IMG/VR virus record: IMGVR_UViG_3300038701_003149
Coordinates: 1 to 56,493 of that record
DNA from: a virus
Length of the DNA: 56,493 nt
Direction: 5' to 3' (one strand)
Shown: piece by piece, positions 1 through 56,493 of the stretch
How the letters are laid out: every line of letters begins with the position of its first letter
How positions within the stretch are numbered: position 1 is the stretch's first letter
Notes under the pieces: generated by a model
Seen by the model: the letters and a program-made list of their open reading frames with translations, nothing else
Told to the model about the DNA's origin: nothing
The model's database searches: none
Translations under genes and position numbers: made by a program

Positions 1-127
1 ATGTCCTGAAGGACAAAAAAGTACTGATAACTGAATAAGTCGAAACTCCCTGCTTGGGAGTCTGCCAGAACTGACCTACTGGCACTGATGAGACAGGTCA
101 AGGAATAACACAAAGCGCCAAAGCTCT
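1..127 (+). repeat. Terminal direct repeat, copy 1 (identical to 56367..56493)
   Basis: Read base by base: atgtcctgaaggacaaaaaagtactg...caaagcgccaaagctct occurs at both ends. Confidence 0.95.
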
Positions 128-153
128 GCAAGGCCTAGGCAAAGGAATGAGAT

Positions 154-519
154 ATGAAAGCATTTACTGTAACAGCCATCATTATGGCTTCTGCCTGTGA
201 ATATGTCGCGGGTGAATATGATGGAGATGACTTCTATGATTGCTCAACGGTAGCTGACGAATTCAGCTGTGTTGGCGAAGATAGAGAACAGTATGATTAT
301 GCTGTTGGAGAATTGGAGCTACTTCCAAGAGTCGCAAGGAAGGCTATTAATGTCGTTCGCGATGACATTGTAGATAATGTTCAGGTTAGCCTCTACAAAA
401 GCGATATAGAAGCATTTCAGGCAATTAGAGATCACCTCTATAAAGAGGAAAAAGCCAAGCCAAGAAACATGCCTTGTAACAAATGTGCTGAATGTCCAGT
501 AAGGATGGCTGCATCATGA
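154..519 (+). CDS. Early protein, very acidic/aromatic (121 aa), unknown function
   Basis: ATG ORF preceded by aggaatgagatATG. GEYDGDDFYDC...EDREQYDY acidic tracts and a C-terminal CNKCAEC. Its stop overlaps the next start (ATGA). Confidence 0.6.
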   Translation: MKAFTVTAIIMASACEYVAGEYDGDDFYDCSTVADEFSCVGEDREQYDYAVGELELLPRVARKAINVVRDDIVDNVQVSLYKSDIEAFQAIRDHLYKEEKAKPRNMPCNKCAECPVRMAAS

Positions 520-725
520 CACAACCACTGACTGAACGTATCCAGGGTGAACTCTTCAAACTTGAAGAAGCTGAAAAGCAATACGACTCAATGGATCTCC
601 AGCAACAAATGAACCTCATCCTTGAATTTAAGAAAGCCAACTCAGATAAAGCTAGAGCTACACGTATGGCTCTTATCTCTTTCCTTGCTTTCAAAAATGC
701 GGAGAAAATCAATGAATATAGCTAA
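516..725 (+). CDS. Hypothetical early protein (69 aa)
   Basis: Internal ATG at 516 forms an ATGA overlap with the upstream stop. I consider the longer 492 start unlikely. Confidence 0.5.
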   Translation: MTQPLTERIQGELFKLEEAEKQYDSMDLQQQMNLILEFKKANSDKARATRMALISFLAFKNAEKINEYS

Positions 726-933
726 ACTGCAAGCTGAGTTAGAAGCTGAGCAAAGAGGTAATTTTGACCTCGATATTCTAAAAGAAGAATTAGATAATGC
801 TCAATCTTATTTAGATCAGGCTAAAGATGATCGCAAACGTGCCAAGAGAATGGCCGAAGAAGCTGAAGATGATATCGACCATTGGCAGGGGGAAGTAAAT
901 AGAATCAAGGAAGAGATTGAGGATAAATCATGA
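712..933 (+). CDS. Coiled-coil early protein (73 aa)
   Basis: ATG at 712 preceded by GGAG. Heptad-like charged sequence (AKLQAELEAEQ...). Confidence 0.55.
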   Translation: MNIAKLQAELEAEQRGNFDLDILKEELDNAQSYLDQAKDDRKRAKRMAEEAEDDIDHWQGEVNRIKEEIEDKS

Positions 934-1097
934 AAAAAGCATTTACTAGAGAGCGCAAAGCCACTCATCTTCAGAAGCATATAGAACAAAAAGAAAGAGA
1001 TGAGAAGTTCGCAGAGTTGATGCTAAACATTATCATTGCTGTCTCTATTATGTTTTGTCTTCTCGCTACTGCCTTCAATGCAGGAGCCAGTAAATGA
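930..1097 (+). CDS. Small membrane protein (55 aa), not in the ORF track
   Basis: ATGA overlaps at both ends. Hydrophobic helix LMLNIIIAVSIMFCLLATAF. Confidence 0.45.
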   Translation: MKKAFTRERKATHLQKHIEQKERDEKFAELMLNIIIAVSIMFCLLATAFNAGASK

Positions 1098-1360
1098 AAT
1101 ATGATCTTCCCTCAGGAATAGCCGGAATTGAAACCTCTAGTGACAATCTAGATTTCTGTGAAATTGAATATCACTATCCATGTAAAAGAAGTGAATTGGA
1201 AAAAGCTCTACAAGAATCTTTAGAGCATATTATTAGACGTGATCAACGCTGGGCTCAACTTAAAGAACTCCTGCAAATCTCCATCGATAACTATTCTGAT
1301 AGCTTCAACATGCAAGTTTACCGGGAAGTTATCAAAGAGATGGAAAGGCTGGAGAAGTAA
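1094..1360 (+). CDS. Hypothetical early protein (88 aa)
   Basis: ORF is translationally coupled to the upstream gene. Confidence 0.6.
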   Translation: MKYDLPSGIAGIETSSDNLDFCEIEYHYPCKRSELEKALQESLEHIIRRDQRWAQLKELLQISIDNYSDSFNMQVYREVIKEMERLEK

Positions 1361-1525
1361 GTGTTCAACGAACAAAGAAAAGACCCTTACCCCGGCCAAT
1401 GGATTGTAATCAAAGAAGGAATGCATAAACGCCTCACAATGTGGACGACTAGCAAACCTATTCCTACCTGGTGGGCTCCATGGCCAGCTGACGAATCAGA
1501 CGAACAAAAAAGATTATTGAGATAA
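1361..1525 (+). CDS. Possible GTG-initiated small protein (54 aa)
   Basis: Fills the gap between 1360 and 1530 in an otherwise tightly packed operon. No clear SD. Confidence 0.25.
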   Translation: MFNEQRKDPYPGQWIVIKEGMHKRLTMWTTSKPIPTWWAPWPADESDEQKRLLR

Positions 1526-1529
1526 AATT

Positions 1530-2048
1530 ATGAGTTTACAAGTTAAGGGACATCACCCACTAGCTGAGATTATAGCTAAGTGTCTTACCGGGATTGAAGG
1601 CGATTTTCCGGTTAAAGCAAAACTTCAATGGAAATCTCGCTGTGTTAGAAAAGCTGTGGAATACCATGAACAAGAAATAGAGAAAATTAAAAAAGAACTA
1701 ACTGACACCCGCAAGCAATGGGATAATGAAGTTCAAACCAGACATCGCTACCATGATGATATGGAAAAGATGGAACAGGAATTAATCTCTATTAAAAATG
1801 TTACCTGGAAAAAGATAGAAGATTCCAAATCTCCTGAAGATGAATTCAATATTTTAGTAATGAAAATGAAAGGTTCTAACGAATTAATATCATCATCAAA
1901 ATTCACAATCCTAAGTGAAGGCGACCAAATTATCGAAGTTATATACAACCTTGGAAAGAACTTCTATTTCTTAATGAGTAATTACCTTTCAGGAAACTCT
2001 CATGTAGAAAAATGCTGGGGAATAAAATTCCCTAAAGGTGGTGAGTGA
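1530..2048 (+). CDS. Hypothetical early protein (172 aa)
   Basis: Long ORF. Central charged coiled-coil segment. Confidence 0.65.
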   Translation: MSLQVKGHHPLAEIIAKCLTGIEGDFPVKAKLQWKSRCVRKAVEYHEQEIEKIKKELTDTRKQWDNEVQTRHRYHDDMEKMEQELISIKNVTWKKIEDSKSPEDEFNILVMKMKGSNELISSSKFTILSEGDQIIEVIYNLGKNFYFLMSNYLSGNSHVEKCWGIKFPKGGE

Positions 2049-2329
2049 TGTTACATACTCTTAATGATTTAATAGATTTAGAAGCCTTAGATAATGCTTT
2101 TCATGGAACGAACTTTGGAGAGCCAATTAATTCAAGTTTAGATGAGAAAAAGGAATATACTCTCAAACAATTAGAACAAGTTTTATATGGCTACTACACT
2201 GGATATACAATTACTCAAATTATGATCGAAATGAAATGGCTTACTCCTAAAGGACGTAAGATATCCAGAAAGGGGATGGAAATTTTAAGAGCTAAGAAAA
2301 GAGAGGTCAATAGTAAAAACGCGACCTAA
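2045..2329 (+). CDS. Hypothetical early protein (94 aa)
   Basis: ATGA overlap with the upstream gene. Confidence 0.6.
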   Translation: MMLHTLNDLIDLEALDNAFHGTNFGEPINSSLDEKKEYTLKQLEQVLYGYYTGYTITQIMIEMKWLTPKGRKISRKGMEILRAKKREVNSKNAT

Positions 2330-2410
2330 ATAATTATAAAAACGCGACCGACCACTCACTTTGTCCCTTGCTAAAATCTATAATTAATTATCACTAAAAT
2401 TGAGGTGGAT

Positions 2411-2650
2411 ATGACTGAAGAAGAAAAAGAACAACTTATTCAATACGCTCTGTTTCAGAAAGAATTTGATAATTATATAAGTCAGCCAGGTATCGATTGC
2501 TTTATATCTGAAAGTTACGGTAAATGGGAAGTGAGAATTAATGCTCTCTCTCCATATGGTGAATGGTCAGTATTTAAAAAAAATGAACAAAGAGAGAAGG
2601 CTATGTCAATGGCTTATGTGGAAGCCAAGAAGAAAAAAATAATTAGATAA
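2411..2650 (+). CDS. Hypothetical protein (79 aa)
   Basis: ATG at 2411 lies 5 nt after GAGG. The track start at 2405 is a GTG without an SD. Confidence 0.55.
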   Translation: MTEEEKEQLIQYALFQKEFDNYISQPGIDCFISESYGKWEVRINALSPYGEWSVFKKNEQREKAMSMAYVEAKKKKIIR

Positions 2651-2729
2651 AAAATAGGCCCGCACCTCTGCAAAGGATACGAGCCGGAATAACACCAATG
2701 AAAATATACCTTAAAATGGATAAATCTCA

Positions 2730-2945
2730 ATGAAAAAAAATGCAGGCGCACCAAAAGGAAATAGAAACGCTGTAAAAAACTCTCCAAAGAAGACTGACAG
2801 GGTTGTCATTCAAGTAACTGGAAGGGATAAAAAAATCCTAAAAAAATGTGGAGGAGATAACTTAAGCAAAAGGTTCCTTGAGTCGTTTGTTGAGTCTGAA
2901 GCAAGAAGAGGAAACCCTATAATTTTAGAGTCTCTGAAACTTTAG
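2730..2945 (+). CDS. Small basic protein with GAPKGNRNA motif (71 aa)
   Basis: ORF preceded by an 11-codon micro-ORF (2698..2733) whose stop overlaps this start (ATGA). Confidence 0.6.
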   Translation: MKKNAGAPKGNRNAVKNSPKKTDRVVIQVTGRDKKILKKCGGDNLSKRFLESFVESEARRGNPIILESLKL

Positions 2946-3309
2946 TTAAACTTATTGAGATATTATTTCAAAACAATTATAAACCCCCTCTAAAACCAAA
3001 GTATATTCGCAAGTATTTATATATTAATTAATTATACACATTATGTACTAAATTTGAGACACCTGCACCTTAAAAGAGACACCTCTTTTTAAAACATATA
3101 ATTTCATTTTTTTATTGAGATTTTGTATCATTTAAGTGGAAAATCAATAATATCTGCCATAAAGTTAATGCCAGTTTTGCAGTGAATTGTTATATCAGTT
3201 ATTGATAAGTGGTTCACGAGTACACAATACCAAACATCTGGAATTCAAATAGGTATTGATTTTTTAAATGATTTATAGAGGAAAAACGACATAAAACAAA
3301 CTTTTGTTA

Positions 3310-3338
3310 TTGAATAGGTGGTTAGAATAAATTAGAAT
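3310..3338 (+). promoter_or_regulatory. Candidate sigma70-type promoter TTGAAT-N17-TAGAAT
   Basis: -35 at 3310-3315 and -10 at 3333-3338. No ORF downstream. Confidence 0.4.
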
Positions 3339-3344
3339 ACTGCT

Positions 3345-3477
3345 TGATTAATCATCACCCTACTAGCGACAATACATATATACTTTTTCACCTCTTTTGG
3401 TTTTTACCAATTTGAGGCCTGTCGAACTATATTAAGGGTGTCGCTACCCAGGGTGATGGCAGGCCTCATTTTTTTTT
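3345..3477 (+). ncRNA. Candidate ~130-nt structured small RNA
   Basis: Promoter upstream. 16-bp interrupted helix 3354-3371/3439-3457. 8-bp GC helix 3414-3421/3460-3467 followed by T9. No ORF. Confidence 0.4.
3414..3477 (+). terminator. Intrinsic terminator-like hairpin plus T-run
   Basis: gaggcctg...caggcctc followed by attttttttt. Confidence 0.55.
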
Positions 3478-3730
3478 ACTCTTTTTTTATATACGGTGAC
3501 AACTAATGTCCCATACCCTCACCTACTCTAAATAAAACTAAAATGTAATAGATATAAAATAAAGAATTAATATAATTTTTGCCGGAACAAGCCAATCCTG
3601 AACCCGCCTTATTCAATATGTAAACAGCTTGTTAGGCAAGGCCAATTTTGCTCGGCCTGTTTTTGTTTGCCGGTTCTTGGCGGGACCATGGATTAATTCA
3701 GGTCGCAGCAATTCTTTCAAAGGAGGAAAA

Positions 3731-3886
3731 GTGAAAAGGGAAGAGGCAACAGAGATAAAAAGAGAAGTAGTTCTAACTGTGGATGATGTGAGGTCATTGG
3801 TTAATGTTCTTATGAAATGTGATCAGGCAACTAGTAATAATGAAAAATTGCGGGCACAAAATGGGCACAAACTAAGCATAACCTGA
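3731..3886 (+). CDS. Possible small protein (51 aa, GTG start) next to attP
   Basis: Strong SD aaaggagg 4 nt before the GTG. No recognisable fold. Excisionase role is pure speculation. Confidence 0.3.
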   Translation: MKREEATEIKREVVLTVDDVRSLVNVLMKCDQATSNNEKLRAQNGHKLSIT

Positions 3887-3917
3887 AAAAATAACGGGCA
3901 CAAAAAGCGGGAACAAG
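3852..3917 (+). repeat. Left arm array of GGGCAC(A)AA boxes (3852, 3863, 3896; degenerate copy at 3909)
   Basis: Direct repeats read in sequence, all in the same orientation. Confidence 0.6.
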
Positions 3918-3956
3918 AAATGAGCTCAATTTTACATAAGTCATTGATAGAGAGAA

Positions 3957-4000
3957 TGCACCCGGCGCGATTCGAACGCGCGACCTACGGCTTCGGAGAC
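3957..4000 (-). other. attP core: 3' 44 nt of a tRNA-Arg(CCG) (anticodon loop to discriminator), not a full tRNA
   Basis: Reverse complement reads gtCTCCGAAgccgt-aggtc-GCGCG-TTCGAAT-CGCGC-CGGGTGC-A (CU-CCG-AA loop, T-arm, acceptor 3' strand). No 5' half is present. GC-rich island in AT-rich DNA next to int. Confidence 0.8.
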
Positions 4001-4033
4001 TTTCTGAATATATTTATTATAAACTATTTATGA

Positions 4034-4104
4034 ATTTAACCTTAATTAATGGGCACAAAACGGGCACTATTTAAGGTTAAATCCATTTGGGAAATGGGCA
4101 CAGC
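4034..4104 (+). repeat. Right arm: perfect 12-bp inverted repeat (4034-4045/4071-4082) enclosing two GGGCAC boxes (4051, 4062), plus a third box at 4096
   Basis: atttaaccttaa ... ttaaggttaaat; gggcacaaaa, gggcactat, gggcacagc. Confidence 0.6.
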
Positions 4105-4107
4105 TTT

Positions 4108-4254
4108 TTATTTATCTGTATTTTTTTGCTCAGGCTTAGGAACTAAGCGTTGCTCTCTTATTGGAGTGTTATCATTAGCTTGCTTTTCCACAACCTCTTG
4201 ATTTTGTCTAGGAGGTATTTCTACCTCGTTTATACGTTTGTCTTCATCACTCAT
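4108..4254 (-). CDS. Possible small hydrophilic protein (48 aa)
   Basis: ATG preceded by AGAGG. Low-complexity sequence. Not in the track. Confidence 0.25.
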   Translation of the reverse strand: MSDEDKRINEVEIPPRQNQEVVEKQANDNTPIREQRLVPKPEQKNTDK

Positions 4255-4259
4255 CTATT

Positions 4260-4802
4260 TTACCTCTTTGTTGATTGAGCTGTGTATTCTGGAAATTCTA
4301 AGTTATCAAATTTTTTTGCACTAATTTCAGCTTTATGAATTAAGCTTTTAATATTTTTATTAATTTTGGTTCCCTGCCAGTGTTCATCAGCCTCATTACA
4401 TTTTTTGCTCAATTCTTTGTCCAGGTAATTAAGTCTCTTTTGAAGATCGGGCTCTGTTGTGTAATTTGATAGCTTCTTCCACTCCCTAATAGCCCATTGA
4501 ACATTTTCTTTTTGTTTGCCAGTAACAATATCAATTTTCTTTAAGTGTTCACTGTGAGGCAGACCTTTATGGATAACACCTATTGCAGTCAATATAAACA
4601 CAAATATTGAGCCAAAAACTGTAGTGTCATACATCATACCAAAGAAAGCGCCACCTCCAATAGCAGCACCCACTATATCCGACCAATAAAACACTCTAGT
4701 CCAGTGCAAATGATATTCATGCAAATATTCTCTACTAAAATTTAAATTTGAGACTCTAGTTGCATAATCTGCCTGAAGTTCCAAGCGTTTTTGATTTGTC
4801 AT
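4260..4802 (-). CDS. Two-TM membrane protein (180 aa) between int and attP; candidate lysogenic-conversion/exclusion factor
   Basis: Helices IVGAAIGGGAFFGMMY and VFGSIFVFILTAIGVI, followed by a charged C-terminal domain. Confidence 0.7.
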   Translation of the reverse strand: MTNQKRLELQADYATRVSNLNFSREYLHEYHLHWTRVFYWSDIVGAAIGGGAFFGMMYDTTVFGSIFVFILTAIGVIHKGLPHSEHLKKIDIVTGKQKENVQWAIREWKKLSNYTTEPDLQKRLNYLDKELSKKCNEADEHWQGTKINKNIKSLIHKAEISAKKFDNLEFPEYTAQSTKR

Positions 4803-4857
4803 ATATGCCCTTAAAATTTTTTCTTAATACAAATATAAACTAGAATTGAATATTGAG

Positions 4858-6327
4858 TCAACCCTTTTTAATTACTGGTTTTTCCTGAAGGTATTTTATC
4901 TTTTTAGATTCGCCACTTAAAGAGACTGTAAGATCTTTTGCAACCAAATGACCGTAATGCTCGACAAAGACATCTCTTTCATTTCTTGATAGAGCAGCTG
5001 CTTCATCAATGCTATAGCCATTTCTAATTAGTAGAGATCCGAAAGTGTGTCTGAGATCTCTAGCCAGGAATCCTTTTGGTAAGATCCCGGGATTAATTTT
5101 TTGCTCCCCAGTCTCTTTATCTTTTGGATATTTCCTACCAACTAATTTTTCTGATAATTTATCTGAAGTCCACATTTCTGGAGAGTTCGTCTTTCGCATT
5201 GATTTAGGTTTTGGGAAAAGGTACTTCTCCCCGCTATGGCCATCTTTTAAATATTGTAATAAATGTGGAAGTAAAAATTTTGCATCAACCGGAACTGAGT
5301 CACTTCTATTTTTGGTTTTTAATCCACGCTGATCATGCCATTCAATTTTAAGGAAATAAGCCTCTATCTCTTTTGGACCTTCTTCAGCATCAACAATTCT
5401 CTTTGCGCTGGTAAAATCCTGCAATCGAATTCCTGATAATTCCTTTAAGCCAATGCCGGCATATGCCATGGTTGCAACCACAGCTCTCCAATAAGAATCT
5501 AATCCAGAAAGAATCTCCTCAATGACTGGTAAGTCATGCCAGGTAATTTTTCTTTTTTCTGTGATCTTCTTTTTCATGAGAACCATTCCGACAATTGGAC
5601 TCTGGAAATCATATCTATCTGAAACCCAAGTGAAGAATGGAGAAAGCATTGATCGGACTTTTTTCTTTCTGTATTCTGGATGAGTTGACTCAGATGCCAA
5701 TCCCATTATAAAGTCTCTTATTTGATGCCTGGTTATTTCCGCTGGGTTAACATCCGGATATACTTCAGCAAGCCTTCTACTCATAGAGAGAACAGCTGTA
5801 TATTGGCTGTATGATACATTTTCACGATAAGTTAGTTCAAACTCATCTATGCAATCTGTAAAACTTGGACAATTCTTTGAAGCTTCTACCTGTTTTGCTA
5901 TTATTGATTTTTTAAGCTCATCATAGCCTTGTAGATTTTCAGTTTGAGCATTTATAGTTTTGATTCTCTCGTCTGCTTCTACCACCAAACGAGAGAGTTT
6001 TATCAATATATCTGGATGGCCTTTTAATTTCTCGTCAATAATTATCCGTTCTTTCTCGGAGAAAATTGGATCTAGAAGCTTACTTTTTACAGGTATTCTT
6101 GATTTACTCTGTCCAAAGTAAGCTTTGTAAACTTTTTCATTTACTGCTAATGAAATAGGATCATCGAGCTCAAGCCCAATAATACGCATATAGTCATCGA
6201 CCATACGTTCGGCTATATCTTTATCACTGGATCCGGTCTGAACTTTTACTCGCTTTTTACTTTTACTGTAAATATTGAAAAAGTATTTAGTTCGACCTTT
6301 TGGAATATCTGTTTTAGGCCTGTTCAC
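4858..6327 (-). CDS. int: Tyrosine recombinase / integrase (489 aa)
   Basis: C-terminal catalytic signature ...ARDLRHTFGSLLIRNG...VFVEHYGHL (R, HxxR, Y). Adjacent to attP. Confidence 0.92.
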   Translation of the reverse strand: MNRPKTDIPKGRTKYFFNIYSKSKKRVKVQTGSSDKDIAERMVDDYMRIIGLELDDPISLAVNEKVYKAYFGQSKSRIPVKSKLLDPIFSEKERIIIDEKLKGHPDILIKLSRLVVEADERIKTINAQTENLQGYDELKKSIIAKQVEASKNCPSFTDCIDEFELTYRENVSYSQYTAVLSMSRRLAEVYPDVNPAEITRHQIRDFIMGLASESTHPEYRKKKVRSMLSPFFTWVSDRYDFQSPIVGMVLMKKKITEKRKITWHDLPVIEEILSGLDSYWRAVVATMAYAGIGLKELSGIRLQDFTSAKRIVDAEEGPKEIEAYFLKIEWHDQRGLKTKNRSDSVPVDAKFLLPHLLQYLKDGHSGEKYLFPKPKSMRKTNSPEMWTSDKLSEKLVGRKYPKDKETGEQKINPGILPKGFLARDLRHTFGSLLIRNGYSIDEAAALSRNERDVFVEHYGHLVAKDLTVSLSGESKKIKYLQEKPVIKKG

Positions 6328-6796
6328 TTAAAACTTGACTCACAAATGCTGCAAAAATCGGAAAGTCTTTAGCTGATACTGTAAAGTGATCTTTTCCTGA
6401 ATAGTCAGCTTCTAACCACTCTGCCAGCTTTACAACTGGAACATTAAATTTGTTTTTAAGATCATCATAAGAGTAACCATTTGCTTCTTTATATATCTGA
6501 ATGTTGCAAATGATTGATACAGCGAATTTACAAAGAGAGGCAGTATCATCATCATATGAAGAAGTCTTTCTCTTCATCTCTTCTTGCAATATCGCTGGAT
6601 CTCTATGTTTATTTATTCTAGGCTCAAGAGCTATCATTAGTTTTGGTCTAATTGATTTAGCAGTTCCGTTTGCTATGTTGCCAATTGCCCCATGGCTACA
6701 GCCTAATATCTTACCTGCTTCCCTATAGGTAAGGCCCTTTTCTTCTAACCATTTATTTGTTGCATTCTGAATATCTTCCGAATTCGGAGTTAGCAT
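6314..6796 (-). CDS. HTH (XRE/CI-like) repressor candidate
   Basis: LTYREAGKILGCSHGAIGNIANG helix-turn-helix. Divergent from the Cro-like gene. 14-nt overlap with the int start. The track start 6868 is TTG; I prefer ATG 6796. Confidence 0.65.
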   Translation of the reverse strand: MLTPNSEDIQNATNKWLEEKGLTYREAGKILGCSHGAIGNIANGTAKSIRPKLMIALEPRINKHRDPAILQEEMKRKTSSYDDDTASLCKFAVSIICNIQIYKEANGYSYDDLKNKFNVPVVKLAEWLEADYSGKDHFTVSAKDFPIFAAFVSQVLSEQA

Positions 6797-6976
6797 ATAT
6801 TCATATACCCGTAATTTTAGTTTGTTTAATGTTAATAAAATACGAATTACATTTCGTGTTTCTACCAAAACTATAGTTTCTCTGTAAGTGTTTGTCTAGC
6901 TTTATCTAATGAAAACTTGACATAAATTGCTATTTTTTCCGTCTAGTTATTTATCAATAAAAATACAAACTATACA

Positions 6977-7005
6977 TTGATAAATTAATTTGGTGTGACT
7001 AGATT
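6977..7005 (+). promoter_or_regulatory. Candidate rightward early promoter TTGATA-N17-TAGATT
   Basis: The -35 overlaps the inverted repeat TTTATCAAT (6950-6958)/ATTGATAAA (6976-6984). The -10 overlaps a GACTAG box. Confidence 0.4.
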
Positions 7006-7039
7006 AGTACCCTAATCGCTCAAGATAGGAGGACTGTTT

Positions 7040-7237
7040 ATGAGTAAAAATCGCAAATTAATAAAAGCTATAAATAATAGAGGCTTAAAGAGAACTGAGG
7101 TTGCGATACTGTGTAATCTCTCTGATGTCCAGCTTAGAAAGTTGTGCAGTGGGGAAGCAAAGAATCCAACAACCAATACTCTAAAATCTCTAGGTAAAGT
7201 TTTAAATGTTCCAGTTACGGAGCTCGGCTTTTTTTAA
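7040..7237 (+). CDS. Cro-like small HTH regulator (65 aa)
   Basis: SD taggagg. RTEVAILCNLSDVQLRKLCSG helix-turn-helix. Divergent from the repressor. Confidence 0.75.
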   Translation: MSKNRKLIKAINNRGLKRTEVAILCNLSDVQLRKLCSGEAKNPTTNTLKSLGKVLNVPVTELGFF

Positions 7238-7268
7238 TTTTTCTGTATAGTTATTGGATAGTTATTGT

Positions 7269-7412
7269 ATGAAAGTTACTACATTTAATGAATCTATTAA
7301 GTTGGCAATGATGGGGATCTCACATGATTTCATACCAACTACCAGTGAAGATGAAAACAAAACAAAGGAGAAGGAAAAAACTAGTAGAACACAAGCACAA
7401 AAAAAGCTGTAA
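7269..7412 (+). CDS. Possible small protein (47 aa)
   Basis: ATG ORF in the gap 7238-7464. Weak evidence. Confidence 0.25.
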   Translation: MKVTTFNESIKLAMMGISHDFIPTTSEDENKTKEKEKTSRTQAQKKL

Positions 7413-7464
7413 CGGGAATTACAGCTTCAGTAAAAAAGTCAAAATATTTACAAGGTTATAATAA

Positions 7465-8778
7465 ATGCCTAATTCAGAAAATCCAGTCAAAATAAATTCT
7501 CTTGAAATTGAGAATGTGAAAAGAGTTCAAGCAGTTGCTTTTACACTTTCACCTGACGGACTGACTTTGATAGGTGGCAATAATGGAGAAGGAAAAACTT
7601 CTATTCTAGATAGTATAGCCTTCGCCCTGGGAGGAAACTCTAGAAAGCCATCAAATCTACAAAGACAAGGTGCAGTCAACCCGCCTAAGATTAAAATCAC
7701 CCTATCCAATGGATTAATAGTTGAGAGAAAAGGTAAAAACTCTTCTTTAACTGTTACTGATCCTCAAGGTGATAAATCAGGTCAAGCATTACTAAATTCA
7801 TTTATAAGTGAGCTTGCTTTAGATCTTCCAAAATTCATGAATTCCAATGATAAAACGAAGGCAGAAACCCTTCTCAAAATACTTGGTGTTGGTGAAAAAC
7901 TGGCAGATCTAGATCACAAAGAAGCTGAACTCTCAAATGAAAGGACTTTGGTTGGTCGTGAGCTTAAATCCAAGAAAGGTCATTATGAGGAAATGCCTTT
8001 TTATAAAGATTTACCGGAAGTTCCACTATCAGCCAATGACCTTTTAGAGAAGAATAAAGTTATTCTTCAAAAAAATGCGGAGAATAAAGGCCTTCGTGAT
8101 AAAGTTGCTGATTTAGAGGTACACGGCAAAAGATTAGCTGACCTAATTCAATGTAAAAAGGATGAAATCAAACAGCTTGAAGAGCAGCTCACAAACATAA
8201 GAGAGCAATATAAAACAGCTCAAAAATCTACTGAGAATCTTGAAGATGAAAGCACTGAAGAAATCCAAAAGCAACTAACTGATATTGAAGACATCAATAC
8301 CAAAATTCGCTGCAATTTGGAAAAGCAATCAGCTAAAGAGGATGCAGATAAAAAGCAGGCCGAATATAACGACCTTGATAAGAAGATAGAAGATATTCGC
8401 AAAGACCGAATGAATCTATTGAATGGTGCTGAATTACCACTTCCAGAATTAAATATAGAAGCAGGTAAACTCACCTATAAAGGTCAAAATTGGGACTGCA
8501 TGTCTGGAGCTGAACAGCTCATTGTTTCAACTGCCATAATCAGAAAACTTAAACCTGATTGTGGTTTTGTCTTAACTGATAAGCTAGAGCAAATGGACTC
8601 TCACACAATCCAGGAATTCAATAACTGGCTTATCAAAGAAGGTCTTCAGAATATCGGCACAACTGTCGGTGATCGTAAGGAATGCTCCATCATCATTGAA
8701 GATGGATTAATCTCAGAAGATCGCACCATCACAAAGAATTCACAGCCTCAAACTCCTAACAAATGGAACTTCAAATGA
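7465..8778 (+). CDS. SMC/SbcC/RecF-like AAA ATPase (437 aa)
   Basis: N-terminal Walker A GGNNGEGKTSILDSIAFALGG. Long central coiled coil. C-terminal signature-like region. Confidence 0.8.
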   Translation: MPNSENPVKINSLEIENVKRVQAVAFTLSPDGLTLIGGNNGEGKTSILDSIAFALGGNSRKPSNLQRQGAVNPPKIKITLSNGLIVERKGKNSSLTVTDPQGDKSGQALLNSFISELALDLPKFMNSNDKTKAETLLKILGVGEKLADLDHKEAELSNERTLVGRELKSKKGHYEEMPFYKDLPEVPLSANDLLEKNKVILQKNAENKGLRDKVADLEVHGKRLADLIQCKKDEIKQLEEQLTNIREQYKTAQKSTENLEDESTEEIQKQLTDIEDINTKIRCNLEKQSAKEDADKKQAEYNDLDKKIEDIRKDRMNLLNGAELPLPELNIEAGKLTYKGQNWDCMSGAEQLIVSTAIIRKLKPDCGFVLTDKLEQMDSHTIQEFNNWLIKEGLQNIGTTVGDRKECSIIIEDGLISEDRTITKNSQPQTPNKWNFK

Positions 8779-8981
8779 AAGCTATAGCTAAAATAACATG
8801 TGATGGGTCTGAAAGAGTTATTGAAATTTCAGCCTCACAAAAACCTGAAGACACTCACGTAAAAATAAATGTTGATTTTAACCCTCCTCTAAAGAAAGAG
8901 GAAGAAGCTAAAGAGTGTGAATCTGTAATGCACTTTTTATTCAACTGCTTCATTCGTGGAATTGAGAAGGAGGAGCAGTAA
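8775..8981 (+). CDS. Hypothetical protein (68 aa)
   Basis: ATGA overlap upstream and TAATG overlap downstream. Confidence 0.5.
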   Translation: MKAIAKITCDGSERVIEISASQKPEDTHVKINVDFNPPLKKEEEAKECESVMHFLFNCFIRGIEKEEQ

Positions 8982-10081
8982 TGAATATAAGTACTGGAAA
9001 AAGAGTTAAAGCTCAAAAAATAGTCATTTATGGTGTTGAAGGGATCGGTAAATCAGAGATGGCTTCTTGCTTCCCTGAACCAATCTTTATAGACACTGAA
9101 GGATCCACTGACCATATGGATGTTAGTAGATTAGACACCCCTACTAGCTGGCCTATGTTCATGGATCAAATCTTCTGGATATCTAACCCTGAAAACCACA
9201 ACTTCAAAACTCTAGTCATTGATACTATCGATTGGGCAGAACGTCTATGTTCTCAATTTATCTGTATGAATGGTGGTGTTAACAGCATTGGTGATTTTAG
9301 CTGGGGCAAAGGTCCTGTATATCTCGCTGATGAAATGGGAAAAATGCTCGATGTATTAACTCGAGTAATTAATAGTGGCATCAATGTTGTTGTTCTTGGC
9401 CATACACATATTCGCCCTGTTGATCTCCCTGAAGAAACAGGAAAGTTTGATAAGTATGAATTGAGACTTGAAAAGAAAGTGGCTCCACTTCCTAAGGAGT
9501 GGGCTGATGCAGTCTTCTTTTGTAACTTCAAAACACTTCTTGTCGGAGATTCAGATAAGAAAAAGAAAGCTAAGGGTGGAAGAAGAACTCTCTTTACTAC
9601 TCACCACGCTTCCTACGATGCCAAAAATAGATACCAACTTCCACAAGAAATCGATTTCGAAGGGAAGCCAGAATCTATCTATGAAAGTATCAAGGATCAC
9701 ATTCCTATCAGAAATGAAATCCAAGTTCAAACAGTTCAACAACCTGCTCAATCAACACCATCACCGGAGGTTCAAGTCAATGAGCAACCACAAGCGCAAA
9801 AATCACAAGCGCAAACAGAAACCATCCAACAAGAAGAGGTCAAGGCTACAGAAGAAGCTACACCGGCTCAAGAAACTCAAGGATCAACGGCATTCTCAGG
9901 ACCGCTATACGATCTAATGAATACTAACCAAGTAACTGAAGAGGAATTAGAAGCTCTTGCAGTTAGAAATGGTCACTTTCCTGAAGGAATGAAGCTTGGC
10001 GAGTTCCCTCAAGACTATCTCGATCACTTAGTCACTGAGTGGTCAAATGTTCACGAATCAATTAAACAAAGTAGAGGGTAA
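8981..10081 (+). CDS. Sak4-like RecA-fold ATPase (AAA_24-like) with Q/E/T-rich linker and C-terminal domain
   Basis: KIVIYGVEGIGKSEMAS Walker A. IDTEGS, VIDTID, VLGH motifs typical of the family. Confidence 0.75.
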   Translation: MNISTGKRVKAQKIVIYGVEGIGKSEMASCFPEPIFIDTEGSTDHMDVSRLDTPTSWPMFMDQIFWISNPENHNFKTLVIDTIDWAERLCSQFICMNGGVNSIGDFSWGKGPVYLADEMGKMLDVLTRVINSGINVVVLGHTHIRPVDLPEETGKFDKYELRLEKKVAPLPKEWADAVFFCNFKTLLVGDSDKKKKAKGGRRTLFTTHHASYDAKNRYQLPQEIDFEGKPESIYESIKDHIPIRNEIQVQTVQQPAQSTPSPEVQVNEQPQAQKSQAQTETIQQEEVKATEEATPAQETQGSTAFSGPLYDLMNTNQVTEEELEALAVRNGHFPEGMKLGEFPQDYLDHLVTEWSNVHESIKQSRG

Positions 10082-10083
10082 TC

Positions 10084-10833
10084 ATGAATTACGATCAATA
10101 CCAAAATCAACAGTATCAACAAGGTGCTCAGCAAACTCAATATCAAGCTCCTCCTCAAGGTTATCAGGCTCCACAGCAAAACTACCAAACTCAAGCTGGA
10201 CAGCCTCCTGTCGATGAAGATGACCTTGATATGAATGCGACAATTCAGGATGATGGAAACGATTTCGTTTTATTACCTGAAGGAGTCTATGACTTCATTG
10301 TTACTGATTTCGAGCCTGGAGAATATCAAGAAAAACCTCAAGGACCAAACATACCTGGTAAGACTCGCAAAAAGATTGTTGTCAGTATTCAGGTAGAATA
10401 TGAAGGTCAGAAACAGACCATAAAAGATTCCATCCCTCTACTAAGAAAAATGGAGTGGAAGTTCTGTCAGCTATTTAAAGCTATTGGCGATCGCAAAAAA
10501 GGTGAATCCTTGGTTATGGACTGGAATAATATCCGTGGCAAAGGTGGTAAATGCAAAATTAAAGTCGACACCTTTAAGAATAGAACAAGTGGTGAAAATA
10601 TGCAGTCAAATAAGATTGCTAAATATTTTGATCCTGCTGAGTCTACTAATCAAGCTCCGGCTGGTTATGCGGCTCCTGATCAAAATACACAAATGCAAGC
10701 TCCAACTTTCCAGAATCCAGCTCAAACACAACAACCACAGCAAACGCAACAGGCTCCGCAGGTTCAAGGTAATATTCCTCAACCTACTGGAGCTGCTAGT
10801 AGCGCAGGTTGGAATTCGGGTGGATTCAAATAA
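10084..10833 (+). CDS. DUF669-like (SSB-like accessory) protein with Q/N/Y-rich termini
   Basis: Core FVLLPEGVYDFIVTDFE... lies directly downstream of the AAA_24 gene, as in Sak4 modules. Both termini are Q-rich. Confidence 0.55.
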   Translation: MNYDQYQNQQYQQGAQQTQYQAPPQGYQAPQQNYQTQAGQPPVDEDDLDMNATIQDDGNDFVLLPEGVYDFIVTDFEPGEYQEKPQGPNIPGKTRKKIVVSIQVEYEGQKQTIKDSIPLLRKMEWKFCQLFKAIGDRKKGESLVMDWNNIRGKGGKCKIKVDTFKNRTSGENMQSNKIAKYFDPAESTNQAPAGYAAPDQNTQMQAPTFQNPAQTQQPQQTQQAPQVQGNIPQPTGAASSAGWNSGGFK

Positions 10834-11048
10834 TCAAATTTACGCACTCTTTGACTGGGTGCTGAATTTAAAGCCGGGGCATCTTCCCCCGGTTCCGTGG
10901 AAGCTCCGTAAATGTGAGACTGTTACTGGTAATGAAAAATTCCTGACTTCGCTGCAACGAGACATCATGTTAGGACCAGAAAAGAACTCGAGATTCAAGA
11001 CCGGAGCTCTCCAAGAAGACGTAATTTTACTATGGAATAATATCGGAA

Positions 11049-11423
11049 ATGGAAACTAAAACAATCAACTTACCAGATAGAGTTTATCGATCGTTTTTAC
11101 AAATGGCAGAGAACTTACTTTCTGAACTATCAATGTATAGACAGGAGATTGTTTTAGTTCCAGCTCCACAGCCAATGCATGATGGGCATATGATACGAAT
11201 GCCCACAAATCAAAATCCATACTGGTGGTCCAACCTATATAACTCACATCCATGCAAACTCGATAGGAAAAGTTTTATCGGATCTTTAAACAGAATTAAA
11301 GATCGATGTGATGATGATAGAAAGTACGACTGCTTCACAAGACAGACCATAAAAAATTTCTGCGTCCATGGAATTTATGGAGGGGATCCAGACAATACCG
11401 TCAAGGACTATTTTGAGGAATAA
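11049..11423 (+). CDS. Hypothetical protein (124 aa)
   Basis: ATG ORF preceded by ggaataatatcggaa. Confidence 0.6.
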   Translation: METKTINLPDRVYRSFLQMAENLLSELSMYRQEIVLVPAPQPMHDGHMIRMPTNQNPYWWSNLYNSHPCKLDRKSFIGSLNRIKDRCDDDRKYDCFTRQTIKNFCVHGIYGGDPDNTVKDYFEE

Positions 11424-11427
11424 CACC

Positions 11428-13068
11428 ATGCAATTAAGACCATATCAACAGCAGTCGATCGAGAATATTCAGGAAGAATGGAAACGTGTTCGTTCTACTC
11501 TTTTGGTTCTCCCGACTGGGTGTGGCAAGACGATTGTTTTCTGTAAGCTTTCTGAACTTAAAGTTAGAAACGGAGACAGAATATTAATACTTGCCCATAG
11601 AGAAGAATTATTAATGCAAGCAGCCGATAAAATGGAAAAATCGACAGGTTTGCACTGTGCGATCGAAAAAGCTGAACACACCGCTTTAGGATCATGGTTT
11701 AGAATTACTGTAGGCTCAGTACAAACCTTAAAAAATCCTAAGCGTCATGAAAGGTTTTCTCCTGACTATTACAACTACATAATCATTGATGAAGCTCATC
11801 ACGCTTTAAGCCCTACCTATATATCTGTTATTAATTATTTTTCTGGTGCTCAAATACTAGGAGTAACGGCCACTCCTGACCGCGGAGATAAGAAGAATTT
11901 AGGAAAAGTATTTCAGTCGATCGCATTCGAGTACACCTTGCCTGAAGCTATTCGTGATGGCTTCCTATCACCAATTAAGGCTTTAACACTTCCACTAGAT
12001 ATTGATCTTGGTAAACTCAGTATTAAAGCTGGAGACTTTTCTGAAAGAGAGATCGATAATGCTCTAAATCCATACTTGGAATCAATTGCTGATGAAATGA
12101 TTAATCACTGTATGGATAGAAAATCTATGGTTTTCCTCCCTTTAATCGCTACCAGTAAAAAAATGCAAATGCTCTTAAATGAGCGTGGATTCAGATGTGC
12201 TGAAGTTAACGGAAAAAGTAAAGACCGTAAAGAAATAATAAAAGACTTTGGCACTGATAAATATAATGTAATCTGCAATTCTATGCTTCTTACTGAAGGT
12301 TTTGATGAGCCAAGCGTTGACTGCATAGTTTGCCTTCGACCTACAAAGGTAAGAGCTCTTTACTCTCAAATAATTGGACGTGGAACAAGATTATCCCCTG
12401 AAACAGGCAAAACAGATTTATTAGTTCTCGATTTCCTCTGGCATACTGAAAAGCATGAATTATGTCGTCCAGCTCATTTAATCTCTCACGATAAATTCGA
12501 AGCTGAAGCCATGGTTAAAATCATGGAGAAAAATTCTAAGAGTGGAAATCCTCAAGCACTGGATCTCGAAGAAGTAGAAGATGAAGCCAAAAAAGATGCA
12601 GTAAAAGAAAGAGAAAATGCCTTAGCTAAAGAATTACGTGAGAAAGAAGGACGTAAAAAGAAGCTTGTGGATCCTGTAGCGTTTGGGTTAAGTATAGACT
12701 CTGCGGACCTTAAGAATTACGCACCAACTGAAGTCTATGAAATGGGACTTCCAAGCAAACAGCAAATGGCTTTATTAGAGCGCCATGGAATAAACCCAGA
12801 TGAAATAACCTGTTTTGGCTATGCCTCAAAAGTAATCCAAAAACTCCAGGCCAGAAATTCTGCGGGAATGAGCACTCCAAAGCAAATAAGATTCTTAAAG
12901 AAATATGGTTTTAAAAATGTTCAAAATTGGACTCAAGACCAGGCCTCAAAAATGTTCACAAGAATTAAGAAAAATCACTGGAATGTACCTACAAGCGTTG
13001 ATCCAAAAGCTTTCATTCCAGAAACACCTGATTCTAACCCAAATAAAGACTGGATGAAATCATTTTGA
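11428..13068 (+). CDS. Superfamily-2 DEAH-box helicase
   Basis: LPTGCGKT (motif I), IIIDEAHHA (motif II), GVTATP, QIIGRGTR (motif VI). Start at ATG 11428 after ggaataacacc. Confidence 0.9.
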   Translation: MQLRPYQQQSIENIQEEWKRVRSTLLVLPTGCGKTIVFCKLSELKVRNGDRILILAHREELLMQAADKMEKSTGLHCAIEKAEHTALGSWFRITVGSVQTLKNPKRHERFSPDYYNYIIIDEAHHALSPTYISVINYFSGAQILGVTATPDRGDKKNLGKVFQSIAFEYTLPEAIRDGFLSPIKALTLPLDIDLGKLSIKAGDFSEREIDNALNPYLESIADEMINHCMDRKSMVFLPLIATSKKMQMLLNERGFRCAEVNGKSKDRKEIIKDFGTDKYNVICNSMLLTEGFDEPSVDCIVCLRPTKVRALYSQIIGRGTRLSPETGKTDLLVLDFLWHTEKHELCRPAHLISHDKFEAEAMVKIMEKNSKSGNPQALDLEEVEDEAKKDAVKERENALAKELREKEGRKKKLVDPVAFGLSIDSADLKNYAPTEVYEMGLPSKQQMALLERHGINPDEITCFGYASKVIQKLQARNSAGMSTPKQIRFLKKYGFKNVQNWTQDQASKMFTRIKKNHWNVPTSVDPKAFIPETPDSNPNKDWMKSF

Positions 13069-15320
13069 CTAAACAAGAAGAAGCAATAAAACTGTTGGAT
13101 TTAATTGATCCAAGTAGCCTAGATTATGAAGAGTGGCTGAATGTCGGAATGGCCCTAGAGTCAGTTGGCCTTACTGCTCACGAGTGGGATATGTGGAGCC
13201 AGAACGACTCTAGATTTAGAAAAGGTGAATGTGATAGCAAGTGGAGAAGTTTCCGGGGAAATGACAAAGGTGTATCCATTTCAACTCTTGCTATGCTGGC
13301 TAAGAACCAAGGACATAATGTAAATTTTGGAACTGGTGAATTCATCCCTACTTACAATGGCGATGAAGATATGGATATGAACTCGGTTATTGGTGGTTCA
13401 AAAGGTGATCACCAAATTATCGATCGCAACTGGATCCGTGAAACTGAAGTGCCTCCATGCCCTGAAAAATGGAAACCAAATTCAGACTTAATCAATTTCC
13501 TATTAACATTATTTAAGCCAAATGAATATGTTGCTTATACCATGGAGTCCTTTACTCCACAGCATGATCCTGAAAAAAAACTTCCTACTAAAGGTGTTTC
13601 AAGACCTCTCGAAGACATAATAAATATTCTTAGAACTAACAATGAACAACCTATATCTAGTTATGATCCTGAAGTTGGAGCATGGATAAGAGTTAACCCT
13701 TTTGATGGCCTAGGATTCAATGATGATAATGTTACTGACTTTAGATACGTTCTTGTTGAGTCTGATGTTATTTCTATCGAAAAACAGTATACGATTTTAC
13801 GTGAATTAGAACTCCCGATCGCCACCCTTGTTCACTCTGCTGGTAAATCTCTTCATGCCTTGGTTAAAGTTGATGCTCCTACATATGAAGAATACAGAAA
13901 ACGAGTGGATTTTCTGTATGAGATTTGCAAAAGAAACTCTTTAAAAATCGATAAACAAAACCGAAATCCTTCCAGACTATCGAGAATGCCTGGTGTAACG
14001 AGAAAGGGAAAACCTCAATACCTTATAGCTACTAATATTGGTAAAGAGAATTGGAATGAATGGAAAGACTGGATTGAAGATATCAATGACAACCTTCCTG
14101 AAATGGAAGGACTTGCTGAAACATGGAATGACTTACCACCTCTCGCACCAGAATTAATTCACGATGTTTTACGTGAAGGACATAAACTATTAATTGCTGG
14201 ACCTTCCAAAGCTGGAAAATCTTGGAGTTTAATTCAACTCTGTGTAGGATTAGCTGAAGGTGGATTTTGGAATGGATTCAAATGTCAGCAATGTAAAGTC
14301 CTCTATGTAAACCTTGAGCTTGACAGAGCTTCATGCTTGAACCGTTTTAAAACCGTTTATGATGATTTTGGTATACCTAATCCCAATATACAGAATATAG
14401 ATATTTGGAATCTTCGTGGTAAGTCAGCTCCAATGGATAAGCTTGCACCAAAGCTTATTAGAAGAGCTTTAAAGAAACGATATAAAGCCATTATCATCGA
14501 CCCCATATATAAAGTTCTTACAGGTGACGAAAACTCAGCTGAGCAAATGTCACACTTCTGTAATCAGTTTGATAAAATTTGTACAGAATTACAGGCTTCA
14601 GTCATCTACTGTCACCACCACTCAAAAGGAACTCAAGGTGATAAAAAATCTGGTGATAGAGCTTCTGGATCCGGTGTATTCTTGCGAGATCCTGACGCTT
14701 ACATCGATATGCTACCCCTTGACTTAAATAAAGAAGCTAAAGAGCTAGTAGAAAATATTATAGTTTGCAGGGCAATAAGAGAGTACATGGAAACTGTTGA
14801 ATCTGGTTGGTCTGACACTTTGGTAGGTGATGAGAAAAATGTTCATTCATTCATGAGAATGGAAGCTGAAAAAACTCTTGGCAAAAATGCTGGACAACTA
14901 CCTCCAATTATAAATGAAGCTATTAAAAAATCCCATTCAATAACTGCTTGGAGAATCGAAGGTACTCTTCGAGAATTCCCAAGCTTCCAACCCTTCAACA
15001 CTTTCTTTGATTATCCAGCTCACCGTAAAGATGAATCTGGAATACTCGATGATGCTGTTGCTGAAGGTGTCCAGGCATGGAAAAGAAAAACTCCTGAACA
15101 AAGAAAAGAAGAAGCTAAAAAGAAAAAAGAAGAACAAAAAAAGTCCCAAAAGGATGAGTTAATGAACTCATTCAATTCACTAAAAGAAAGTGGAGAATTA
15201 ATAACAGTTGGGGCATTAGCTGAAGTTTTAGGAGTTTCTGAAAAAACAGTTCGCAGAAGAATTACCGAAAGCAAACAATTCATAGTTGAAAACTCAATAG
15301 TAAAGGAGAAAGGAGAATGA
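13065..15320 (+). CDS. Primase-helicase: PriCT-2 domain + primase-like core + RepA/AAA_25-type ATPase + C-terminal HTH
   Basis: LDYEEWLNVGMAL...WDMWSQ...CDSKWRSF (PriCT-2). YVLVESD / HSAGKSLHALV. Walker A IAGPSKAGKS. C-terminal LAEVLGVSEKTVRRRI. Confidence 0.8.
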   Translation: MTKQEEAIKLLDLIDPSSLDYEEWLNVGMALESVGLTAHEWDMWSQNDSRFRKGECDSKWRSFRGNDKGVSISTLAMLAKNQGHNVNFGTGEFIPTYNGDEDMDMNSVIGGSKGDHQIIDRNWIRETEVPPCPEKWKPNSDLINFLLTLFKPNEYVAYTMESFTPQHDPEKKLPTKGVSRPLEDIINILRTNNEQPISSYDPEVGAWIRVNPFDGLGFNDDNVTDFRYVLVESDVISIEKQYTILRELELPIATLVHSAGKSLHALVKVDAPTYEEYRKRVDFLYEICKRNSLKIDKQNRNPSRLSRMPGVTRKGKPQYLIATNIGKENWNEWKDWIEDINDNLPEMEGLAETWNDLPPLAPELIHDVLREGHKLLIAGPSKAGKSWSLIQLCVGLAEGGFWNGFKCQQCKVLYVNLELDRASCLNRFKTVYDDFGIPNPNIQNIDIWNLRGKSAPMDKLAPKLIRRALKKRYKAIIIDPIYKVLTGDENSAEQMSHFCNQFDKICTELQASVIYCHHHSKGTQGDKKSGDRASGSGVFLRDPDAYIDMLPLDLNKEAKELVENIIVCRAIREYMETVESGWSDTLVGDEKNVHSFMRMEAEKTLGKNAGQLPPIINEAIKKSHSITAWRIEGTLREFPSFQPFNTFFDYPAHRKDESGILDDAVAEGVQAWKRKTPEQRKEEAKKKKEEQKKSQKDELMNSFNSLKESGELITVGALAEVLGVSEKTVRRRITESKQFIVENSIVKEKGE

Positions 15321-15865
15321 TTCTAGCATTAGATCAAAGCCTCACTGCTACTGGTTATGTAGTGGCTAATTGGGGGAAAATAATTAGTCATGGAGTCATC
15401 CAGACTAAGAGTGAAAAAAAGAAAAGAAACATTGGAGCAATGGACGATGCTTGTAGACGAACCACCTACATCATTGAGAATATTGTTAATGAAATAAGAC
15501 AGCACAATGTTAGGGCTATTGTATGTGAAGAGTATGCTGGCTTCTCTCAAAGCAAATCAGCTGCTGATGCCTTGGCCACTTCAAGAACAATTGTCTGCGC
15601 AATATCCCATATACTAAATATTCCTATGTTCTTCATTCCAGTTGATGATGTGAAATTTGAAATCACAAATAATCGATCGGCAAATAAAGAGGATATGATT
15701 AAAGCAGCTTCAAGACTATTTCCAGAAGTTCTTAATAATTATGTCAGCTCCAGAACTAAAAACGGCTGGGAATTAAAGACAGAGCACCTTGCTGATGCGA
15801 TCGGGGTTTATCTCTGTGGTCGTCGACTTCAATCTATCAAATTACTTGAACAAGTTATGGCTTAA
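15317..15865 (+). CDS. RuvC-like Holliday junction resolvase
   Basis: MILALDQSLTATGYVV, CEEYAG and HLADAIGV acidic catalytic positions. Confidence 0.7.
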   Translation: MILALDQSLTATGYVVANWGKIISHGVIQTKSEKKKRNIGAMDDACRRTTYIIENIVNEIRQHNVRAIVCEEYAGFSQSKSAADALATSRTIVCAISHILNIPMFFIPVDDVKFEITNNRSANKEDMIKAASRLFPEVLNNYVSSRTKNGWELKTEHLADAIGVYLCGRRLQSIKLLEQVMA

Positions 15866-15954
15866 GATGTCACCTGAGCTGCAACTCATCTCTTTAGTCA
15901 TAATTCTAATCATTTCTTATGAATGGTTAGATAACATAACCTTAGGATAACACC

Positions 15955-17241
15955 ATGAATAACACCAAAAATAAAATTACTGCTGTTGATTTATTTTGCG
16001 GAGCTGGAGGTACTTCCAGCGGATTAGTCCAAGCATGTAAAGAAGTAGGAGTTAACCTAGAATTGACTGCAATCAACCACTGGGACAAAGCAATTGAAAC
16101 TCATAGTCAAAATCATCCCTATGCGAGACATTTACAAGAAACTATAAATAGCATTAATCCAAGGAAGCTATTTCCTAATGGATTAGACTTTCTTTGGGCC
16201 TCTCCAGAATGCACTCATCATAGCATTGCAGCTGGTGGTCGTCCTCGATGCGATCAAAGCAGAGCTGGTGCTTGGGGGGTCGTTGACTGGGTTCACGCCT
16301 TAGATCCAATTACTTTCGGAATTGAGAATGTTAGAGAGTTTATCAACTGGGGGCCTCTAGATCATAAAAAACATCCAATAAAATCAAAGAAAGGTGAAAC
16401 ATTCAAAAGCTGGATTCGAGCTATTCAGTCTATGGGATATGAAGTGAATTGGCAAATTGTTAACTGTGCCAATTATGGTGATCCAACCACAAGAATGAGA
16501 TTCTTCTTAATAGCCTCTAAAGTTGGCAAAATAGATTTCCCCGAAATTACTCATGTAAAGAAAGGTGAAATGAAATTTATTCCTGGGCAAAAAGATTGGA
16601 TCCCGGCAAAAAATATTATTGATTGGACTATTGAGGGAAAAAGTATCTTCCAAAGGAAGAAACCATTATCAAAAAATACACTGAATAGAATTTGGAAAGG
16701 CATAGAAAAATACTGTAAGGATGAGTTTAAGCCATTCCTTACTATGATGTATGGATCCTCTGACTCAGTTAGTATAGATAATCCTTTACCAACCTTAACT
16801 GCTTCAGGTGGTAATCATTATTTAGCTGAGCCTTTTCTAATTAATATTTGTCACACCAAAGTTAAACATTCAGCTATGGTGAGATCGACCAATCAACCAA
16901 TGCCAACACAAACAACTACTGAAGAGTTTTCTATTTGTGAACCTTTTATAGTTAAGTATTATGGCAACGCTTCTACAGCAGATACTAAAAATCCATTACC
17001 AACAATAACTACAAAAGACCGTTTTGGTGTAGTTCAAACTTACGGTTTCGATATTCGTTTCAGAATGCTAAAACCTCATGAATTATCTGCTGGAATGTCT
17101 TTTCCCAAAAATTACACATTTACTGGAAATCAGGCTGAAAAAGTTAAGCAAATTGGTAATGCAGTTCCAGTAGAAACTTCAAGAAAAATATGCTCAGCAA
17201 TGATCAATAAAATCAATGAATTAATGGAGGTTCCAGCATGA
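15955..17241 (+). CDS. DNA (cytosine-5) methyltransferase
   Basis: DLFCGAGG (I), SPECTHHS (PC motif IV), ENV (VI), QIGNAVPV (X). Confidence 0.95.
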   Translation: MNNTKNKITAVDLFCGAGGTSSGLVQACKEVGVNLELTAINHWDKAIETHSQNHPYARHLQETINSINPRKLFPNGLDFLWASPECTHHSIAAGGRPRCDQSRAGAWGVVDWVHALDPITFGIENVREFINWGPLDHKKHPIKSKKGETFKSWIRAIQSMGYEVNWQIVNCANYGDPTTRMRFFLIASKVGKIDFPEITHVKKGEMKFIPGQKDWIPAKNIIDWTIEGKSIFQRKKPLSKNTLNRIWKGIEKYCKDEFKPFLTMMYGSSDSVSIDNPLPTLTASGGNHYLAEPFLINICHTKVKHSAMVRSTNQPMPTQTTTEEFSICEPFIVKYYGNASTADTKNPLPTITTKDRFGVVQTYGFDIRFRMLKPHELSAGMSFPKNYTFTGNQAEKVKQIGNAVPVETSRKICSAMINKINELMEVPA

Positions 17242-17801
17242 TAGATGTTAGCTATGAAACAGTAAAAAAAGTTTCGGAATTTGCCGGGTTCAAAATTTCT
17301 CATCATTCATGTATGGAGAAAAATACATTAACTGGTCAATATGATAAGATCAAAAAACAAAAAGTTTATAAGACTGCTCCATATAAGTCTTATGAATTAT
17401 CACCATGCAACCAATATAAGCCTTGGGAAGATACCGCTGAATCAATAAATCTTATTGATACCTTAGATCCACATATTTTCACCATAAATATGAATAGAAA
17501 TAAATCTGGTGAATGGGAGTGTGAAATACAGGTAGATCAAGGATTTATAGTTTCATTCACTCATAAACTGCGTGAAACTGCAATCTACATGGCAATAGTC
17601 GAATTACTGAATCGACAAAAGAATAAAATGATTATTCATGTTACAGCATTTAAAGCTATTGGTGATTACTCCTATGCTAAGCATGGATATTGCCCTGATT
17701 GTGGAGAGCCTATAATTCCTGACCACACCAACTTCAAAGTGAATATAGATGGTGAAATTTATGATTGGCATGTTGATTGTTACAATGAGAGCCATCCATG
17801 A
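17238..17801 (+). CDS. Hypothetical protein with C-terminal Cys/His cluster (187 aa)
   Basis: CPDCGEP...HVDC. ATGA coupling to the methyltransferase gene. Confidence 0.65.
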   Translation: MIDVSYETVKKVSEFAGFKISHHSCMEKNTLTGQYDKIKKQKVYKTAPYKSYELSPCNQYKPWEDTAESINLIDTLDPHIFTINMNRNKSGEWECEIQVDQGFIVSFTHKLRETAIYMAIVELLNRQKNKMIIHVTAFKAIGDYSYAKHGYCPDCGEPIIPDHTNFKVNIDGEIYDWHVDCYNESHP

Positions 17802-18112
17802 ATTATTTTGACTTCAAAACTAACTGGAATAATAAGCTGGATTGCCAGTATTTCACCACCTTGAGATTATCTGATAAAAAGATACCTGGTGAACATATTG
17901 AGATAAAACTTAAAGGTGATCATCATTGCCTTGCTCAAGTTGTCGATCGTAAAAAAATCCTATTGAACCAAATCAACTCATTCATAGCAGGAATCGATAC
18001 TGGTTACTCTGTGGAAGAGTGCAAAACAATCTTAAAAACAATGTATAAAAATAAACGGGTAAACTGGGATACTCAGCTCATTTGCCTTTACCTCATAAGG
18101 AGAACATCATGA
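17798..18112 (+). CDS. Hypothetical protein (104 aa; possible ASCH/PUA-like fold)
   Basis: Coupled ORF. Fold suggestion is a weak impression only. Confidence 0.55.
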   Translation: MNYFDFKTNWNNKLDCQYFTTLRLSDKKIPGEHIEIKLKGDHHCLAQVVDRKKILLNQINSFIAGIDTGYSVEECKTILKTMYKNKRVNWDTQLICLYLIRRTS

Positions 18113-18405
18113 GTAAAAACAATTGGAGAAGTGAAGACTATAAAATCTATGTATTTGTCTGTGGTAACCCGGTTAAAAGTCACTTAATCACTACTGTTCA
18201 GATTGATAATGGAATAGTTCCAAAAGAAATGCCTTGTTTTGGTAAAGGGTGTAAACATGTTTCCAAGATGAGTCTACCAAAAGATAGGCCAGTACCACCA
18301 ATGATTCCTTACCCATCAATTGAATGGAGGAAAGATGAGAACAATAAAACTCTTCTTCCTTGGCCGTTATCAACTCCTGAGAATCAGTGGAAAAGGTTCA
18401 AGTAA
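18109..18405 (+). CDS. Hypothetical protein (98 aa)
   Basis: ATG 18109 overlaps the upstream stop (ATGA). Confidence 0.55.
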   Translation: MSKNNWRSEDYKIYVFVCGNPVKSHLITTVQIDNGIVPKEMPCFGKGCKHVSKMSLPKDRPVPPMIPYPSIEWRKDENNKTLLPWPLSTPENQWKRFK

Positions 18406-18569
18406 TGTCTAAACAAAGAGTAGATCGTTTAAAAGTTTCAGTTAATAATGAAAAGACTGGAAAACCTGAATTGACCATTGACATTCCTACTCATTTTAAG
18501 GTTGATACCAACTCTCTTTACAATGCTGTGATGAAAGAAATGATTAAGCAGGAGAAAAATTCTAAATGA
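18405..18569 (+). CDS. Hypothetical protein (54 aa)
   Basis: TAATG overlap start. Confidence 0.5.
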   Translation: MSKQRVDRLKVSVNNEKTGKPELTIDIPTHFKVDTNSLYNAVMKEMIKQEKNSK

Positions 18570-18742
18570 AAGAATATTACATTTTAATTTATCTTCCTTC
18601 ATCAAAGGTAATGCTGACTCTTGAAGCTGTAAATTTATGTAATGCCCTACATAGTGCCACTCAAGAAATAAACATAGATCCTGAGTTGTTTCATAAGGTA
18701 GTCATCAGCGATGACAAGGAAGCAATTTTCGATTCAATCTAA
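18566..18742 (+). CDS. Hypothetical protein (58 aa), below the track cutoff
   Basis: ATGA overlap start. Ends 5 nt before the terminator. Confidence 0.45.
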   Translation: MKEYYILIYLPSSKVMLTLEAVNLCNALHSATQEINIDPELFHKVVISDDKEAIFDSI

Positions 18743-18746
18743 TAAC

Positions 18747-18780
18747 AAGCCACTGTAATAGGTGGCTTATTTTTCTTTTC
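18747..18780 (+). terminator. Intrinsic terminator ending the rightward replication operon
   Basis: aagccac-tgtaatag-gtggctt followed by atttttctttt. Confidence 0.7.
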
Positions 18781-18862
18781 TTTGTTGAACTACCATATAA
18801 CCAATCACTGCAATAGTTATTATTTGAGTAGTCATTAAGATCATTATAGCTGCGTTTTGCAT
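18767..18862 (-). CDS. Possible 31-aa hydrophobic peptide
   Basis: MQNAAIMILMTTQIITIAVIGYMVVQQRKEK. Its stop lies inside the terminator stem. Confidence 0.2.
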   Translation of the reverse strand: MQNAAIMILMTTQIITIAVIGYMVVQQRKEK

Positions 18863-18873
18863 GTATATTTTCC

Positions 18874-20115
18874 CTATTTATCTGTAATAGTATATCTTAA
18901 CTCAATAGTACTCGTAGAGCCCATTAAATCGACATGGTGAGTTGTTTTAATATTACCAATTATAATATCATTTAATCCACCAACACCAATTAGTGCATTA
19001 TCATCAATCATAAAAATTCTAATCTTATAATAATCGATTGTTTTTGTGAAAGATATTGGGCTTAATTCAAGCTCATCTCCAGTGCCAACTGATACAATTT
19101 CAGAAGTAATAGAATCTGCTAGAAAAGCATCAAGTGTTAGTTTACTTGCTACGGCAGTTGACAGAGTAGCTGGAAGATTGGTATGAGGAAAAAGGACCAT
19201 AAGTCTTACATTTTTACTAACTAAATCTGTTGATGATTCATTGACTAAAGTAATTCTAAAATCTAAAGGTGGAGTAGCAACTGTAAAATGATCATCGACA
19301 ATCTTTATTGACCTATCTAACTGGAATCCATTTGGCTCATCAGGAAGAATATAACCAGAATCATCAAAATTATCTGACCCAAGTGTAGTTACATTTAAAT
19401 CACCATCTGTGACAGACTCAACATATGAGTTGCCCCAACCATCAAGGAGCTCATCGCCAAAAGTTTCAATATATGGCCCTTTCCATCCAAATGAGTAATC
19501 GAGAGAAGCATTAAATTGCCATGGTATAAATGATCCTTGTGTAGTTAAGTCACTTATACCTGAAGGCATAGAACCAACATCTCTAATAAAAGATTCTGAG
19601 GCTTCTACAATATCATTTAGTTGGTTTAGATTTTTTTGGTGTTTAAAATTAAAGGCAAAATCATTTTCCAACTTTATAACAATGGATAGATCTTTATCAA
19701 AGGATTCACCATCAATAATATTATCCTTACCTAATGATTTAATTGTAAGCTTACCATCAACACTGTCATCAAAATCAAAGCTAAAACCCCAACCATCTCT
19801 AAAATCAACACCATTTATATCTGAAAGGTAAGGCCCATTCCAGCCAGAAACACCAGGATCTTCGAAGAGATCATTCACAGAAGTTGGAAGTGCATTGGTA
19901 TCGCTTATATATCCAGATTCAACGAGCTCATCACCTACCAAAAGATTATCAGGCCCTGCGATTGCCCGTCTTAAGGTTATAAGCCTTTCTTTTGTTTCAT
20001 CATATCTACCCTGATCTTCAAAATCATCTACTACAAGTAGAGCTGATGAAGCGATAAGACCTAGTATAAAAACAACCAGTATAAGCTCTAATAAAGTAAA
20101 ATTCTTACGCATCAT
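18874..20115 (-). CDS. Prepilin-type (type II secretion/type IV pilus) pseudopilin with two tandem GspG-like domains
   Basis: N-terminal MMRKNFTLLELILVVFILGLIAS (F1..E5 methylation motif). GWNGPY...DGWG...SLGKDN and GWKGPY...DGWGNSY...TLGSDN. Confidence 0.75.
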   Translation of the reverse strand: MMRKNFTLLELILVVFILGLIASSALLVVDDFEDQGRYDETKERLITLRRAIAGPDNLLVGDELVESGYISDTNALPTSVNDLFEDPGVSGWNGPYLSDINGVDFRDGWGFSFDFDDSVDGKLTIKSLGKDNIIDGESFDKDLSIVIKLENDFAFNFKHQKNLNQLNDIVEASESFIRDVGSMPSGISDLTTQGSFIPWQFNASLDYSFGWKGPYIETFGDELLDGWGNSYVESVTDGDLNVTTLGSDNFDDSGYILPDEPNGFQLDRSIKIVDDHFTVATPPLDFRITLVNESSTDLVSKNVRLMVLFPHTNLPATLSTAVASKLTLDAFLADSITSEIVSVGTGDELELSPISFTKTIDYYKIRIFMIDDNALIGVGGLNDIIIGNIKTTHHVDLMGSTSTIELRYTITDK

Positions 20116-20191
20116 GCCTCTAATTAAGATTTTGTCTCAATTAAGTGTTAGATAGGTATATTTCAAGCTCAAAATCTAATAAACTGATCGT

Positions 20192-20713
20192 CTATTTCGA
20201 CCAGACTTTTATTAACCAAGTTGCAGCATTCTTTTTGTATTCTTCTGATCTAAGATCATTTTTGTCGTCCAACTTTTTTAGGATATATGCAGCCAATTCG
20301 CCCAGATTTTCCCCGTAGAAGTTATTTATTGGAGGCTTGTTATTTGCTGACATATGGCCAAGGATTTTCTTAAATCTCAAGTCCTTTAAATGACCAATTA
20401 AAAGCAAGCTGAATACTTTTTTATTTAAGTCCTTTCCAGACAAGCTATGATATAAGAATTCATAAGGGTCTGTATTGCAGCTATAAATCATTAAAGAAGC
20501 TTTAAACTCCAAGTCTCCATCTTGAGATGGTCGGCTACCTAAGAACTTATAAAGTTTATCGAAATCCAATTCACCTTTGGTTGATAACTTATTCCAAATT
20601 TCAACGGACTTAGGACCGAATAAGTCATTACTTGACCAGAATGCCGGAGGCTTGGACTCACTGTAACAGGAGATAAAGAACAGGACTGAAAGTATGTAAG
20701 CCATTTTAATCAT
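20192..20713 (-). CDS. Predicted lipoprotein/secreted helical protein (173 aa)
   Basis: Signal MAYILSVLFFISC with Cys lipobox-like end. Confidence 0.6.
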   Translation of the reverse strand: MIKMAYILSVLFFISCYSESKPPAFWSSNDLFGPKSVEIWNKLSTKGELDFDKLYKFLGSRPSQDGDLEFKASLMIYSCNTDPYEFLYHSLSGKDLNKKVFSLLLIGHLKDLRFKKILGHMSANNKPPINNFYGENLGELAAYILKKLDDKNDLRSEEYKKNAATWLIKVWSK

Positions 20714-20750
20714 GTAAGGTGCTACAATCGAGATCAGGAGTTTTGACAGG

Positions 20751-21074
20751 TCAGGTAGCTTTCTCTTTCGCTAAAATCTTACAGGCTTCAATTACGATCA
20801 CTGTAGACATTGCACATAACCCAACTAAAAATTCTATTTCAAAATATGTAGCTGATTCAGCAAGGAGTTCGTAGCTATGAGCCGTTCGTAGATCATTAAC
20901 ACTATTACTAGTATTTCTAATGTACGCAGCCATACGTTCATAATCTTTATAGAGGTTATTGTTAGAGGACATATGACCATAAAGTAAAGCGCAGATAAAA
21001 AGACAAAGAGCTAACTGTAGGCATGAAAAAAAGTTTAATCTCGAACAGAGGACTTTGATTTTAGCTATGTTCAT
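20751..21074 (-). CDS. Small two-TM membrane protein (107 aa), last gene of the toxin operon
   Basis: 1-nt overlap with the upstream gene. Hydrophobic helices near both ends. Confidence 0.55.
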   Translation of the reverse strand: MNIAKIKVLCSRLNFFSCLQLALCLFICALLYGHMSSNNNLYKDYERMAAYIRNTSNSVNDLRTAHSYELLAESATYFEIEFLVGLCAMSTVIVIEACKILAKEKAT

Positions 21075-21553
21075 TAAATGGTCTCTTGAAATTCAGGATC
21101 TTCCTCTTCTCCGTAACAGATAAAGTTCATTGATTTAAAGCTACCATCTTCTCTTAGCATATAGAGAATAGTTTTCCCAATTTCAATAACTTTTGAAGTG
21201 ACTTTTTTATTCCACAAATCCGTATCTGAATCGAGTAAACCAGCAATACTGTCTAAGAATTGTTGAAGATAGTAAAAAACTACTTCACAGCCTTGTTCAA
21301 GGATGTCTTCTTCATCTTCAATTTTACTCTCATTGGATATAGTGAAAAACAGTCTTCCTGAGTTACAATTTACCTCGATTCCAAAATCATTTAATTTTGA
21401 TGATTCACTATCATGGCCTTTGCCAATCAATTTCGTCTTAAATAAAGAAATTACATCTGATATAATAACTGGTAGTTTTTCTTCAGGTTCCCAGCTATAA
21501 GATTCATTTCTAAAGTATAAACCTCTATCATCTGAGGCTTCTTCCCATGTCAT
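21074..21553 (-). CDS. Candidate immunity protein for the AHH toxin (159 aa, acidic)
   Basis: ATGA overlap immediately downstream of the toxin gene. No signal peptide. Assigned by position. Confidence 0.55.
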   Translation of the reverse strand: MTWEEASDDRGLYFRNESYSWEPEEKLPVIISDVISLFKTKLIGKGHDSESSKLNDFGIEVNCNSGRLFFTISNESKIEDEEDILEQGCEVVFYYLQQFLDSIAGLLDSDTDLWNKKVTSKVIEIGKTILYMLREDGSFKSMNFICYGEEEDPEFQETI

Positions 21554-22662
21554 CTAAGACGTCCTGTTGCGTTTTGTATACCTTTTCTTAATCTGTCGGT
21601 ATAATTAATCAGTAACTGAGCCGCTTCACAACCTGTCATATTGGGTTTTTCAGCCAACGCCATATCTAAGATTTTTTTAACAGCTGCATTATATTTTCTA
21701 TGGTTATATCTATTCTGACCTCTATGTTGATCGTATAACACACCAAGACCATTCATAGCTCCGTTCATATTAAATCCTTTTTTTGCACCTAACTGAACGA
21801 CTTTGTGGTTCCTTAATCCCCAAGGTATAAGGTGATGTGCTTCTAAACCGCTGCCAGTCACTAAGCCTAAAGAACTTCTTAATCTTGTTCTCGCTTCTTG
21901 CCCGGTTTTAGTTAATTCTGTGGTATAATCCAGTAGATCAGGACATCGCTTACCTTTCTTGAAAAGCTTGTAAATTAAACCACTGCCAGCAATAGCGGAC
22001 ATTGCAACTTCAGAGAATACTGAATCAAAGAAATCAGTAGCACCTGACTCCATATTTCTACGAAGTGCTTCATTCTTTAAGGAGTGTAAGCCTTCAGCTT
22101 TTCTAAGTTCTTTTAACGAGTTGTCTTTTGCTACCTGAGTGTATTCTAAACGTTTTAATAAGGCTACTTTATCCTCTTCACTTGAAATACCATCAGTCCA
22201 CCATCCACTAGCTTGTGATCTCATTTTTGGTAAACTCACAAGCACCGGCTCACGCTCTACTTCACCACAGCTCTTTTTAACCAGGATGTCCCGTACATGA
22301 ATCCACTCAGCACCTTCTAATTTCAAGTAAGTCCCTAAGAAGTACTTAGTGTTGAATCCTTCGTCATCTACATAGTAGACACTCTTAGTACTCTCATCGA
22401 CCTCAATAAAATCCAAGCCCCAGGGATCTACTTTTAGCCAAGTACCGAGCTTCCCAACACCTAATTGCATGCCTCCTGAAAAACCAAGACCTCCAGAGAA
22501 GCCATTAACCATGTCGTTATTGACAGAGTTATAGGTATTGATTCCACCAGCGACACCGATGGGGTCTCGATTCAGCCAGCGACCATATTCGGAACTGTAG
22601 AAGCGACCGGCTTGAGTGGTCATAGTGAAGAAAGTCAGAAGTATAAGAAGTAGTTTTTTCAT
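21550..22662 (-). CDS. Polymorphic toxin: signal peptide + Rhs-core tip motif + C-terminal AHH (HNH/EndoVII-fold) nuclease
   Basis: MKKLLLILLTFFTMTTQA | GRFYSSEYGRWLNRDPIGVAGGINTYNSVNN...VDPWGL. C-terminal LEAHHLIPW...NGLGVLYDQHRG..YNHRKYN. Confidence 0.8.
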   Translation of the reverse strand: MKKLLLILLTFFTMTTQAGRFYSSEYGRWLNRDPIGVAGGINTYNSVNNDMVNGFSGGLGFSGGMQLGVGKLGTWLKVDPWGLDFIEVDESTKSVYYVDDEGFNTKYFLGTYLKLEGAEWIHVRDILVKKSCGEVEREPVLVSLPKMRSQASGWWTDGISSEEDKVALLKRLEYTQVAKDNSLKELRKAEGLHSLKNEALRRNMESGATDFFDSVFSEVAMSAIAGSGLIYKLFKKGKRCPDLLDYTTELTKTGQEARTRLRSSLGLVTGSGLEAHHLIPWGLRNHKVVQLGAKKGFNMNGAMNGLGVLYDQHRGQNRYNHRKYNAAVKKILDMALAEKPNMTGCEAAQLLINYTDRLRKGIQNATGRLR

Positions 22663-24059
22663 AGTAGCTTATTTAGCCCTTTTAAAATAAGTTCGTATTT
22701 AAATTTAATGTCAGCCAAATCGTTTTCAAGTGGTTTGGTAAACAAGTACCGATTTGCAAACATGTATTGATAATGTTGTACATACTGTTCGTAAGTCAAG
22801 TCAATTACCTTCTTAACTAGCTTTTTATCAGTTGTATCAAAAACATCATACTTTGTCGCGAGATCATTATACTTTTTCTTATAGTGCTTGATCTCTTTTA
22901 GCATTATTTCTCTATCCGGCTCTTTCATACTTATTAGGCCTTTTCTCATAGCAAGAGATCTAATTGCATTAATAAGTACAGGGTCGAAATCTTCATGGTT
23001 TCTATACAATAAACCTAATAAGTTTTTGGTTGATGGGTTATAGGCCGGACTAAAGTAATAGCAAGAGGCCCAGTACTTCAGGTCGTCTTTTAATTGCTCC
23101 TCTGTTTCGGCATGTTTTCTGGCCGGGTATTTCTCACCATCTACTTTGACCATTTTCTGCCTGGAAGTAACAACAGAAGCATTGAGCAAAAGCACTGCGA
23201 TTGACTGTTTAAGAGAAAGTGTTTTTAGCATTGACGAGGCTTTGAGTTCTATTTCTGATATTTCAATTTTTCCAGTAGTCTCATCCTTGATATAAAACTC
23301 ATCCGGTATACCTACACTCATCGCATTCTTTGAAGTGGATTCAACATTGTATTTAATCTCCCCGTCATCGTACCTACATAGGACGTGCTGCCTTGCCGTG
23401 ACTAAATGCACAGGCATATTCATTCGATTACTGACTAATGTGAAGATGATAGGAAGTGTTGCGCATAATCCTTCATGCTTTTCAATGACATTGGCTATGT
23501 TATAAGACTCTTTGGAAATCTCTCCATATTTGAAGCCTTTGTCTCTTATTAGATAAGTTGCAATTGCGTCAAGCTGATCCTTCGGAGGCATTTGGTGAAA
23601 CTTTTTTCCTTGCCAAGTAAATCTTTTTAAATCAAATTCACACCAATCAAGCCAGTTGGTAAGTTCATTTTCTAAGAATTCTGGATCTGTATACCTGGTT
23701 ATGATTATTACAGCTTCTTCAAGGTTCTTTGCATTTTCTAACTTTTCAATAAGTTCGTGATCAGTATGTTTTACGAAAAAATCCTGGTAGTAGTCAGGCA
23801 GTTTATCCAAGTTCTTCTTGAATACTGGGTACTTGTCTAATGAGACTGGCTTTGATTCTTCCAATTCCAAGACAATTTTAGGTTTTGTTTCTTCTTTAGG
23901 TTGAAAAGCTGGTTCCTGAACTTTTTGAACTGCAGGCTCCTGGGGCTTAACTTCCGGCTTTTTGGGAGGCATGGATAAGTAGATCATAATACCAATGAAT
24001 GTAATCGCGAGTAAACTAACTGCTTTACTCATCTTATTATAAAATTTAATTTTATTCAT
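22659..24059 (-). CDS. Membrane-anchored transglutaminase-like (Cys-His-Asp) protein with helical C-terminal region
   Basis: TM AVSLLAITFIGIMIYL. P/E/K linker. HEGLCATLPIIFTLVSNRMNMPVHLVTARQHVLCRYDDGEIKYNVEST. Confidence 0.55.
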   Translation of the reverse strand: MNKIKFYNKMSKAVSLLAITFIGIMIYLSMPPKKPEVKPQEPAVQKVQEPAFQPKEETKPKIVLELEESKPVSLDKYPVFKKNLDKLPDYYQDFFVKHTDHELIEKLENAKNLEEAVIIITRYTDPEFLENELTNWLDWCEFDLKRFTWQGKKFHQMPPKDQLDAIATYLIRDKGFKYGEISKESYNIANVIEKHEGLCATLPIIFTLVSNRMNMPVHLVTARQHVLCRYDDGEIKYNVESTSKNAMSVGIPDEFYIKDETTGKIEISEIELKASSMLKTLSLKQSIAVLLLNASVVTSRQKMVKVDGEKYPARKHAETEEQLKDDLKYWASCYYFSPAYNPSTKNLLGLLYRNHEDFDPVLINAIRSLAMRKGLISMKEPDREIMLKEIKHYKKKYNDLATKYDVFDTTDKKLVKKVIDLTYEQYVQHYQYMFANRYLFTKPLENDLADIKFKYELILKGLNKLL

Positions 24060-24065
24060 TCAATT

Positions 24066-24114
24066 GCCCCAAAAATAATAATAGCTACCACAATATAATG
24101 CTGTAGCTATTATT
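24066..24114 (-). terminator. Intrinsic terminator ending the late/lysis operon
   Basis: 12-bp perfect stem aataatagctac/gtagctattatt (24077-24088/24103-24114) followed on the minus strand by attttt. Confidence 0.7.
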
Positions 24115-24136
24115 CAATTTAACTATAAGGAAACAG

Positions 24137-24355
24137 TTATCTTCGAAAAGATCCTATAGGTGAAGGGAATTTATTTTTATTATCCATTTTGGATCCCTTT
24201 CCAACTTCATCCAGTATGCTTCCTGTCATGGTTGCGCTGTCTTCGGATAATTGAGTTTTATTTACTGGGACGTTCACCACATTTGAAGCGAAGTTTATCT
24301 GTACTTGACAAGATGAGAAAAAAACTGCAGCTGAGAATAATAAGATTTTTTTCAT
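24137..24355 (-). CDS. Outer-membrane lipoprotein, o-spanin-like (72 aa)
   Basis: MKKILLFSAAVFFSSC lipobox. Short mature part. Follows a TM/coiled-coil gene. I prefer ATG 24355 to 24433. Confidence 0.5.
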   Translation of the reverse strand: MKKILLFSAAVFFSSCQVQINFASNVVNVPVNKTQLSEDSATMTGSILDEVGKGSKMDNKNKFPSPIGSFRR

Positions 24356-24429
24356 GAACCTATTCCAATCATTCCCATTTCTACTAATCATTACTAATAC
24401 ATCATGGATCTGGTTAACTTTAACTTTAT

Positions 24430-24783
24430 TCATTTTTTATCTTTGAGTAATAAATCATAAATTTTGTCCTGTTTATCAAGGACTTTCGAGGTCTGCCTTT
24501 CTACTGTGTTTACTTGAGTTTTCATAACTGCTACATCAGTAGTTAGATCATTTATTTTGTCATCGAGCTTCTTTTTATTTTCTTCAGATTTTGTCTGAAG
24601 TCCTTTAAACCCAGTTTTAAGCTCTTTTAATTGTGTTTTATGACTATCGAGATCCCACCAAATTTTCCCTATACTTCCAACTAGAGCTGCTACAAGTAGG
24701 ACTAATTGAATCATTGAGGTAGCTTTTTTGACGAGCTTGTCAGTTTCATTGGAATTTTCTTCAGGTTCAACTTTTTCATGCAT
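24430..24783 (-). CDS. N-terminal TM + coiled-coil protein, i-spanin-like (or class III holin-like)
   Basis: MHEK... start overlaps the DUF1353 stop (ATGCATGA). TM MIQLVLLVAALVGSIGKIWW, then a heptad-rich tail. Confidence 0.45.
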   Translation of the reverse strand: MHEKVEPEENSNETDKLVKKATSMIQLVLLVAALVGSIGKIWWDLDSHKTQLKELKTGFKGLQTKSEENKKKLDDKINDLTTDVAVMKTQVNTVERQTSKVLDKQDKIYDLLLKDKK

Positions 24784-25294
24784 GGTTAAGATTCCTGTAA
24801 AATTTATTTTCTGTCTTTCTAAAACTGAATCGACCACCCATGCGAACTGCTCTATGCATAGCTCTAACTTTCCAGCCAGAATTTTGCTCGACAATTAAAA
24901 TGCCTTTAAAGATTAGATCTGTGGTTTTTTGGTCGAAAAACTCTTGTGCCTGATCGCTACTTAACTCTTCCCCATTAAGCCAGATTTTAACCCGTCCATG
25001 TATCTTTCCAAAAAGAGCATCATGGATTAAGGCGGCTACAATGAATCTAGGTGACAAAGGAAAGCCAACGACTCTCCAGAAAAAACGAGGTATACTAGCT
25101 CCATCAAAAATAAATAAAGCCGGAATAAATATTTCTACTTTGTGAACTACTCCATCTTCATCAATAAATGTGAAACAAAGGAAGTAGTCATTACGTAGGT
25201 AAAATTCTTGATCACTATCATATATTGGAATAATAGCAGGTCGTGGTGCTATTTCGGTCTCTTCAAAAGAGCTGTCTTTATATATAACGAGCAT
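24776..25294 (-). CDS. DUF1353-family protein
   Basis: FDGASIPRFFWRVVG...AALIHDALFG signature. Confidence 0.7.
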   Translation of the reverse strand: MLVIYKDSSFEETEIAPRPAIIPIYDSDQEFYLRNDYFLCFTFIDEDGVVHKVEIFIPALFIFDGASIPRFFWRVVGFPLSPRFIVAALIHDALFGKIHGRVKIWLNGEELSSDQAQEFFDQKTTDLIFKGILIVEQNSGWKVRAMHRAVRMGGRFSFRKTENKFYRNLNHA

Positions 25295-25387
25295 GCAAGC
25301 CTCAGTATTTTATGTTACCTGGCCTGCATAGGGGCTCTCGTTCATATACTAAATATATATAGCAATTTATGAATAAATTCTATATAA

Positions 25388-28300
25388 CTACCTTCTAATT
25401 CTGCGATTAGATCTAGATTTCTTCCTTCCTTCAGCACGTTCTTCTATATTGAAATTAGAGAAGTCTGCTAATTCTCTTTCCTCAATTTCACCGCTTAATT
25501 CTTTAGCCCTAAGAGCTTCACGGCGATTTCCTTTCTTCATTGACTCCATTACACCTCTAACCGATCTTGGAGTAATTTGAGGAATTGCAGAGTTACCAGT
25601 TCTTAAAACTTTGGCATTATAATCTTCAATCAATTTCAAGTGCTCTAACCAATCGGCTTGGGATCCACCATTGAGAATGAATCTACGGAGGCCATTATAA
25701 ATGCTAGATTTCCTATCCCGGTAAATCTTCTCCAATTGGAAGTCTTTCCATTGGCGCTCACGCTTCTCAGCTATACCTACAGGGTTAAATCCAAAGAACC
25801 TCCAAAGAGACTCTGAAGTTGAAGCCTTAAGCCTTTCATCACCGAAGTATACAGGCTGGTCTTTACTATTTGTTACTCCCTCAGTGTACTCTCTATGAGA
25901 CTTGAGGATAGTTGAAATATATTTAGGAGAAATACTTTCAAAACCTTTCTGAATATTACCGGAAAAAATTTGACCTATTCCAGTAAATACATCTTTTGCA
26001 GCTGATATTGAGGCCCCTCCAACATCTTCGATTGTTGTTGGAAGTTCAGTTCTCACAGCCAATGATCCTTTTAGAGAAACACCAAATTGACCAGCGACTC
26101 CAAATCTTGCTATTTCTTCTGCCTTCTCTCCAGCATATTCTTCAACAAACTGATAGAAAGCTTCTTCCAAATCATCCGGCTCTTCGAATCCCGGAACCAC
26201 AGAAGCTAATGCTTGAGCCATTGGTAAAAGAACTGAAGCAGAAGCACCAGCAAGTATACCTGGTGACAACATCATCCAAGCAGCTGCTTTAAGATCTCTA
26301 TCTTTACTACCGATTGACTGAGAAAGTAACTGAATATAGTTATGAGTGAAAGTTTGATACATGTAGAATGCACGACCAATCTGACCGCCACCTGAACCAC
26401 GAGCCCAAGCTGGAAGGTTGGCTTTTCCGTAAATACCATGGGCTTTGTCAGCTATTCGTTTTGATAGCTTTAAAAACTCTTCTCTTTTTGAGTCTGTTAA
26501 TTCACCTTCATGCTTATCAACTAAGCCATTGTATGCAGCTGCTATAGTTGAGGCTCTATTCAATCTCTCAGTTACAGAGAAAACAATCAATGATTTCTCT
26601 AAGATATTATTCCAAAGTTTACCGCCCCAATTTCGAGTTACATTTAAAGCTTCTTCATTCATTAAGTCCGAATCCCAACCTCGCTTGGTGATCTCATCAA
26701 ATACGAACTTCTGCTCTCCAGTAAGATCTTTACCTTTTCCGTATTTGTGATACATCATATATTTAGTGTAGTCTCTACCAGCTGAAGCAATGAGCCTTCC
26801 TGATTTACGTATGTTTATTCCACCAAATTGAGACATAGCGCCAGGCACAACAGTACCTAGAGCTGTTAAGTTGATTAATCCGGATGAAACACCAGAAAGA
26901 TATTTAAAAGCTGCTAGAGCTCTTAATTTACCAAATACTCTCTCACTTCCTTCTTCATTTCTTTGCATATCCTGCATATAGTGAAGAGCTTCCTTGAATG
27001 CCCGTGGTTGTTTATCCGACTCAATACTGCGATCGATTACAGCCTTTCTATACTCTGGCCATAACTTAGTTTTTGCATCGTAATATTCTTCAGTACCTTC
27101 AACAATTGATGGATCCAGTTTTTCTTTTAAGAAATCTTTCCATTTAAGATCACGACCTGTAATAGCCTCAACCATGTCTCGAGTCATATTTCTCTTGGCA
27201 GTACCACCAGCTGTCGCACGTACAGACATTGAAACTGCTCTCAGGGCATCTTCTTCAAATCCTAAGAAAACATCTTTTCCTTTGCGACCATCACGAGAAA
27301 TCTTTCTTGCTCTGGATCCACGAGAATGGAACATTACGGCCATCTGCTCAGCAAGAGCTTTACCGAACGCTTCAAATTCAAGAACTCTAGCACCATCCTG
27401 ATTGTGCATTGCACTCGCAAGTGATTTCTCAAGTAATGAAAGTCTATCTTTAGCTTTGTTTCTGAAGATCCATTTGTCACCTTCTTTTTTACCGCCAAAG
27501 CTCTCTAGTACGAGAGAGTACTTTTTAGCGTTTTGACCACTTACTATAAGGTTGTTCCTTTGTCTTCCGGCAGAATCCTTGTAAGCCTCAACCTCAGTTA
27601 CTAATCCAAGATCACTTAAATTATTTGCTTCAGCTTCAGCTCTAAGTAAAGCATTATTAACCAGGTCATTTATAGCAGCGATATTACCACCTTGTAAGAA
27701 TGCGTCTTGTGAAGGTTGGCCACTGATATCGTTCTCAATTGTGTAACCTTCTTTCCTTAGCTTTGCAGCTCTCAAAGATCTTTGAACTCTAGTATCAAAT
27801 AGCTCAAGCCTTGGGTTCTCACCTTCCTTTCTGGCCCAAAGCATTTGCTGACCAGTTCTAAGACGTGGCATATAGGATCCACGAAGATCTCCCATTTTCT
27901 TTAACTCTTCAAAAAGATCAAATAAGTTGGTATCTCCGATAACAGGATTTTCGACTCCGAATTTTTTTGACGACTCTTTTAGTTTTTCAACATTTCCTAA
28001 AAGCATATCATGCTGTCTGGTCATCATCTTTCTGATATCTAAAACAGCCTGGATAGCTTCATCTGACCACTTTTTAGACTTCTTCATATCACCAGACTCT
28101 AATAAGAAAGCATGATGCCAAGCTTTACTCTCTGAACCGTATTCAATATCATTAAATACTTTCTTTCCTTCAGGATTTATGATAGAGAATTTTCCACCTT
28201 CATCTTTAGACTCAACAACACGATAACCGATTTGATCTATATCACGCTTCCACAAATAATCGGACTGAAGCTTTTTCCATTCTTCTTTATTTTCCTTGGT

Positions 28301-31300
28301 GTACTTAACCAAGCTTTCAAAGTTGGATTCACCCTTACCATTTGCTTCATTGAACATCAGTCTTTCTAGGAGAACTTTATCATCACGCAGCTTATTTCCT
28401 GAATCAAAAATTCTTTTTAGAGCTGGTACTTTTTCACTAAAGAAAGAAATACTTCTTATAACTCGATCGAAAATTCCAAGATCACCTTTTTCTTTCTTAT
28501 TTGGTTGTTTGAAATTCTCATAAGCTTTAAGTGCAAAATCCCATGATCCGGCAATACGGCCACCATCTATCTTGGTTGCTTTTTCTAAAGCTTCTTCAGA
28601 GCGAAATAGTTCGTGTACACCCTCATAATTAGAAAGACCAGTTTCACCCCTTTCTGCCAGTTTTCCAGCTAAGGCCCGGTCGTAAATATCTTCAATAACA
28701 TCAATGGCACTTTCTTTGCCAAATAACATTTTTATTCTACGCAATAGACGATTTGCCCACACCTTAAGTTTACCTAAAGATGTTTGACTATTTATTGAGA
28801 ACTCATTTATTTTCTCAATAGCCTGCTCATGGGTTAAACCTAAGTCTAAAGTTGCTTGATCGAACTTCATTGCTTCTTGTTCAGTAAGTAGTAGATCATA
28901 TGCAAAGTGCATAGCTTCATGTCGGGCTGTATCTTCAGCATTTCCCTTACCTTCAGATATCTCAATAAATGAGTCTTTATAACGACCCATAACTTCTTTA
29001 CCTTCAGGACTGATTAACTTTTCTGAAAAGCTAACATTCTTAGTTCCAGTCATTCGTTTTACTAACTTAACAATCTTTGCCTTATCGCTTCTATTAAGTT
29101 CAGAATAATCTACTGAATCAACTACTGAATGCTCATCTCTATACAGCTCAATTCCTCCATCAGTCTCTTTTACCTCTATAGAATCAAATAGATTGTCAAA
29201 AGCCTTTTCTACTTCTGGAATTTCCTCTTTCAGTAAGTAAGGATATTTACCATTCCAAGATGGAGCATCATTACTTATATTGGCTAAATAATCATTACTG
29301 AAACCTTGATCGTTTAATTTCTTAATGATGTAGCTCTCGAAAGTTCTAGCAGCCATCTCAACAGTGGTTGACCAATAAGGCTTTGACCTGAGTTTATCTA
29401 AATCTTTTGATCTCTCAACTAGAGGAGAAGACATAATTTTTTGAACTAAGTCATTGAATGTTTTTCTAACTTCTTCTCTAATCTTTCCATTTGCTGAAGT
29501 CTGGTATGTGCCATTAACTTTTTCAGCCTTCTTAGCGAAATAATTATCCATAGCATGAAACCATTCATGAGCTAAAGATCCTGCCCCGTTTTTACGAGTT
29601 AGATTAATGACAACTTGACCAGGCTCAAAGTGTGCAGCAAATGAATTCTTACCGCCACGACCTCTAGCCCCAAAAGCCATAGCTAATTCACCATTGAGCG
29701 AAATGGATCTAGCCGGAATTTTTAGGATAGAAGATAAATCCATCAAAGCATCATAAGTCTCGTTTAAATGAGACTGTCTTTCCTTTTGAGTCATTGAATT
29801 ACCAAACTGGACTCCACGGAATCCAAATGCATTCTGGAATTCATCTGGTGAAACATCAGAGTTTTCTCTAAAGTTATCACCTACACGGATCCTATTTTCC
29901 TTCATTCTCATTTCAGGAATTTTTTTGATCTCTTCAAGCTTAGAAACCAAATAATCATAATCTTCAGACATTGCTTTCTTTAATTCTTGAAGGTCATTAG
30001 ACTCAACTACTGGAATATAATTTCTGCCAATTTTATGATTGATATAGTATTTTGACTGACCTTCTTCAGGTCTTCTTCTCATACGAATATCAAATTTAGG
30101 ACCTTTCTTTTTAGATTTTGGCTTATCAAGAAGATTAGGCATAACTTCTGTCTTAAACTTCTCAATAACATCATTAAGATTATCTGCTGTAGACATATTG
30201 CCTGAACCAGAATAACCCATGGTGATTACATCCAGACTTTTAGGATTATCGAAAACTTCACCTTTAAAAACAGAATATGATCCGGATTCTATTCTTAAAT
30301 CAGATAAATCGACATCATGGCCAAACTCTTTATAGAGTTCTGACTTTACGAATATCTTCTTATTGAAATTATTATGAGGAGGAAACAATTTTTCTTCAAA
30401 AAATCCAGGTGTTATCTCACCAGATATAAGATTAGAAATATTTCTTCTAGCCTTATTAACTTCAGATACCCAGTTAGAAATTCTATGTGACCTTCTTGGT
30501 TTATTAGGAATAGATTCTCTAATAGCTCTAACTAAACCGACTACTTTTTTATCTACTCCATCACTAACCATTTTCTTATAATTTGGTTTTGGTAAAGCTT
30601 TTGATAATGGTAGAGCTTTTACATCTGTTTCAACATCCAAAGATTTAGCGTAATCTTGCCATTCATGCTTTCGAGCGAACGGTATGACTTCGCCAAAGTC
30701 TTGTAATAAATCTGGATTCTTTTTATTAGATTCTGGTTTATTACTTTTTGATTGGATTTCTTCAGAACCAATGAAAGAACCATTTTCATCTAAGACTTCA
30801 TTTAAATCATCAGATTTATTGCTCTCTACTTCTTCAACTTTCTTTTTAGATTTATCTTTTTTTGACTTCTTTTTCTTTGGATCCGGCTTGGGATTTAATC
30901 CCTTTATTCCTCCAAAAGGTAAGTGAGCGAATCTTTTACCCGATACTCCAGAACTATGAACATCAATAACTTCAAAAGATCCTCCTCTGTGCTGAACAAT
31001 ATCGCCAACCTTAACATTGGATTGATTGAATTCAGCTGGACTATCTTCTTTAGATTTAGACTCTTCAGTAGTTTTTTTGCTATTTAAAATTTCCAAAGCC
31101 TCTGTAGCCAAAAGAACTCCATGCTCTGCATCTGCCTTAACCTTCTCAATAGGCATATTAAGATATGGGTTACTTTGTTTAGGTTCCTCTACCTCTTGCT
31201 CTTTAGAACTATCATCAATATTCAATTCATCTTCATTTAGACCGAGCTCTTTACCTCTTTCTTCAAATGCTTTTATTTCTGCTTCTGCCTGTTTTTCTCT

Positions 31301-33259
31301 TTCTTGCTGCTCTTCAGCTTTATCAATTTCTAAGTCAGCTGTTGATTGTCCATCACTTTCTAGTTTGTTAGCAAGAGATTCAGTTCTATTTTTATAAAGA
31401 AGGTATTCTTGATAACGAGTGGATTTTGACTCAATTGTACCTGGCAACTCAAACCTTCTAAAGGCTTTTTCCATTTCATCTTTATTTCTCAAGTAGGCTC
31501 TATTTAGTCGATCGCCTTTGAGTCTTTTTATGTAATTCTCAGAATAAGGTGCAAGTGTATTTTTATTGCCAATACCTATCTCGAGTCCATATTGAGCTAC
31601 ACTTGCATTAGCAAGCTCTATTGCCTGATCATTAATACTTTTTTCCTGAACAACTTCTTCTGTTTCTTGAAGATTAGGTTCCTGTAATTGCTCAACTTGA
31701 GATTCCTGCTGAATATCACTTTCTTCTTGAATTGTTTCTATAGGATCCAAGCTGAAGTTATTAGATTCAGGAATAATTTCTTGAGAAACTTCATCTTCTA
31801 ATTGTGGTTGTACTTCATTAACTTCTTCCAGCGTTTCTTGAACAGAAGCTTGATCAATATTTTCGTTTAATTCAGCAGCTCTAAATTCATCAAACTCTTT
31901 TTCTTCAGCTAAGTAATCTTCGAATATTTTAGTCTGTGCTTCTGGAGTTAATTTACCAAAGTCATCAGTTTGGTTGGCAACGACTCCCATATCAAGAGTA
32001 GGAATCTCAATTCCATTTTCACCAGGTATAATTTCACTTTTTACCGGAGCACTTGGCCTTTCCCTGAATGATTCAATCGTCTTGGATCCTATTCTTAATG
32101 GACCTCCAACCAGTGCTCCGGCAGCTGCTTGCTCCATCCACTCCATAAAAGTTTCTTTGCTGGTGATTTCAAAATTAGGATCATTGACTTCTTTATTTAA
32201 TGAAGATAAAAATCCTTGAAAAGCTTCTTGGCCACCCTCAGCTGCCGATGATTTCATGACATCGAACATCCAACCCATAGCCTTTTTCATTCCACTCTCT
32301 TTAGCTTTTTGTTTTACAGCATGAGAAATAGGTGAACGCATAAATTGTTTCATAATATCTGGAACAGCACCAAACATTGATTCAGAAGCACCAGAAACTA
32401 AACCAAATAACAAAGATGTCATTGGAGCGTCAATTCCATGATCTCTTGAAAGCTCTGCAAAATTACTACCGGCTTCTGTTAAGCCTATAGCTAGTCCACC
32501 ACCTACTTTTGCAGAAAGACTTTTAACAGCATTCCTTACTACTTCTTTTTCAATTTGAGGTGTAACAAGAGCTTTAGCAGCTGCTATTTCTATTCCTTCT
32601 TTATTAGCTAGATCACGAATATATTTTTTAATAGCTCCTTTGGCGAAAATACCTGATACAGCACCAGCAGGAGCAGCGACTAAATCATCTGGACCTATAC
32701 CTGGTACTACTTGCGATCCAGCAACGGCTCCAGCTGCACTGAAAGTAACAGCTTCAAGAATGGAAGGTAAAGCTTCACCAATGGCTTGAGGTATAGCAGT
32801 GATAAAATTACCAGCACTACCGAATGCACCTTTTTCACCACCACTAATAAAAGAATCAATTGGTACGTATGTCTCAGAAGCTTCTTTTTGGTTTTCAGAA
32901 AAACCTTTTAATCCAAAATCCTTAAGACCTTCTGAACCCACTAAATCACCAAATAATCCTGAAAGTCCATAAGCAGAAGCTTGAAGATTATCGACACCTC
33001 GAGAAAAACCACGGCCAAGAGTTTTAAGTAAACTGGGGTTTTTAATAAAGTCTCTACGACTTCTTTCCGTTTTAATCTCTCTTTGTTTGATTTGATCATC
33101 AGTTTCAAAGTTGTAGTAATCACCATCTTTTTCTAGATAACCACGATCTTGAAGAAAATGTTTAGCATTGCGATCTACACCAGTTCTATCTTTGTCGAAA
33201 CTCAATTCATCAAAGCTTATATCCAATCCATTAAAGTCTGGCATGTTACTGAGCTCCAC
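25388..33259 (-). CDS. Giant (2,623 aa) virion/ejection-type polyvalent protein with two HExxH zincin-like motifs
   Basis: Uninterrupted ORF. G/A-rich hydrophobic N- and C-terminal segments. FGFRGVQFGN...AFGARGRGG...LAHEWFHAMD (29555-29569) and ARHEAMHFAYD (28907-28921). Confidence 0.65.
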   Translation of the reverse strand: MELSNMPDFNGLDISFDELSFDKDRTGVDRNAKHFLQDRGYLEKDGDYYNFETDDQIKQREIKTERSRRDFIKNPSLLKTLGRGFSRGVDNLQASAYGLSGLFGDLVGSEGLKDFGLKGFSENQKEASETYVPIDSFISGGEKGAFGSAGNFITAIPQAIGEALPSILEAVTFSAAGAVAGSQVVPGIGPDDLVAAPAGAVSGIFAKGAIKKYIRDLANKEGIEIAAAKALVTPQIEKEVVRNAVKSLSAKVGGGLAIGLTEAGSNFAELSRDHGIDAPMTSLLFGLVSGASESMFGAVPDIMKQFMRSPISHAVKQKAKESGMKKAMGWMFDVMKSSAAEGGQEAFQGFLSSLNKEVNDPNFEITSKETFMEWMEQAAAGALVGGPLRIGSKTIESFRERPSAPVKSEIIPGENGIEIPTLDMGVVANQTDDFGKLTPEAQTKIFEDYLAEEKEFDEFRAAELNENIDQASVQETLEEVNEVQPQLEDEVSQEIIPESNNFSLDPIETIQEESDIQQESQVEQLQEPNLQETEEVVQEKSINDQAIELANASVAQYGLEIGIGNKNTLAPYSENYIKRLKGDRLNRAYLRNKDEMEKAFRRFELPGTIESKSTRYQEYLLYKNRTESLANKLESDGQSTADLEIDKAEEQQEREKQAEAEIKAFEERGKELGLNEDELNIDDSSKEQEVEEPKQSNPYLNMPIEKVKADAEHGVLLATEALEILNSKKTTEESKSKEDSPAEFNQSNVKVGDIVQHRGGSFEVIDVHSSGVSGKRFAHLPFGGIKGLNPKPDPKKKKSKKDKSKKKVEEVESNKSDDLNEVLDENGSFIGSEEIQSKSNKPESNKKNPDLLQDFGEVIPFARKHEWQDYAKSLDVETDVKALPLSKALPKPNYKKMVSDGVDKKVVGLVRAIRESIPNKPRRSHRISNWVSEVNKARRNISNLISGEITPGFFEEKLFPPHNNFNKKIFVKSELYKEFGHDVDLSDLRIESGSYSVFKGEVFDNPKSLDVITMGYSGSGNMSTADNLNDVIEKFKTEVMPNLLDKPKSKKKGPKFDIRMRRRPEEGQSKYYINHKIGRNYIPVVESNDLQELKKAMSEDYDYLVSKLEEIKKIPEMRMKENRIRVGDNFRENSDVSPDEFQNAFGFRGVQFGNSMTQKERQSHLNETYDALMDLSSILKIPARSISLNGELAMAFGARGRGGKNSFAAHFEPGQVVINLTRKNGAGSLAHEWFHAMDNYFAKKAEKVNGTYQTSANGKIREEVRKTFNDLVQKIMSSPLVERSKDLDKLRSKPYWSTTVEMAARTFESYIIKKLNDQGFSNDYLANISNDAPSWNGKYPYLLKEEIPEVEKAFDNLFDSIEVKETDGGIELYRDEHSVVDSVDYSELNRSDKAKIVKLVKRMTGTKNVSFSEKLISPEGKEVMGRYKDSFIEISEGKGNAEDTARHEAMHFAYDLLLTEQEAMKFDQATLDLGLTHEQAIEKINEFSINSQTSLGKLKVWANRLLRRIKMLFGKESAIDVIEDIYDRALAGKLAERGETGLSNYEGVHELFRSEEALEKATKIDGGRIAGSWDFALKAYENFKQPNKKEKGDLGIFDRVIRSISFFSEKVPALKRIFDSGNKLRDDKVLLERLMFNEANGKGESNFESLVKYTKENKEEWKKLQSDYLWKRDIDQIGYRVVESKDEGGKFSIINPEGKKVFNDIEYGSESKAWHHAFLLESGDMKKSKKWSDEAIQAVLDIRKMMTRQHDMLLGNVEKLKESSKKFGVENPVIGDTNLFDLFEELKKMGDLRGSYMPRLRTGQQMLWARKEGENPRLELFDTRVQRSLRAAKLRKEGYTIENDISGQPSQDAFLQGGNIAAINDLVNNALLRAEAEANNLSDLGLVTEVEAYKDSAGRQRNNLIVSGQNAKKYSLVLESFGGKKEGDKWIFRNKAKDRLSLLEKSLASAMHNQDGARVLEFEAFGKALAEQMAVMFHSRGSRARKISRDGRKGKDVFLGFEEDALRAVSMSVRATAGGTAKRNMTRDMVEAITGRDLKWKDFLKEKLDPSIVEGTEEYYDAKTKLWPEYRKAVIDRSIESDKQPRAFKEALHYMQDMQRNEEGSERVFGKLRALAAFKYLSGVSSGLINLTALGTVVPGAMSQFGGINIRKSGRLIASAGRDYTKYMMYHKYGKGKDLTGEQKFVFDEITKRGWDSDLMNEEALNVTRNWGGKLWNNILEKSLIVFSVTERLNRASTIAAAYNGLVDKHEGELTDSKREEFLKLSKRIADKAHGIYGKANLPAWARGSGGGQIGRAFYMYQTFTHNYIQLLSQSIGSKDRDLKAAAWMMLSPGILAGASASVLLPMAQALASVVPGFEEPDDLEEAFYQFVEEYAGEKAEEIARFGVAGQFGVSLKGSLAVRTELPTTIEDVGGASISAAKDVFTGIGQIFSGNIQKGFESISPKYISTILKSHREYTEGVTNSKDQPVYFGDERLKASTSESLWRFFGFNPVGIAEKRERQWKDFQLEKIYRDRKSSIYNGLRRFILNGGSQADWLEHLKLIEDYNAKVLRTGNSAIPQITPRSVRGVMESMKKGNRREALRAKELSGEIEERELADFSNFNIEERAEGRKKSRSNRRIRR

Positions 33260-34613
33260 CTTTCTTTTTACCTAGGTATTCTTGGAGTTTTCTTTCTGCT
33301 TCCTGTAGTCTTTTTGGATTAGAATTCTGAAGTGATTTAGCCAGCATTAAGCCACCACCTAGAGTACTAGGAGATTCGAAAGTTCTCGCTAAACCTCTAC
33401 TAGTGCCTAGGGCATTTCGTTCACGTTTAACAGCTTCAGATAATTCAATAAGCTTAGGATCCGCTTGTTTAACCATTTCAAGGATTTGATTACCCTGAGT
33501 GGAGTTTCCAATATTCACTTGGCTTAGATCAATTCCTTGTTGATTCAGGAACTCTTGTACTTCCACACCTCTTCGAGCAATAGATACTGGATCATCGCCC
33601 TTAAAATTACCAGCAACATCAAGAGCTCCTTGAACACCTTGTTGAAGTTTGGCTACTTGCTTATCTCTTTCAGGGTTTCTTGCATTTGGGTTAACCCTGT
33701 ATAAGTGAGACGCATTTTCATGAATCGATCTTTTTGCATCTTCAAGTTCAATTTTTTCGTCACCGGAAATATCTTCACCAAGATTTTCCAATTCATTGAT
33801 TCTATTCTGTATATTAGATTGATTGTTTCCAAGAATATCACTTCCGGCTTGTTTTACTGCATCCACTTCAGATAAGCCATTCTTCATCAATTCTTTCACT
33901 GTACCGAAGTAACGATCCCCTTCTCTCGTAAAATTGCCAGACTCATCAATAAATTTAGAAGTATCAATTCCAAGGTGCTTAGCTCTAGCTTCAAGATAAC
34001 CATCATCTAATTTATCAATTCGATTTAAATCAGATTTTCTTTTTTCTGCTTCTGCCTGAAGACCAGCTATCTCTCTTCTAGTATTATTGGTTTCATCAAA
34101 TCTACGATTATCTTCTTCAAACCTTTTTTCATTAAGACCTTGTGCATCTTTTGCTAATCCTAACCGTTCTTTCTGGATGCCCTGGCTAAACTCCTGGCTA
34201 TTTTGTGCTAGTCCAACTTTTTGTTTAGCTAGATCCTTATTAAACTGTGCATCTTCTCTGCTAGCTTCAAAGGCTCTTTCTTTTAAACCAAAAGAACGAT
34301 CGTTATTTTCTAAACTTATTTCAAAATTTCTCTGATCTATTCCACGTTTATATTGCTGATCCTCTAATCTATCTTCTCTATTTTGAGCTGCTTGACGAAA
34401 TGAAGCATCTCTATACTGTCCCTGATTTACCAAACCAGAAGATCTACGAGATTGATTAACAATATTAAAAGCTGGAGATAAAGATGTGGTTGTCCTTTGA
34501 AGTCCATTTTTTACTGTCGCATTTCCAGCAATTTGATTCATACGTCTTCTTCTGGCTAACCCTTGAAGCTTTTTAGAATTTAAATTTGTAGATGTAGGTG
34601 CATTTCCAATCAT
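33246..34613 (-). CDS. Internal virion/ejection protein candidate (455 aa, Q/N/R/E-rich)
   Basis: Coupled (14-nt overlap) to the giant gene. Low-complexity helical sequence. Confidence 0.5.
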   Translation of the reverse strand: MIGNAPTSTNLNSKKLQGLARRRRMNQIAGNATVKNGLQRTTTSLSPAFNIVNQSRRSSGLVNQGQYRDASFRQAAQNREDRLEDQQYKRGIDQRNFEISLENNDRSFGLKERAFEASREDAQFNKDLAKQKVGLAQNSQEFSQGIQKERLGLAKDAQGLNEKRFEEDNRRFDETNNTRREIAGLQAEAEKRKSDLNRIDKLDDGYLEARAKHLGIDTSKFIDESGNFTREGDRYFGTVKELMKNGLSEVDAVKQAGSDILGNNQSNIQNRINELENLGEDISGDEKIELEDAKRSIHENASHLYRVNPNARNPERDKQVAKLQQGVQGALDVAGNFKGDDPVSIARRGVEVQEFLNQQGIDLSQVNIGNSTQGNQILEMVKQADPKLIELSEAVKRERNALGTSRGLARTFESPSTLGGGLMLAKSLQNSNPKRLQEAERKLQEYLGKKKGGAQ

Positions 34614-34700
34614 AGTAATTGCCTCAGATAAATATTAGCTGTATTGATTATATTAATATATAACACATATATCATTATTTTAAATGATACTAACTAATTA

Positions 34701-36527
34701 TTAACTAGTGGAATACAGGTAGTTGTCGCCAGAAATGAAATTGTTTACGTCATTGATATCTATAGTTCCCCAAACTAAAGACTCGATAGTAGTAGTACTT
34801 ATCTGGCCATTTGCTCCATTGGAACCACTTGAACCACTTGAACCAGATATAAAAGTAACATTTACTATGCTAGTAAAATGTGCTATAAACCCAAAATATG
34901 AATCAGGTAAAGTAACCCTATCCAGTCCTGAATTATATAAAAATGTATGATCTGTGTCTCCCGCTGAAGCCCCGCTTCTACCAGTACCACCACTTCCAGC
35001 AGTTCCATAGAAAGTCGAGCCAGCATCACCACCATCTCCTCCGTCTCCTCCATCTCCAGACGTAATAGTAGTACCTGAAGGGAAAGAATGACTTTGTGAT
35101 GAGCTGTGGCCATCTAACAAGTCATATCCCATATCTTGAAACATTCCAAAGTTATCGACATCTTCATCCCAGCCTACAACTTCTTCTATAACGTGTTGAC
35201 CTCTAAATGCACCTTCACCATTACCGCCATTACCAGCACGACCAAATAATGAATTGCCTCCATTAGGTCCATCCCTTCCGCTTCTCTTACGTCCTGTAAT
35301 ATTTAAATCTGTATAATCTGGATTTCCTGAAGAGGGATTCTTATGTTCGAATTCATGTGTAGATTCATAGTTTAAACCATCACCACCTTCACAATCTTCT
35401 GCATTAGTGTCTAAAGAGCACGAAACTTTTGAAACATTAGACATCGAAGAACATTTTATTACTGGATCAATATAAAACAGTGTTGCATCTCCAGCATCAA
35501 AACTAAATCCTGGAGCCAAACCATAAAACTCTTGATTCATTTGATCATCGTGACCGGAAGTGCCATTGATTGTATAATCAACAGAATCAAAAATTATATT
35601 TTTAAATGTGGCAGAAGGTGTATTGATAACAGGTCCAACTTCAATTTTACCTCCCCAGCGAGTTACATGAGCTAATACTCTATTTATACTATAAGTTCTG
35701 CTTAAATTTCTAAATGTGCAGTATTCAAATTCAAAAGGAGAATTAGTTCCTATTACAAAATCTGAAGAACCTACAGTTTGAGTATTTGACGATAAATCTT
35801 GTTCATCAACTTCGCTTAATTCATCTAAGTCAAATATACAGTTTTCGAATTTAATATTTACAATATCAGAATTTGTAAACTCTATAAATGTATCTTCATC
35901 GGTGAAAAGGAAGCCATCAAAAAGAGTTTGGCTATGATCAATTTCAGCATCATCAAAATCAAAAATTTGAAGTGTATTAACTTCGCAATAATCGCTTACA
36001 GTTCGATCGTTATGGCTTTCATACTCCTCTTTCATGCCTCCATATATCTTAATGTGTGGAGCGTGTCTGTTTTCAAAATAACGAAAATCTGTTGTTCCTG
36101 ATTGATTACCTTTAACCCAAATGGGGAATTTCTTCATTATTTCAATTTCTTCAGCCTCAGTCATATCTTCATCTATCAAAGAATTAAATAAAACTTTATA
36201 AGCTGACATAGCTTGTTCTATGTTAGGCCAAGCAGTTTCCCAGGTTAAACCATCATTGCTACTATGAGTAAACTTATCAAAGTCTACATGAATAGCTTGA
36301 AAGACAATCTCTTCTTCCTCCTCTTCTTCTGGCGGTCTAAGACTGAGAAGATAATCAACTTCCAATTCAAGTAAGTTAAATTCTTCCTGGAGTCTTGTGT
36401 CATCATACTCTGGATTATCTATGGTAGGAACTTCAATAGAAAGCCTTTGCTGCAATTCCCTAAAAAGTCTACTCTTTGTATGACTTGCTTTTATTGTTTC
36501 TGGTAAAAATGGCGAAGAAAAACTCAT
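34701..36527 (-). CDS. Tail fiber/spike-like protein with poly-E and Gly-rich tracts (608 aa)
   Basis: EEEEEEE. DGLTWETAWPNIEQA (beta-helix-type N-cap motif). GDGGDGGDGGDAG, SGSSGSSGSNGANG. Confidence 0.55.
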   Translation of the reverse strand: MSFSSPFLPETIKASHTKSRLFRELQQRLSIEVPTIDNPEYDDTRLQEEFNLLELEVDYLLSLRPPEEEEEEEIVFQAIHVDFDKFTHSSNDGLTWETAWPNIEQAMSAYKVLFNSLIDEDMTEAEEIEIMKKFPIWVKGNQSGTTDFRYFENRHAPHIKIYGGMKEEYESHNDRTVSDYCEVNTLQIFDFDDAEIDHSQTLFDGFLFTDEDTFIEFTNSDIVNIKFENCIFDLDELSEVDEQDLSSNTQTVGSSDFVIGTNSPFEFEYCTFRNLSRTYSINRVLAHVTRWGGKIEVGPVINTPSATFKNIIFDSVDYTINGTSGHDDQMNQEFYGLAPGFSFDAGDATLFYIDPVIKCSSMSNVSKVSCSLDTNAEDCEGGDGLNYESTHEFEHKNPSSGNPDYTDLNITGRKRSGRDGPNGGNSLFGRAGNGGNGEGAFRGQHVIEEVVGWDEDVDNFGMFQDMGYDLLDGHSSSQSHSFPSGTTITSGDGGDGGDGGDAGSTFYGTAGSGGTGRSGASAGDTDHTFLYNSGLDRVTLPDSYFGFIAHFTSIVNVTFISGSSGSSGSNGANGQISTTTIESLVWGTIDINDVNNFISGDNYLYSTS

Positions 36528-36781
36528 GGTCTAAATCCAAGCCTTTCATAATTTTGTGTATATCTAAGTACAGCTCTGCGAAGATCTCCTATTGCCTGGA
36601 ACATTTCAGAGTCATCATAAACTTGAATATCTGTATCAATAGAATCAATTTCAGCATCAAGGCGCACAGTTTCTTCCTGAAGTTCTCGAAACAACTGAGT
36701 TTCTTGAGGTGTTAAATCAGGTTGAAAAGGATTGGTAAATCCTGTTTTATGGTCAGTTCTTTCACGTTTGACCTGCGCCAT
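36524..36781 (-). CDS. Small structural/adaptor protein (85 aa)
   Basis: Shares the PF.P...LFRELQ...ID..YDD segment with the N-terminus of the next gene. Confidence 0.5.
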   Translation of the reverse strand: MAQVKRERTDHKTGFTNPFQPDLTPQETQLFRELQEETVRLDAEIDSIDTDIQVYDDSEMFQAIGDLRRAVLRYTQNYERLGFRP

Positions 36782-36788
36782 AGATCAC

Positions 36789-39284
36789 CTACTTAAGTTT
36801 TGCCATGCTTGTTGCTACGGCAAATTCACGAACAACACTGCCATTTTCATCTACTTCAAAAGTGAACTTCTTCATTAGCTTAGAATGTGGAAGTCTTCTC
36901 GGTTTTTCATTGGTAAAAGAAATTGTGTATAACTCATCATTATCTCCAAAGAATTTAACCTTTACTGGATATCCTGTAGAGAATACCTGAGCACATGAGA
37001 ATGAAATAGGTTTCAGAGTATCATATACTTTTATATCCCATGGACCTACAGAAGGATCACTTCTAAATTCATGTATTTTATCTTTTATGATTTGTCTTGA
37101 TCTTGAAAATAAAGTAAGACTTTCAATTGGAGTGGATATATCATTTTCTATAGAAACTCTCCATAAAGTTCCATCTGGAACATGTTCCGGAAGTTTGAAA
37201 ACTCTTCCAGAATGAATCAATGCATTATGAACTAATCCTTCTGACTCATGAAAGAACCTTATAGATACAGGTTTATTATTTTCCGTAGTAACAATACCAC
37301 CAGAAAAAGCGCCCACATCAGAAAATTTTAACCAACTTATCTTCCACACTGGATTATTTGATTTCGTTAAGTTTATGGACTGCCCCATGGCAATAATATT
37401 TCTTTCAAAAGCCTGAAAGCTTCTAACTTCAACATTTCCTACCAGCTCGAATTCCCAATCAATTCCATGAGATAAATTTTCAAGGACAACCGGATTATAA
37501 TCTTTAGCTGTAAATGTTCCTGCTAAAGAACCGTCAACATAAATTTTTATAGTTACATCTCCGTCAGCATCTACTTTGCAGTAATCAAAAATTTCTGGAT
37601 GAGTAAAATGATACTTTTTTGATCTCCAAGTAAAGCCTGAAGTATTTGAAGTATCAGTAAACGTGGTAATTGCCTGAATAGTTTCGTCTATATCGAAACG
37701 AAGATTAACCAGGTTACCCTCTAAAAATATACTGTTATCTGCAACTTTAGCTGAAAATGTTTCAGGAAGTAAATCAAGCCATTCAGTTCTTGTGTAATAC
37801 TCACTCGTAAGATTTCTTACGCTTGATCCGGATGTAGCAAAAAGACCGTCATGTGAAACATAGAAAATTGTATTCCCAATTCTACATAGAGATTTCTTAT
37901 CTAAGAGCGGATTCACATTTGTAACAAGATACTTATTCATCCTTGCAGGATCCCCACCAGACACAACAAATACATCTTCATTGGTATATACAATAATACT
38001 TCCACCTGAAAGCATGATTGCCTCAATATTGTTTGCGAATGTAACTGTGTATTCATCCGGCCAAACATGATACTTATAAAAGTCAGAAAAATATAAAATG
38101 TTATCTTTAAATGCTACTCCAAATTGACCTGGATGTATTAAACTTCCTTCAATAAATGATTGTAGGTTAGCTTCTCCAACTACAGGAGCATTACCAAAAG
38201 GAGGTAAAGAATCTCTTAATGGAAGGAATTCTGTATCAGTAAATTCATCGTCATCTACTTCTGCAAGTAACCTAAACCCGTCACCGGATCCTGATCGGTA
38301 AAGGTTATTAAAAATATAACCATCTTCTAAATCAACTCTATTTGTGTTTAGAGTAGGTATTTGACCGGGTAAAAGCTCAACGGCTTCTGATATTTCAGAA
38401 GGGATACTTTCAATGTTTAAATTGCGATCTTTAAGATAAGTTTGAACATAGTAATAAGTTCTTCTTTTCGGCACAGAGTAATTCATATTTATCGTGAAAG
38501 TTACTTGTCCGGCAATGAAAGTTTCATTAAGAGTTCCATTTCCTGAAGGATTTGTAATTGTCTTATCGATTGGGAAAAAATCTGCATCCTCAACTTCAAA
38601 GTATCCATAGATTACACCCTGCTCAAAATCTTCATTATCATTTATGTTGATAATATTTGCATCTGGCTTAGGAGTTCTATAAACAAGAGGAATCCTTCCC
38701 CTTGGTATTGTTGAGGTGTAACCTCTTCCTAACTGAGTAGGAAGGTAAAAATTTTCGTCTGGACTTCCGTTAAAAGGTGAATTGACCAAAAGAAATTGGA
38801 ATACAGGAGAAATTATTTGATAAGTAAATCCATCTGGTAGACTTAGATTAATTGCCGGAATATCAAAAGTTATCCTCATTCCAGTTTCGGTGTAAACAAC
38901 TTTACTTGGAGTAGAGAAGCCGTGACCATTAGTTTCATGAACTATGTCATCAAAGGTGTTACCAGCAAGATCCGCAGAAACTTTAGCTACATAAATAGAA
39001 CGTCTAACCCCAACCCATTGATCTAAATTCCTTGCGAAATAATCAATATCTTTTATCAAAGGAGGAATTGGTTGTGGAGTATGAAATACAGAGTTCTCAT
39101 CCAACTCACCTTCTATTCTGCCATCATCACCTTTTAAATCAAAAAAAGGCGTGTCTACGCTTATTGGTCTAAGGGATTGACTTACCAAATCGCAATTTTC
39201 CGCTTTCTGAGCTCCCGTTGGTGGAAGTTCATTCGGATTTAATTTGGGAATAATCCCACCAAATCTTGCAAGATCTATAGGCAT
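36789..39284 (-). CDS. Large tail protein (831 aa), possibly tail tubular B/nozzle-like
   Basis: N-terminus FGGIIPKLNPNELPPTGAQKAENCDL...LRP resembles the T7 gp12 N-terminal pattern. Size is similar. Confidence 0.4.
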   Translation of the reverse strand: MPIDLARFGGIIPKLNPNELPPTGAQKAENCDLVSQSLRPISVDTPFFDLKGDDGRIEGELDENSVFHTPQPIPPLIKDIDYFARNLDQWVGVRRSIYVAKVSADLAGNTFDDIVHETNGHGFSTPSKVVYTETGMRITFDIPAINLSLPDGFTYQIISPVFQFLLVNSPFNGSPDENFYLPTQLGRGYTSTIPRGRIPLVYRTPKPDANIININDNEDFEQGVIYGYFEVEDADFFPIDKTITNPSGNGTLNETFIAGQVTFTINMNYSVPKRRTYYYVQTYLKDRNLNIESIPSEISEAVELLPGQIPTLNTNRVDLEDGYIFNNLYRSGSGDGFRLLAEVDDDEFTDTEFLPLRDSLPPFGNAPVVGEANLQSFIEGSLIHPGQFGVAFKDNILYFSDFYKYHVWPDEYTVTFANNIEAIMLSGGSIIVYTNEDVFVVSGGDPARMNKYLVTNVNPLLDKKSLCRIGNTIFYVSHDGLFATSGSSVRNLTSEYYTRTEWLDLLPETFSAKVADNSIFLEGNLVNLRFDIDETIQAITTFTDTSNTSGFTWRSKKYHFTHPEIFDYCKVDADGDVTIKIYVDGSLAGTFTAKDYNPVVLENLSHGIDWEFELVGNVEVRSFQAFERNIIAMGQSINLTKSNNPVWKISWLKFSDVGAFSGGIVTTENNKPVSIRFFHESEGLVHNALIHSGRVFKLPEHVPDGTLWRVSIENDISTPIESLTLFSRSRQIIKDKIHEFRSDPSVGPWDIKVYDTLKPISFSCAQVFSTGYPVKVKFFGDNDELYTISFTNEKPRRLPHSKLMKKFTFEVDENGSVVREFAVATSMAKLK

Positions 39285-39632
39285 TTAAGATATCCCCTTT
39301 AGGTTTTCAAGAAAGAATTTATACTCATTAACAACTGCCAGATTATTCCCTAGAGCTGAATCATAAGTTGCAGAAACCCTTAAAAATCTTGGTGCTGAAG
39401 CTAATTTCACTTCACTTTCCTGAATACTCATTTCAGAGCCAGGTATGATTATATTTATAGAAGGTGCTGAAGTTGGTGCAGAGCTAGAGCTAGCTAACTC
39501 TGTTCCATCTTTATCATAAAGACCCCAACTAATGCTATCTGTGTTAGGCGTGAAAGCATTATCATTTTCATCAATAAAATCTACAGCTATTGCGAAAACA
39601 TGTCCTTCTTTTGCGATTTCATCAAGTAGCAT
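39285..39632 (-). CDS. Virion structural protein (115 aa)
   Basis: Abuts the next gene (its stop at 39285 directly precedes the 39284 start) within the structural module. Confidence 0.5.
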   Translation of the reverse strand: MLLDEIAKEGHVFAIAVDFIDENDNAFTPNTDSISWGLYDKDGTELASSSSAPTSAPSINIIIPGSEMSIQESEVKLASAPRFLRVSATYDSALGNNLAVVNEYKFFLENLKGIS

Positions 39633-39646
39633 AGTCGGGCTCCTTA

Positions 39647-40042
39647 TTAAGCTGCGTCACGACTAGTATAATCGTAAGCTGGAACAGTAAGGTTATCACT
39701 TACAGCTACAGTTACAGGAGAACTAGTATCAGTAACTAGAATGTGAGCATCAGAGTTGTTTGAATCAACTAAGATGATTTGTGCTACATCACCAGCAGTA
39801 TCAATGGATACTGTACTGTCAGGAGTAATTGTGATTTTACGTCCATCAGTATCGCCATCTGCTTTCGCTGATAAAGTTACATTTACTCCAGTATCATTTA
39901 AAACTGAAGCGTCACTGATTGCAGTTGTGCCAGGTACAAAAGCACTTGTGGCCACATATAGTTTAAGTCCGTTAGAACCGTTTAAACCAATTATGTGGTC
40001 TAGCTTTGCATCATGTGCACTATCTGCTAAAAATTTACCCAT
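39647..40042 (-). CDS. Virion structural protein (131 aa, beta-rich)
   Basis: ORF in the structural module with an SD. Confidence 0.5.
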   Translation of the reverse strand: MGKFLADSAHDAKLDHIIGLNGSNGLKLYVATSAFVPGTTAISDASVLNDTGVNVTLSAKADGDTDGRKITITPDSTVSIDTAGDVAQIILVDSNNSDAHILVTDTSSPVTVAVSDNLTVPAYDYTSRDAA

Positions 40043-40057
40043 AATTTTACCTCTTAT

Positions 40058-41737
40058 TTACATTGTTATTTGTGGAGATTTTCTTGTAAAAACTATTTTT
40101 CCATAATTAAAGTTCGTCACTTTTGGTTCTGTAAGACCAAGGAAATTTAAGCTTTCTAGTGAATTAACTGAGAGTACAGGAACGATTGATACGGTAACTT
40201 CAGTAATAAAATTGAAGCTCTGAAAGTTTAGGTTTAGTTCAAACGGGTCTGTTTCAATAACTAAACCAGCTGGTACATCTTCAATCTCGTTCACTGTTTG
40301 AATGTTATTGATAAAGTATCCAAGAGAACTTGTATCTATTTCGTTGCTACTTTCAACATTATCGACATTCACAAAAACTAATATGTCGATATCATTTGAG
40401 CTCTCTAAATCTACAGATAGTTTTCCATAAACGCTTGGACTCTCTATCTCATTTAGTGATTCAACATCAAGTAAATTAATTAGTGTTGGCTCTTCAATAT
40501 TGTTAGTACTTTCAATATCTACTGGAGTAGCTCCGAATAACTCAACTGTAGGTTCTTTAACTTCATTTGTTGACTCAATGTCTTCAGGAGAGCTGTTCAC
40601 AGCCAAGTTTATATCACTTGATAGGTTCTGACCGCCTATACCTCTGTAAGATGTTGAAGAAGTTTCCCAGTCACCAATTTGCTCGGCAGTTAAAGGATTA
40701 AACTCTGTAACCTCCCCGCCTGACAACTTGTATGCGAATCCTCTAAATCCAGCGACAGACATCGACCATATAGTGTCAGAAGTTATCCAGGTTGGAAGTG
40801 TTATTGTATCAAGAAGTGTGAAGCTTCCAATAGTGAGTCCATTAGTTTTATACACTCCAATATTTGTAGTACCAACTACGAATAGTAGCTCACCATAAGC
40901 ATAGATACATTCAATAGATCCATGAGTTCCGGAAGGGTTCCAAGAACTTCCTACTTGTCCAAAAGATGCATCAGGGTCAACCTCAACTATCGTATTATGA
41001 CGATATACAAATATCCTATCATTAGAAGTAACCGCTAGTTGAACCTGAGATAATAGTGAAGGTCCATCTTGTGTCCACACTTGTGAAATTAACTCAAGAG
41101 TGTTAGGGTCTATTTCTAAATAACCCTCTTTGTCATCTCCATCATGGGGATAATTGGTATAACCTACAAAAAGTCTTCCTTTTGATCCTGCAATCCACTT
41201 TACAGCGTAGTTAAAAGGTGAACTTAAAGATATTGAAACTGGATCGCCAATAAGAGTTAAAGTGTCAGGGTCTATCTTTTGAAATTCTGGGCTGTCAGCA
41301 GCATCAACTATCTGTACTGGTTTCCACTCTGTTAAATCAACTTCATTTAAGCTCTCAATATTATCGACAGTGGCATCTTTGTAAAAACCAGCTAAAGGCT
41401 CTTCAATTTCATTTGTACTTTCAATAGGTTGAGCAAGGTGTACATAAGCCTGAACATCTTCAATGTCATTAGTACTTTTAATATTGTCTGGTATACCTTC
41501 AACCACTGGAGTAGTTGATTCAGGTATGATCATACCATTGCCGAAAGTTAATTGTCCAGCCTCGAAAGGAAGAGAGTAACCTGCATACCAAAGGTTAAAT
41601 GAATCACCACCACGACTATCATCTAATGGCGAGATTATTACGGATACAAAAGGAGCAATAGGATTTATAGATCCATTCCTTAAGCTCACCTTTTCGGATA
41701 CGCCGGAAGGGTATAGCTGTCCTTTATAAATTACCAT
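40058..41737 (-). CDS. Tail fiber with iterated IESTNEIEEP-type decapeptide repeats flanking a central beta-rich domain
   Basis: At least 10 copies of [IVL][EKQ]S[TLS]N[ED][IV][EDK].. read in the translation. Confidence 0.6.
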   Translation of the reverse strand: MVIYKGQLYPSGVSEKVSLRNGSINPIAPFVSVIISPLDDSRGGDSFNLWYAGYSLPFEAGQLTFGNGMIIPESTTPVVEGIPDNIKSTNDIEDVQAYVHLAQPIESTNEIEEPLAGFYKDATVDNIESLNEVDLTEWKPVQIVDAADSPEFQKIDPDTLTLIGDPVSISLSSPFNYAVKWIAGSKGRLFVGYTNYPHDGDDKEGYLEIDPNTLELISQVWTQDGPSLLSQVQLAVTSNDRIFVYRHNTIVEVDPDASFGQVGSSWNPSGTHGSIECIYAYGELLFVVGTTNIGVYKTNGLTIGSFTLLDTITLPTWITSDTIWSMSVAGFRGFAYKLSGGEVTEFNPLTAEQIGDWETSSTSYRGIGGQNLSSDINLAVNSSPEDIESTNEVKEPTVELFGATPVDIESTNNIEEPTLINLLDVESLNEIESPSVYGKLSVDLESSNDIDILVFVNVDNVESSNEIDTSSLGYFINNIQTVNEIEDVPAGLVIETDPFELNLNFQSFNFITEVTVSIVPVLSVNSLESLNFLGLTEPKVTNFNYGKIVFTRKSPQITM

Positions 41738-41750
41738 AATAAAACCTTAA

Positions 41751-43592
41751 TTAAGTGGCTGGTGAAAAATCGAACTGTACTCTTTCTGCGATAGCACCAC
41801 ATCTCATTTTATGTAATAATTTGATTTCACGACCAACGGTTAAATTAGCAGAAGGAATTGTGATGGTTTTCTTACACCAATCAGAAGTTGAAATACCTGT
41901 AGCAGATGGTGAGGTCTCCTTAACATCTTCAATGAATTGCATGACGTAATTATCTATAAGTTTTCCATCAGAGTAGCAGGAAAGGCAACTTAAATCTGGC
42001 TCGCTGTCAGTCTTGTAGTAAATATCTAAGTCTATGTCTGATCCAGCATCAGTGACAATAAAAGTGTATATTTCAAAGTTAGTTGATATGTTGGCTTCTT
42101 TAGACTCAATTTTAAACGATAATGAAGTGGAGTGCGTATCATCTGGAATAGTTAGAAGAAACCATTCACTGTAACAAACAGCATGGTTATCATTATCAGA
42201 ATTAAATCTATGAAAGGCAGTTCTTTTGTGATCGTCATAATTACCAAGATACTCAGATATTGAATCAGGATTAGTAACAGTACAATCGTAAAACATCAAT
42301 GGTCCTGAACTCGTTGCAAATGAATTTGCGCTAGGCTTTAATTCAATTGCACAATTGTAGAAATTTACATCAACAGATGATGTAACAAATACTGGACTAC
42401 CAATACCAGAATCTAAAGTTAAATCACAATCTATTACTTCAACAGAATAGCAATTTGAGAGAAACTTTGTACTAGCAATATTGCTTATATCACAGTTCTC
42501 TACGATAATCTGGCTACAGTCACTAAAAAACAATATTTGATTATACATTACATCATAATCAAAGTCTGAATTTTTTATTTGAACATTGTAACACTCATCA
42601 ATCCATGCCGTAGGATTACTTGAAGCTTCATTTGATATAAAACTCGCATTATCAATTACTAGATTATTACATAAATATGCAAACCTATGTATTCCACTAA
42701 ATTCACAGTCAGTAAAAGTTAGATTATCACAATTATAAAACATACCATCAGACGTAGAAGTTATGTTGTGAGATACAAATCTACAGTTATTAAACTCAAT
42801 AGCTCTCGTATTTCCTGCAAGGAATCTAGAAAAAGATGAAGCGTGATTTCCTATCATCGTAACATTCTCTTGAACACCTCTAAAAAGATCTTCTCCTACA
42901 GATTCTGAGGTGCTCAATGATCCAGTACTTGAAGATACATAGATATCTTTAAGTTTTATATATTTCCCATTGTCCATAAGCCCATTACCAAGGATTATGA
43001 AATTTTCAATATCTAAGTATTCAGAAGCAGCGCTAATGTCAAAAAATGCAGTACTGGTACTAGTACTTTTTCTTACTGATAGAGTTTCACCTGTAGGAGT
43101 AACAGTGTCAGTTCCAAACTTCCATCCACCTGAAATTTTAATTGGATTAGCTTCTGTTCCAACCACACCATTAATATCAAAATCATCAGTGTTTGTTGCG
43201 ATAGTACCAATATGATGTACTGCTGTTATGCTTGATCCATCAGGTATGAATTCATTTCTAACATCAAGAGTTATCAAAGATGATGTAACCGCAGCTATTC
43301 TTAGGTAATCAGTCTGAGCATTGCCTAATTCATCGGTGAATTGAACTCTTATATATTCGTTAGTTGATAGAATCCCAGTATGATCAACTGAGGTACTTAT
43401 TGTATGAGCTGTTCTATCACTAGTAAAAGTACCAGAAAGAGCATCAAAAGTATGATTAGTTTCTTTTACCCTAACCTCATCACCTGGACTAAGAGATCCA
43501 ACTAAAGCTGTTATATCTTTTACCGGATTAGCTTCAATAGTTCCGTCATTAGCATCATCACCGTTTACATAGTCTGCATAGAAAATAGCCAT
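41751..43592 (-). CDS. Right-handed parallel beta-helix tailspike (depolymerase-like)
   Basis: MAIFYADYVNGDDANDGT N-cap. Periodic NC/DC rungs (FNNCRF, FTDCEF, IKNSDF, VENCDI, VIDCDL, FYNCAI, FYDCTV). Start at ATG 43592 after GAGG. Confidence 0.7.
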   Translation of the reverse strand: MAIFYADYVNGDDANDGTIEANPVKDITALVGSLSPGDEVRVKETNHTFDALSGTFTSDRTAHTISTSVDHTGILSTNEYIRVQFTDELGNAQTDYLRIAAVTSSLITLDVRNEFIPDGSSITAVHHIGTIATNTDDFDINGVVGTEANPIKISGGWKFGTDTVTPTGETLSVRKSTSTSTAFFDISAASEYLDIENFIILGNGLMDNGKYIKLKDIYVSSSTGSLSTSESVGEDLFRGVQENVTMIGNHASSFSRFLAGNTRAIEFNNCRFVSHNITSTSDGMFYNCDNLTFTDCEFSGIHRFAYLCNNLVIDNASFISNEASSNPTAWIDECYNVQIKNSDFDYDVMYNQILFFSDCSQIIVENCDISNIASTKFLSNCYSVEVIDCDLTLDSGIGSPVFVTSSVDVNFYNCAIELKPSANSFATSSGPLMFYDCTVTNPDSISEYLGNYDDHKRTAFHRFNSDNDNHAVCYSEWFLLTIPDDTHSTSLSFKIESKEANISTNFEIYTFIVTDAGSDIDLDIYYKTDSEPDLSCLSCYSDGKLIDNYVMQFIEDVKETSPSATGISTSDWCKKTITIPSANLTVGREIKLLHKMRCGAIAERVQFDFSPAT

Positions 43593-43596
43593 TAAA

Positions 43597-43959
43597 TCAC
43601 CTCGTAATCTCTTCATACTGCGATCTAAAGACAGCAGCTCTATTTAAATTTTCCGTGTCAGCATCATCTTCAGATAGTGCTTTATATGAAACAAAACCAG
43701 AAACACTTCTTATGAGTTTATCTGGTAGTAATAGGTCAGTATCTAAATCACCTGTTGAGGCGACAACCAAAGTCTGAAGTACACCTGCGGAATCCAACCA
43801 AAACTCTGGCATTTTTTCCCTTAAGTCGAATTGAGAATCGTTAATATAATCAACAAGATTAGCATCTGGCCATCTATATAACTCTCCAGCCTCTCCACCT
43901 TCAGAATCATGAAGATCTCTACGAACTCGATTTATAATTTTTTGTGCAGTTAAACTCAT
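43597..43959 (-). CDS. Head-tail connector/adaptor candidate (120 aa)
   Basis: Position between the capsid and tail genes. Coupled ORFs. Confidence 0.4.
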   Translation of the reverse strand: MSLTAQKIINRVRRDLHDSEGGEAGELYRWPDANLVDYINDSQFDLREKMPEFWLDSAGVLQTLVVASTGDLDTDLLLPDKLIRSVSGFVSYKALSEDDADTENLNRAAVFRSQYEEITR

Positions 43960-44513
43960 GCCATGAAACCTCCGGAATTATTCGCACCGGCATTTGCTTG
44001 GCGATTGAGCTCTAGCCCTACTCCCTTGAAAAATTCCTTTTCAAAAAATCTCGCTAATCCATAATCAGTCCATGGTCTACGTGGTAGTTTCATCAAAGAA
44101 GAAACACACCCGTTTATTAAATGATTTTTATAGTGAGTTAAAAACCAATCTGGACATTGATTTGTATTTGGAATCAAAGAAATTGTAGCGACTATTTCAT
44201 TATCAGTATTTGGGACAAAATTACCGGGAAAACTCAACTTCCCATCAACCAACTCGTAATTGCCATAAGCAACTTCATTTCCATCAACAGTGACTTTCAT
44301 TATCTTAATGATTTCACCTTCATCACTTTTGGTCAAAGTGTATTCTTCTTGTCCTTGAACACCAGTGTGACTACTCGTCTCTTGCCAAGCATTAGTACGC
44401 TCACAAAAGTCTTGAATGACTTTCTGCATACGCTGTTCGATTAGAGGAGCCGGAACGTCCGGCAACTCCATCAAAACATCGTTAGTCATGCCTGTAATAG
44501 ATACGAGTGCCAT
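43956..44513 (-). CDS. Head-tail adaptor candidate (185 aa)
   Basis: Position. N-terminus LPDVPAPLIEQRMQKVIQDFCERTNAWQ resembles podovirus adaptor families (impression only). Confidence 0.4.
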   Translation of the reverse strand: MALVSITGMTNDVLMELPDVPAPLIEQRMQKVIQDFCERTNAWQETSSHTGVQGQEEYTLTKSDEGEIIKIMKVTVDGNEVAYGNYELVDGKLSFPGNFVPNTDNEIVATISLIPNTNQCPDWFLTHYKNHLINGCVSSLMKLPRRPWTDYGLARFFEKEFFKGVGLELNRQANAGANNSGGFMA

Positions 44514-44517
44514 CTAA

Positions 44518-45120
44518 TTACTTCTCTTTCTTACTCTGAGCTTCTTTAGTGGCTTTAGTACCTTCAGCTTTCATAGCCTGATACTCTTCTTCAGTAGCAG
44601 GCTTAAGTTTTGTATATGGATAAGTTTTAACTTCTCCAACAACAACTCTTTCTTCACCTGGTAATTGGCGGTATTGTTTTGCTACTGCATTGTCAGCGAC
44701 TTTCAGATACCTAGAAGGAACGATAACTTTCACATTTCGCTTAATAACAAGCATTTCACCGTTTACACCAAGGATAACTTGGTCTGTTGCACTTGGGTTA
44801 TCTTTAGCTGCAAAAGTCACCCACCAAAACTTGCTGTCATTATGGGGCATTTCTTCAGCTTCATCTTTAGCTTCAACTAAAGCAGCTTCAGCAATTTTTT
44901 TAGCTTCTTCAGCTTCAGCAGCTTTCTTATCTGCCTCTTCTTTTTCAGCTTTAAGTTTTTCGATCTCTGCTTCAGCTTTAGCTAAAGCATTATCTTCTTG
45001 TGAATTTAATTGAGGTGCAGATTGATTTTCTGGTGCATTTGTTTCATCACCTTCAACATTCAATCCTAAATCAACTTGGTCTTTATTCTTGTTTGATTTG
45101 TTGGCATTATTACCTGACAT
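44518..45120 (-). CDS. Capsid-associated protein (200 aa; EAAK-rich coiled coil + beta domain)
   Basis: Immediately downstream of the capsid gene and its attenuator hairpin. Confidence 0.45.
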   Translation of the reverse strand: MSGNNANKSNKNKDQVDLGLNVEGDETNAPENQSAPQLNSQEDNALAKAEAEIEKLKAEKEEADKKAAEAEEAKKIAEAALVEAKDEAEEMPHNDSKFWWVTFAAKDNPSATDQVILGVNGEMLVIKRNVKVIVPSRYLKVADNAVAKQYRQLPGEERVVVGEVKTYPYTKLKPATEEEYQAMKAEGTKATKEAQSKKEK

Positions 45121-45156
45121 GACTATAAACCTTTTTTTAATTTAATGGTTATTCAC

Positions 45157-45189
45157 CTCAAAAGCCGTCATCCCCGAAAGAATGACGGC
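45157..45189 (-). terminator. Hairpin/attenuator after the major capsid gene
   Basis: gccgtcat-tctttcgggg-atgacggc followed by tttt on the minus strand. Confidence 0.55.
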
Positions 45190-45213
45190 ATTGTGAATCA
45201 GTTGTGGTTAGGC

Positions 45214-46233
45214 TTAGCTAGGGTTAGCTGTAGCACAACACTCTAGACGAGCGATCCAAGACTGATTAAGAATCACTGTCGCTTGGTAAGTCTTCCAAGA
45301 AACAAAACCAGTCTGTCCAAGTGGGTCAGACTTATCAACTGTTCCTGGGTTCATCACTGAAGGCTTAACAGCATTGTGTCCCTGAAGAGGAACGATGCCA
45401 TAAGCGTCACGAGCAACAACAATTATTGGGTAAACATCAGGAGCACCAGTACCAGCTACACCACCTGTAAGGAAAGCTGTATTCCCTGGTGTATCTGTAC
45501 CAGCTGCTTCAAATGGGCTGAACAGGTTAGTTAGGATGATGCGGATATTCTCAACTTTACCGACTTCACCAGGTAGAGCTTTCTGAACTTGTGAATATTT
45601 CTCTACTGGAATAAAACCAGCAATACTGCGAATATCAGGATCAAGGTCTGTGTGGCCCATTGCGAAATAGGCTTTATTAACAGGTTCAGTAGCGATGTTT
45701 GGACCAGCTTTGATAATCTTTGCGATTTCTTTTGCTTTGTTACGCTTAAAGCTTCTGTTAATACGTCTGAAGTCTCCAAGAGAAGGAGCTGCATTTACAG
45801 CTTCACGATCGGCAGCAGTGCCAGCGAAGAATACGTTAGTACCTGCCTGAAGTACGGCAATACGAAGAAGTTCAATGGTTTCAGCAGCTTGCTCACCAGC
45901 AACCTCCATCATTTCCATAAGAACTGGATCTTCATGTGTGTCAGCAATAACGTCTGAGATTTGCACCCAATCACCATACTGCTCAAGAGTAGCTGTATAG
46001 TCAGTGAATGAGATAGCACTACCAGACGGAGTGACACCTTCAGTCAGTGCAGTGGTTGCAGGAGAAAGTGAATTATAACGTCTCCACTTTCTGACTTTAG
46101 ATTTCTTCTTGCCTTGCGGGTCGAAGTGTCCGAATCTTTCTGTGACAAGCATATCTTGTCCACGAGAAAGGAGTTTTTTAGCGGCGTAAGCTGCGGTACG
46201 TGGTGAAATATCACCGTAAGTTTGTACAGCCAT
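45214..46233 (-). CDS. Major capsid protein (HK97 fold, N4 gp56-type)
   Basis: SD aaggagg. N-terminus TYGDISPRTAAYAAKKLL...KWRRYNSL...LTEGVTP...QYGDWVQISD matches my memory of the N4-gp56 capsid family. Confidence 0.85.
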   Translation of the reverse strand: MAVQTYGDISPRTAAYAAKKLLSRGQDMLVTERFGHFDPQGKKKSKVRKWRRYNSLSPATTALTEGVTPSGSAISFTDYTATLEQYGDWVQISDVIADTHEDPVLMEMMEVAGEQAAETIELLRIAVLQAGTNVFFAGTAADREAVNAAPSLGDFRRINRSFKRNKAKEIAKIIKAGPNIATEPVNKAYFAMGHTDLDPDIRSIAGFIPVEKYSQVQKALPGEVGKVENIRIILTNLFSPFEAAGTDTPGNTAFLTGGVAGTGAPDVYPIIVVARDAYGIVPLQGHNAVKPSVMNPGTVDKSDPLGQTGFVSWKTYQATVILNQSWIARLECCATANPS

Positions 46234-46329
46234 TTGTAGCCTCCTTTGATAAGACCCGATAAACGGGAATTAGCATTTCTGCTCTGGCCTTCAAAGGGGC
46301 TCTGGCTTAACAAGCTCTAACCAACTCAG

Positions 46330-46524
46330 TTAGAGAAATTCTATTCGTGTATTCTTTTCACATTTTCTGCAAAAAAGGTGTATCACGGCACCTGCTTCTA
46401 TTCCTTTTGCTTTAGCTAATAGCTTTCCGCATGGTCTTTTGAACTTTTTGTACTGGTTAGTACACCTAAGCTCAATTAAGTCTTCAATCTTCTTCGTAGA
46501 ATGCGTCTTCGAACTCATCCCCAC
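46330..46524 (-). CDS. Com-like zinc-finger protein (62-64 aa)
   Basis: LRC...PCGKLLAKAKG...IHLFCRKCEKNT resembles the phage Mu Com pattern. Overlaps the scaffold gene end. Confidence 0.45.
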   Translation of the reverse strand: MGMSSKTHSTKKIEDLIELRCTNQYKKFKRPCGKLLAKAKGIEAGAVIHLFCRKCEKNTRIEFL

Positions 46525-47434
46525 TTCCTTCAGACTTTGAACCTGTTGACTTTTTATCTCCAGTGATAGTTGTCTTATTCAACTCGTTCTTATCATCTAG
46601 CTTCTTTTTTTCTGCATCTCTTTTAGCTTTAGCAGCTTTTTGCGAAGCATCATATGCATTAAGAACTGAAATAGCATCGTCAACATTTAATGAATTAGCT
46701 AAATTCTGAACACTATCTGGTTGAGCATTTAACCAATTCTGAAACTTCTTAGATCCAGAAACTTCTTTTGCTTCAGGTCTTTTAACTAGCAAGTCTGTCC
46801 AAAAACGACCTTCAACTAAATCTTGAGTATCTTTTTTAAGGTCATCTTTAGTTGTTTTAAGCTCTTGCTTGGGAGCTTTCTTTTCTTTTTTAGCAGATTG
46901 CTTTTCAATAAAATCTTTTAGCTTACCCTGGGCATTATCATTAACCTTTTCTAATACTGCCTTCAATGAAGGAAAATCTTGATAAATTTCTTCAAGATCT
47001 TTTTTAAGGTCATCTGAAAGACCATCAGTAAGATCATCGAGAGAAACAAGCTCAAACTTTTCTGGCTCTTCTTCCTCGATCTCCTCTTCTTCCTCGTCCT
47101 TTTCTTCAGGCTTTTCTAGCTTAGCCTTAAGTTCTTCAACTTCCCTTTCAAGTGCTTTTTCTCTTTCCGAAGGTTCCGATGGATCAACTTCTTCTTCTTG
47201 CTGTTCTTCTTCTTCTCCTTCATCTTCAGAGTCATCCTCATTGTCGTCATCTGAATTTCCAGAATCTTCGTTGCTCTCATCATCGGAGTCATCTTCTCCA
47301 GAATCATTTTGAGATTCACCTTTTTCAGAATCATCTTTTTCTTCTGGCTCATCCTGAATTATTTCATCAGACTCAAAAGCTCCAATAAAATCATCAGATA
47401 TTTCTTCCTCTACTTCAGCAACGACAGCACTCAT
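46484..47434 (-). CDS. Scaffolding protein candidate (316 aa, highly acidic, coiled coil)
   Basis: D/E-rich N-terminal half and helical C-terminal half. Lies between the portal and capsid genes. Confidence 0.6.
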   Translation of the reverse strand: MSAVVAEVEEEISDDFIGAFESDEIIQDEPEEKDDSEKGESQNDSGEDDSDDESNEDSGNSDDDNEDDSEDEGEEEEQQEEEVDPSEPSEREKALEREVEELKAKLEKPEEKDEEEEEIEEEEPEKFELVSLDDLTDGLSDDLKKDLEEIYQDFPSLKAVLEKVNDNAQGKLKDFIEKQSAKKEKKAPKQELKTTKDDLKKDTQDLVEGRFWTDLLVKRPEAKEVSGSKKFQNWLNAQPDSVQNLANSLNVDDAISVLNAYDASQKAAKAKRDAEKKKLDDKNELNKTTITGDKKSTGSKSEGSGDEFEDAFYEED

Positions 47435-47691
47435 TATTCAGCTTCTCCGTGTTTATTTATTTCGACTGCTTTATCTACGAAATCTAAAATATCACTACAA
47501 GTTTTAGCTACATTCAGTAGTCTAAGAGCTTTAAGGTTTTGACCTTTACCTGCTTCTCTGACTGCTGATTTCATAGCTTCATCCTTCTTATCTCTGATAA
47601 CATCTAAAAGAATTTTCCCACCTGGTTCAAACCCTAGGTTGGAAACCTGTCTAACTGCTTCAGAACTATTTAGATATTCATTTGACTTCAT
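47434..47691 (-). CDS. Hypothetical head-module protein (85 aa)
   Basis: 1-nt overlap with the scaffold gene start. Confidence 0.5.
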   Translation of the reverse strand: MKSNEYLNSSEAVRQVSNLGFEPGGKILLDVIRDKKDEAMKSAVREAGKGQNLKALRLLNVAKTCSDILDFVDKAVEINKHGEAE

Positions 47692-47779
47692 AATTTAATT
47701 ATACATCAAAGTATTGATATTAATAATAATATATACGGATTTTATCGATTTTGTCAATAATATAAAAATTAAATATTTC

Positions 47780-47807
47780 TTGAATCGATAATAACCGAAA
47801 CTATAGT
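47780..47807 (+). promoter_or_regulatory. Candidate promoter TTGAAT-N16-TATAGT for the opposite-strand lipoprotein gene
   Basis: -35 at 47780-47785 and -10 at 47802-47807, in a 196-bp AT-rich gap. Confidence 0.45.
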
Positions 47808-47887
47808 TTTGGTTTGTGGAATGATGTTATTGAGATTATGATGATCCAGCAATTTCAATAGAATTAAAAAATATCAAAAGGGTAATT

Positions 47888-48187
47888 ATGATAAGAATAC
47901 TTTCAATCCTAGTAATTATCATTGCACTTTATGGATGTAGCGAAAGTGCCAAAGAAACACCGAGGGAGTATGATAAATATTCTGCAAAAACTACTTGTAG
48001 AAATCATATATTTAGTAATTTCCCAGAAGTAAAAATGGACAACAGAAAAGGAAATATATGGGCAAAAGATAAAGGGGACCATTTTTATGTAGAGGTGGCT
48101 TTTTGGACAAATGGAGTCTATAAAATTGGAAAATTCGAAATTGATAAAAAAGACACAAGTAAATTCCGATCACAAGAGTACCAATAA
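47888..48187 (+). CDS. Lipoprotein moron (99 aa) on the opposite strand inside the late operon
   Basis: MIRILSILVIIIALYGC lipobox. The only + strand gene between 18.8 and 54.7 kb. Confidence 0.7.
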   Translation: MIRILSILVIIIALYGCSESAKETPREYDKYSAKTTCRNHIFSNFPEVKMDNRKGNIWAKDKGDHFYVEVAFWTNGVYKIGKFEIDKKDTSKFRSQEYQ

Positions 48188-48223
48188 TTAAAGGAGCCAC
48201 CTAAATGACTCCCAAAATATAAT

Positions 48224-50176
48224 CTAAGCTACTTGATTAGCTCTGTTAGCCTCTTCAAGCATTTTTACCTTCAACTCTTCTGCCTTCATTTTGGTTTCAG
48301 CGATAAGAGTTTCAGCTCTAGCTTTCTCCAAAGCAATTTCAGATTCTAATTTCTGAACTTCCAACTCTGCCTGCCTCTGTTGAAGTTGAAGAATTTGAGC
48401 CTCCTGCTCTTTTCTAGCTTCATCTTCTTCTTCATTCATAAACCAACGATCAGTATCAATGTCTAGAAGTTCAGTGAACTCTTTATAAATCTCTTCAATC
48501 TTAACTTTATTATTGAGTCTTTCGTCACTCTGAATCATCTCAATAGCTTGACGAATTCCAGCAAGTTTAGTTACACGATTTTGGAAGCTGGTAAATCCAT
48601 TGGCAACAACCTTGTAATTACCTTTGCCTTCAGACTTTTCATCCATCATATTAAAGTCAAGGAAGTATGAAATTACTGGCTCAATAATTCCTTCGTCAAA
48701 ATAACCGATAATCTTAGAAAGGTATTTACCAGACTTCTCTAATCTTTGAGATAATTCAAAAGCTGTCTCTCTTCCTGAACCACCAGCTCCTTGTTGAACC
48801 CTTGGAACTGAGCTCTCATCATCTGCAAACTGTTGAGCCATATTGATCATACTAATCAATGACTCACCAACATCAGTAAATTGTACTTGCTGAATTGCTT
48901 GACGTGCATCATCACATTCTTCTGATAAATCTATTGTTGTACCTGGTTCAATTTCTTGTTTTTGATCTAGAAGGTATCTTCTTTTTAATGCAAGAATTAG
49001 ATTACCTGTAAGCTTTTTATTATCCTCAAAAGCTCTTACAGAACCATTAATCAACTCCTGAATTTCAATAATATTGTCTGAAACACCACAACCAGCGACT
49101 CCATCAATCGGCTTATCCCAAACAGAATGATAAAAAGGTCTTTCTCCTGCATCAGTTTTGACGTAACGAATAATGGTGTGATTGGCCATCATTATCATCA
49201 CTTCTACTTCTTTACCATCCTCTTCATCAACTTCATGAATATCATTCATTACTACTGAAAAATCACCATTCTTCTTTTTATCTTCAGCATCAATTTCCAT
49301 CTCAAACTTTTTCGCAAGTTTAGCAGGGACTCTACCCCAGTATTCAATAAGAGTTATTTTCTTCCTACGATTCTTAATTTCTCTTTTGGCTGGAGATAGA
49401 GAACCTGTATCTTCTTCATCTGCATCGCCACTTAAAGATGAAATAACATCGAGTATTCTGCGTTTAAGCATGAATTTTTGATTAGACATTTTTCTTAAAT
49501 CAAAAGCTGACATCATTTGGCGATGAATAACAGCACGACCAGTCTGAAGATCGTCAGATTCTAGATCTCTAAACACATCCCAAATGGAAAGAGCTTCATA
49601 TTTTGGATAGTCATATGATTCTGATACTTTGGACCACTTTTGAATGCCATCTTCATCAGCGATATAACCATATCCAGATTTTTTCACTGACTTAACAGAA
49701 GTTTTACCGTAAGTCTCACCATATATAGCAGCTGATAAAACATTTTCAGAGAACTGCTCTTTAGCCTTACATTCTTTTAACTGCTCGTTAATATTGGCAG
49801 TCATTATCTCTTTGTTTTGATCTTCAGCATCTTTCACTTCTGTAGATTCAGATTCAATCTTCTGCTGATCTAAATCAGATTGATCTAGGAAATAAGGAAT
49901 CTTACCTCCCTGTAAAACAGTATCAACAATTATAGAGTGAGCTGCTTCACACTTTTGTTTAGTAATCCCGATAAATCTTTTAGATCTCCATGAATCTTTT
50001 TCTGATTTACCACCCTCATTCTTTTTCCATCTTGTCTGAAGTTCTTTATTGAAGGCATCAATATTACCTTGCCATTTTACTTCCAGATCTTTTCTATCAG
50101 TTTGAAATTCTTTAAATGTTTTAGAAACATATTCCTCCAAACCAGACTTGTTTTCATTCGTACTCATTACTCTCAT
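48224..50176 (-). CDS. Portal protein (650 aa)
   Basis: Size and position downstream of TerL. C-terminal coiled coil QILQLQQRQAELEVQKLESE. Confidence 0.75.
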   Translation of the reverse strand: MRVMSTNENKSGLEEYVSKTFKEFQTDRKDLEVKWQGNIDAFNKELQTRWKKNEGGKSEKDSWRSKRFIGITKQKCEAAHSIIVDTVLQGGKIPYFLDQSDLDQQKIESESTEVKDAEDQNKEIMTANINEQLKECKAKEQFSENVLSAAIYGETYGKTSVKSVKKSGYGYIADEDGIQKWSKVSESYDYPKYEALSIWDVFRDLESDDLQTGRAVIHRQMMSAFDLRKMSNQKFMLKRRILDVISSLSGDADEEDTGSLSPAKREIKNRRKKITLIEYWGRVPAKLAKKFEMEIDAEDKKKNGDFSVVMNDIHEVDEEDGKEVEVMIMMANHTIIRYVKTDAGERPFYHSVWDKPIDGVAGCGVSDNIIEIQELINGSVRAFEDNKKLTGNLILALKRRYLLDQKQEIEPGTTIDLSEECDDARQAIQQVQFTDVGESLISMINMAQQFADDESSVPRVQQGAGGSGRETAFELSQRLEKSGKYLSKIIGYFDEGIIEPVISYFLDFNMMDEKSEGKGNYKVVANGFTSFQNRVTKLAGIRQAIEMIQSDERLNNKVKIEEIYKEFTELLDIDTDRWFMNEEEDEARKEQEAQILQLQQRQAELEVQKLESEIALEKARAETLIAETKMKAEELKVKMLEEANRANQVA

Positions 50177-50179
50177 CCT

Positions 50180-50794
50180 CTAGTTAATATCATAATCGAT
50201 TCTGTATTTCTCCATGCCATTTAAGGCACAGCAAAGAGCGTGAAGAGCTGGTAAAACTTTTTCATTACCAGCTGTGTAAAGTTTCATTTGTCTATGGACT
50301 TCCCCATCCTCTGCATACAGCAACTCATTGAGTAGATCCTTTTCAAAAACTGTATGCATTGCTTGATCGTCATCTTTCCAGTGAGACTCAATCATTGCCG
50401 GGTTAGGTTGAGCCATTGGAGATCTATAAATTTTAACTCTGTATTTTTTAGCAGTTACAAAGTTTTGATGATAGAAGAAGGTGTCAGCGAAATAGATTTT
50501 CCAAACATCAGGAAACCAGCTTGCTATTCCCTCATATTCTAAATGTCCATCGCTGATAACGTGATCAATAACTTTAAATTCTTTCTCTTCAAAAACGTAA
50601 ATCTTTTTTGTCTTTACATTCATTCCACACATGACAGCATAACCTTGAAGACCTTCTGTTTCGGTCATCATTGGAAATGAAATACCACCACGCATTAAGT
50701 ACCTTCCTGAAGGAGCGATCGCATTGTCAGAAAATATTAAATGAGATAAACGATTATCGATATCCCACTTCACAGCTTTTGGTCTAACTTCCAT
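50180..50794 (-). CDS. Hypothetical protein between TerL and portal (204 aa)
   Basis: ATG 50794 (the track start is GTG 50818). Overlaps the TerL end. Confidence 0.55.
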   Translation of the reverse strand: MEVRPKAVKWDIDNRLSHLIFSDNAIAPSGRYLMRGGISFPMMTETEGLQGYAVMCGMNVKTKKIYVFEEKEFKVIDHVISDGHLEYEGIASWFPDVWKIYFADTFFYHQNFVTAKKYRVKIYRSPMAQPNPAMIESHWKDDDQAMHTVFEKDLLNELLYAEDGEVHRQMKLYTAGNEKVLPALHALCCALNGMEKYRIDYDIN

Positions 50795-52268
50795 TCTTCT
50801 TCCATCCTTTTTGAGCACCTTTTCCTAAAGTCCCACCAATATTCTGAGACTCGTCATATCGTTTTTTAGCTAGTTCATATCCTCCTGAGCAACCATCAAC
50901 CCGGTCATCATGTAAAGATGCGGGGAATTGCTCTAACTGTTCATAGGTATCATCATTCCATTTACCTCGAACAAAGAAGATCATTCCGGAATCAAATAGA
51001 GGCTCAAGAACTGAAGCTCTAACTATCTTGTCTTTTGAAACTGTGCATTTATGAACTATTGCTTTTCCCGTAAGGATATGCTTCATAGTTGTATAGGTGT
51101 CTTTATACCCGGCTACTGACTCAACACCTTGCCAAATCTTAGGACCATCAGATTCAGTAACTCTCTTAATCATTGCATTTCTTTTAGGTGCTTCCTCCTG
51201 GCAACTAGCCTCATCCCATACAAAAAATTGTGGAACTCCTTTATATTCCCGGTAAGCGCATTTAGTACCAACGGTCCAATCCGGATCATCTTTTTCACGT
51301 TCTTTTTCAGTACTAGCTAAATCCCAAAAGCGAACCCATAATAAATCTTGTGGTAGTTGACCTTGATTAATATATCTAAGTCCCTCCATGTGGAACATGT
51401 TCCCACCGCGAAGAGTTGGTTCACCTTGTAGCAATGAAGCGGATCCATATTTACCTTGAATAGCAAATTGTTTCTTATACCAACTCTCATCAAACCTTTC
51501 AGGGAATAAGTATGTTCCATCATCCTGACGAGCTTTATAATGAAGATTCTCAAATACAGGAAACTCCTCATCATACTTCTTATCATTTGGATTATTCTTC
51601 TTTAGAATGTTTCCTGAAATATCATCTACATGCCAACGAGTATTTAAAACTAAGACTATGTGAACTGGTGCTAATCGTGATACAAAATCCTGAGTGAATG
51701 AATCCCAGCGTTTCTTTCTTGTTGTTTCTGATTCCGCTTCTGCTCTGTTTTTAAAGAAGTCATCCACAATCAAAAGATTAGCACCTTTACCTGTGGCTCC
51801 ACCGTCAGCTCCTACAGCATAGTATTTACCAACGTGATCTTGAACGTGTCTTTCTGAACTACTATTTGTTTTCTTATCTAAGCGAGTATCAAAAACATTT
51901 TCATACTTCTCTGAGTCCATTATCTTCTTAACATCTTTGGAAAAACCTTCAGATAGTCCGGCGCCATAACTTGCCTGGATAACTTCGTCATCTGGAAACA
52001 TACCGAGAAAATAAGGAGGTAAATACCTTGAACTCATATCAGACTTACCATGTCTGAATGGAACAACAATATGTAAGTAAGAACTTATGCCCTTCTTATA
52101 TTTCTCGATAGCTTCATCAATCCGAGCACAAATCTCACGAGTATGCTTACCAACAATCAAACGTGTGTTTGGTTTAAGCCAGCAATACTCCATGAATTTC
52201 TGTAGACGATCACCAGCGAGTGAAGCCTGGCAGAGTTCATTGAGATCTATGTTCGGATTTCCAGTCAT
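50784..52268 (-). CDS. terL: Terminase large subunit
   Basis: ATPase motifs PFRHGKSDM and LLIVDDF. C-terminal nuclease acidic residues (RFWDLAST..., LHDDRVDG). Confidence 0.88.
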   Translation of the reverse strand: MTGNPNIDLNELCQASLAGDRLQKFMEYCWLKPNTRLIVGKHTREICARIDEAIEKYKKGISSYLHIVVPFRHGKSDMSSRYLPPYFLGMFPDDEVIQASYGAGLSEGFSKDVKKIMDSEKYENVFDTRLDKKTNSSSERHVQDHVGKYYAVGADGGATGKGANLLIVDDFFKNRAEAESETTRKKRWDSFTQDFVSRLAPVHIVLVLNTRWHVDDISGNILKKNNPNDKKYDEEFPVFENLHYKARQDDGTYLFPERFDESWYKKQFAIQGKYGSASLLQGEPTLRGGNMFHMEGLRYINQGQLPQDLLWVRFWDLASTEKEREKDDPDWTVGTKCAYREYKGVPQFFVWDEASCQEEAPKRNAMIKRVTESDGPKIWQGVESVAGYKDTYTTMKHILTGKAIVHKCTVSKDKIVRASVLEPLFDSGMIFFVRGKWNDDTYEQLEQFPASLHDDRVDGCSGGYELAKKRYDESQNIGGTLGKGAQKGWKKNGS

Positions 52269-52729
52269 GCGAGTTTTACATCCTGGTCAAAGAAATCACC
52301 TTCAAATGAAGTGCAGTGTTCAGCCCTGAATGATTCAATCTTATCACAAAGATCGTAGTACTCATCAGAACAACTGTCTACATTCTCAAGGTCTTCTAAT
52401 AATTGGTCGTACTCTTCAACTTTATCTTTTGGTACGAATTGAAAACCATCATCTTCTCTGAATTTTCCGATCGATGAATCGTTTAAGTCTGAAGAAAGTT
52501 TATATCCTTCCAACATCCAAATCTTATCGATTATTTTCTTCATGCATATTTCAGCACCGATATCTTCAGAATAATTTTCAGGATCCACACAAGTTGAAGT
52601 CTCAATGATTGTGAAACCATTCTTTAATTTAACAGCTACAAGACAGTGATTTTTACCGACAAGCTCAATTGTCTTTATTTCTTTTTCAACGATTGATGAA
52701 TCAACTTGCTCTTGGGTTACAGTGTTCAC
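52265..52729 (-). CDS. N4 gp49/Sf6 gp66-family domain protein (154 aa)
   Basis: LKNGFTIIETSTCVDPENYSEDIGAEICMKKIIDKIWMLEGYKL pattern. GTG start. Confidence 0.55.
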   Translation of the reverse strand: MNTVTQEQVDSSIVEKEIKTIELVGKNHCLVAVKLKNGFTIIETSTCVDPENYSEDIGAEICMKKIIDKIWMLEGYKLSSDLNDSSIGKFREDDGFQFVPKDKVEEYDQLLEDLENVDSCSDEYYDLCDKIESFRAEHCTSFEGDFFDQDVKLA

Positions 52730-52818
52730 TTTAATTTCCTTTTAGTTTTTCCGGAACGTCTTAATTCTTTCCATCTTTTATGTTTGCTTTTTTGACCAGC
52801 TACTAACCTCCAAGGCAT
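52726..52818 (-). CDS. Possible 30-aa highly basic peptide
   Basis: MPWRLVAGQKSKHKRWKELRRSGKTKRKLK. Its stop overlaps the next GTG start (GTGA). Confidence 0.2.
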   Translation of the reverse strand: MPWRLVAGQKSKHKRWKELRRSGKTKRKLK

Positions 52819-52862
52819 TTGTAGATAAATTTTATAGTCACAAAAATCTCCTAAAAATGAAA

Positions 52863-53393
52863 TCATGAGTTCTCCTCAAAAGCTTTGGAAAAATCATCTT
52901 CCTGCTTCTTCATAGCTTGAGGATCGGCAATGAAGTAAATGTCTTGACCTTTATCATCTTTGCTCTGAATAAATTCACTGACATTAACATTTTTAAATTT
53001 GGTTATTTCAGGATATTTCTTAGCTATATCAGGATGAACAAATATTTGCTTTTGCTTAGGAATGTCATTCATTAAATTAAGATACTTAACAGCATCATTA
53101 AGAACCTTAGTCATTTCTGACTTTCCACATCTTCTAGAATGTTCAGTGACCGAAGGAGGTCTGAAAAGAAATTCATCATCTTCTATTTGTGGATAATCAA
53201 CAGCTATGAGGTCCATGATGATCACACATCTACCGTTAATGCGAATTTGATTAGGTGACTTTTCGTAGAAGTATTTAATAAGCTTCATTTTGGTATCACG
53301 ATTCATAAAGACACAATCATGAATGAGCTTACCTTTATACTTCTCTGCTTCTTTGTGAATGGCATCGCAGAATTTATCGAATATGGTTTTCAT
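52863..53393 (-). CDS. Hypothetical protein (176 aa)
   Basis: Coupled ORF in the packaging module. Confidence 0.6.
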   Translation of the reverse strand: MKTIFDKFCDAIHKEAEKYKGKLIHDCVFMNRDTKMKLIKYFYEKSPNQIRINGRCVIIMDLIAVDYPQIEDDEFLFRPPSVTEHSRRCGKSEMTKVLNDAVKYLNLMNDIPKQKQIFVHPDIAKKYPEITKFKNVNVSEFIQSKDDKGQDIYFIADPQAMKKQEDDFSKAFEENS

Positions 53394-53626
53394 GCTACCT
53401 CCACCACTGGCCAGCTACTTATTTCAATATCTGGTTCTTTTGAGTAACAATTCTTTAAGCTGAGTACATCCGGATTATCAGTTTCCTTTACTCCTTCATA
53501 AGCGAGTAAATGTTCCCGAAGATCATCATAACTACCGAACTCCCGAGAAAATTCTGAAACTCTAATCATTGAAAGTCCATCAAGTAAGTGGAGCTGGACG
53601 AGTGAAGCAGTGTTGGTTAAAAACAT
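53390..53626 (-). CDS. Hypothetical protein (78 aa)
   Basis: ATG 53626 preceded by GAGG, 1 nt after the upstream stop. Confidence 0.5.
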   Translation of the reverse strand: MFLTNTASLVQLHLLDGLSMIRVSEFSREFGSYDDLREHLLAYEGVKETDNPDVLSLKNCYSKEPDIEISSWPVVEVA

Positions 53627-53627
53627 A

Positions 53628-53894
53628 TTAAACCTCATCTTTGTAACGTAAAAAAGTGAAGTGCCAGCTTCTTTGTCCGGTGTCTCCAAAGCAAGGTGTT
53701 GAATTACATTTAAAAATTCCGACTCTTCCCGAACTCATTGGAACTTCAACTTCTTCTCCACGGCCATAATCAAGACCTTTGTAATTCAGCTGTGAAGGAA
53801 AAGCGCACCGATGTTCAAAGTCACGCGGATTTGGGCCTTTCTTTTTCTTGGATTTAAAAGGCCAGCACAGTAGTTTAAGAAGTAAGGAAGTCAT
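53628..53894 (-). CDS. Hypothetical protein (88 aa)
   Basis: ATG 53894 forms an ATGA overlap with the upstream stop. Confidence 0.5.
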   Translation of the reverse strand: MTSLLLKLLCWPFKSKKKKGPNPRDFEHRCAFPSQLNYKGLDYGRGEEVEVPMSSGRVGIFKCNSTPCFGDTGQRSWHFTFLRYKDEV

Positions 53895-54133
53895 AGCAGC
53901 TCTCCCTCTGGTACTTTCTTGTAATCGAGAAGAGAACCACCGCATTTTGGACAATCGAACCTATTCTTAGACTTCTTCCAAAACTTCTTCATTAATCGGT
54001 AGTAGCACGAAGGGCATTCCATAACAGAATCTTTCCTAGCTTCCCAAGAATCTCTGAAATTCTCCTCCATCTTCAGCCGTTCTTGCTTGGTATACCTGGT
54101 TAAAGGCTTGTTATTTGGTTTACCCATTAGCAT
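53891..54133 (-). CDS. Zinc-ribbon protein (80 aa)
   Basis: CPSC...x19...CPKC. Confidence 0.6.
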   Translation of the reverse strand: MLMGKPNNKPLTRYTKQERLKMEENFRDSWEARKDSVMECPSCYYRLMKKFWKKSKNRFDCPKCGGSLLDYKKVPEGELL

Positions 54134-54698
54134 TCTCCTTCAGCCAAAGGATCTTTTCTTCAGGAGTCATTGAGTCGAACATTGCTTTGAATTTCGCTTT
54201 CTGAGTACCGTCTGTTATCTCTGCTTCAATTTTCTGAGAGAACATACCTAAGTGCTTACCGATGAGCTCTAAAGCTTTCTGTTTATCATGTAATTCAATT
54301 TCTACAGTCTCGATCTCGTCAGCATCTTCTCCACGGCCATCAACGCGACGAGTGAATTTGATCTTCTTGATTGCCTTACGGACTCTGGCCGGGCGCTCAC
54401 CTTCAGCGATTAGAGTAATGCGATCGTCATGGATCTCGAAAAGGTCCTCTACATTACAGAAGCCAATAGCTCCTAACTCTTCTAAGACTTTTTGAATTGT
54501 TATTGCGGATTTTTCCTGAATTTTCTCTCGATGAGTGGCTAAATACGCTTCAACCTTAGGATTCTTTAGCAACTTACAGGATGAGACCTCAGCCCCTTTG
54601 CCTTTATAACCTGCTCTCTTGTATGCATTTGTAGCATTTAGGTCCTTTAGATACTCATGACAGAACTTTTTTTGTTTTGCAGTAAGTTCTCGTTTCAT
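54120..54698 (-). CDS. terS: Terminase small subunit (Terminase_2/P27-like)
   Basis: LTAKQKKFCHEYLKDLNATNAYKRAGYKGKGAEVSSCKLLKNPKV. Confidence 0.88.
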   Translation of the reverse strand: MKRELTAKQKKFCHEYLKDLNATNAYKRAGYKGKGAEVSSCKLLKNPKVEAYLATHREKIQEKSAITIQKVLEELGAIGFCNVEDLFEIHDDRITLIAEGERPARVRKAIKKIKFTRRVDGRGEDADEIETVEIELHDKQKALELIGKHLGMFSQKIEAEITDGTQKAKFKAMFDSMTPEEKILWLKENANG

Positions 54699-54734
54699 AT
54701 GTTATTCCGTGTCTACTTTTGTATAGTTTTATTA

Positions 54735-54763
54735 ATTATAGCATCTATAAACTAGATGTGCAA
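54735..54763 (-). promoter_or_regulatory. Near-consensus promoter TTGCAC-N17-TATAAT for the leftward late operon
   Basis: Minus-strand -10 at 54735-54740 and -35 at 54758-54763. ATG of terS at 54698. Confidence 0.5.
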
Positions 54764-54865
54764 CTTTACATAATATTGATAGAACCAATAAAGATTTGAA
54801 AGAATAACCTGGTTGTACTTTGATATGATCCAGACACCCAAAAGGCAGGCGCTCTTTTGTTATCA

Positions 54866-54995
54866 GGGACAAGGGACAAGGACAGCTATATATATATAAA
54901 TATATATTATTGTCTCTGTCCCAGATCCAAAAGTAAGTAAGATAGTGTACGGGACAGGTCAGTGTACGGGACAGTGGGGCTATTGAGTAAGCCCC
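54866..54995 (+). repeat. Repeat cluster: GGGACA(G) boxes, 24-bp TA tract, tandem AGTGTACGGGACAG (x2), GC hairpin
   Basis: Boxes at 54866, 54873, 54880, inverted at 54916-54922, and at 54951 and 54968. TA tract 54887-54910. 14-bp repeat at 54944-54957 and 54961-54974. ggggc/gcccc at 54976-54995. Confidence 0.7.
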
Positions 54996-55112
54996 CACAT
55001 GTCACCTACTGCCTGAGCCCTAACATCTCACTATCTTGAGCGTTTTTGTCTTTGTCTGAGTTATTGGGAAAATTGGGAAGAATATTTTTTTAAACTTTTT
55101 GTCTAGTTTGTA

Positions 55113-55140
55113 TTGTTTTATGTACATGACTTTGTATAGT
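55113..55140 (+). promoter_or_regulatory. Candidate rightward early promoter TTGTTT-N16-TATAGT, bracketed by an 11-bp inverted repeat
   Basis: IR tttttgtctag 55096-55106 / ctagacaaaaa 55164-55174. Confidence 0.35.
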
Positions 55141-55200
55141 TAGCTACGAGGCCACTGCAATGGCTAGACAAAAATAGAAATTAAAAAGGAATAACACACC

Positions 55201-55401
55201 ATGTCAAAAGTACCTTTACATAAGATCGGAGAACAGAGAGTTCTTTCTTGTAAAGCTCCATCACCTTACAGATTCCAAGTAATGACCTATAGCCCTGACG
55301 GTTGGCTGGTATCCTCAATCGCCAATCCCCAAATGATTACCCAAGTCCGCAATGAAGACTATGACGAAGTTATGTCAATGGTCACGGTATCCGGGGAATA
55401 A
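55201..55401 (+). CDS. Hypothetical early protein (66 aa)
   Basis: ATG preceded by ggaataacacacc. Confidence 0.6.
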   Translation: MSKVPLHKIGEQRVLSCKAPSPYRFQVMTYSPDGWLVSSIANPQMITQVRNEDYDEVMSMVTVSGE

Positions 55402-55403
55402 TC

Positions 55404-56168
55404 ATGAAAGTATCTAAACTTAAAAGAAAAAAACATGATGAGGTTATGGATCTACTAAAACTAGATCGAGACCTCAACCAACATGAAGTATATCAATTTC
55501 ATGAGCACTTCCAAGAATCTCTACTATCAGATATCGGAGCGACTGGAACATTCTTTACACCAATGAATCTTTGCCGGGATTTCTCTTTAGAAACTCAGAA
55601 AGATGTAAAGACTATTGACCTATGCTCTGGTATCGGAGCTCTCACTCACCATGATTACTTTTACTCTGATGATAGAGAAGCCTTCACATGTGTTGAGCGC
55701 AATTATCGTTTTGTTGAGATCGGGAAAAAACTCTATCCTAAAGCGAATTGGATTTGTGGCGATGTTTTAGAAGTTAAGGGAAGATACAAACAATCAATAT
55801 CGAATCCTCCATTTGGTAAAATCATAGCCCGTACAGATTGGGAAGGTGATTACACTGGTTCAGACTTTGAATACAGAGTTATTGAGAAAGCTTCACAAAT
55901 ATCTGACTATGGTGTTTTCATCATCCCGCAAAACTCAACGCCATTCCGCTATTCAGGACAACAGATATACCAAGAAAAGATTGAAAAGAAATATCAAAAA
56001 TTCTTAGATGAAACTGGAATAGAGTTTGATTTCAATTGTGGGATTGATACGGCTGGAGCTGAATGGAAAAACACTAACATCATCACTGAGATAGTATGCG
56101 CAGATTTCCCGGCTGAAGAGATTCCTGAGGAAATATCCTCTCTTCCTCTATGGGAGGCCATGGCATGA
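55404..56168 (+). CDS. SAM-dependent N6-adenine/N4-cytosine-type DNA methyltransferase (NPPF motif)
   Basis: DLCSGIGAL (motif I) upstream of SNPPFGK (motif IV). Confidence 0.7.
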   Translation: MKVSKLKRKKHDEVMDLLKLDRDLNQHEVYQFHEHFQESLLSDIGATGTFFTPMNLCRDFSLETQKDVKTIDLCSGIGALTHHDYFYSDDREAFTCVERNYRFVEIGKKLYPKANWICGDVLEVKGRYKQSISNPPFGKIIARTDWEGDYTGSDFEYRVIEKASQISDYGVFIIPQNSTPFRYSGQQIYQEKIEKKYQKFLDETGIEFDFNCGIDTAGAEWKNTNIITEIVCADFPAEEIPEEISSLPLWEAMA

Positions 56169-56404
56169 ATCACAAGCCTGATATCAAAGTCGTCATCATC
56201 TCTAGAGGAGGATCAAGATTGGTTTCTGGAATTAAAAACCAAGATGGAGACAAAATTGAAGTCCAATTAACTGCTGGCGGTCAGCTCCTTCCTCAAAAAG
56301 TTTCCTTTGATATCAAAGACGCGGAAAAAACTCCCAATAGCTCCGATCGATGGAGCACACCAATCTATGTCCTGAAGGACAAAAAAGTACTGATAACTGA
56401 ATAA
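56165..56404 (+). CDS. Hypothetical early protein (79 aa); 3' end lies in the terminal repeat
   Basis: ATGA overlap with the methyltransferase stop. The last 38 nt are duplicated at 1-38. Confidence 0.55.
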   Translation: MNHKPDIKVVIISRGGSRLVSGIKNQDGDKIEVQLTAGGQLLPQKVSFDIKDAEKTPNSSDRWSTPIYVLKDKKVLITE

Positions 56405-56493
56405 GTCGAAACTCCCTGCTTGGGAGTCTGCCAGAACTGACCTACTGGCACTGATGAGACAGGTCAAGGAATAACACAAAGCGCCAAAGCTCT
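56367..56493 (+). repeat. Terminal direct repeat, copy 2
   Basis: Identical to 1..127. Confidence 0.95.

Follow-up and report, generated by a model that had tools for sequence, protein, structure and literature searches.

A candidate mobile toxin-immunity cassette coupling an exported Rhs tip to a membrane-anchored transglutaminase-like protein

In Rhs toxins, the closest described relatives of the locus reported here, the autoprotease region at the C-terminus is made up of about 14 repeats that lie within the cocoon (PMC8765631). Orphan rhs modules can act as toxin-antitoxin (TA) systems of type II, as reported for Salmonella (PMC7043789). Zhang, Aravind et al. (2012; PMC3482391), who also list the Tox-AHH motifs, described Sec/T2SS-class RHS toxins in which a transglutaminase (TGase) fold follows right after the signal peptide or transmembrane (TM) segment; the TGase there shares a single polypeptide with the RHS repeats and the toxin, and has lost its catalytic residues. 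Outside the Rhs world, the MafABI islands of Neisseria (PMC4287609) place mafA, an accessory gene for an exported protein, upstream of a Sec-signal toxin and its immunity gene, and the MuF family (PMC5576092) and Bacteroides Bxa (PMC11699363) are polymorphic toxin/immunity modules of temperate phages that can benefit the lysogen.

The phage locus analysed here joins a signal peptide, a bare Rhs tip and a toxin domain to a TGase-like partner. In agreement with the original prediction, the searchable literature yielded no account of such a combination, and the cassette proteins are annotated as "hypothetical" or by generic COG names; the family, whose carriers among PVC-group bacteria include phages, plasmids and chromosomes, is apparently undescribed. 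A link between TGase and Rhs had, however, already been reported by Zhang et al. in a fused and catalytically inactive form.

The phage and its operon

The window, by which we mean the whole 56,493-nt stretch analysed (IMG/VR record IMGVR_UViG_3300038701_003149), is a complete phage genome, since its ends overlap exactly over 127 nt, as in a circular assembly. Genes for terminase, portal, major capsid and an internal virion protein were all found, together with an integrase (phrog_1 match, E=4e-25). The most likely host is a marine member of the Lentisphaerales or else another PVC bacterium, an assignment based on tip similarity and not on a host-flanked prophage.

The cassette sits where the late operon runs out, and a spanin-like gene pair immediately precedes it. 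Its four minus-strand ORFs were confirmed as originally described, with overlaps of 4, 4 and 1 nt (ORF1/2, ORF2/3 and ORF3/4). ORF1, the partner (466 aa, 22659..24059), overlaps with its stop the start of ORF2, the exported polymorphic toxin (370 aa, pI 9.35, 21550..22662), whose own stop is overlapped by ORF3, the candidate immunity gene (159 aa, pI 4.25, 21074..21553). ORF4 (107 aa, 20751..21074) has two hydrophobic segments predicted to be TM, as first noticed, and is of uncertain membership. No homologue of ORF4 was found in any other cassette (nor in the libraries searched), and the conserved unit is three genes, for partner, toxin and immunity, instead of the four first proposed. Membership is likewise uncertain for ORF5 (173 aa, minus strand, 20192..20713), which has a lipobox-like N-terminus (LFFISC), matched no family in the domain, profile and PHROG libraries scanned, and may close the transcription unit, with a terminator-like hairpin after it (20184-20204). 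A phage pseudopilin gene near the window cassette is not a recurring neighbour of other cassettes.

The toxin, its immunity gene and the partner

ORF2 begins with a Sec-type signal peptide (aa 1-18, MKKLLLILLTFFTMTTQA, 22609..22662), with cleavage predicted before GRFY. The JGI gene call starts at M14 and so misses it. Since 26 of the 27 family members keep the canonical form (K/R n-region, hydrophobic core and, at -3/-1, small residues) and in each it stops precisely where the tip begins, we take the signal peptide to be real and no start-codon artefact. The Rhs-derived tip that follows (aa 19-83, 22414..22608) consists of the segment GRFY...NRDPIG...NNDMVNG (22501-22608), a Gly-rich insert (22432-22500) and the closing VDPWGL (22414-22431). 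It scores 37.3 bits (E=3e-9) against TIGR03696 Rhs_assc_core, for which the curated cut-off is 32.5 bits, with aa 18-53 covering profile positions 34-69 of 76, and in alignments it falls on the final residues of every Rhs/TcC shell with a solved structure; the conserved part of ORF2 is only the last ~65 residues of the Rhs core. RHS_repeat gave no match in ORF2 even at E<=1, and the protein therefore lacks YD repeats, so the tip is as bare as had been supposed. Both Rhs catalytic Asp (D33 and D79) are invariant, and the tip alignment holds no conserved Gln or Lys fit for a transglutaminase-type cross-link. The Gly-rich insert, pointed out at first as separating the two halves of the box in this ORF, is present but also occurs in full-length Rhs proteins, and is thus a feature of the lineage.

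The C-terminal domain (aa 244-370, 21553..21933) is an AHH nuclease toxin domain of HNH/EndoVII fold (PF14412, 32.1 bits against a cut-off of 22.3, E=1.3e-7, aa 268-342), with the AHH codons at 21832-21840, exactly where they had been predicted, and the downstream N, H, H and Y motif residues within 21688-21774. The one further AHH domain of its subtype, at the C-terminus of P0002 and preceded there by an Rhs core of another kind, is 54% identical to it. The intervening region (aa 85-243, 21934..22410) returned neither homologue nor domain match in profile and domain searches, the P0002 alignment starting only at aa 244, and is possibly a linker or an entry domain.

P0002 also bears on immunity. 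ORF3, acidic and without an export signal beside the basic ORF2, has as its sole detectable relative the product (160 aa) of the gene that follows directly on P0002, at 27% identity over 75 aa and a pairwise E of 2e-6. Because the matching AHH domain is thus followed by the only relative of ORF3, we regard ORF2 and ORF3 as a probable toxin/immunity pair and ORF3 as the candidate cognate immunity protein, which lends substance to the toxin/immunity operon, and to the classical immunity position, of the original prediction. Export signals are found on six of seven cassette immunity proteins; the exception is the cytoplasmic ORF3, linked to a DNase toxin.

ORF1 is built from an N-terminal TM anchor (aa ~10-32, 23970-24020), a Pro/Glu/Lys linker (23877-23969), a SirB1-like transglutaminase core and an all-helical, TPR-like C-terminal half, much as had been read from the sequence. 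The core matches Transglut_core2 at 30.8 bits (cut-off 23.5), so that all three profiles by which the prediction could be checked score above their curated cut-offs. The single predicted TM segment is conserved in homologues (the JGI call, starting at M25, truncates it) and, as the one basis for topology, suggests that the TGase/TPR part faces the periplasm. The putative catalytic centre (23331..23474) comprises Cys199 in EGLCATLP (23451-23474), His225 in RQHVLCRY (23370-23393) and Glu240 in YNVESTS (23331-23351). Seven residues (G197, C199, H225, R229, N238, E240 and D253) are invariant in eight partners, at identities down to 24%, and equally in nine when the Pontiellaceae partner (~21-25% identity) is included; with Cys, His and Glu all kept, the protein looks catalytically competent. 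In an AF2 model (pLDDT 79) the top 50 PDB fold matches are all menin, with its TGase-like thumb and TPR palm, at marginal scores (E~1e-3, TM 0.3-0.4).

Related cassettes and the readings they allow

An exhaustive profile search returned some 26 clusters (50% identity) of short proteins in which a signal peptide and this special tip precede diverse C-terminal toxins; some full-length Rhs proteins also close with this tip, among them one from a MAG of the marine Lentisphaerales. Directly upstream of the toxin, a gene with a Transglut_core2 match, for a TM-anchored and SirB1-like TGase/TPR protein, stands in nine cassettes (window, L002-4, L006, L007/8, L016, L024-26, L027-29, L022 and L035), seven with the special tip and two with an ordinary one, of which one comes from a Pontiellaceae MAG. 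Homologues of ORF1 at 24-49% identity lie directly upstream of shell-less tip toxins, and a 4-nt overlap joins partner and toxin in the window, L003, L006, L016, L024, L027 and L035. Because this adjacency is kept in nine distinct cassettes, the TGase-like gene is in all likelihood a real functional partner of the toxin, as its coupling had first suggested. Five or six shell-less tip toxins (P0005, P0004, P0014, P0018 and a second toxin in L032, and also P0071) have no partner directly upstream, so the partner is not obligatory in cis, although a single copy might serve a whole array or genome in trans; beside the full-length Rhs genes no partner gene was seen within the sequence available (L001, L015).

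The tip and its upstream partner are conserved together across many cassettes and the toxin domains and immunity genes are swapped: among seven cassettes compared, identity is 44% for partners and 57% for signal peptide plus tip, whereas toxin C-termini (8%) and immunity genes (13%) are unrelated. Across tips (57% mean identity) 53% of codons differ at identical residues, which argues for selection on the tip at the protein level. The nine cassettes are carried by two phages that are related to each other, by plasmids of two types and by two contigs, of which one resembles a mobile element and the other a chromosome. In L006, the relative of the window phage (TerL 59% and MCP 64% identical), the cassette lies at a different position, next to the terminase genes and on the other strand; L016 is a small mobilisable plasmid with MobA and Rep3, and L027/28 a plasmid with Rep3 and ParA. 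All well-resolved cassettes are on or beside mobile elements, and the trio also occurs in plasmid and chromosome-like contexts without phage genes. The system is therefore not specific to phages, and shell-less signal-peptide tips make up a sizeable family. Weak SLT and zincin matches among the payloads, and a lysozyme-like motif seen by eye, hint that some are envelope-acting enzymes. No outer-membrane export or target-entry device was identified.

We think it rather probable that ORF1-ORF3 form a mobile, Sec-dependent polymorphic toxin-immunity module, carried by the phage as cargo (a moron), in which the Rhs tip serves as a handle for the partner and the whole as a competitive weapon. Sec would export ORF2 to the periplasm, where ORF1 would recognise the conserved tip in the pocket between its TGase-like and helical domains and either cleave the toxin off, as a thiol peptidase using Cys199-His225-Glu240, or hold or present it, a role that would replace the Rhs shell and built-in aspartyl autoprotease of full-length Rhs toxins. 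The AHH DNase would kill cells without ORF3, and cytoplasmic ORF3 would protect lysogens. Such an external helper is plausible because the ~65-aa tip is a mere fragment of the known autoprotease region (PMC8765631). On this reading host and prophage alike would gain an arm against competitors; such a competition or lysogenic-conversion weapon is the best supported of the three roles first proposed.

Alternatively, and less probably, ORF1 might be a non-catalytic, menin- or SirB1-like scaffold that binds a peptide, the tip, and so tethers or presents the toxin at the membrane or the cell surface, still as a weapon of competition, release (if any) falling to the two Asp of the tip. Since both are still invariant, the tip might indeed cleave itself, which would make a partner peptidase unnecessary; the menin matches, with their deep peptide pocket, point the same way, as does the anchoring by peptide binding suggested for the fused toxins of Zhang et al. 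(PMC3482391). Those fused domains have lost their catalytic residues, however, whereas Cys, His and Glu persist here in partners as remote as that of Pontiellaceae; moreover the menin scores are marginal, and a tether by cross-link finds no suitable Gln or Lys in the tip.

Shared tip DNA is the classical substrate for C-terminal displacement in rhs genes, and the cassette might chiefly be an orphan module that the phage ferries for recombination into a host rhs gene, swapping its toxin. The same tip and insert do end full-length Rhs proteins of the presumed host lineage, and the tip DNA of the main rhs in L001 is 80% identical to that of the orphan next to it, with a 52-nt exact run. The window tip, by contrast, is only 60-73% identical at the DNA level to every tip sampled, among which the true host's rhs does not figure, and its longest exact run is 20 nt; moreover the cassette has a signal peptide of its own and a partner coupled to it in translation, and is conserved as protein and not as DNA, which suggests that it is built for independent expression. 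We consider this role, also put forward originally, unlikely for want of support at the DNA level.

Still less likely is an addiction, abortive-infection or exclusion module acting TA-like inside the producer to stabilise the mobile element or kill infected cells, the third of those roles, even though the cassettes keep company with mobile elements, ORF3 is cytoplasmic and, as noted above, orphan rhs modules can act as type II TA (PMC7043789). The near-universal signal peptide, the mostly exported immunity proteins and the envelope-acting payload hints all speak against it, no PADLOC family matches the cassette proteins, and a dedicated membrane partner would have no role in a cytoplasmic TA. 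Lastly, that ORF1 is a membrane-tethered papain-fold endolysin and ORF2 a lysis-associated or ejected phage protein, as the place after the spanin-like pair at the end of the late operon and the failure to identify an endolysin elsewhere among the phage proteins scanned might suggest, is largely refuted by the trio's occurrence without phage genes, by the placement in L006 and by the lack of PHROG matches to any cassette protein, and is highly improbable.

Comparison with known systems

The competitive-weapon module that we favour is nearest to the Rhs/YD-repeat toxins and orphan Rhs-CT: its tip is homologous to the extreme Rhs C-terminus with both Asp motifs, a variable C-terminal toxin has its immunity gene next to it, more toxin/immunity modules lie in chromosomal arrays, and full-length Rhs proteins of the same lineage end in the same tip. 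It differs in lacking YD repeats and shell, in the Sec signal peptide fused to its tip (classical orphans have no secretion signal), in a PxxxxDPxGL split by an insert of ~23 aa and in its dedicated TGase/TPR gene; no T6SS, PAAR, VgrG or TcA/TcB context was seen around the cassettes. With the toxins of Zhang et al. (PMC3482391) it shares Sec export and the TGase fold, but the TGase/TPR protein is encoded by a separate coupled gene with invariant Cys-His-Glu, and RHS repeats are absent.

ORF1 shares its two-module architecture and Pfam family with SirB1/YchA (COG2912, Transglut_core2 plus TPR), after which IMG names the short L022-type partner, and menin is the best fold match of its model; it is distinguished by its TM anchor and linker, a presumably periplasmic location, the greater length of its helical C-terminal half and its fixed place in the genome beside Rhs-tip toxins. 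Colicin-type bacteriocin plasmids resemble L016 and L027/28, small mobilisable plasmids with a secreted toxin, immunity and one accessory gene among few cargo genes, yet the cassette toxin is Sec-exported instead of being set free through a lysis protein, it showed no recognisable domain for receptor binding or translocation, and the accessory gene is a TGase/TPR protein.

The MafABI islands (PMC4287609) parallel the cassette in gene order, in a conserved toxin N-terminal domain with variable C-terminus and in downstream alternative toxin/immunity cassettes; they differ in having DUF1020 instead of the Rhs tip and an outer-membrane lipoprotein instead of the TM-anchored TGase/TPR protein, and in being chromosomal and restricted to Neisseria. 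MuF (PMC5576092), with a phage head-morphogenesis domain as its N-terminus, and Bxa (PMC11699363), with an N-terminal domain of its own, have neither Rhs tip, nor signal peptide fused to one, nor TGase partner; like them the present cassette is a polymorphic module that a phage can carry, and unlike them it is not confined to phages.

The ORF2 toxin and its Rhs tip

Our ORF listing reproduced the four leftward frames of the original prediction, ORF1 (22659-24059), ORF2 (21550-22662), ORF3 (21074-21553) and ORF4 (20751-21074), with their overlaps of 4, 4 and 1 nt. The first three, as partner, toxin and immunity candidate respectively, we refer to as the cassette; the membership of the 107-residue ORF4, in which the two anticipated hydrophobic segments are predicted from its sequence, is uncertain. 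Both domains that had been read by eye in ORF2 pass the thresholds of their profiles: the Rhs-core match to NCBIfam TIGR03696 scored 37.3 bits (curated cut-off 32.5), spanning profile positions 34-69 of 76 only, and the AHH match to Pfam PF14412 scored 32.1 bits (gathering score 22.3). YD repeats are indeed absent, with no RHS_repeat or TEN_YD-shell match to ORF2 at E<=1, and as a positive control the full-length Rhs protein of contig L001 does match RHS_repeat. The tip, by which we mean the last ~65 residues of the Rhs core, is preceded by the 18-residue signal peptide and nothing else. Compared with solved structures, ORF2 residues 18-53 align with the very last residues of every Rhs/TcC shell (for instance 8h8a residues 1111-1141 of 1152), so that "bare tip" is an accurate description.

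The motif coordinates first proposed were also correct, including the AHH codons at 21832-21840. The Tox-AHH motif residues are [AG]HH, N, H, H and Y (PMC3482391), and the fold is HNH/EndoVII; the corresponding stretches AHH (aa 275-277), FNMNGAMNG (297-305), DQHRG (311-315) and NHRKYN (320-325) of ORF2 are all conserved in P0002, a related protein. The Rhs autoproteolysis motif is PxxxxDPxGL (PMC8765631). In the ORF2 tip its Pro is replaced (NNDMVNG) and an insert of ~23 residues parts NNDMVNG from VDPWGL; both Asp residues of the tip are invariant, and the residue following the Gly of DPxGL varies across the family. Transglutaminase cross-linking through a tip Gln or Lys was considered and rejected, as the tip alignments hold no invariant Gln or Lys.

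The JGI gene call starts ORF2 at M14 (357 aa), which loses the signal peptide (22609-22662), and ORF1 at M25 (442 aa), which truncates the TM anchor (affected stretch 23988-24059). These starts may have kept both proteins from being recognized as exported, and truncation of this kind by standard gene callers may in part account for their "hypothetical" annotation.

A membrane-anchored transglutaminase-like partner

The reading of the transglutaminase (TGase)-like gene as a coupled partner was borne out: a TM-anchored Transglut_core2 gene lies directly upstream of the toxin in nine distinct cassettes. Seven of these encode the special tip, with its lineage-specific Gly-rich insert (the window and contigs L002-4, L006, L007/8, L016, L024-26 and L027-29), and two an ordinary tip (L022, from a higher-GC organism, and L035, from a Pontiellaceae/Kiritimatiellota MAG); partner and toxin share a 4-nt stop/start overlap in 7/9. 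ORF1 itself scored 30.8 bits against Transglut_core2 (gathering score 23.5), the L016, L022 and L035 partners likewise pass that cut-off, and the expected anchor of ORF1 is a single N-terminal TM segment. Word-indexed searches, with the profile included, gave two partner homologues only; most further cassettes were found via contigs encoding tip-toxin matches, and partner matches gave L006 and L007/8. The partner profile found no relatives in IMG/VR or GTDB genomes and nothing meaningful in a PDB sequence search.

Among 8-9 partners, at identities down to ~21-25%, residues G197, C199, H225, R229, N238, E240 and D253 are invariant, among them a putative C199-H225-E240 triad with Glu where Asp is usual in the papain/TGase fold. 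The AlphaFold2 model of ORF1 built on a 9-sequence alignment (pLDDT 79, pTM 0.72; a 3-sequence model reached only pLDDT 47) has a TGase-like alpha/beta core and, from ~residue 250 of the modelled segment, a long and entirely helical domain. In IMG the short L022-type partner is annotated as a sirC regulator having transglutaminase-like and TPR domains, which corresponds to SirB1/COG2912; the L035 partner has weak TPR matches, and the ORF1 model has the C-terminal TPR/helical module of SirB1-like proteins. The top 50 PDB fold matches to the model are all menin, at marginal values (E ~1e-3, TM 0.3-0.4), and a BFVD fold search returned no match; neither a solved nor a viral structure lies close to it. 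In menin a TGase-like thumb and a TPR palm form a peptide-binding pocket.

Five or six tip toxins have no adjacent partner and sit in tandem toxin/immunity arrays, and in the L032 array a partner gene is found further along. The four special-tip matches of L032 (1-9145) correspond to three toxin-sized ORFs and one match within a short ORF of 165 aa; among the toxins, two match Aspzincin_M35, and small genes are interleaved, one with a weak CdiI_5 match. This layout, with the partner at the 3' end, suggests that several toxins may share a single partner acting in trans. Within the sequence available, no partner gene accompanies the full-length Rhs loci L001 and L015, in both of which LRR-type immunity-like genes follow the Rhs gene. 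No partner-tip fusions of the Rosetta-stone kind occur among the mid-length matches, which are Rhs proteins with YD repeats. The L003 and L004 partner genes carry the same frameshift at ~nt 60-150 in two different samples, L002 being intact, which points to a pseudogene in circulation or else to an assembly error common to both.

How might partner and tip work together? We envisage that Sec would export ORF2, that the periplasm-facing partner would bind the tip and then cleave or tether the toxin, and that the AHH DNase would attack cells lacking ORF3. The partner would thereby stand in for the cocoon together with the extensive autoprotease region that in Rhs spans ~14 repeats (PMC8765631). 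Our most specific version of this scheme, offered tentatively and on our own estimate somewhat unlikely, is that the Rhs tip has taken on a new role as a sorting or processing signal at the N-terminus, and that the TM-anchored SirB1-like TGase/TPR protein is its dedicated periplasmic thiol protease, akin to a sortase or leader peptidase, which recognizes the tip and releases or hands over the toxin. Alternatively, the partner might purely tether the toxin, holding the tip with no enzymatic role; this fits in part, given the menin resemblance of the ORF1 model and the retention of both Asp residues by the tip, but it does not fit the invariant triad of the partner.

Diversity of tips, toxins and immunity genes

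A word-indexed search with ORF2 gave four relatives only, and P0003, P0004 and P0005 share its signal peptide, tip and Gly-rich insert and then diverge completely. When 1.84 billion representatives were searched exhaustively by HMMER with a profile of signal peptide plus tip, 56 matches fell below 1e-10, ~26 of them short proteins (143-373 aa) to which the profile aligned from residue 1; the tip profile found no relatives in IMG/VR. Of the 27 N-terminal tips, counting that of the window, 26 follow a canonical signal peptide that stops exactly where the tip begins. The special tip with its insert also ends long exported Rhs proteins (~970-1850 aa), one from a Lentisphaerales MAG of Station ALOHA, and P0031, P0040 and P0053 are intermediates with a signal peptide, a few YD repeats and the tip. 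Further down the matches come members of a broader class, which have a signal peptide, a complete ordinary Rhs tip and a short C-terminus (P0058, P0071, P0138 and others).

The conserved N-terminal part is followed by unrelated C-termini, and the gene directly downstream varies along with the toxin, as in polymorphic toxins sensu Zhang and Aravind. Across seven cassettes mean identity is 44% for partners and 57% for signal peptide plus tip, compared to 8% for toxin C-termini and 13% for immunity genes. There are ~26 clusters with diverse C-termini; by eye, several C-termini of short tip proteins have HExxH motifs and one is lysozyme-like, while Pfam matches are of zincin type in the L016 toxin (weak) and P0018 (precomputed Aspzincin_M35), and of SLT and PG-binding type, both weak, in another. 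At the level of sequence, these data establish a modular polymorphic-toxin architecture, co-variation of toxin and immunity gene, a conserved signal peptide and co-conservation of partner and tip. In a small sample, all seven partner-linked special tips end DP[WFY]G, and partner-less and full-length tips are more variable (DS, DA, DR, DF, DT and one DP).

Contig L001 (ENA ERZ25072999 ctg312864, 601-11000) is a chromosomal island with a 1399-aa exported Rhs-type protein of duplicated lectin-like modules, PA14, only ~300 aa of YD repeats, the special tip and a toxin; its YD region seems shorter than a canonical cocoon would need. The main gene is followed by an LRR immunity-like gene, a classical orphan tip with 80% DNA identity to the main gene, and a tip toxin that itself carries a signal peptide.

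That the tip is common to cassettes and full-length rhs genes, together with the 52 consecutive nt that are identical in the main and orphan copies of L001, suggests a recombination reservoir, in which tip DNA is kept for exchange with rhs genes, as the original prediction had also proposed. However, no sampled tip exceeds 73% identity to the tip DNA of the window, and the longest stretch of exact identity is 20 nt, which offers no DNA-level evidence of recent exchange. The tip is under protein-level selection; 53% of the identical residues are encoded by different codons.

ORF3 is acidic (pI 4.25) against the basic ORF2 (predicted pI 9.35), as anticipated. Its only detectable relative is the product of a 160-aa gene downstream of P0002 (27% over 75 aa, E=2e-6). 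P0002 shares with ORF2 the AHH domain only (54% identity over aa 244-370), its Rhs core being a different and ordinary one. It is thus the toxin domain, not the tip, that the immunity candidate accompanies. Export signals are predicted for 6/7 immunity proteins, the DNase-paired ORF3 being the cytoplasmic exception, a pattern that fits toxins acting in the compartment that holds their substrate. Since immunity proteins are mostly exported and ORF3 is cytoplasmic, and as no PADLOC model was matched by the nine proteins tested (E<=0.01), the evidence argues for an interbacterial weapon rather than an intracellular toxin-antitoxin or abortive-infection module, and the abortive role first suggested is disfavoured. 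No PHROG family matches any cassette protein.

Phage setting and relation to known systems

The window encodes large and small terminase, portal, major capsid and internal virion proteins, a rightward replication module and a phrog_1 integrase (4858-6327) beside an HTH_3 protein. Positions 1-127 are identical to 56367-56493, and from this exact 127-nt terminal overlap we conclude that the assembly is circular and represents a complete ~56.37-kb phage genome, not a host-flanked prophage. Megablast of 24.5 kb around the cassette found no match among INPHARED phages. A C-5 cytosine DNA methyltransferase gene within the replication module (15955-17241, plus strand) probably serves anti-restriction self-methylation.

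The cassette lies on the minus strand at the distal end of a long leftward late operon; promoter and terminator scan counts were not above shuffled expectation, so we make no transcription-unit claim. Right before it is a likely spanin pair (24137-24894, minus strand): a 154-aa ORF with a TM segment, a coiled coil and a weak Rz-like PHROG match (E=0.004), and a 98-aa ORF whose lipobox is internal (MKKILLFSAAVFFSSC). As called from its TTG, the 154-aa ORF shares 119 nt with the DUF1353 gene, and its true start probably lies further downstream. None of the proteins scanned in the window was recognized as an endolysin. Directly upstream of the DUF1353 and spanin-like genes is a gene (25388-33259, minus strand) for a 2623-aa polyvalent protein with LPD5 and LPD1 domains (phrog_616); its make-up is typical of the large multi-domain proteins that phages and conjugative elements inject. 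Beyond the cassette, two genes downstream, lies the gene for a 413-aa pseudopilin (18874-20115, minus strand), which combines a prepilin N-methylation motif with a domain resembling GspG of T2SS. Other cassettes have no recurring prepilin-type neighbours, so that no T2SS link to toxin export emerged.

L006 is a related phage (TerL 59%, portal 48% and MCP 64% identity to the window) whose cassette is on the opposite strand, adjoining the terminase genes; Abi_alpha, Tad2-like and Sequestin (anti-defence sponge) genes lie near its small terminase (17900-21344). Elsewhere, L016 is a plasmid-like contig with MobA/Rep3, L027/L028 carry Rep3 and ParA, L007 encodes a 2983-aa RadC/SNF2 polyvalent protein, and the neighbours in L024 are chromosome-like (sulfatase, ThuA and a HEAT-repeat gene). 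Judged by these gene neighbourhoods the cassette is mobile, and its presence in non-phage contexts contradicts a role in phage lysis or the virion.

In the current picture of Rhs toxins, the payload is encapsulated in a cocoon. The sizeable family described here retains of the cocoon the last ~65 residues only, joined to a Sec signal, and pairs them with a separate TGase/TPR membrane protein that is apparently active. Should the partner process or present the tip, this would be a new way to make and release a polymorphic toxin without shell, T6SS, T5SS or T7SS, would give a SirB1-like protein a testable function, and would mean that interbacterial weapons are traded by the phages and small plasmids of little-studied PVC bacteria from the sea. 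Were the thiol-protease reading true, it would reveal an unrecognized shell-free pathway of toxin maturation and delivery in PVC bacteria, spread by phages and plasmids, and a first concrete biochemical role, peptide recognition and cleavage, in the enigmatic SirB1/YchA family. The tip and partner profiles also provide a hook to mine dozens of unannotated toxin and immunity domains.

In the literature covered, which included few subscription-journal papers so that absence is not proof, neither shell-less Rhs-tip toxins that carry a signal peptide nor a separate TGase/TPR partner for them turned out to be described. Among the closest known systems, MuF and Bxa toxins are also phage-borne, but ORF2 has no MuF (phage head morphogenesis) N-terminal domain by Pfam or PHROG match; MafABI shares the operon logic with unrelated proteins, ORF2 having no Pfam match to DUF1020 (MAFB-N), and the likeness is organizational only. 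Also close are the Sec-class fused TGase-RHS toxins of Zhang et al. (2012), whose TGase is catalytically dead (PMC3482391), whereas here the TGase/TPR partner is a separate gene and ORF1-type partners keep the invariant residues. With Rhs toxins and orphans, ORF2 shares the Rhs-core tip but not the YD repeats or shell, and we classify the system as a polymorphic toxin system derived from Rhs.

What the first reader, a model, noticed from the sequence alone, without database searches (positions are those of the whole stretch)
25388..33259. 2,623-aa giant late protein with two zincin HExxH motifs: candidate injected polyvalent protein
A single uninterrupted ORF takes about 14% of the genome. It is the last structural gene before the lysis-like genes. 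The N-terminal region (about aa 140-400) and the C-terminal region (about aa 2150-2450) are Gly/Ala-rich and hydrophobic, resembling membrane-inserting ejection or tape-measure-like segments. The middle contains FGFRGVQFGNSMTQKERQSHLNETYDAL...AFGARGRGG...INLTRKNGAGSLAHEWFHAMDNYF (HExxH at 29555-29569). I recognise this as the type of block found in large polyvalent proteins of phages and conjugative elements. A second motif, ARHEAMHFAYD, lies at 28907-28921. A DFGEVIPFARKHEW block is also reminiscent of polyvalent-protein modules. The protein occupies the genome slot that holds the giant virion RNA polymerase in N4-type phages, yet I found no T7-like RNAP motifs. It may instead deliver protease or anti-defence activities with the DNA.
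Basis: partly seen in the sequence, partly recalled or inferred. Interest (0 to 1): 0.7.

Follow-up and report, generated by a model that had tools for sequence, protein, structure and literature searches.

The report
Giant cargo-carrying phage ejection protein
This 2,618-residue gene of an uncultured short-tailed phage is a new member of the known "polyvalent" giant proteins that phages pack into the capsid and probably inject with their DNA; its conserved end modules enclose a swappable middle that here carries two predicted zinc proteases.

Summary
An uninterrupted 2,623-codon ORF lies at 25388-33259 on the minus strand. Its likely start is the ATG at 33244, giving 2,618 aa. It takes 14% of a complete ~56.4-kb phage genome. 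Both HExxH motifs are at the stated coordinates.

Pfam finds LPD5 and LPD1. The first HExxH lies in a CLCA_X-type zincin domain. The second lies in a small zincin of the same type as the HExxH domain of the phage N4 virion RNA polymerase. No RNA polymerase, methylase or helicase domain was found.

New here is the layout. An N-terminal module with no Pfam or PDB match (2,435 clusters) and a ~1,060-aa helical C-terminal module (NCBIfam PLxRFG) enclose the variable cargo. The distal half of the C-terminal module is homologous to the internal virion protein gp6 of Vibrio phage ICP2. Relatives keep both ends and replace the middle with helicase or pyrophosphatase domains. The order of parts matches N4 vRNAP. 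The gene follows three internal-virion-protein genes.

Giants sharing the cassette (phi24B gp47) or only the genome slot (JC1 gp69) are found in virions by proteomics. Packaging, ejection and protease activity were not tested for this protein.

Verdict: new member of a known kind, of moderate interest.

The parts
25388..33259 (-). Giant ORF: 2,623 codons from the GTG; probable start at the ATG at 33244, giving 2,618 aa
32000..33052 (-). N-terminal module (aa ~70-420): Gly/Ala-rich, with hydrophobic helices. A conserved family found at the N-terminus of giant proteins.
   Evidence: Alignment A3. A profile search found 2,435 clusters with E <= 1e-3. The module starts within the first 100 aa in 144 of the best 150, whose median length is 2,611 aa. 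No Pfam match and no PDB match. Weak hit to phrog_6958, 'virion structural protein'.
30710..31972 (-). Acidic, low-complexity, poorly conserved linker (aa ~430-850)
   Evidence: D+E is 20-27% per 100 aa. Only patchy similarity even to the closest relative, P0002.
29891..30712 (-). First part of the cargo cassette (aa 850-1123): a helical domain starting with the DFGE..ARK block, then the LPD5 alpha/beta domain
   Evidence: Pfam LPD5 at aa 999-1144. Conserved D854, F855, G856, K864 and others. AF2 pLDDT is mostly 80-93. About 31-41% identity to giants of Stx phages, Pseudoalteromonas phage Y3 and Bacillus phage Dartukuta.
29135..29890 (-). CLCA_X-type zincin domain (aa 1124-1375). HEWFH is at aa 1231 (window 29555-29569). 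Pfam LPD1 is its C-terminal half.
   Evidence: NCBIfam NF041907, E = 1.6e-41, profile positions 2-243 of 250. HEW.H..D and a downstream E are conserved in 24 sequences. The AF2 element order is strand-helix-strand-strand-HExxH helix-...-Glu helix, with pLDDT about 90. Family described in PMC3650047.
25391..28582 (-). C-terminal module (aa 1560-2623), mostly alpha-helical. It contains the G.Y.PR.R motif (aa 1794-1801) and hydrophobic helices at aa 2124-2142 and 2327-2352. The NCBIfam PLxRFG domain covers aa 1999-2570 (window 25550-27265).
   Evidence: NF032893 scores 114.9 bits against a cut-off of 100. Alignment A2 has 50 invariant columns. AF2 model: helical, mean pLDDT 67. Foldseek against BFVD matches the last fragments of giant phage proteins (E down to 1e-20) and ICP2 / CRP-4 internal virion proteins (about 1e-7). 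hhalign to ICP2 gp6 gives probability 94.7% and E = 5.9e-8. Klebsiella phage LASTA gp01 matches at E = 5e-96.
33246..39284 (-). Three upstream genes, probably internal virion / ejection proteins (455 aa, 608 aa, 831 aa). The 455-aa gene ends 1 nt before the giant's ATG.
   Evidence: The 831-aa protein matches phrog_511, 'internal virion protein', at 7e-60. It is similar to BcepIL02 gp63 and LASTA gp07. The same gene order occurs in L003 and L002.

Best explanation
**What it is.** The gene encodes a virion-internal 'polyvalent' ejection protein of a ~56-kb podovirus. Its order of parts matches the giant virion RNA polymerase of phage N4, with a different cargo in place of the polymerase.

**Layout, from N to C terminus**
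1. A Gly/Ala-rich, partly hydrophobic N-terminal module (aa ~70-420).
2. A long acidic linker (aa ~430-850).
3. A cargo cassette (aa 850-1375): a helical domain, LPD5, and a CLCA_X-type zincin that includes Pfam LPD1.
5. A ~1,060-aa helical C-terminal module (NCBIfam PLxRFG domain). Its distal half is homologous to the C-terminus of ICP2 gp6-type internal virion proteins.

**Proposed mechanism (inferred)**
- A few copies are packed into the procapsid together with the three internal virion proteins encoded just upstream.
- On infection the protein is threaded, largely unfolded, through the portal and tail after those proteins.
- The end modules dock it to the trans-envelope conduit and the inner membrane.
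- The middle cargo reaches the cell interior.
- One or both zincins cut the polypeptide into working pieces, or cut host targets.

**Shown versus inferred**
- Shown here: the domain homologies, motif conservation, the pattern of conserved ends with a swappable middle, and synteny.
- Inferred: packaging, ejection, membrane association, protease activity and protease targets.
For: - **Domains.** Pfam LPD5 and LPD1 pass their cut-offs. CLCA_X matches at E = 1.6e-41 and PLxRFG at 114.9 bits, above its cut-off of 100.
- **HExxH motifs.** Both are conserved across homologs, each with a downstream Glu. Two such motifs by chance has P = 0.0005.
- **Zincin-like order of elements.** The AF2 model of the cassette is confident. 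Its element order matches the zincin core described by Iyer et al.: a three-stranded sheet, the HExxH helix, then a Glu helix.
- **Conserved ends, variable middle.** P0003 to P0006 share aa 6-650 and aa 1383-2623 with this protein but carry SNF2/helicase or InPase domains in between. Of 195 collected giants, 33 have the N-module at the N-end and the C-module at the C-end, with roughly 770-4,100 aa between them.
- **N-module distribution.** 2,435 clusters; N-terminal in 144 of the best 150.
- **C-module relatives.** The model matches the terminal fragments of giant phage polyvalent proteins in BFVD, plus ICP2 and CRP-4 internal virion proteins. hhalign to ICP2 gp6 gives 94.7% probability over 446 columns.
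- **Synteny.** The giant follows three internal-virion-protein genes at the end of the portal-MCP-tail operon, and this order is conserved in relatives.
- **Virion proteomics of giants in this slot.** phi24B gp47, whose type shares the middle cassette, and JC1 gp69, positional parallel only.
- **A related gene matters for infection.** Knock-down showed that the polyvalent gene of phage PTXU04 is critical for efficient infection.
- **N4 model.** A membrane-binding NTD, a low-complexity linker, the cargo, the HExxH C1 subdomain and a large helical C2 subdomain, ejected last.
Against: - There are no virion data for this phage.
- Of the two proteomics-verified giants, the phi24B gp47 type shares only the middle cassette with this protein (Stx phage P13374 gp78). 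No homology was shown with the Bcep22-group giants: BcepIL02 gp70 matched none of the module profiles.
- Foldseek found no PDB match for either model (best E = 0.13 and 0.8). The zincin folds are therefore not structurally confirmed.
- The C-module shows no detectable similarity to N4 gp50 C2 or T7 gp16. The parallel with N4 is one of layout, not homology of the ends.
- The hydrophobic segments are only moderately hydrophobic (Kyte-Doolittle maximum 1.54).
- According to Iyer et al., N4 vRNAP is packaged unprocessed. Self-cleavage is therefore not a given.
Confidence: 0.6

Rival explanations
1. It is a packaged ejection protein, but its two zincins act in the periplasm as cell-wall or envelope-directed peptidases. 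They would clear the way for the tail conduit, as the authors proposed for phi24B gp47. There is no cytoplasmic cargo and no self-processing.
For: - The phi24B authors propose that the metallopeptidase degrades peptidoglycan.
- Relatives carry peptidoglycan-related domains in the same kind of protein, according to the precomputed Pfam lists: PF01464 in P0008 and PF01476 in P0003. The names SLT and LysM for these accessions come from memory.
- T7 gp16 carries a lytic domain.
Against: - Neither zincin matches a known peptidoglycan peptidase family in Pfam.
- Sister proteins with the same end modules carry helicase, SNF2 and pyrophosphatase cargo, which only makes sense in the cytoplasm.
Confidence: 0.2
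2. It is not packaged. It is a late- or early-expressed cytoplasmic multi-domain enzyme, for example a protease acting on host or phage proteins, that merely sits next to the structural genes.
For: - There are no direct virion data for this phage.
- Large phage proteins are sometimes non-structural.
Against: - It is co-oriented with the preceding internal-virion-protein gene, whose stop codon lies 1 nt before the giant's ATG.
- The C-module is homologous to ICP2 gp6-type internal virion proteins.
- The two giants in this genome slot for which proteomic data were found are in virions.
Confidence: 0.07
3. It is a tape-measure or other tail-length or structural tail protein.
For: - Its great length.
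- Its Gly/Ala-rich helical stretches.
Against: - No tape-measure family was hit in Pfam or PHROGs.
- The genome has podovirus-type genes: an N4-gp56-type capsid protein and internal virion proteins. No tail tube or sheath genes were found.
- The relatives are giants of podoviruses.
Confidence: 0.02
4. It is a divergent virion RNA polymerase like N4 gp50.
For: - It occupies the same genome slot and has the same overall layout.
- It shares the type of HExxH domain.
Against: - Pfam finds no RNA polymerase domain at E <= 1.
- The middle is fully accounted for by LPD5 and CLCA_X domains with a confident model.
Confidence: 0.01

Closest known systems
Phage-type polyvalent proteins (Iyer, Burroughs, Anand, de Souza, Aravind 2017, PMC5512222)
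   Same: - A giant single polypeptide encoded among virion genes.
- It combines LPD5 and LPD1 with zincin-like metallopeptidase domains.
- It is predicted to be packaged and delivered with the DNA.
   Different: - This member has no recognisable nucleic-acid enzyme: no methylase, helicase, ART, RNase or RNAP domain.
- Its N-terminal module is not in Pfam.
- Its C-terminal module is defined only in NCBIfam, as PLxRFG.
Stx-phage phi24B gp47 and 933W-type 'LPD5 domain-containing protein' (for example P13374 gp78, 2,806 aa)
   Same: - It shares the whole middle cassette of helical domain, LPD5, CLCA_X zincin and LPD1. Identity is about 31% over aa 852-1462, and the profile E-value is 2e-160.
- It is the last large gene of a podovirus structural module.
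- gp47 was detected in virions by proteomics.
   Different: - Its N- and C-terminal regions are not detectably the same with HMMER.
- hhalign gives only a weak hint for the N-terminus: probability 45%.
PLxRFG / 'DarB-like' giants of ~60-kb podophages (Klebsiella Lastavirus LASTA gp01, 4,433 aa; Erwinia PEp14; Serratia Parlo; Pseudomonas Skulduggery and Itty13; Sinorhizobium PBC5)
   Same: - The same C-terminal module: LASTA gp01 matches at E = 5e-96 over aa 3528-4402 of 4,433.
- The same genome position after an 'internal virion protein' homologous to the window's 831-aa protein.
   Different: - They are annotated DarB-like (DNA methylase / antirestriction) rather than as carrying LPD5 or CLCA_X; their cargo domains were not scanned here.
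- The window's N-module was not detected in LASTA gp01 with the N-module HMM. tblastn found it in no phage record of the collection.
Phage N4 virion RNA polymerase gp50
   Same: - The same slot in an N4-like order of structural genes.
- The same order of parts: a membrane-associated N-terminal domain, a low-complexity linker, cargo, a small HExxH domain and a ~1,100-aa helical C-terminal domain.
   Different: - Its cargo is a T7-like RNAP, which is absent here.
- Its N- and C-terminal domains show no detectable sequence similarity to those of this protein.
- N4 needs the polymerase for early transcription. This phage encodes no RNA polymerase of its own.
Vibrio phage ICP2 gp6-type 'internal virion protein' (1,416 aa; Zobellviridae)
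   Same: - Its C-terminal ~490 aa are homologous to the distal half of the C-module: hhalign probability 94.7%, E = 5.9e-8; Foldseek E = 1e-7.
- It is the last large gene of a podovirus structural module.
   Different: - It is much shorter.
- It appears to be the end module alone, without cargo.
CLCA_X zincin family (Lenart et al. 2013, PMC3650047)
   Same: - The whole 250-position NCBIfam profile aligns.
- The HExxH..D active-site motif is conserved.
- The family is known mainly from phages, prophages and plasmids, often in very long proteins.
   Different: - The score (142 bits) is below the curated whole-protein cut-off (260 bits). This is a domain-level relative, not a member of the stand-alone subfamily.
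- Protease activity has not been shown for any member mentioned in that paper.

Membership tests
Phage-type polyvalent protein (Iyer et al. 2017) | Two or more domains of the polyvalent inventory in one large polypeptide | tested here: met
   Pfam LPD5 scores 79.3 bits and LPD1 66.5 bits. Both cut-offs are 27.
Phage-type polyvalent protein (Iyer et al. 2017) | A zincin-like metallopeptidase domain with HExxH and a downstream Glu | tested here: met
   - Two such domains are present, with the motifs conserved in homologs.
- CLCA_X matches at E = 1.6e-41.
- The fold is not confirmed by Foldseek.
Phage-type polyvalent protein (Iyer et al. 2017) | Encoded among virion morphogenesis genes | tested here: met
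   It is the last gene of the TerL - portal - MCP - internal-virion-protein operon.
Phage-type polyvalent protein (Iyer et al. 2017) | Packaged in the virion and delivered into the host | not testable with these tools
   Only by analogy with giants in the same slot: phi24B gp47, whose type shares the middle cassette, and JC1 gp69.
PLxRFG domain protein (NCBIfam NF032893) | Score at or above the curated cut-off | tested here: met
   114.9 bits against a cut-off of 100, over aa 1999-2570.
CLCA_X family (NCBIfam NF041907) | Score at or above the curated whole-protein cut-off | tested here: not met
   142.4 bits against a cut-off of 260. The profile is nevertheless covered at positions 2-243 of 250, with E = 1.6e-41. 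This makes it a domain-level homolog only.
CLCA_X family (NCBIfam NF041907) | HExxH followed by a conserved Asp | tested here: met
   HEWFHAMD is conserved as HEW.H..D in 24 sequences. The paper writes the motif as HExxHxxxD.
N4-type virion RNA polymerase | A T7-like single-subunit RNAP domain | tested here: not met
   No RNAP family was found in Pfam at E <= 1.
N4-type virion RNA polymerase | An HExxH (C1) domain after the cargo | tested here: met
N4-type virion RNA polymerase | N- and C-terminal domains homologous to gp50 NTD and C2 | tested here: not met
   hhalign probabilities are 4% for the NTD and 0.1% for C2.
DarB-like antirestriction protein | An adenine methyltransferase plus an SF2 helicase | tested here: not met
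   Neither domain was found in Pfam.
T7 gp16 internal virion protein D | Sequence or profile similarity to gp16, including its lytic transglycosylase domain | tested here: not met
   - hhalign probability is 12%.
- There is no SLT hit.
- A protein named 'internal virion protein D' from Roseobacter phage CRP-4 does match by fold, at E = 6.5e-7.
ICP2 gp6-type internal virion protein | Homology of the C-terminal region | tested here: met
   - hhalign probability 94.7%, E = 5.9e-8, 446 columns.
- hmmsearch E = 3e-7.
- Foldseek against BFVD, E = 9.8e-8.
Tape measure protein | A tape-measure family match and a long-tailed gene set | tested here: not met
   No such family was hit in Pfam or PHROGs. 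The gene set is of podovirus type.

The most novel reading that the evidence does not exclude
Probability: 0.35. Interest if true: 0.6.

Novelty: new member of a known kind. Interest (0 to 1): 0.35.

Why it matters
Giant polyvalent proteins take 14-22% of the genome in many ~60-kb podophages, including Shiga-toxin phages, yet none of their non-enzymatic parts has a known role.

This case shows which parts are constant: the N-module, the junction zincin in the closest relatives, and the C-module related to internal virion proteins. It also shows which part is exchangeable cargo. That gives concrete targets for testing how a ~290-kDa protein is packed and threaded into a cell. It also gives a candidate for an engineerable protein-delivery scaffold.

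For this particular gene, the result is mostly a confirmation that it belongs to an already described class.

Tried and rejected
- **megablast of the gene against 50,697 phage records:** no match.
- **phmmer and profile searches of the whole protein and of each module (A1, A2, A3) against PDB sequences:** nothing meaningful.
- **Foldseek of both AF2 models against PDB:** no hit better than E = 0.13 and 0.8. The zincin fold could not be confirmed structurally. The multi-domain models could not be cut into single domains with the tools at hand.
- **tblastn of the N-module against phage records:** no match.
- **Genome-collection scan for host identification:** The scan with the N-module alone returned one irrelevant weak hit. 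The host remains unknown.
- **hhalign of the N- and C-module profiles against T7 gp14/15/16, N4 gp50 NTD and C2, and BcepIL02 gp70:** not significant. Homology of the end modules with those proteins is rejected at this sensitivity.
- **Stx gp78 N-terminus against the N-module:** probability 45%, left as a hint only.
- **Weak A3 hit to N4 gp51:** judged to be compositional.
- **Tape-measure, vRNAP and DarB readings:** rejected because their defining domains are absent.
Full report
**1. The observation**

The window has one uninterrupted minus-strand ORF at 25388-33259, 2,623 codons from a GTG. The real start is probably the ATG five codons in, at 33244. Three facts support this:
- The JGI gene call for this same contig (P0001, 2,618 aa, 100% identical) starts there.
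- Homologs P0002 and P0005 also begin 'MPD...'.
- The ATG lies 1 nt after the TAA of the upstream gene, with a GGAG 9 nt upstream.

The window has a 127-bp exact terminal direct repeat. It is therefore a complete, circularly assembled ~56.4-kb genome, and the ORF takes 14% of it.

HEWFH (aa 1231) and HEAMH (aa 1447) lie exactly at the coordinates given. From the protein's composition, 0.04 HExxH motifs are expected, and two or more occurred in only 0.05% of 20,000 shuffles. Gly+Ala reaches 27-32% in aa 101-300 and 21-23% in aa 2101-2400. Moderately hydrophobic 19-mers lie at aa 163-185, 2124-2142 and 2327-2352.

**2. Genome context**

The minus-strand operon reads, in order:
- small terminase (54120-54698)
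- TerL (50784-52268)
- portal (48224-50176)
- major capsid protein (45214-46233)
- several virion proteins
- an 831-aa 'internal virion protein' (phrog_511, 7e-60)
- a 608-aa protein
- a 455-aa protein
- the giant

The capsid protein is 42% identical to that of Pseudoalteromonas phage vB_Pun_Y3, which is annotated as N4-gp56 family. That phage has a 3,421-aa giant at the same position. The order is the same as N4 gp59 ... gp56 ... gp52-gp51-gp50.

The plus-strand arm encodes helicases, a primase-helicase, an AAA_24 protein and a C5 methylase. No RNA or DNA polymerase was found.

Downstream of the giant lie:
- a DUF1353 protein
- a spanin-like pair
- a membrane transglutaminase-like protein
- an AHH-nuclease toxin-like protein
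- a pseudopilin-like protein

The three genes upstream of the giant are conserved in the same order in the closest relatives, L003 and L002. The 831-aa protein also matches BcepIL02 gp63 and LASTA gp07.

**3. What the protein is made of**

*Middle cassette.*
- Pfam finds LPD5 (aa 999-1144) and LPD1 (aa 1287-1362), both well above their cut-offs, and nothing else at E <= 1.
- NCBIfam adds a CLCA_X match: aa 1124-1359, E = 1.6e-41, profile positions 2-243 of 250, below the whole-protein cut-off. It also adds the PLxRFG domain: aa 1999-2570, 114.9 bits against a cut-off of 100.
- CLCA_X is a predicted zincin family, a sister of the CLCA metalloprotease domain. It is known mostly from phage, prophage and plasmid proteins, many of them very long (PMC3650047).
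- In 24 homologs, HEW.H..D and a later Glu (TVEMAARTFESY region) are conserved.
- An AF2 model of aa 840-1560 is confident over aa 850-1375, with pLDDT mostly 80-95. The order of its elements is strand, helix, strand, strand, HExxH helix, inserted helices, Glu-bearing helix. This matches the zincin core as described by Iyer et al..
- Foldseek of the whole model found nothing in PDB (best E = 0.13). The fold is therefore supported by family membership and topology, not by a structural match.

- It is shared with relatives that lack the LPD5/CLCA_X cassette.
- In an alignment of 22 diverse ones, H1447, E1448, H1451 and E1478 are invariant.
- Single members weakly hit Peptidase_M78 (5.6e-5), Peptidase_M48 and the putative metallopeptidase DUF6782.
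- hhalign to the CLCA_X alignment lines up the strand-strand-HExxH stretch, at P = 3.8e-4.
- The same HMM aligns to N4 gp50 aa 2195-2352 with HExxH and the Glu in register. That stretch is the HExxH-bearing C1 subdomain (aa 2124-2375) of the N4 vRNAP structure. Iyer et al. assigned it to the zincin-like metallopeptidases.
- AF2 confidence is low for this region.

*The two ends.*
- BLAST against the first set of homologs showed a mosaic. P0003, P0004, P0005 and P0006 (2,972-4,400 aa) share aa ~6-650 and aa ~1383-2623 with this protein. Between these regions they carry SNF2/ResIII/helicase and InPase domains instead of LPD5/CLCA_X.
- A profile of the N-module (aa ~70-420) found 2,435 clusters at 50% identity with E <= 1e-3, and 232 with E <= 1e-30. 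In 144 of the best 150 the module starts within the first 100 residues. The median length of those 150 proteins is 2,611 aa and the maximum is 5,497 aa.
- The N-module has no Pfam, PDB or phage-isolate (tblastn) match. It has only a weak hit to a PHROG labelled virion structural protein.
- The C-module (aa 1560-2623) is predicted mostly alpha-helical (mean pLDDT 67) and has no PDB match.
- In BFVD it matches the last fragments of giant phage proteins at E = 1e-20 to 1e-12 and TM about 0.5. These are named 'large polyvalent protein-associated domain', methylase or helicase proteins. It also matches unsplit ~1,400-aa proteins at about 1e-7: Vibrio phage ICP2 'coil containing protein' and Roseobacter phage CRP-4 'internal virion protein D'.
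- ICP2 gp6 is the last large gene of that podovirus's structural module and is annotated as an internal virion protein. hhalign of the C-module profile to it gives probability 94.7% and E = 5.9e-8 over 446 columns.
- Klebsiella phage LASTA gp01 (4,433 aa, PLxRFG / 'DarB-like') has the same C-module at E = 5e-96. tblastn also finds it in PEp14, Parlo, Skulduggery, Itty13 and PBC5.

**4. How it most likely works**

The layout is: N-module, ~400-aa acidic linker, cargo, small HExxH domain, ~1,060-aa helical C-module. N4 gp50 has the same order:
- a membrane-binding NTD with predicted membrane-spanning helices
- a ~100-aa low-complexity linker
- the RNAP
- the C1 subdomain with HExxH
- a ~1,100-aa helical C2 subdomain with no known relatives

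For N4 gp50 there is experimental support for packaging, ejection after gp52 and gp51, and anchoring to the inner membrane through the NTD.

Giant proteins in the same genome slot were detected in virions by proteomics. phi24B gp47 carries LPD5, LPD1, LPD38 and a metallopeptidase, and its authors propose that it is an ejection protein. Burkholderia phage JC1 gp69 gave 51 unique peptides. In phage PTXU04, knock-down of the polyvalent gene showed it is critical for efficient infection.

I therefore conclude, with confidence of about 0.6, that this is a capsid-packaged ejection protein. Its conserved ends would serve packaging and docking to the conduit and membrane. Its middle would be delivered cargo. 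The homologies, motif conservation, modularity and synteny are shown. Packaging, ejection, membrane insertion and proteolysis are inferred.

What the LPD5 + CLCA_X cargo does is unknown. Self-processing, cleavage of host targets and envelope digestion all remain open. N4 vRNAP is reported to be packaged unprocessed, so self-cleavage should not be assumed.

**5. Limits and negative results**

- The Stx-phage giant shares only the middle cassette, not the end modules. BcepIL02 gp70 (Bcep22 group) matched none of the module profiles.
- hhalign gives only a hint (45%) that the Stx N-terminus is related to the N-module.
- There is no significant similarity of the end modules to T7 gp16 or to N4 gp50 NTD and C2.
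- The host could not be identified.
- In a 4.4-Mb bacterial contig, a homolog lies in a prophage and is split by an ISL3 insertion.

**6. Comparison and verdict**

This is a new member of the phage-type polyvalent proteins of Iyer et al. 2017. It combines the LPD5 - CLCA_X/LPD1 cassette of the Stx-phage and Y3 giants with the PLxRFG C-terminal module of the Lastavirus and PEp14-type giants. It also carries an N-terminal module known only from metagenomes and prophages.

It is not a vRNAP, not DarB-like, not a tape measure and not a detectable T7 gp16 homolog.

The added value here is threefold:
- the pattern of conserved ends around a swappable middle
- the link of the C-module to plain internal virion proteins
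- the link of the second HExxH domain to the N4 C1 domain

Interest is moderate (0.35). The class is known and this member adds no new enzymology. The end modules it shares with many other giants have no assigned function, however, and they can be tested directly.

Noticed in passing
window 21550-22662 (-) and 21074-21553 (-): A 370-aa protein has a signal peptide, an Rhs-core-tip-like stretch (YSSEYGRWLNRDPIGVAGGINTYNSV) and a C-terminal AHH nuclease domain (Pfam 1.3e-7). It looks like a polymorphic-toxin tip carried by a phage. The following 159-aa ORF has no matches and sits where an immunity gene would be.
   Followed up: partly
window 18874-20115 (-); L003 18944-19909: A 413-aa protein has a prepilin-type N-terminus (FTLLELILVVFILGLI) and a T2SS protein G domain (2.3e-10). 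A homolog (33% identity) lies directly downstream of the giant gene in the related contig L003.
   Followed up: partly
window 24137-24894 (-): A spanin-like pair. One ORF has a TM helix followed by a coiled coil (24430-24894). A 98-aa ORF has a lipoprotein signal, '...FFSSC' (24137-24433). No endolysin or holin was identified nearby. The DUF1353 protein (24776-25294) overlaps the first ORF.
   Followed up: no
window 22659-24059 (-): A 466-aa protein has an N-terminal TM helix and a transglutaminase-like core (Transglut_core2, 2.4e-7). It lies between the lysis-like genes and the toxin-like gene.
   Followed up: no
window 1-127 and 56367-56493: A 127-bp exact direct repeat at the two ends of the window. 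The contig is a circularly assembled, complete genome of about 56.4 kb.
   Followed up: yes
L002 10001-23902: In a 4.4-Mb bacterial contig the homologous giant gene lies in a prophage next to two integrases. It is split into 2,972-aa and 1,184-aa ORFs, with two small ORFs between them, one an ISL3-family transposase gene.
   Followed up: partly
window 32000-33052 (-), aa 70-420 of the giant: The N-terminal module defines a large family: 2,435 clusters at 50% identity, almost always at the N-terminus of 2,000-5,500-aa proteins. It has no Pfam model and no solved structure, so it is a candidate for a new domain definition.
   Followed up: partly
window 25388-33259 (-): JGI labels this protein 'ribosomal protein S13', an evident misannotation. 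Homologs in isolate genomes carry unrelated automatic names, for example 'DdrB-like ParB superfamily domain' and 'putative methyltransferase'.
   Followed up: no
window 15955-17241 (+) and 6314-6868 (-): The phage encodes a C-5 cytosine DNA methylase (4e-37), possibly for self-protection against restriction. It also encodes an HTH_3 repressor-like protein. No integrase was recognised.
   Followed up: no
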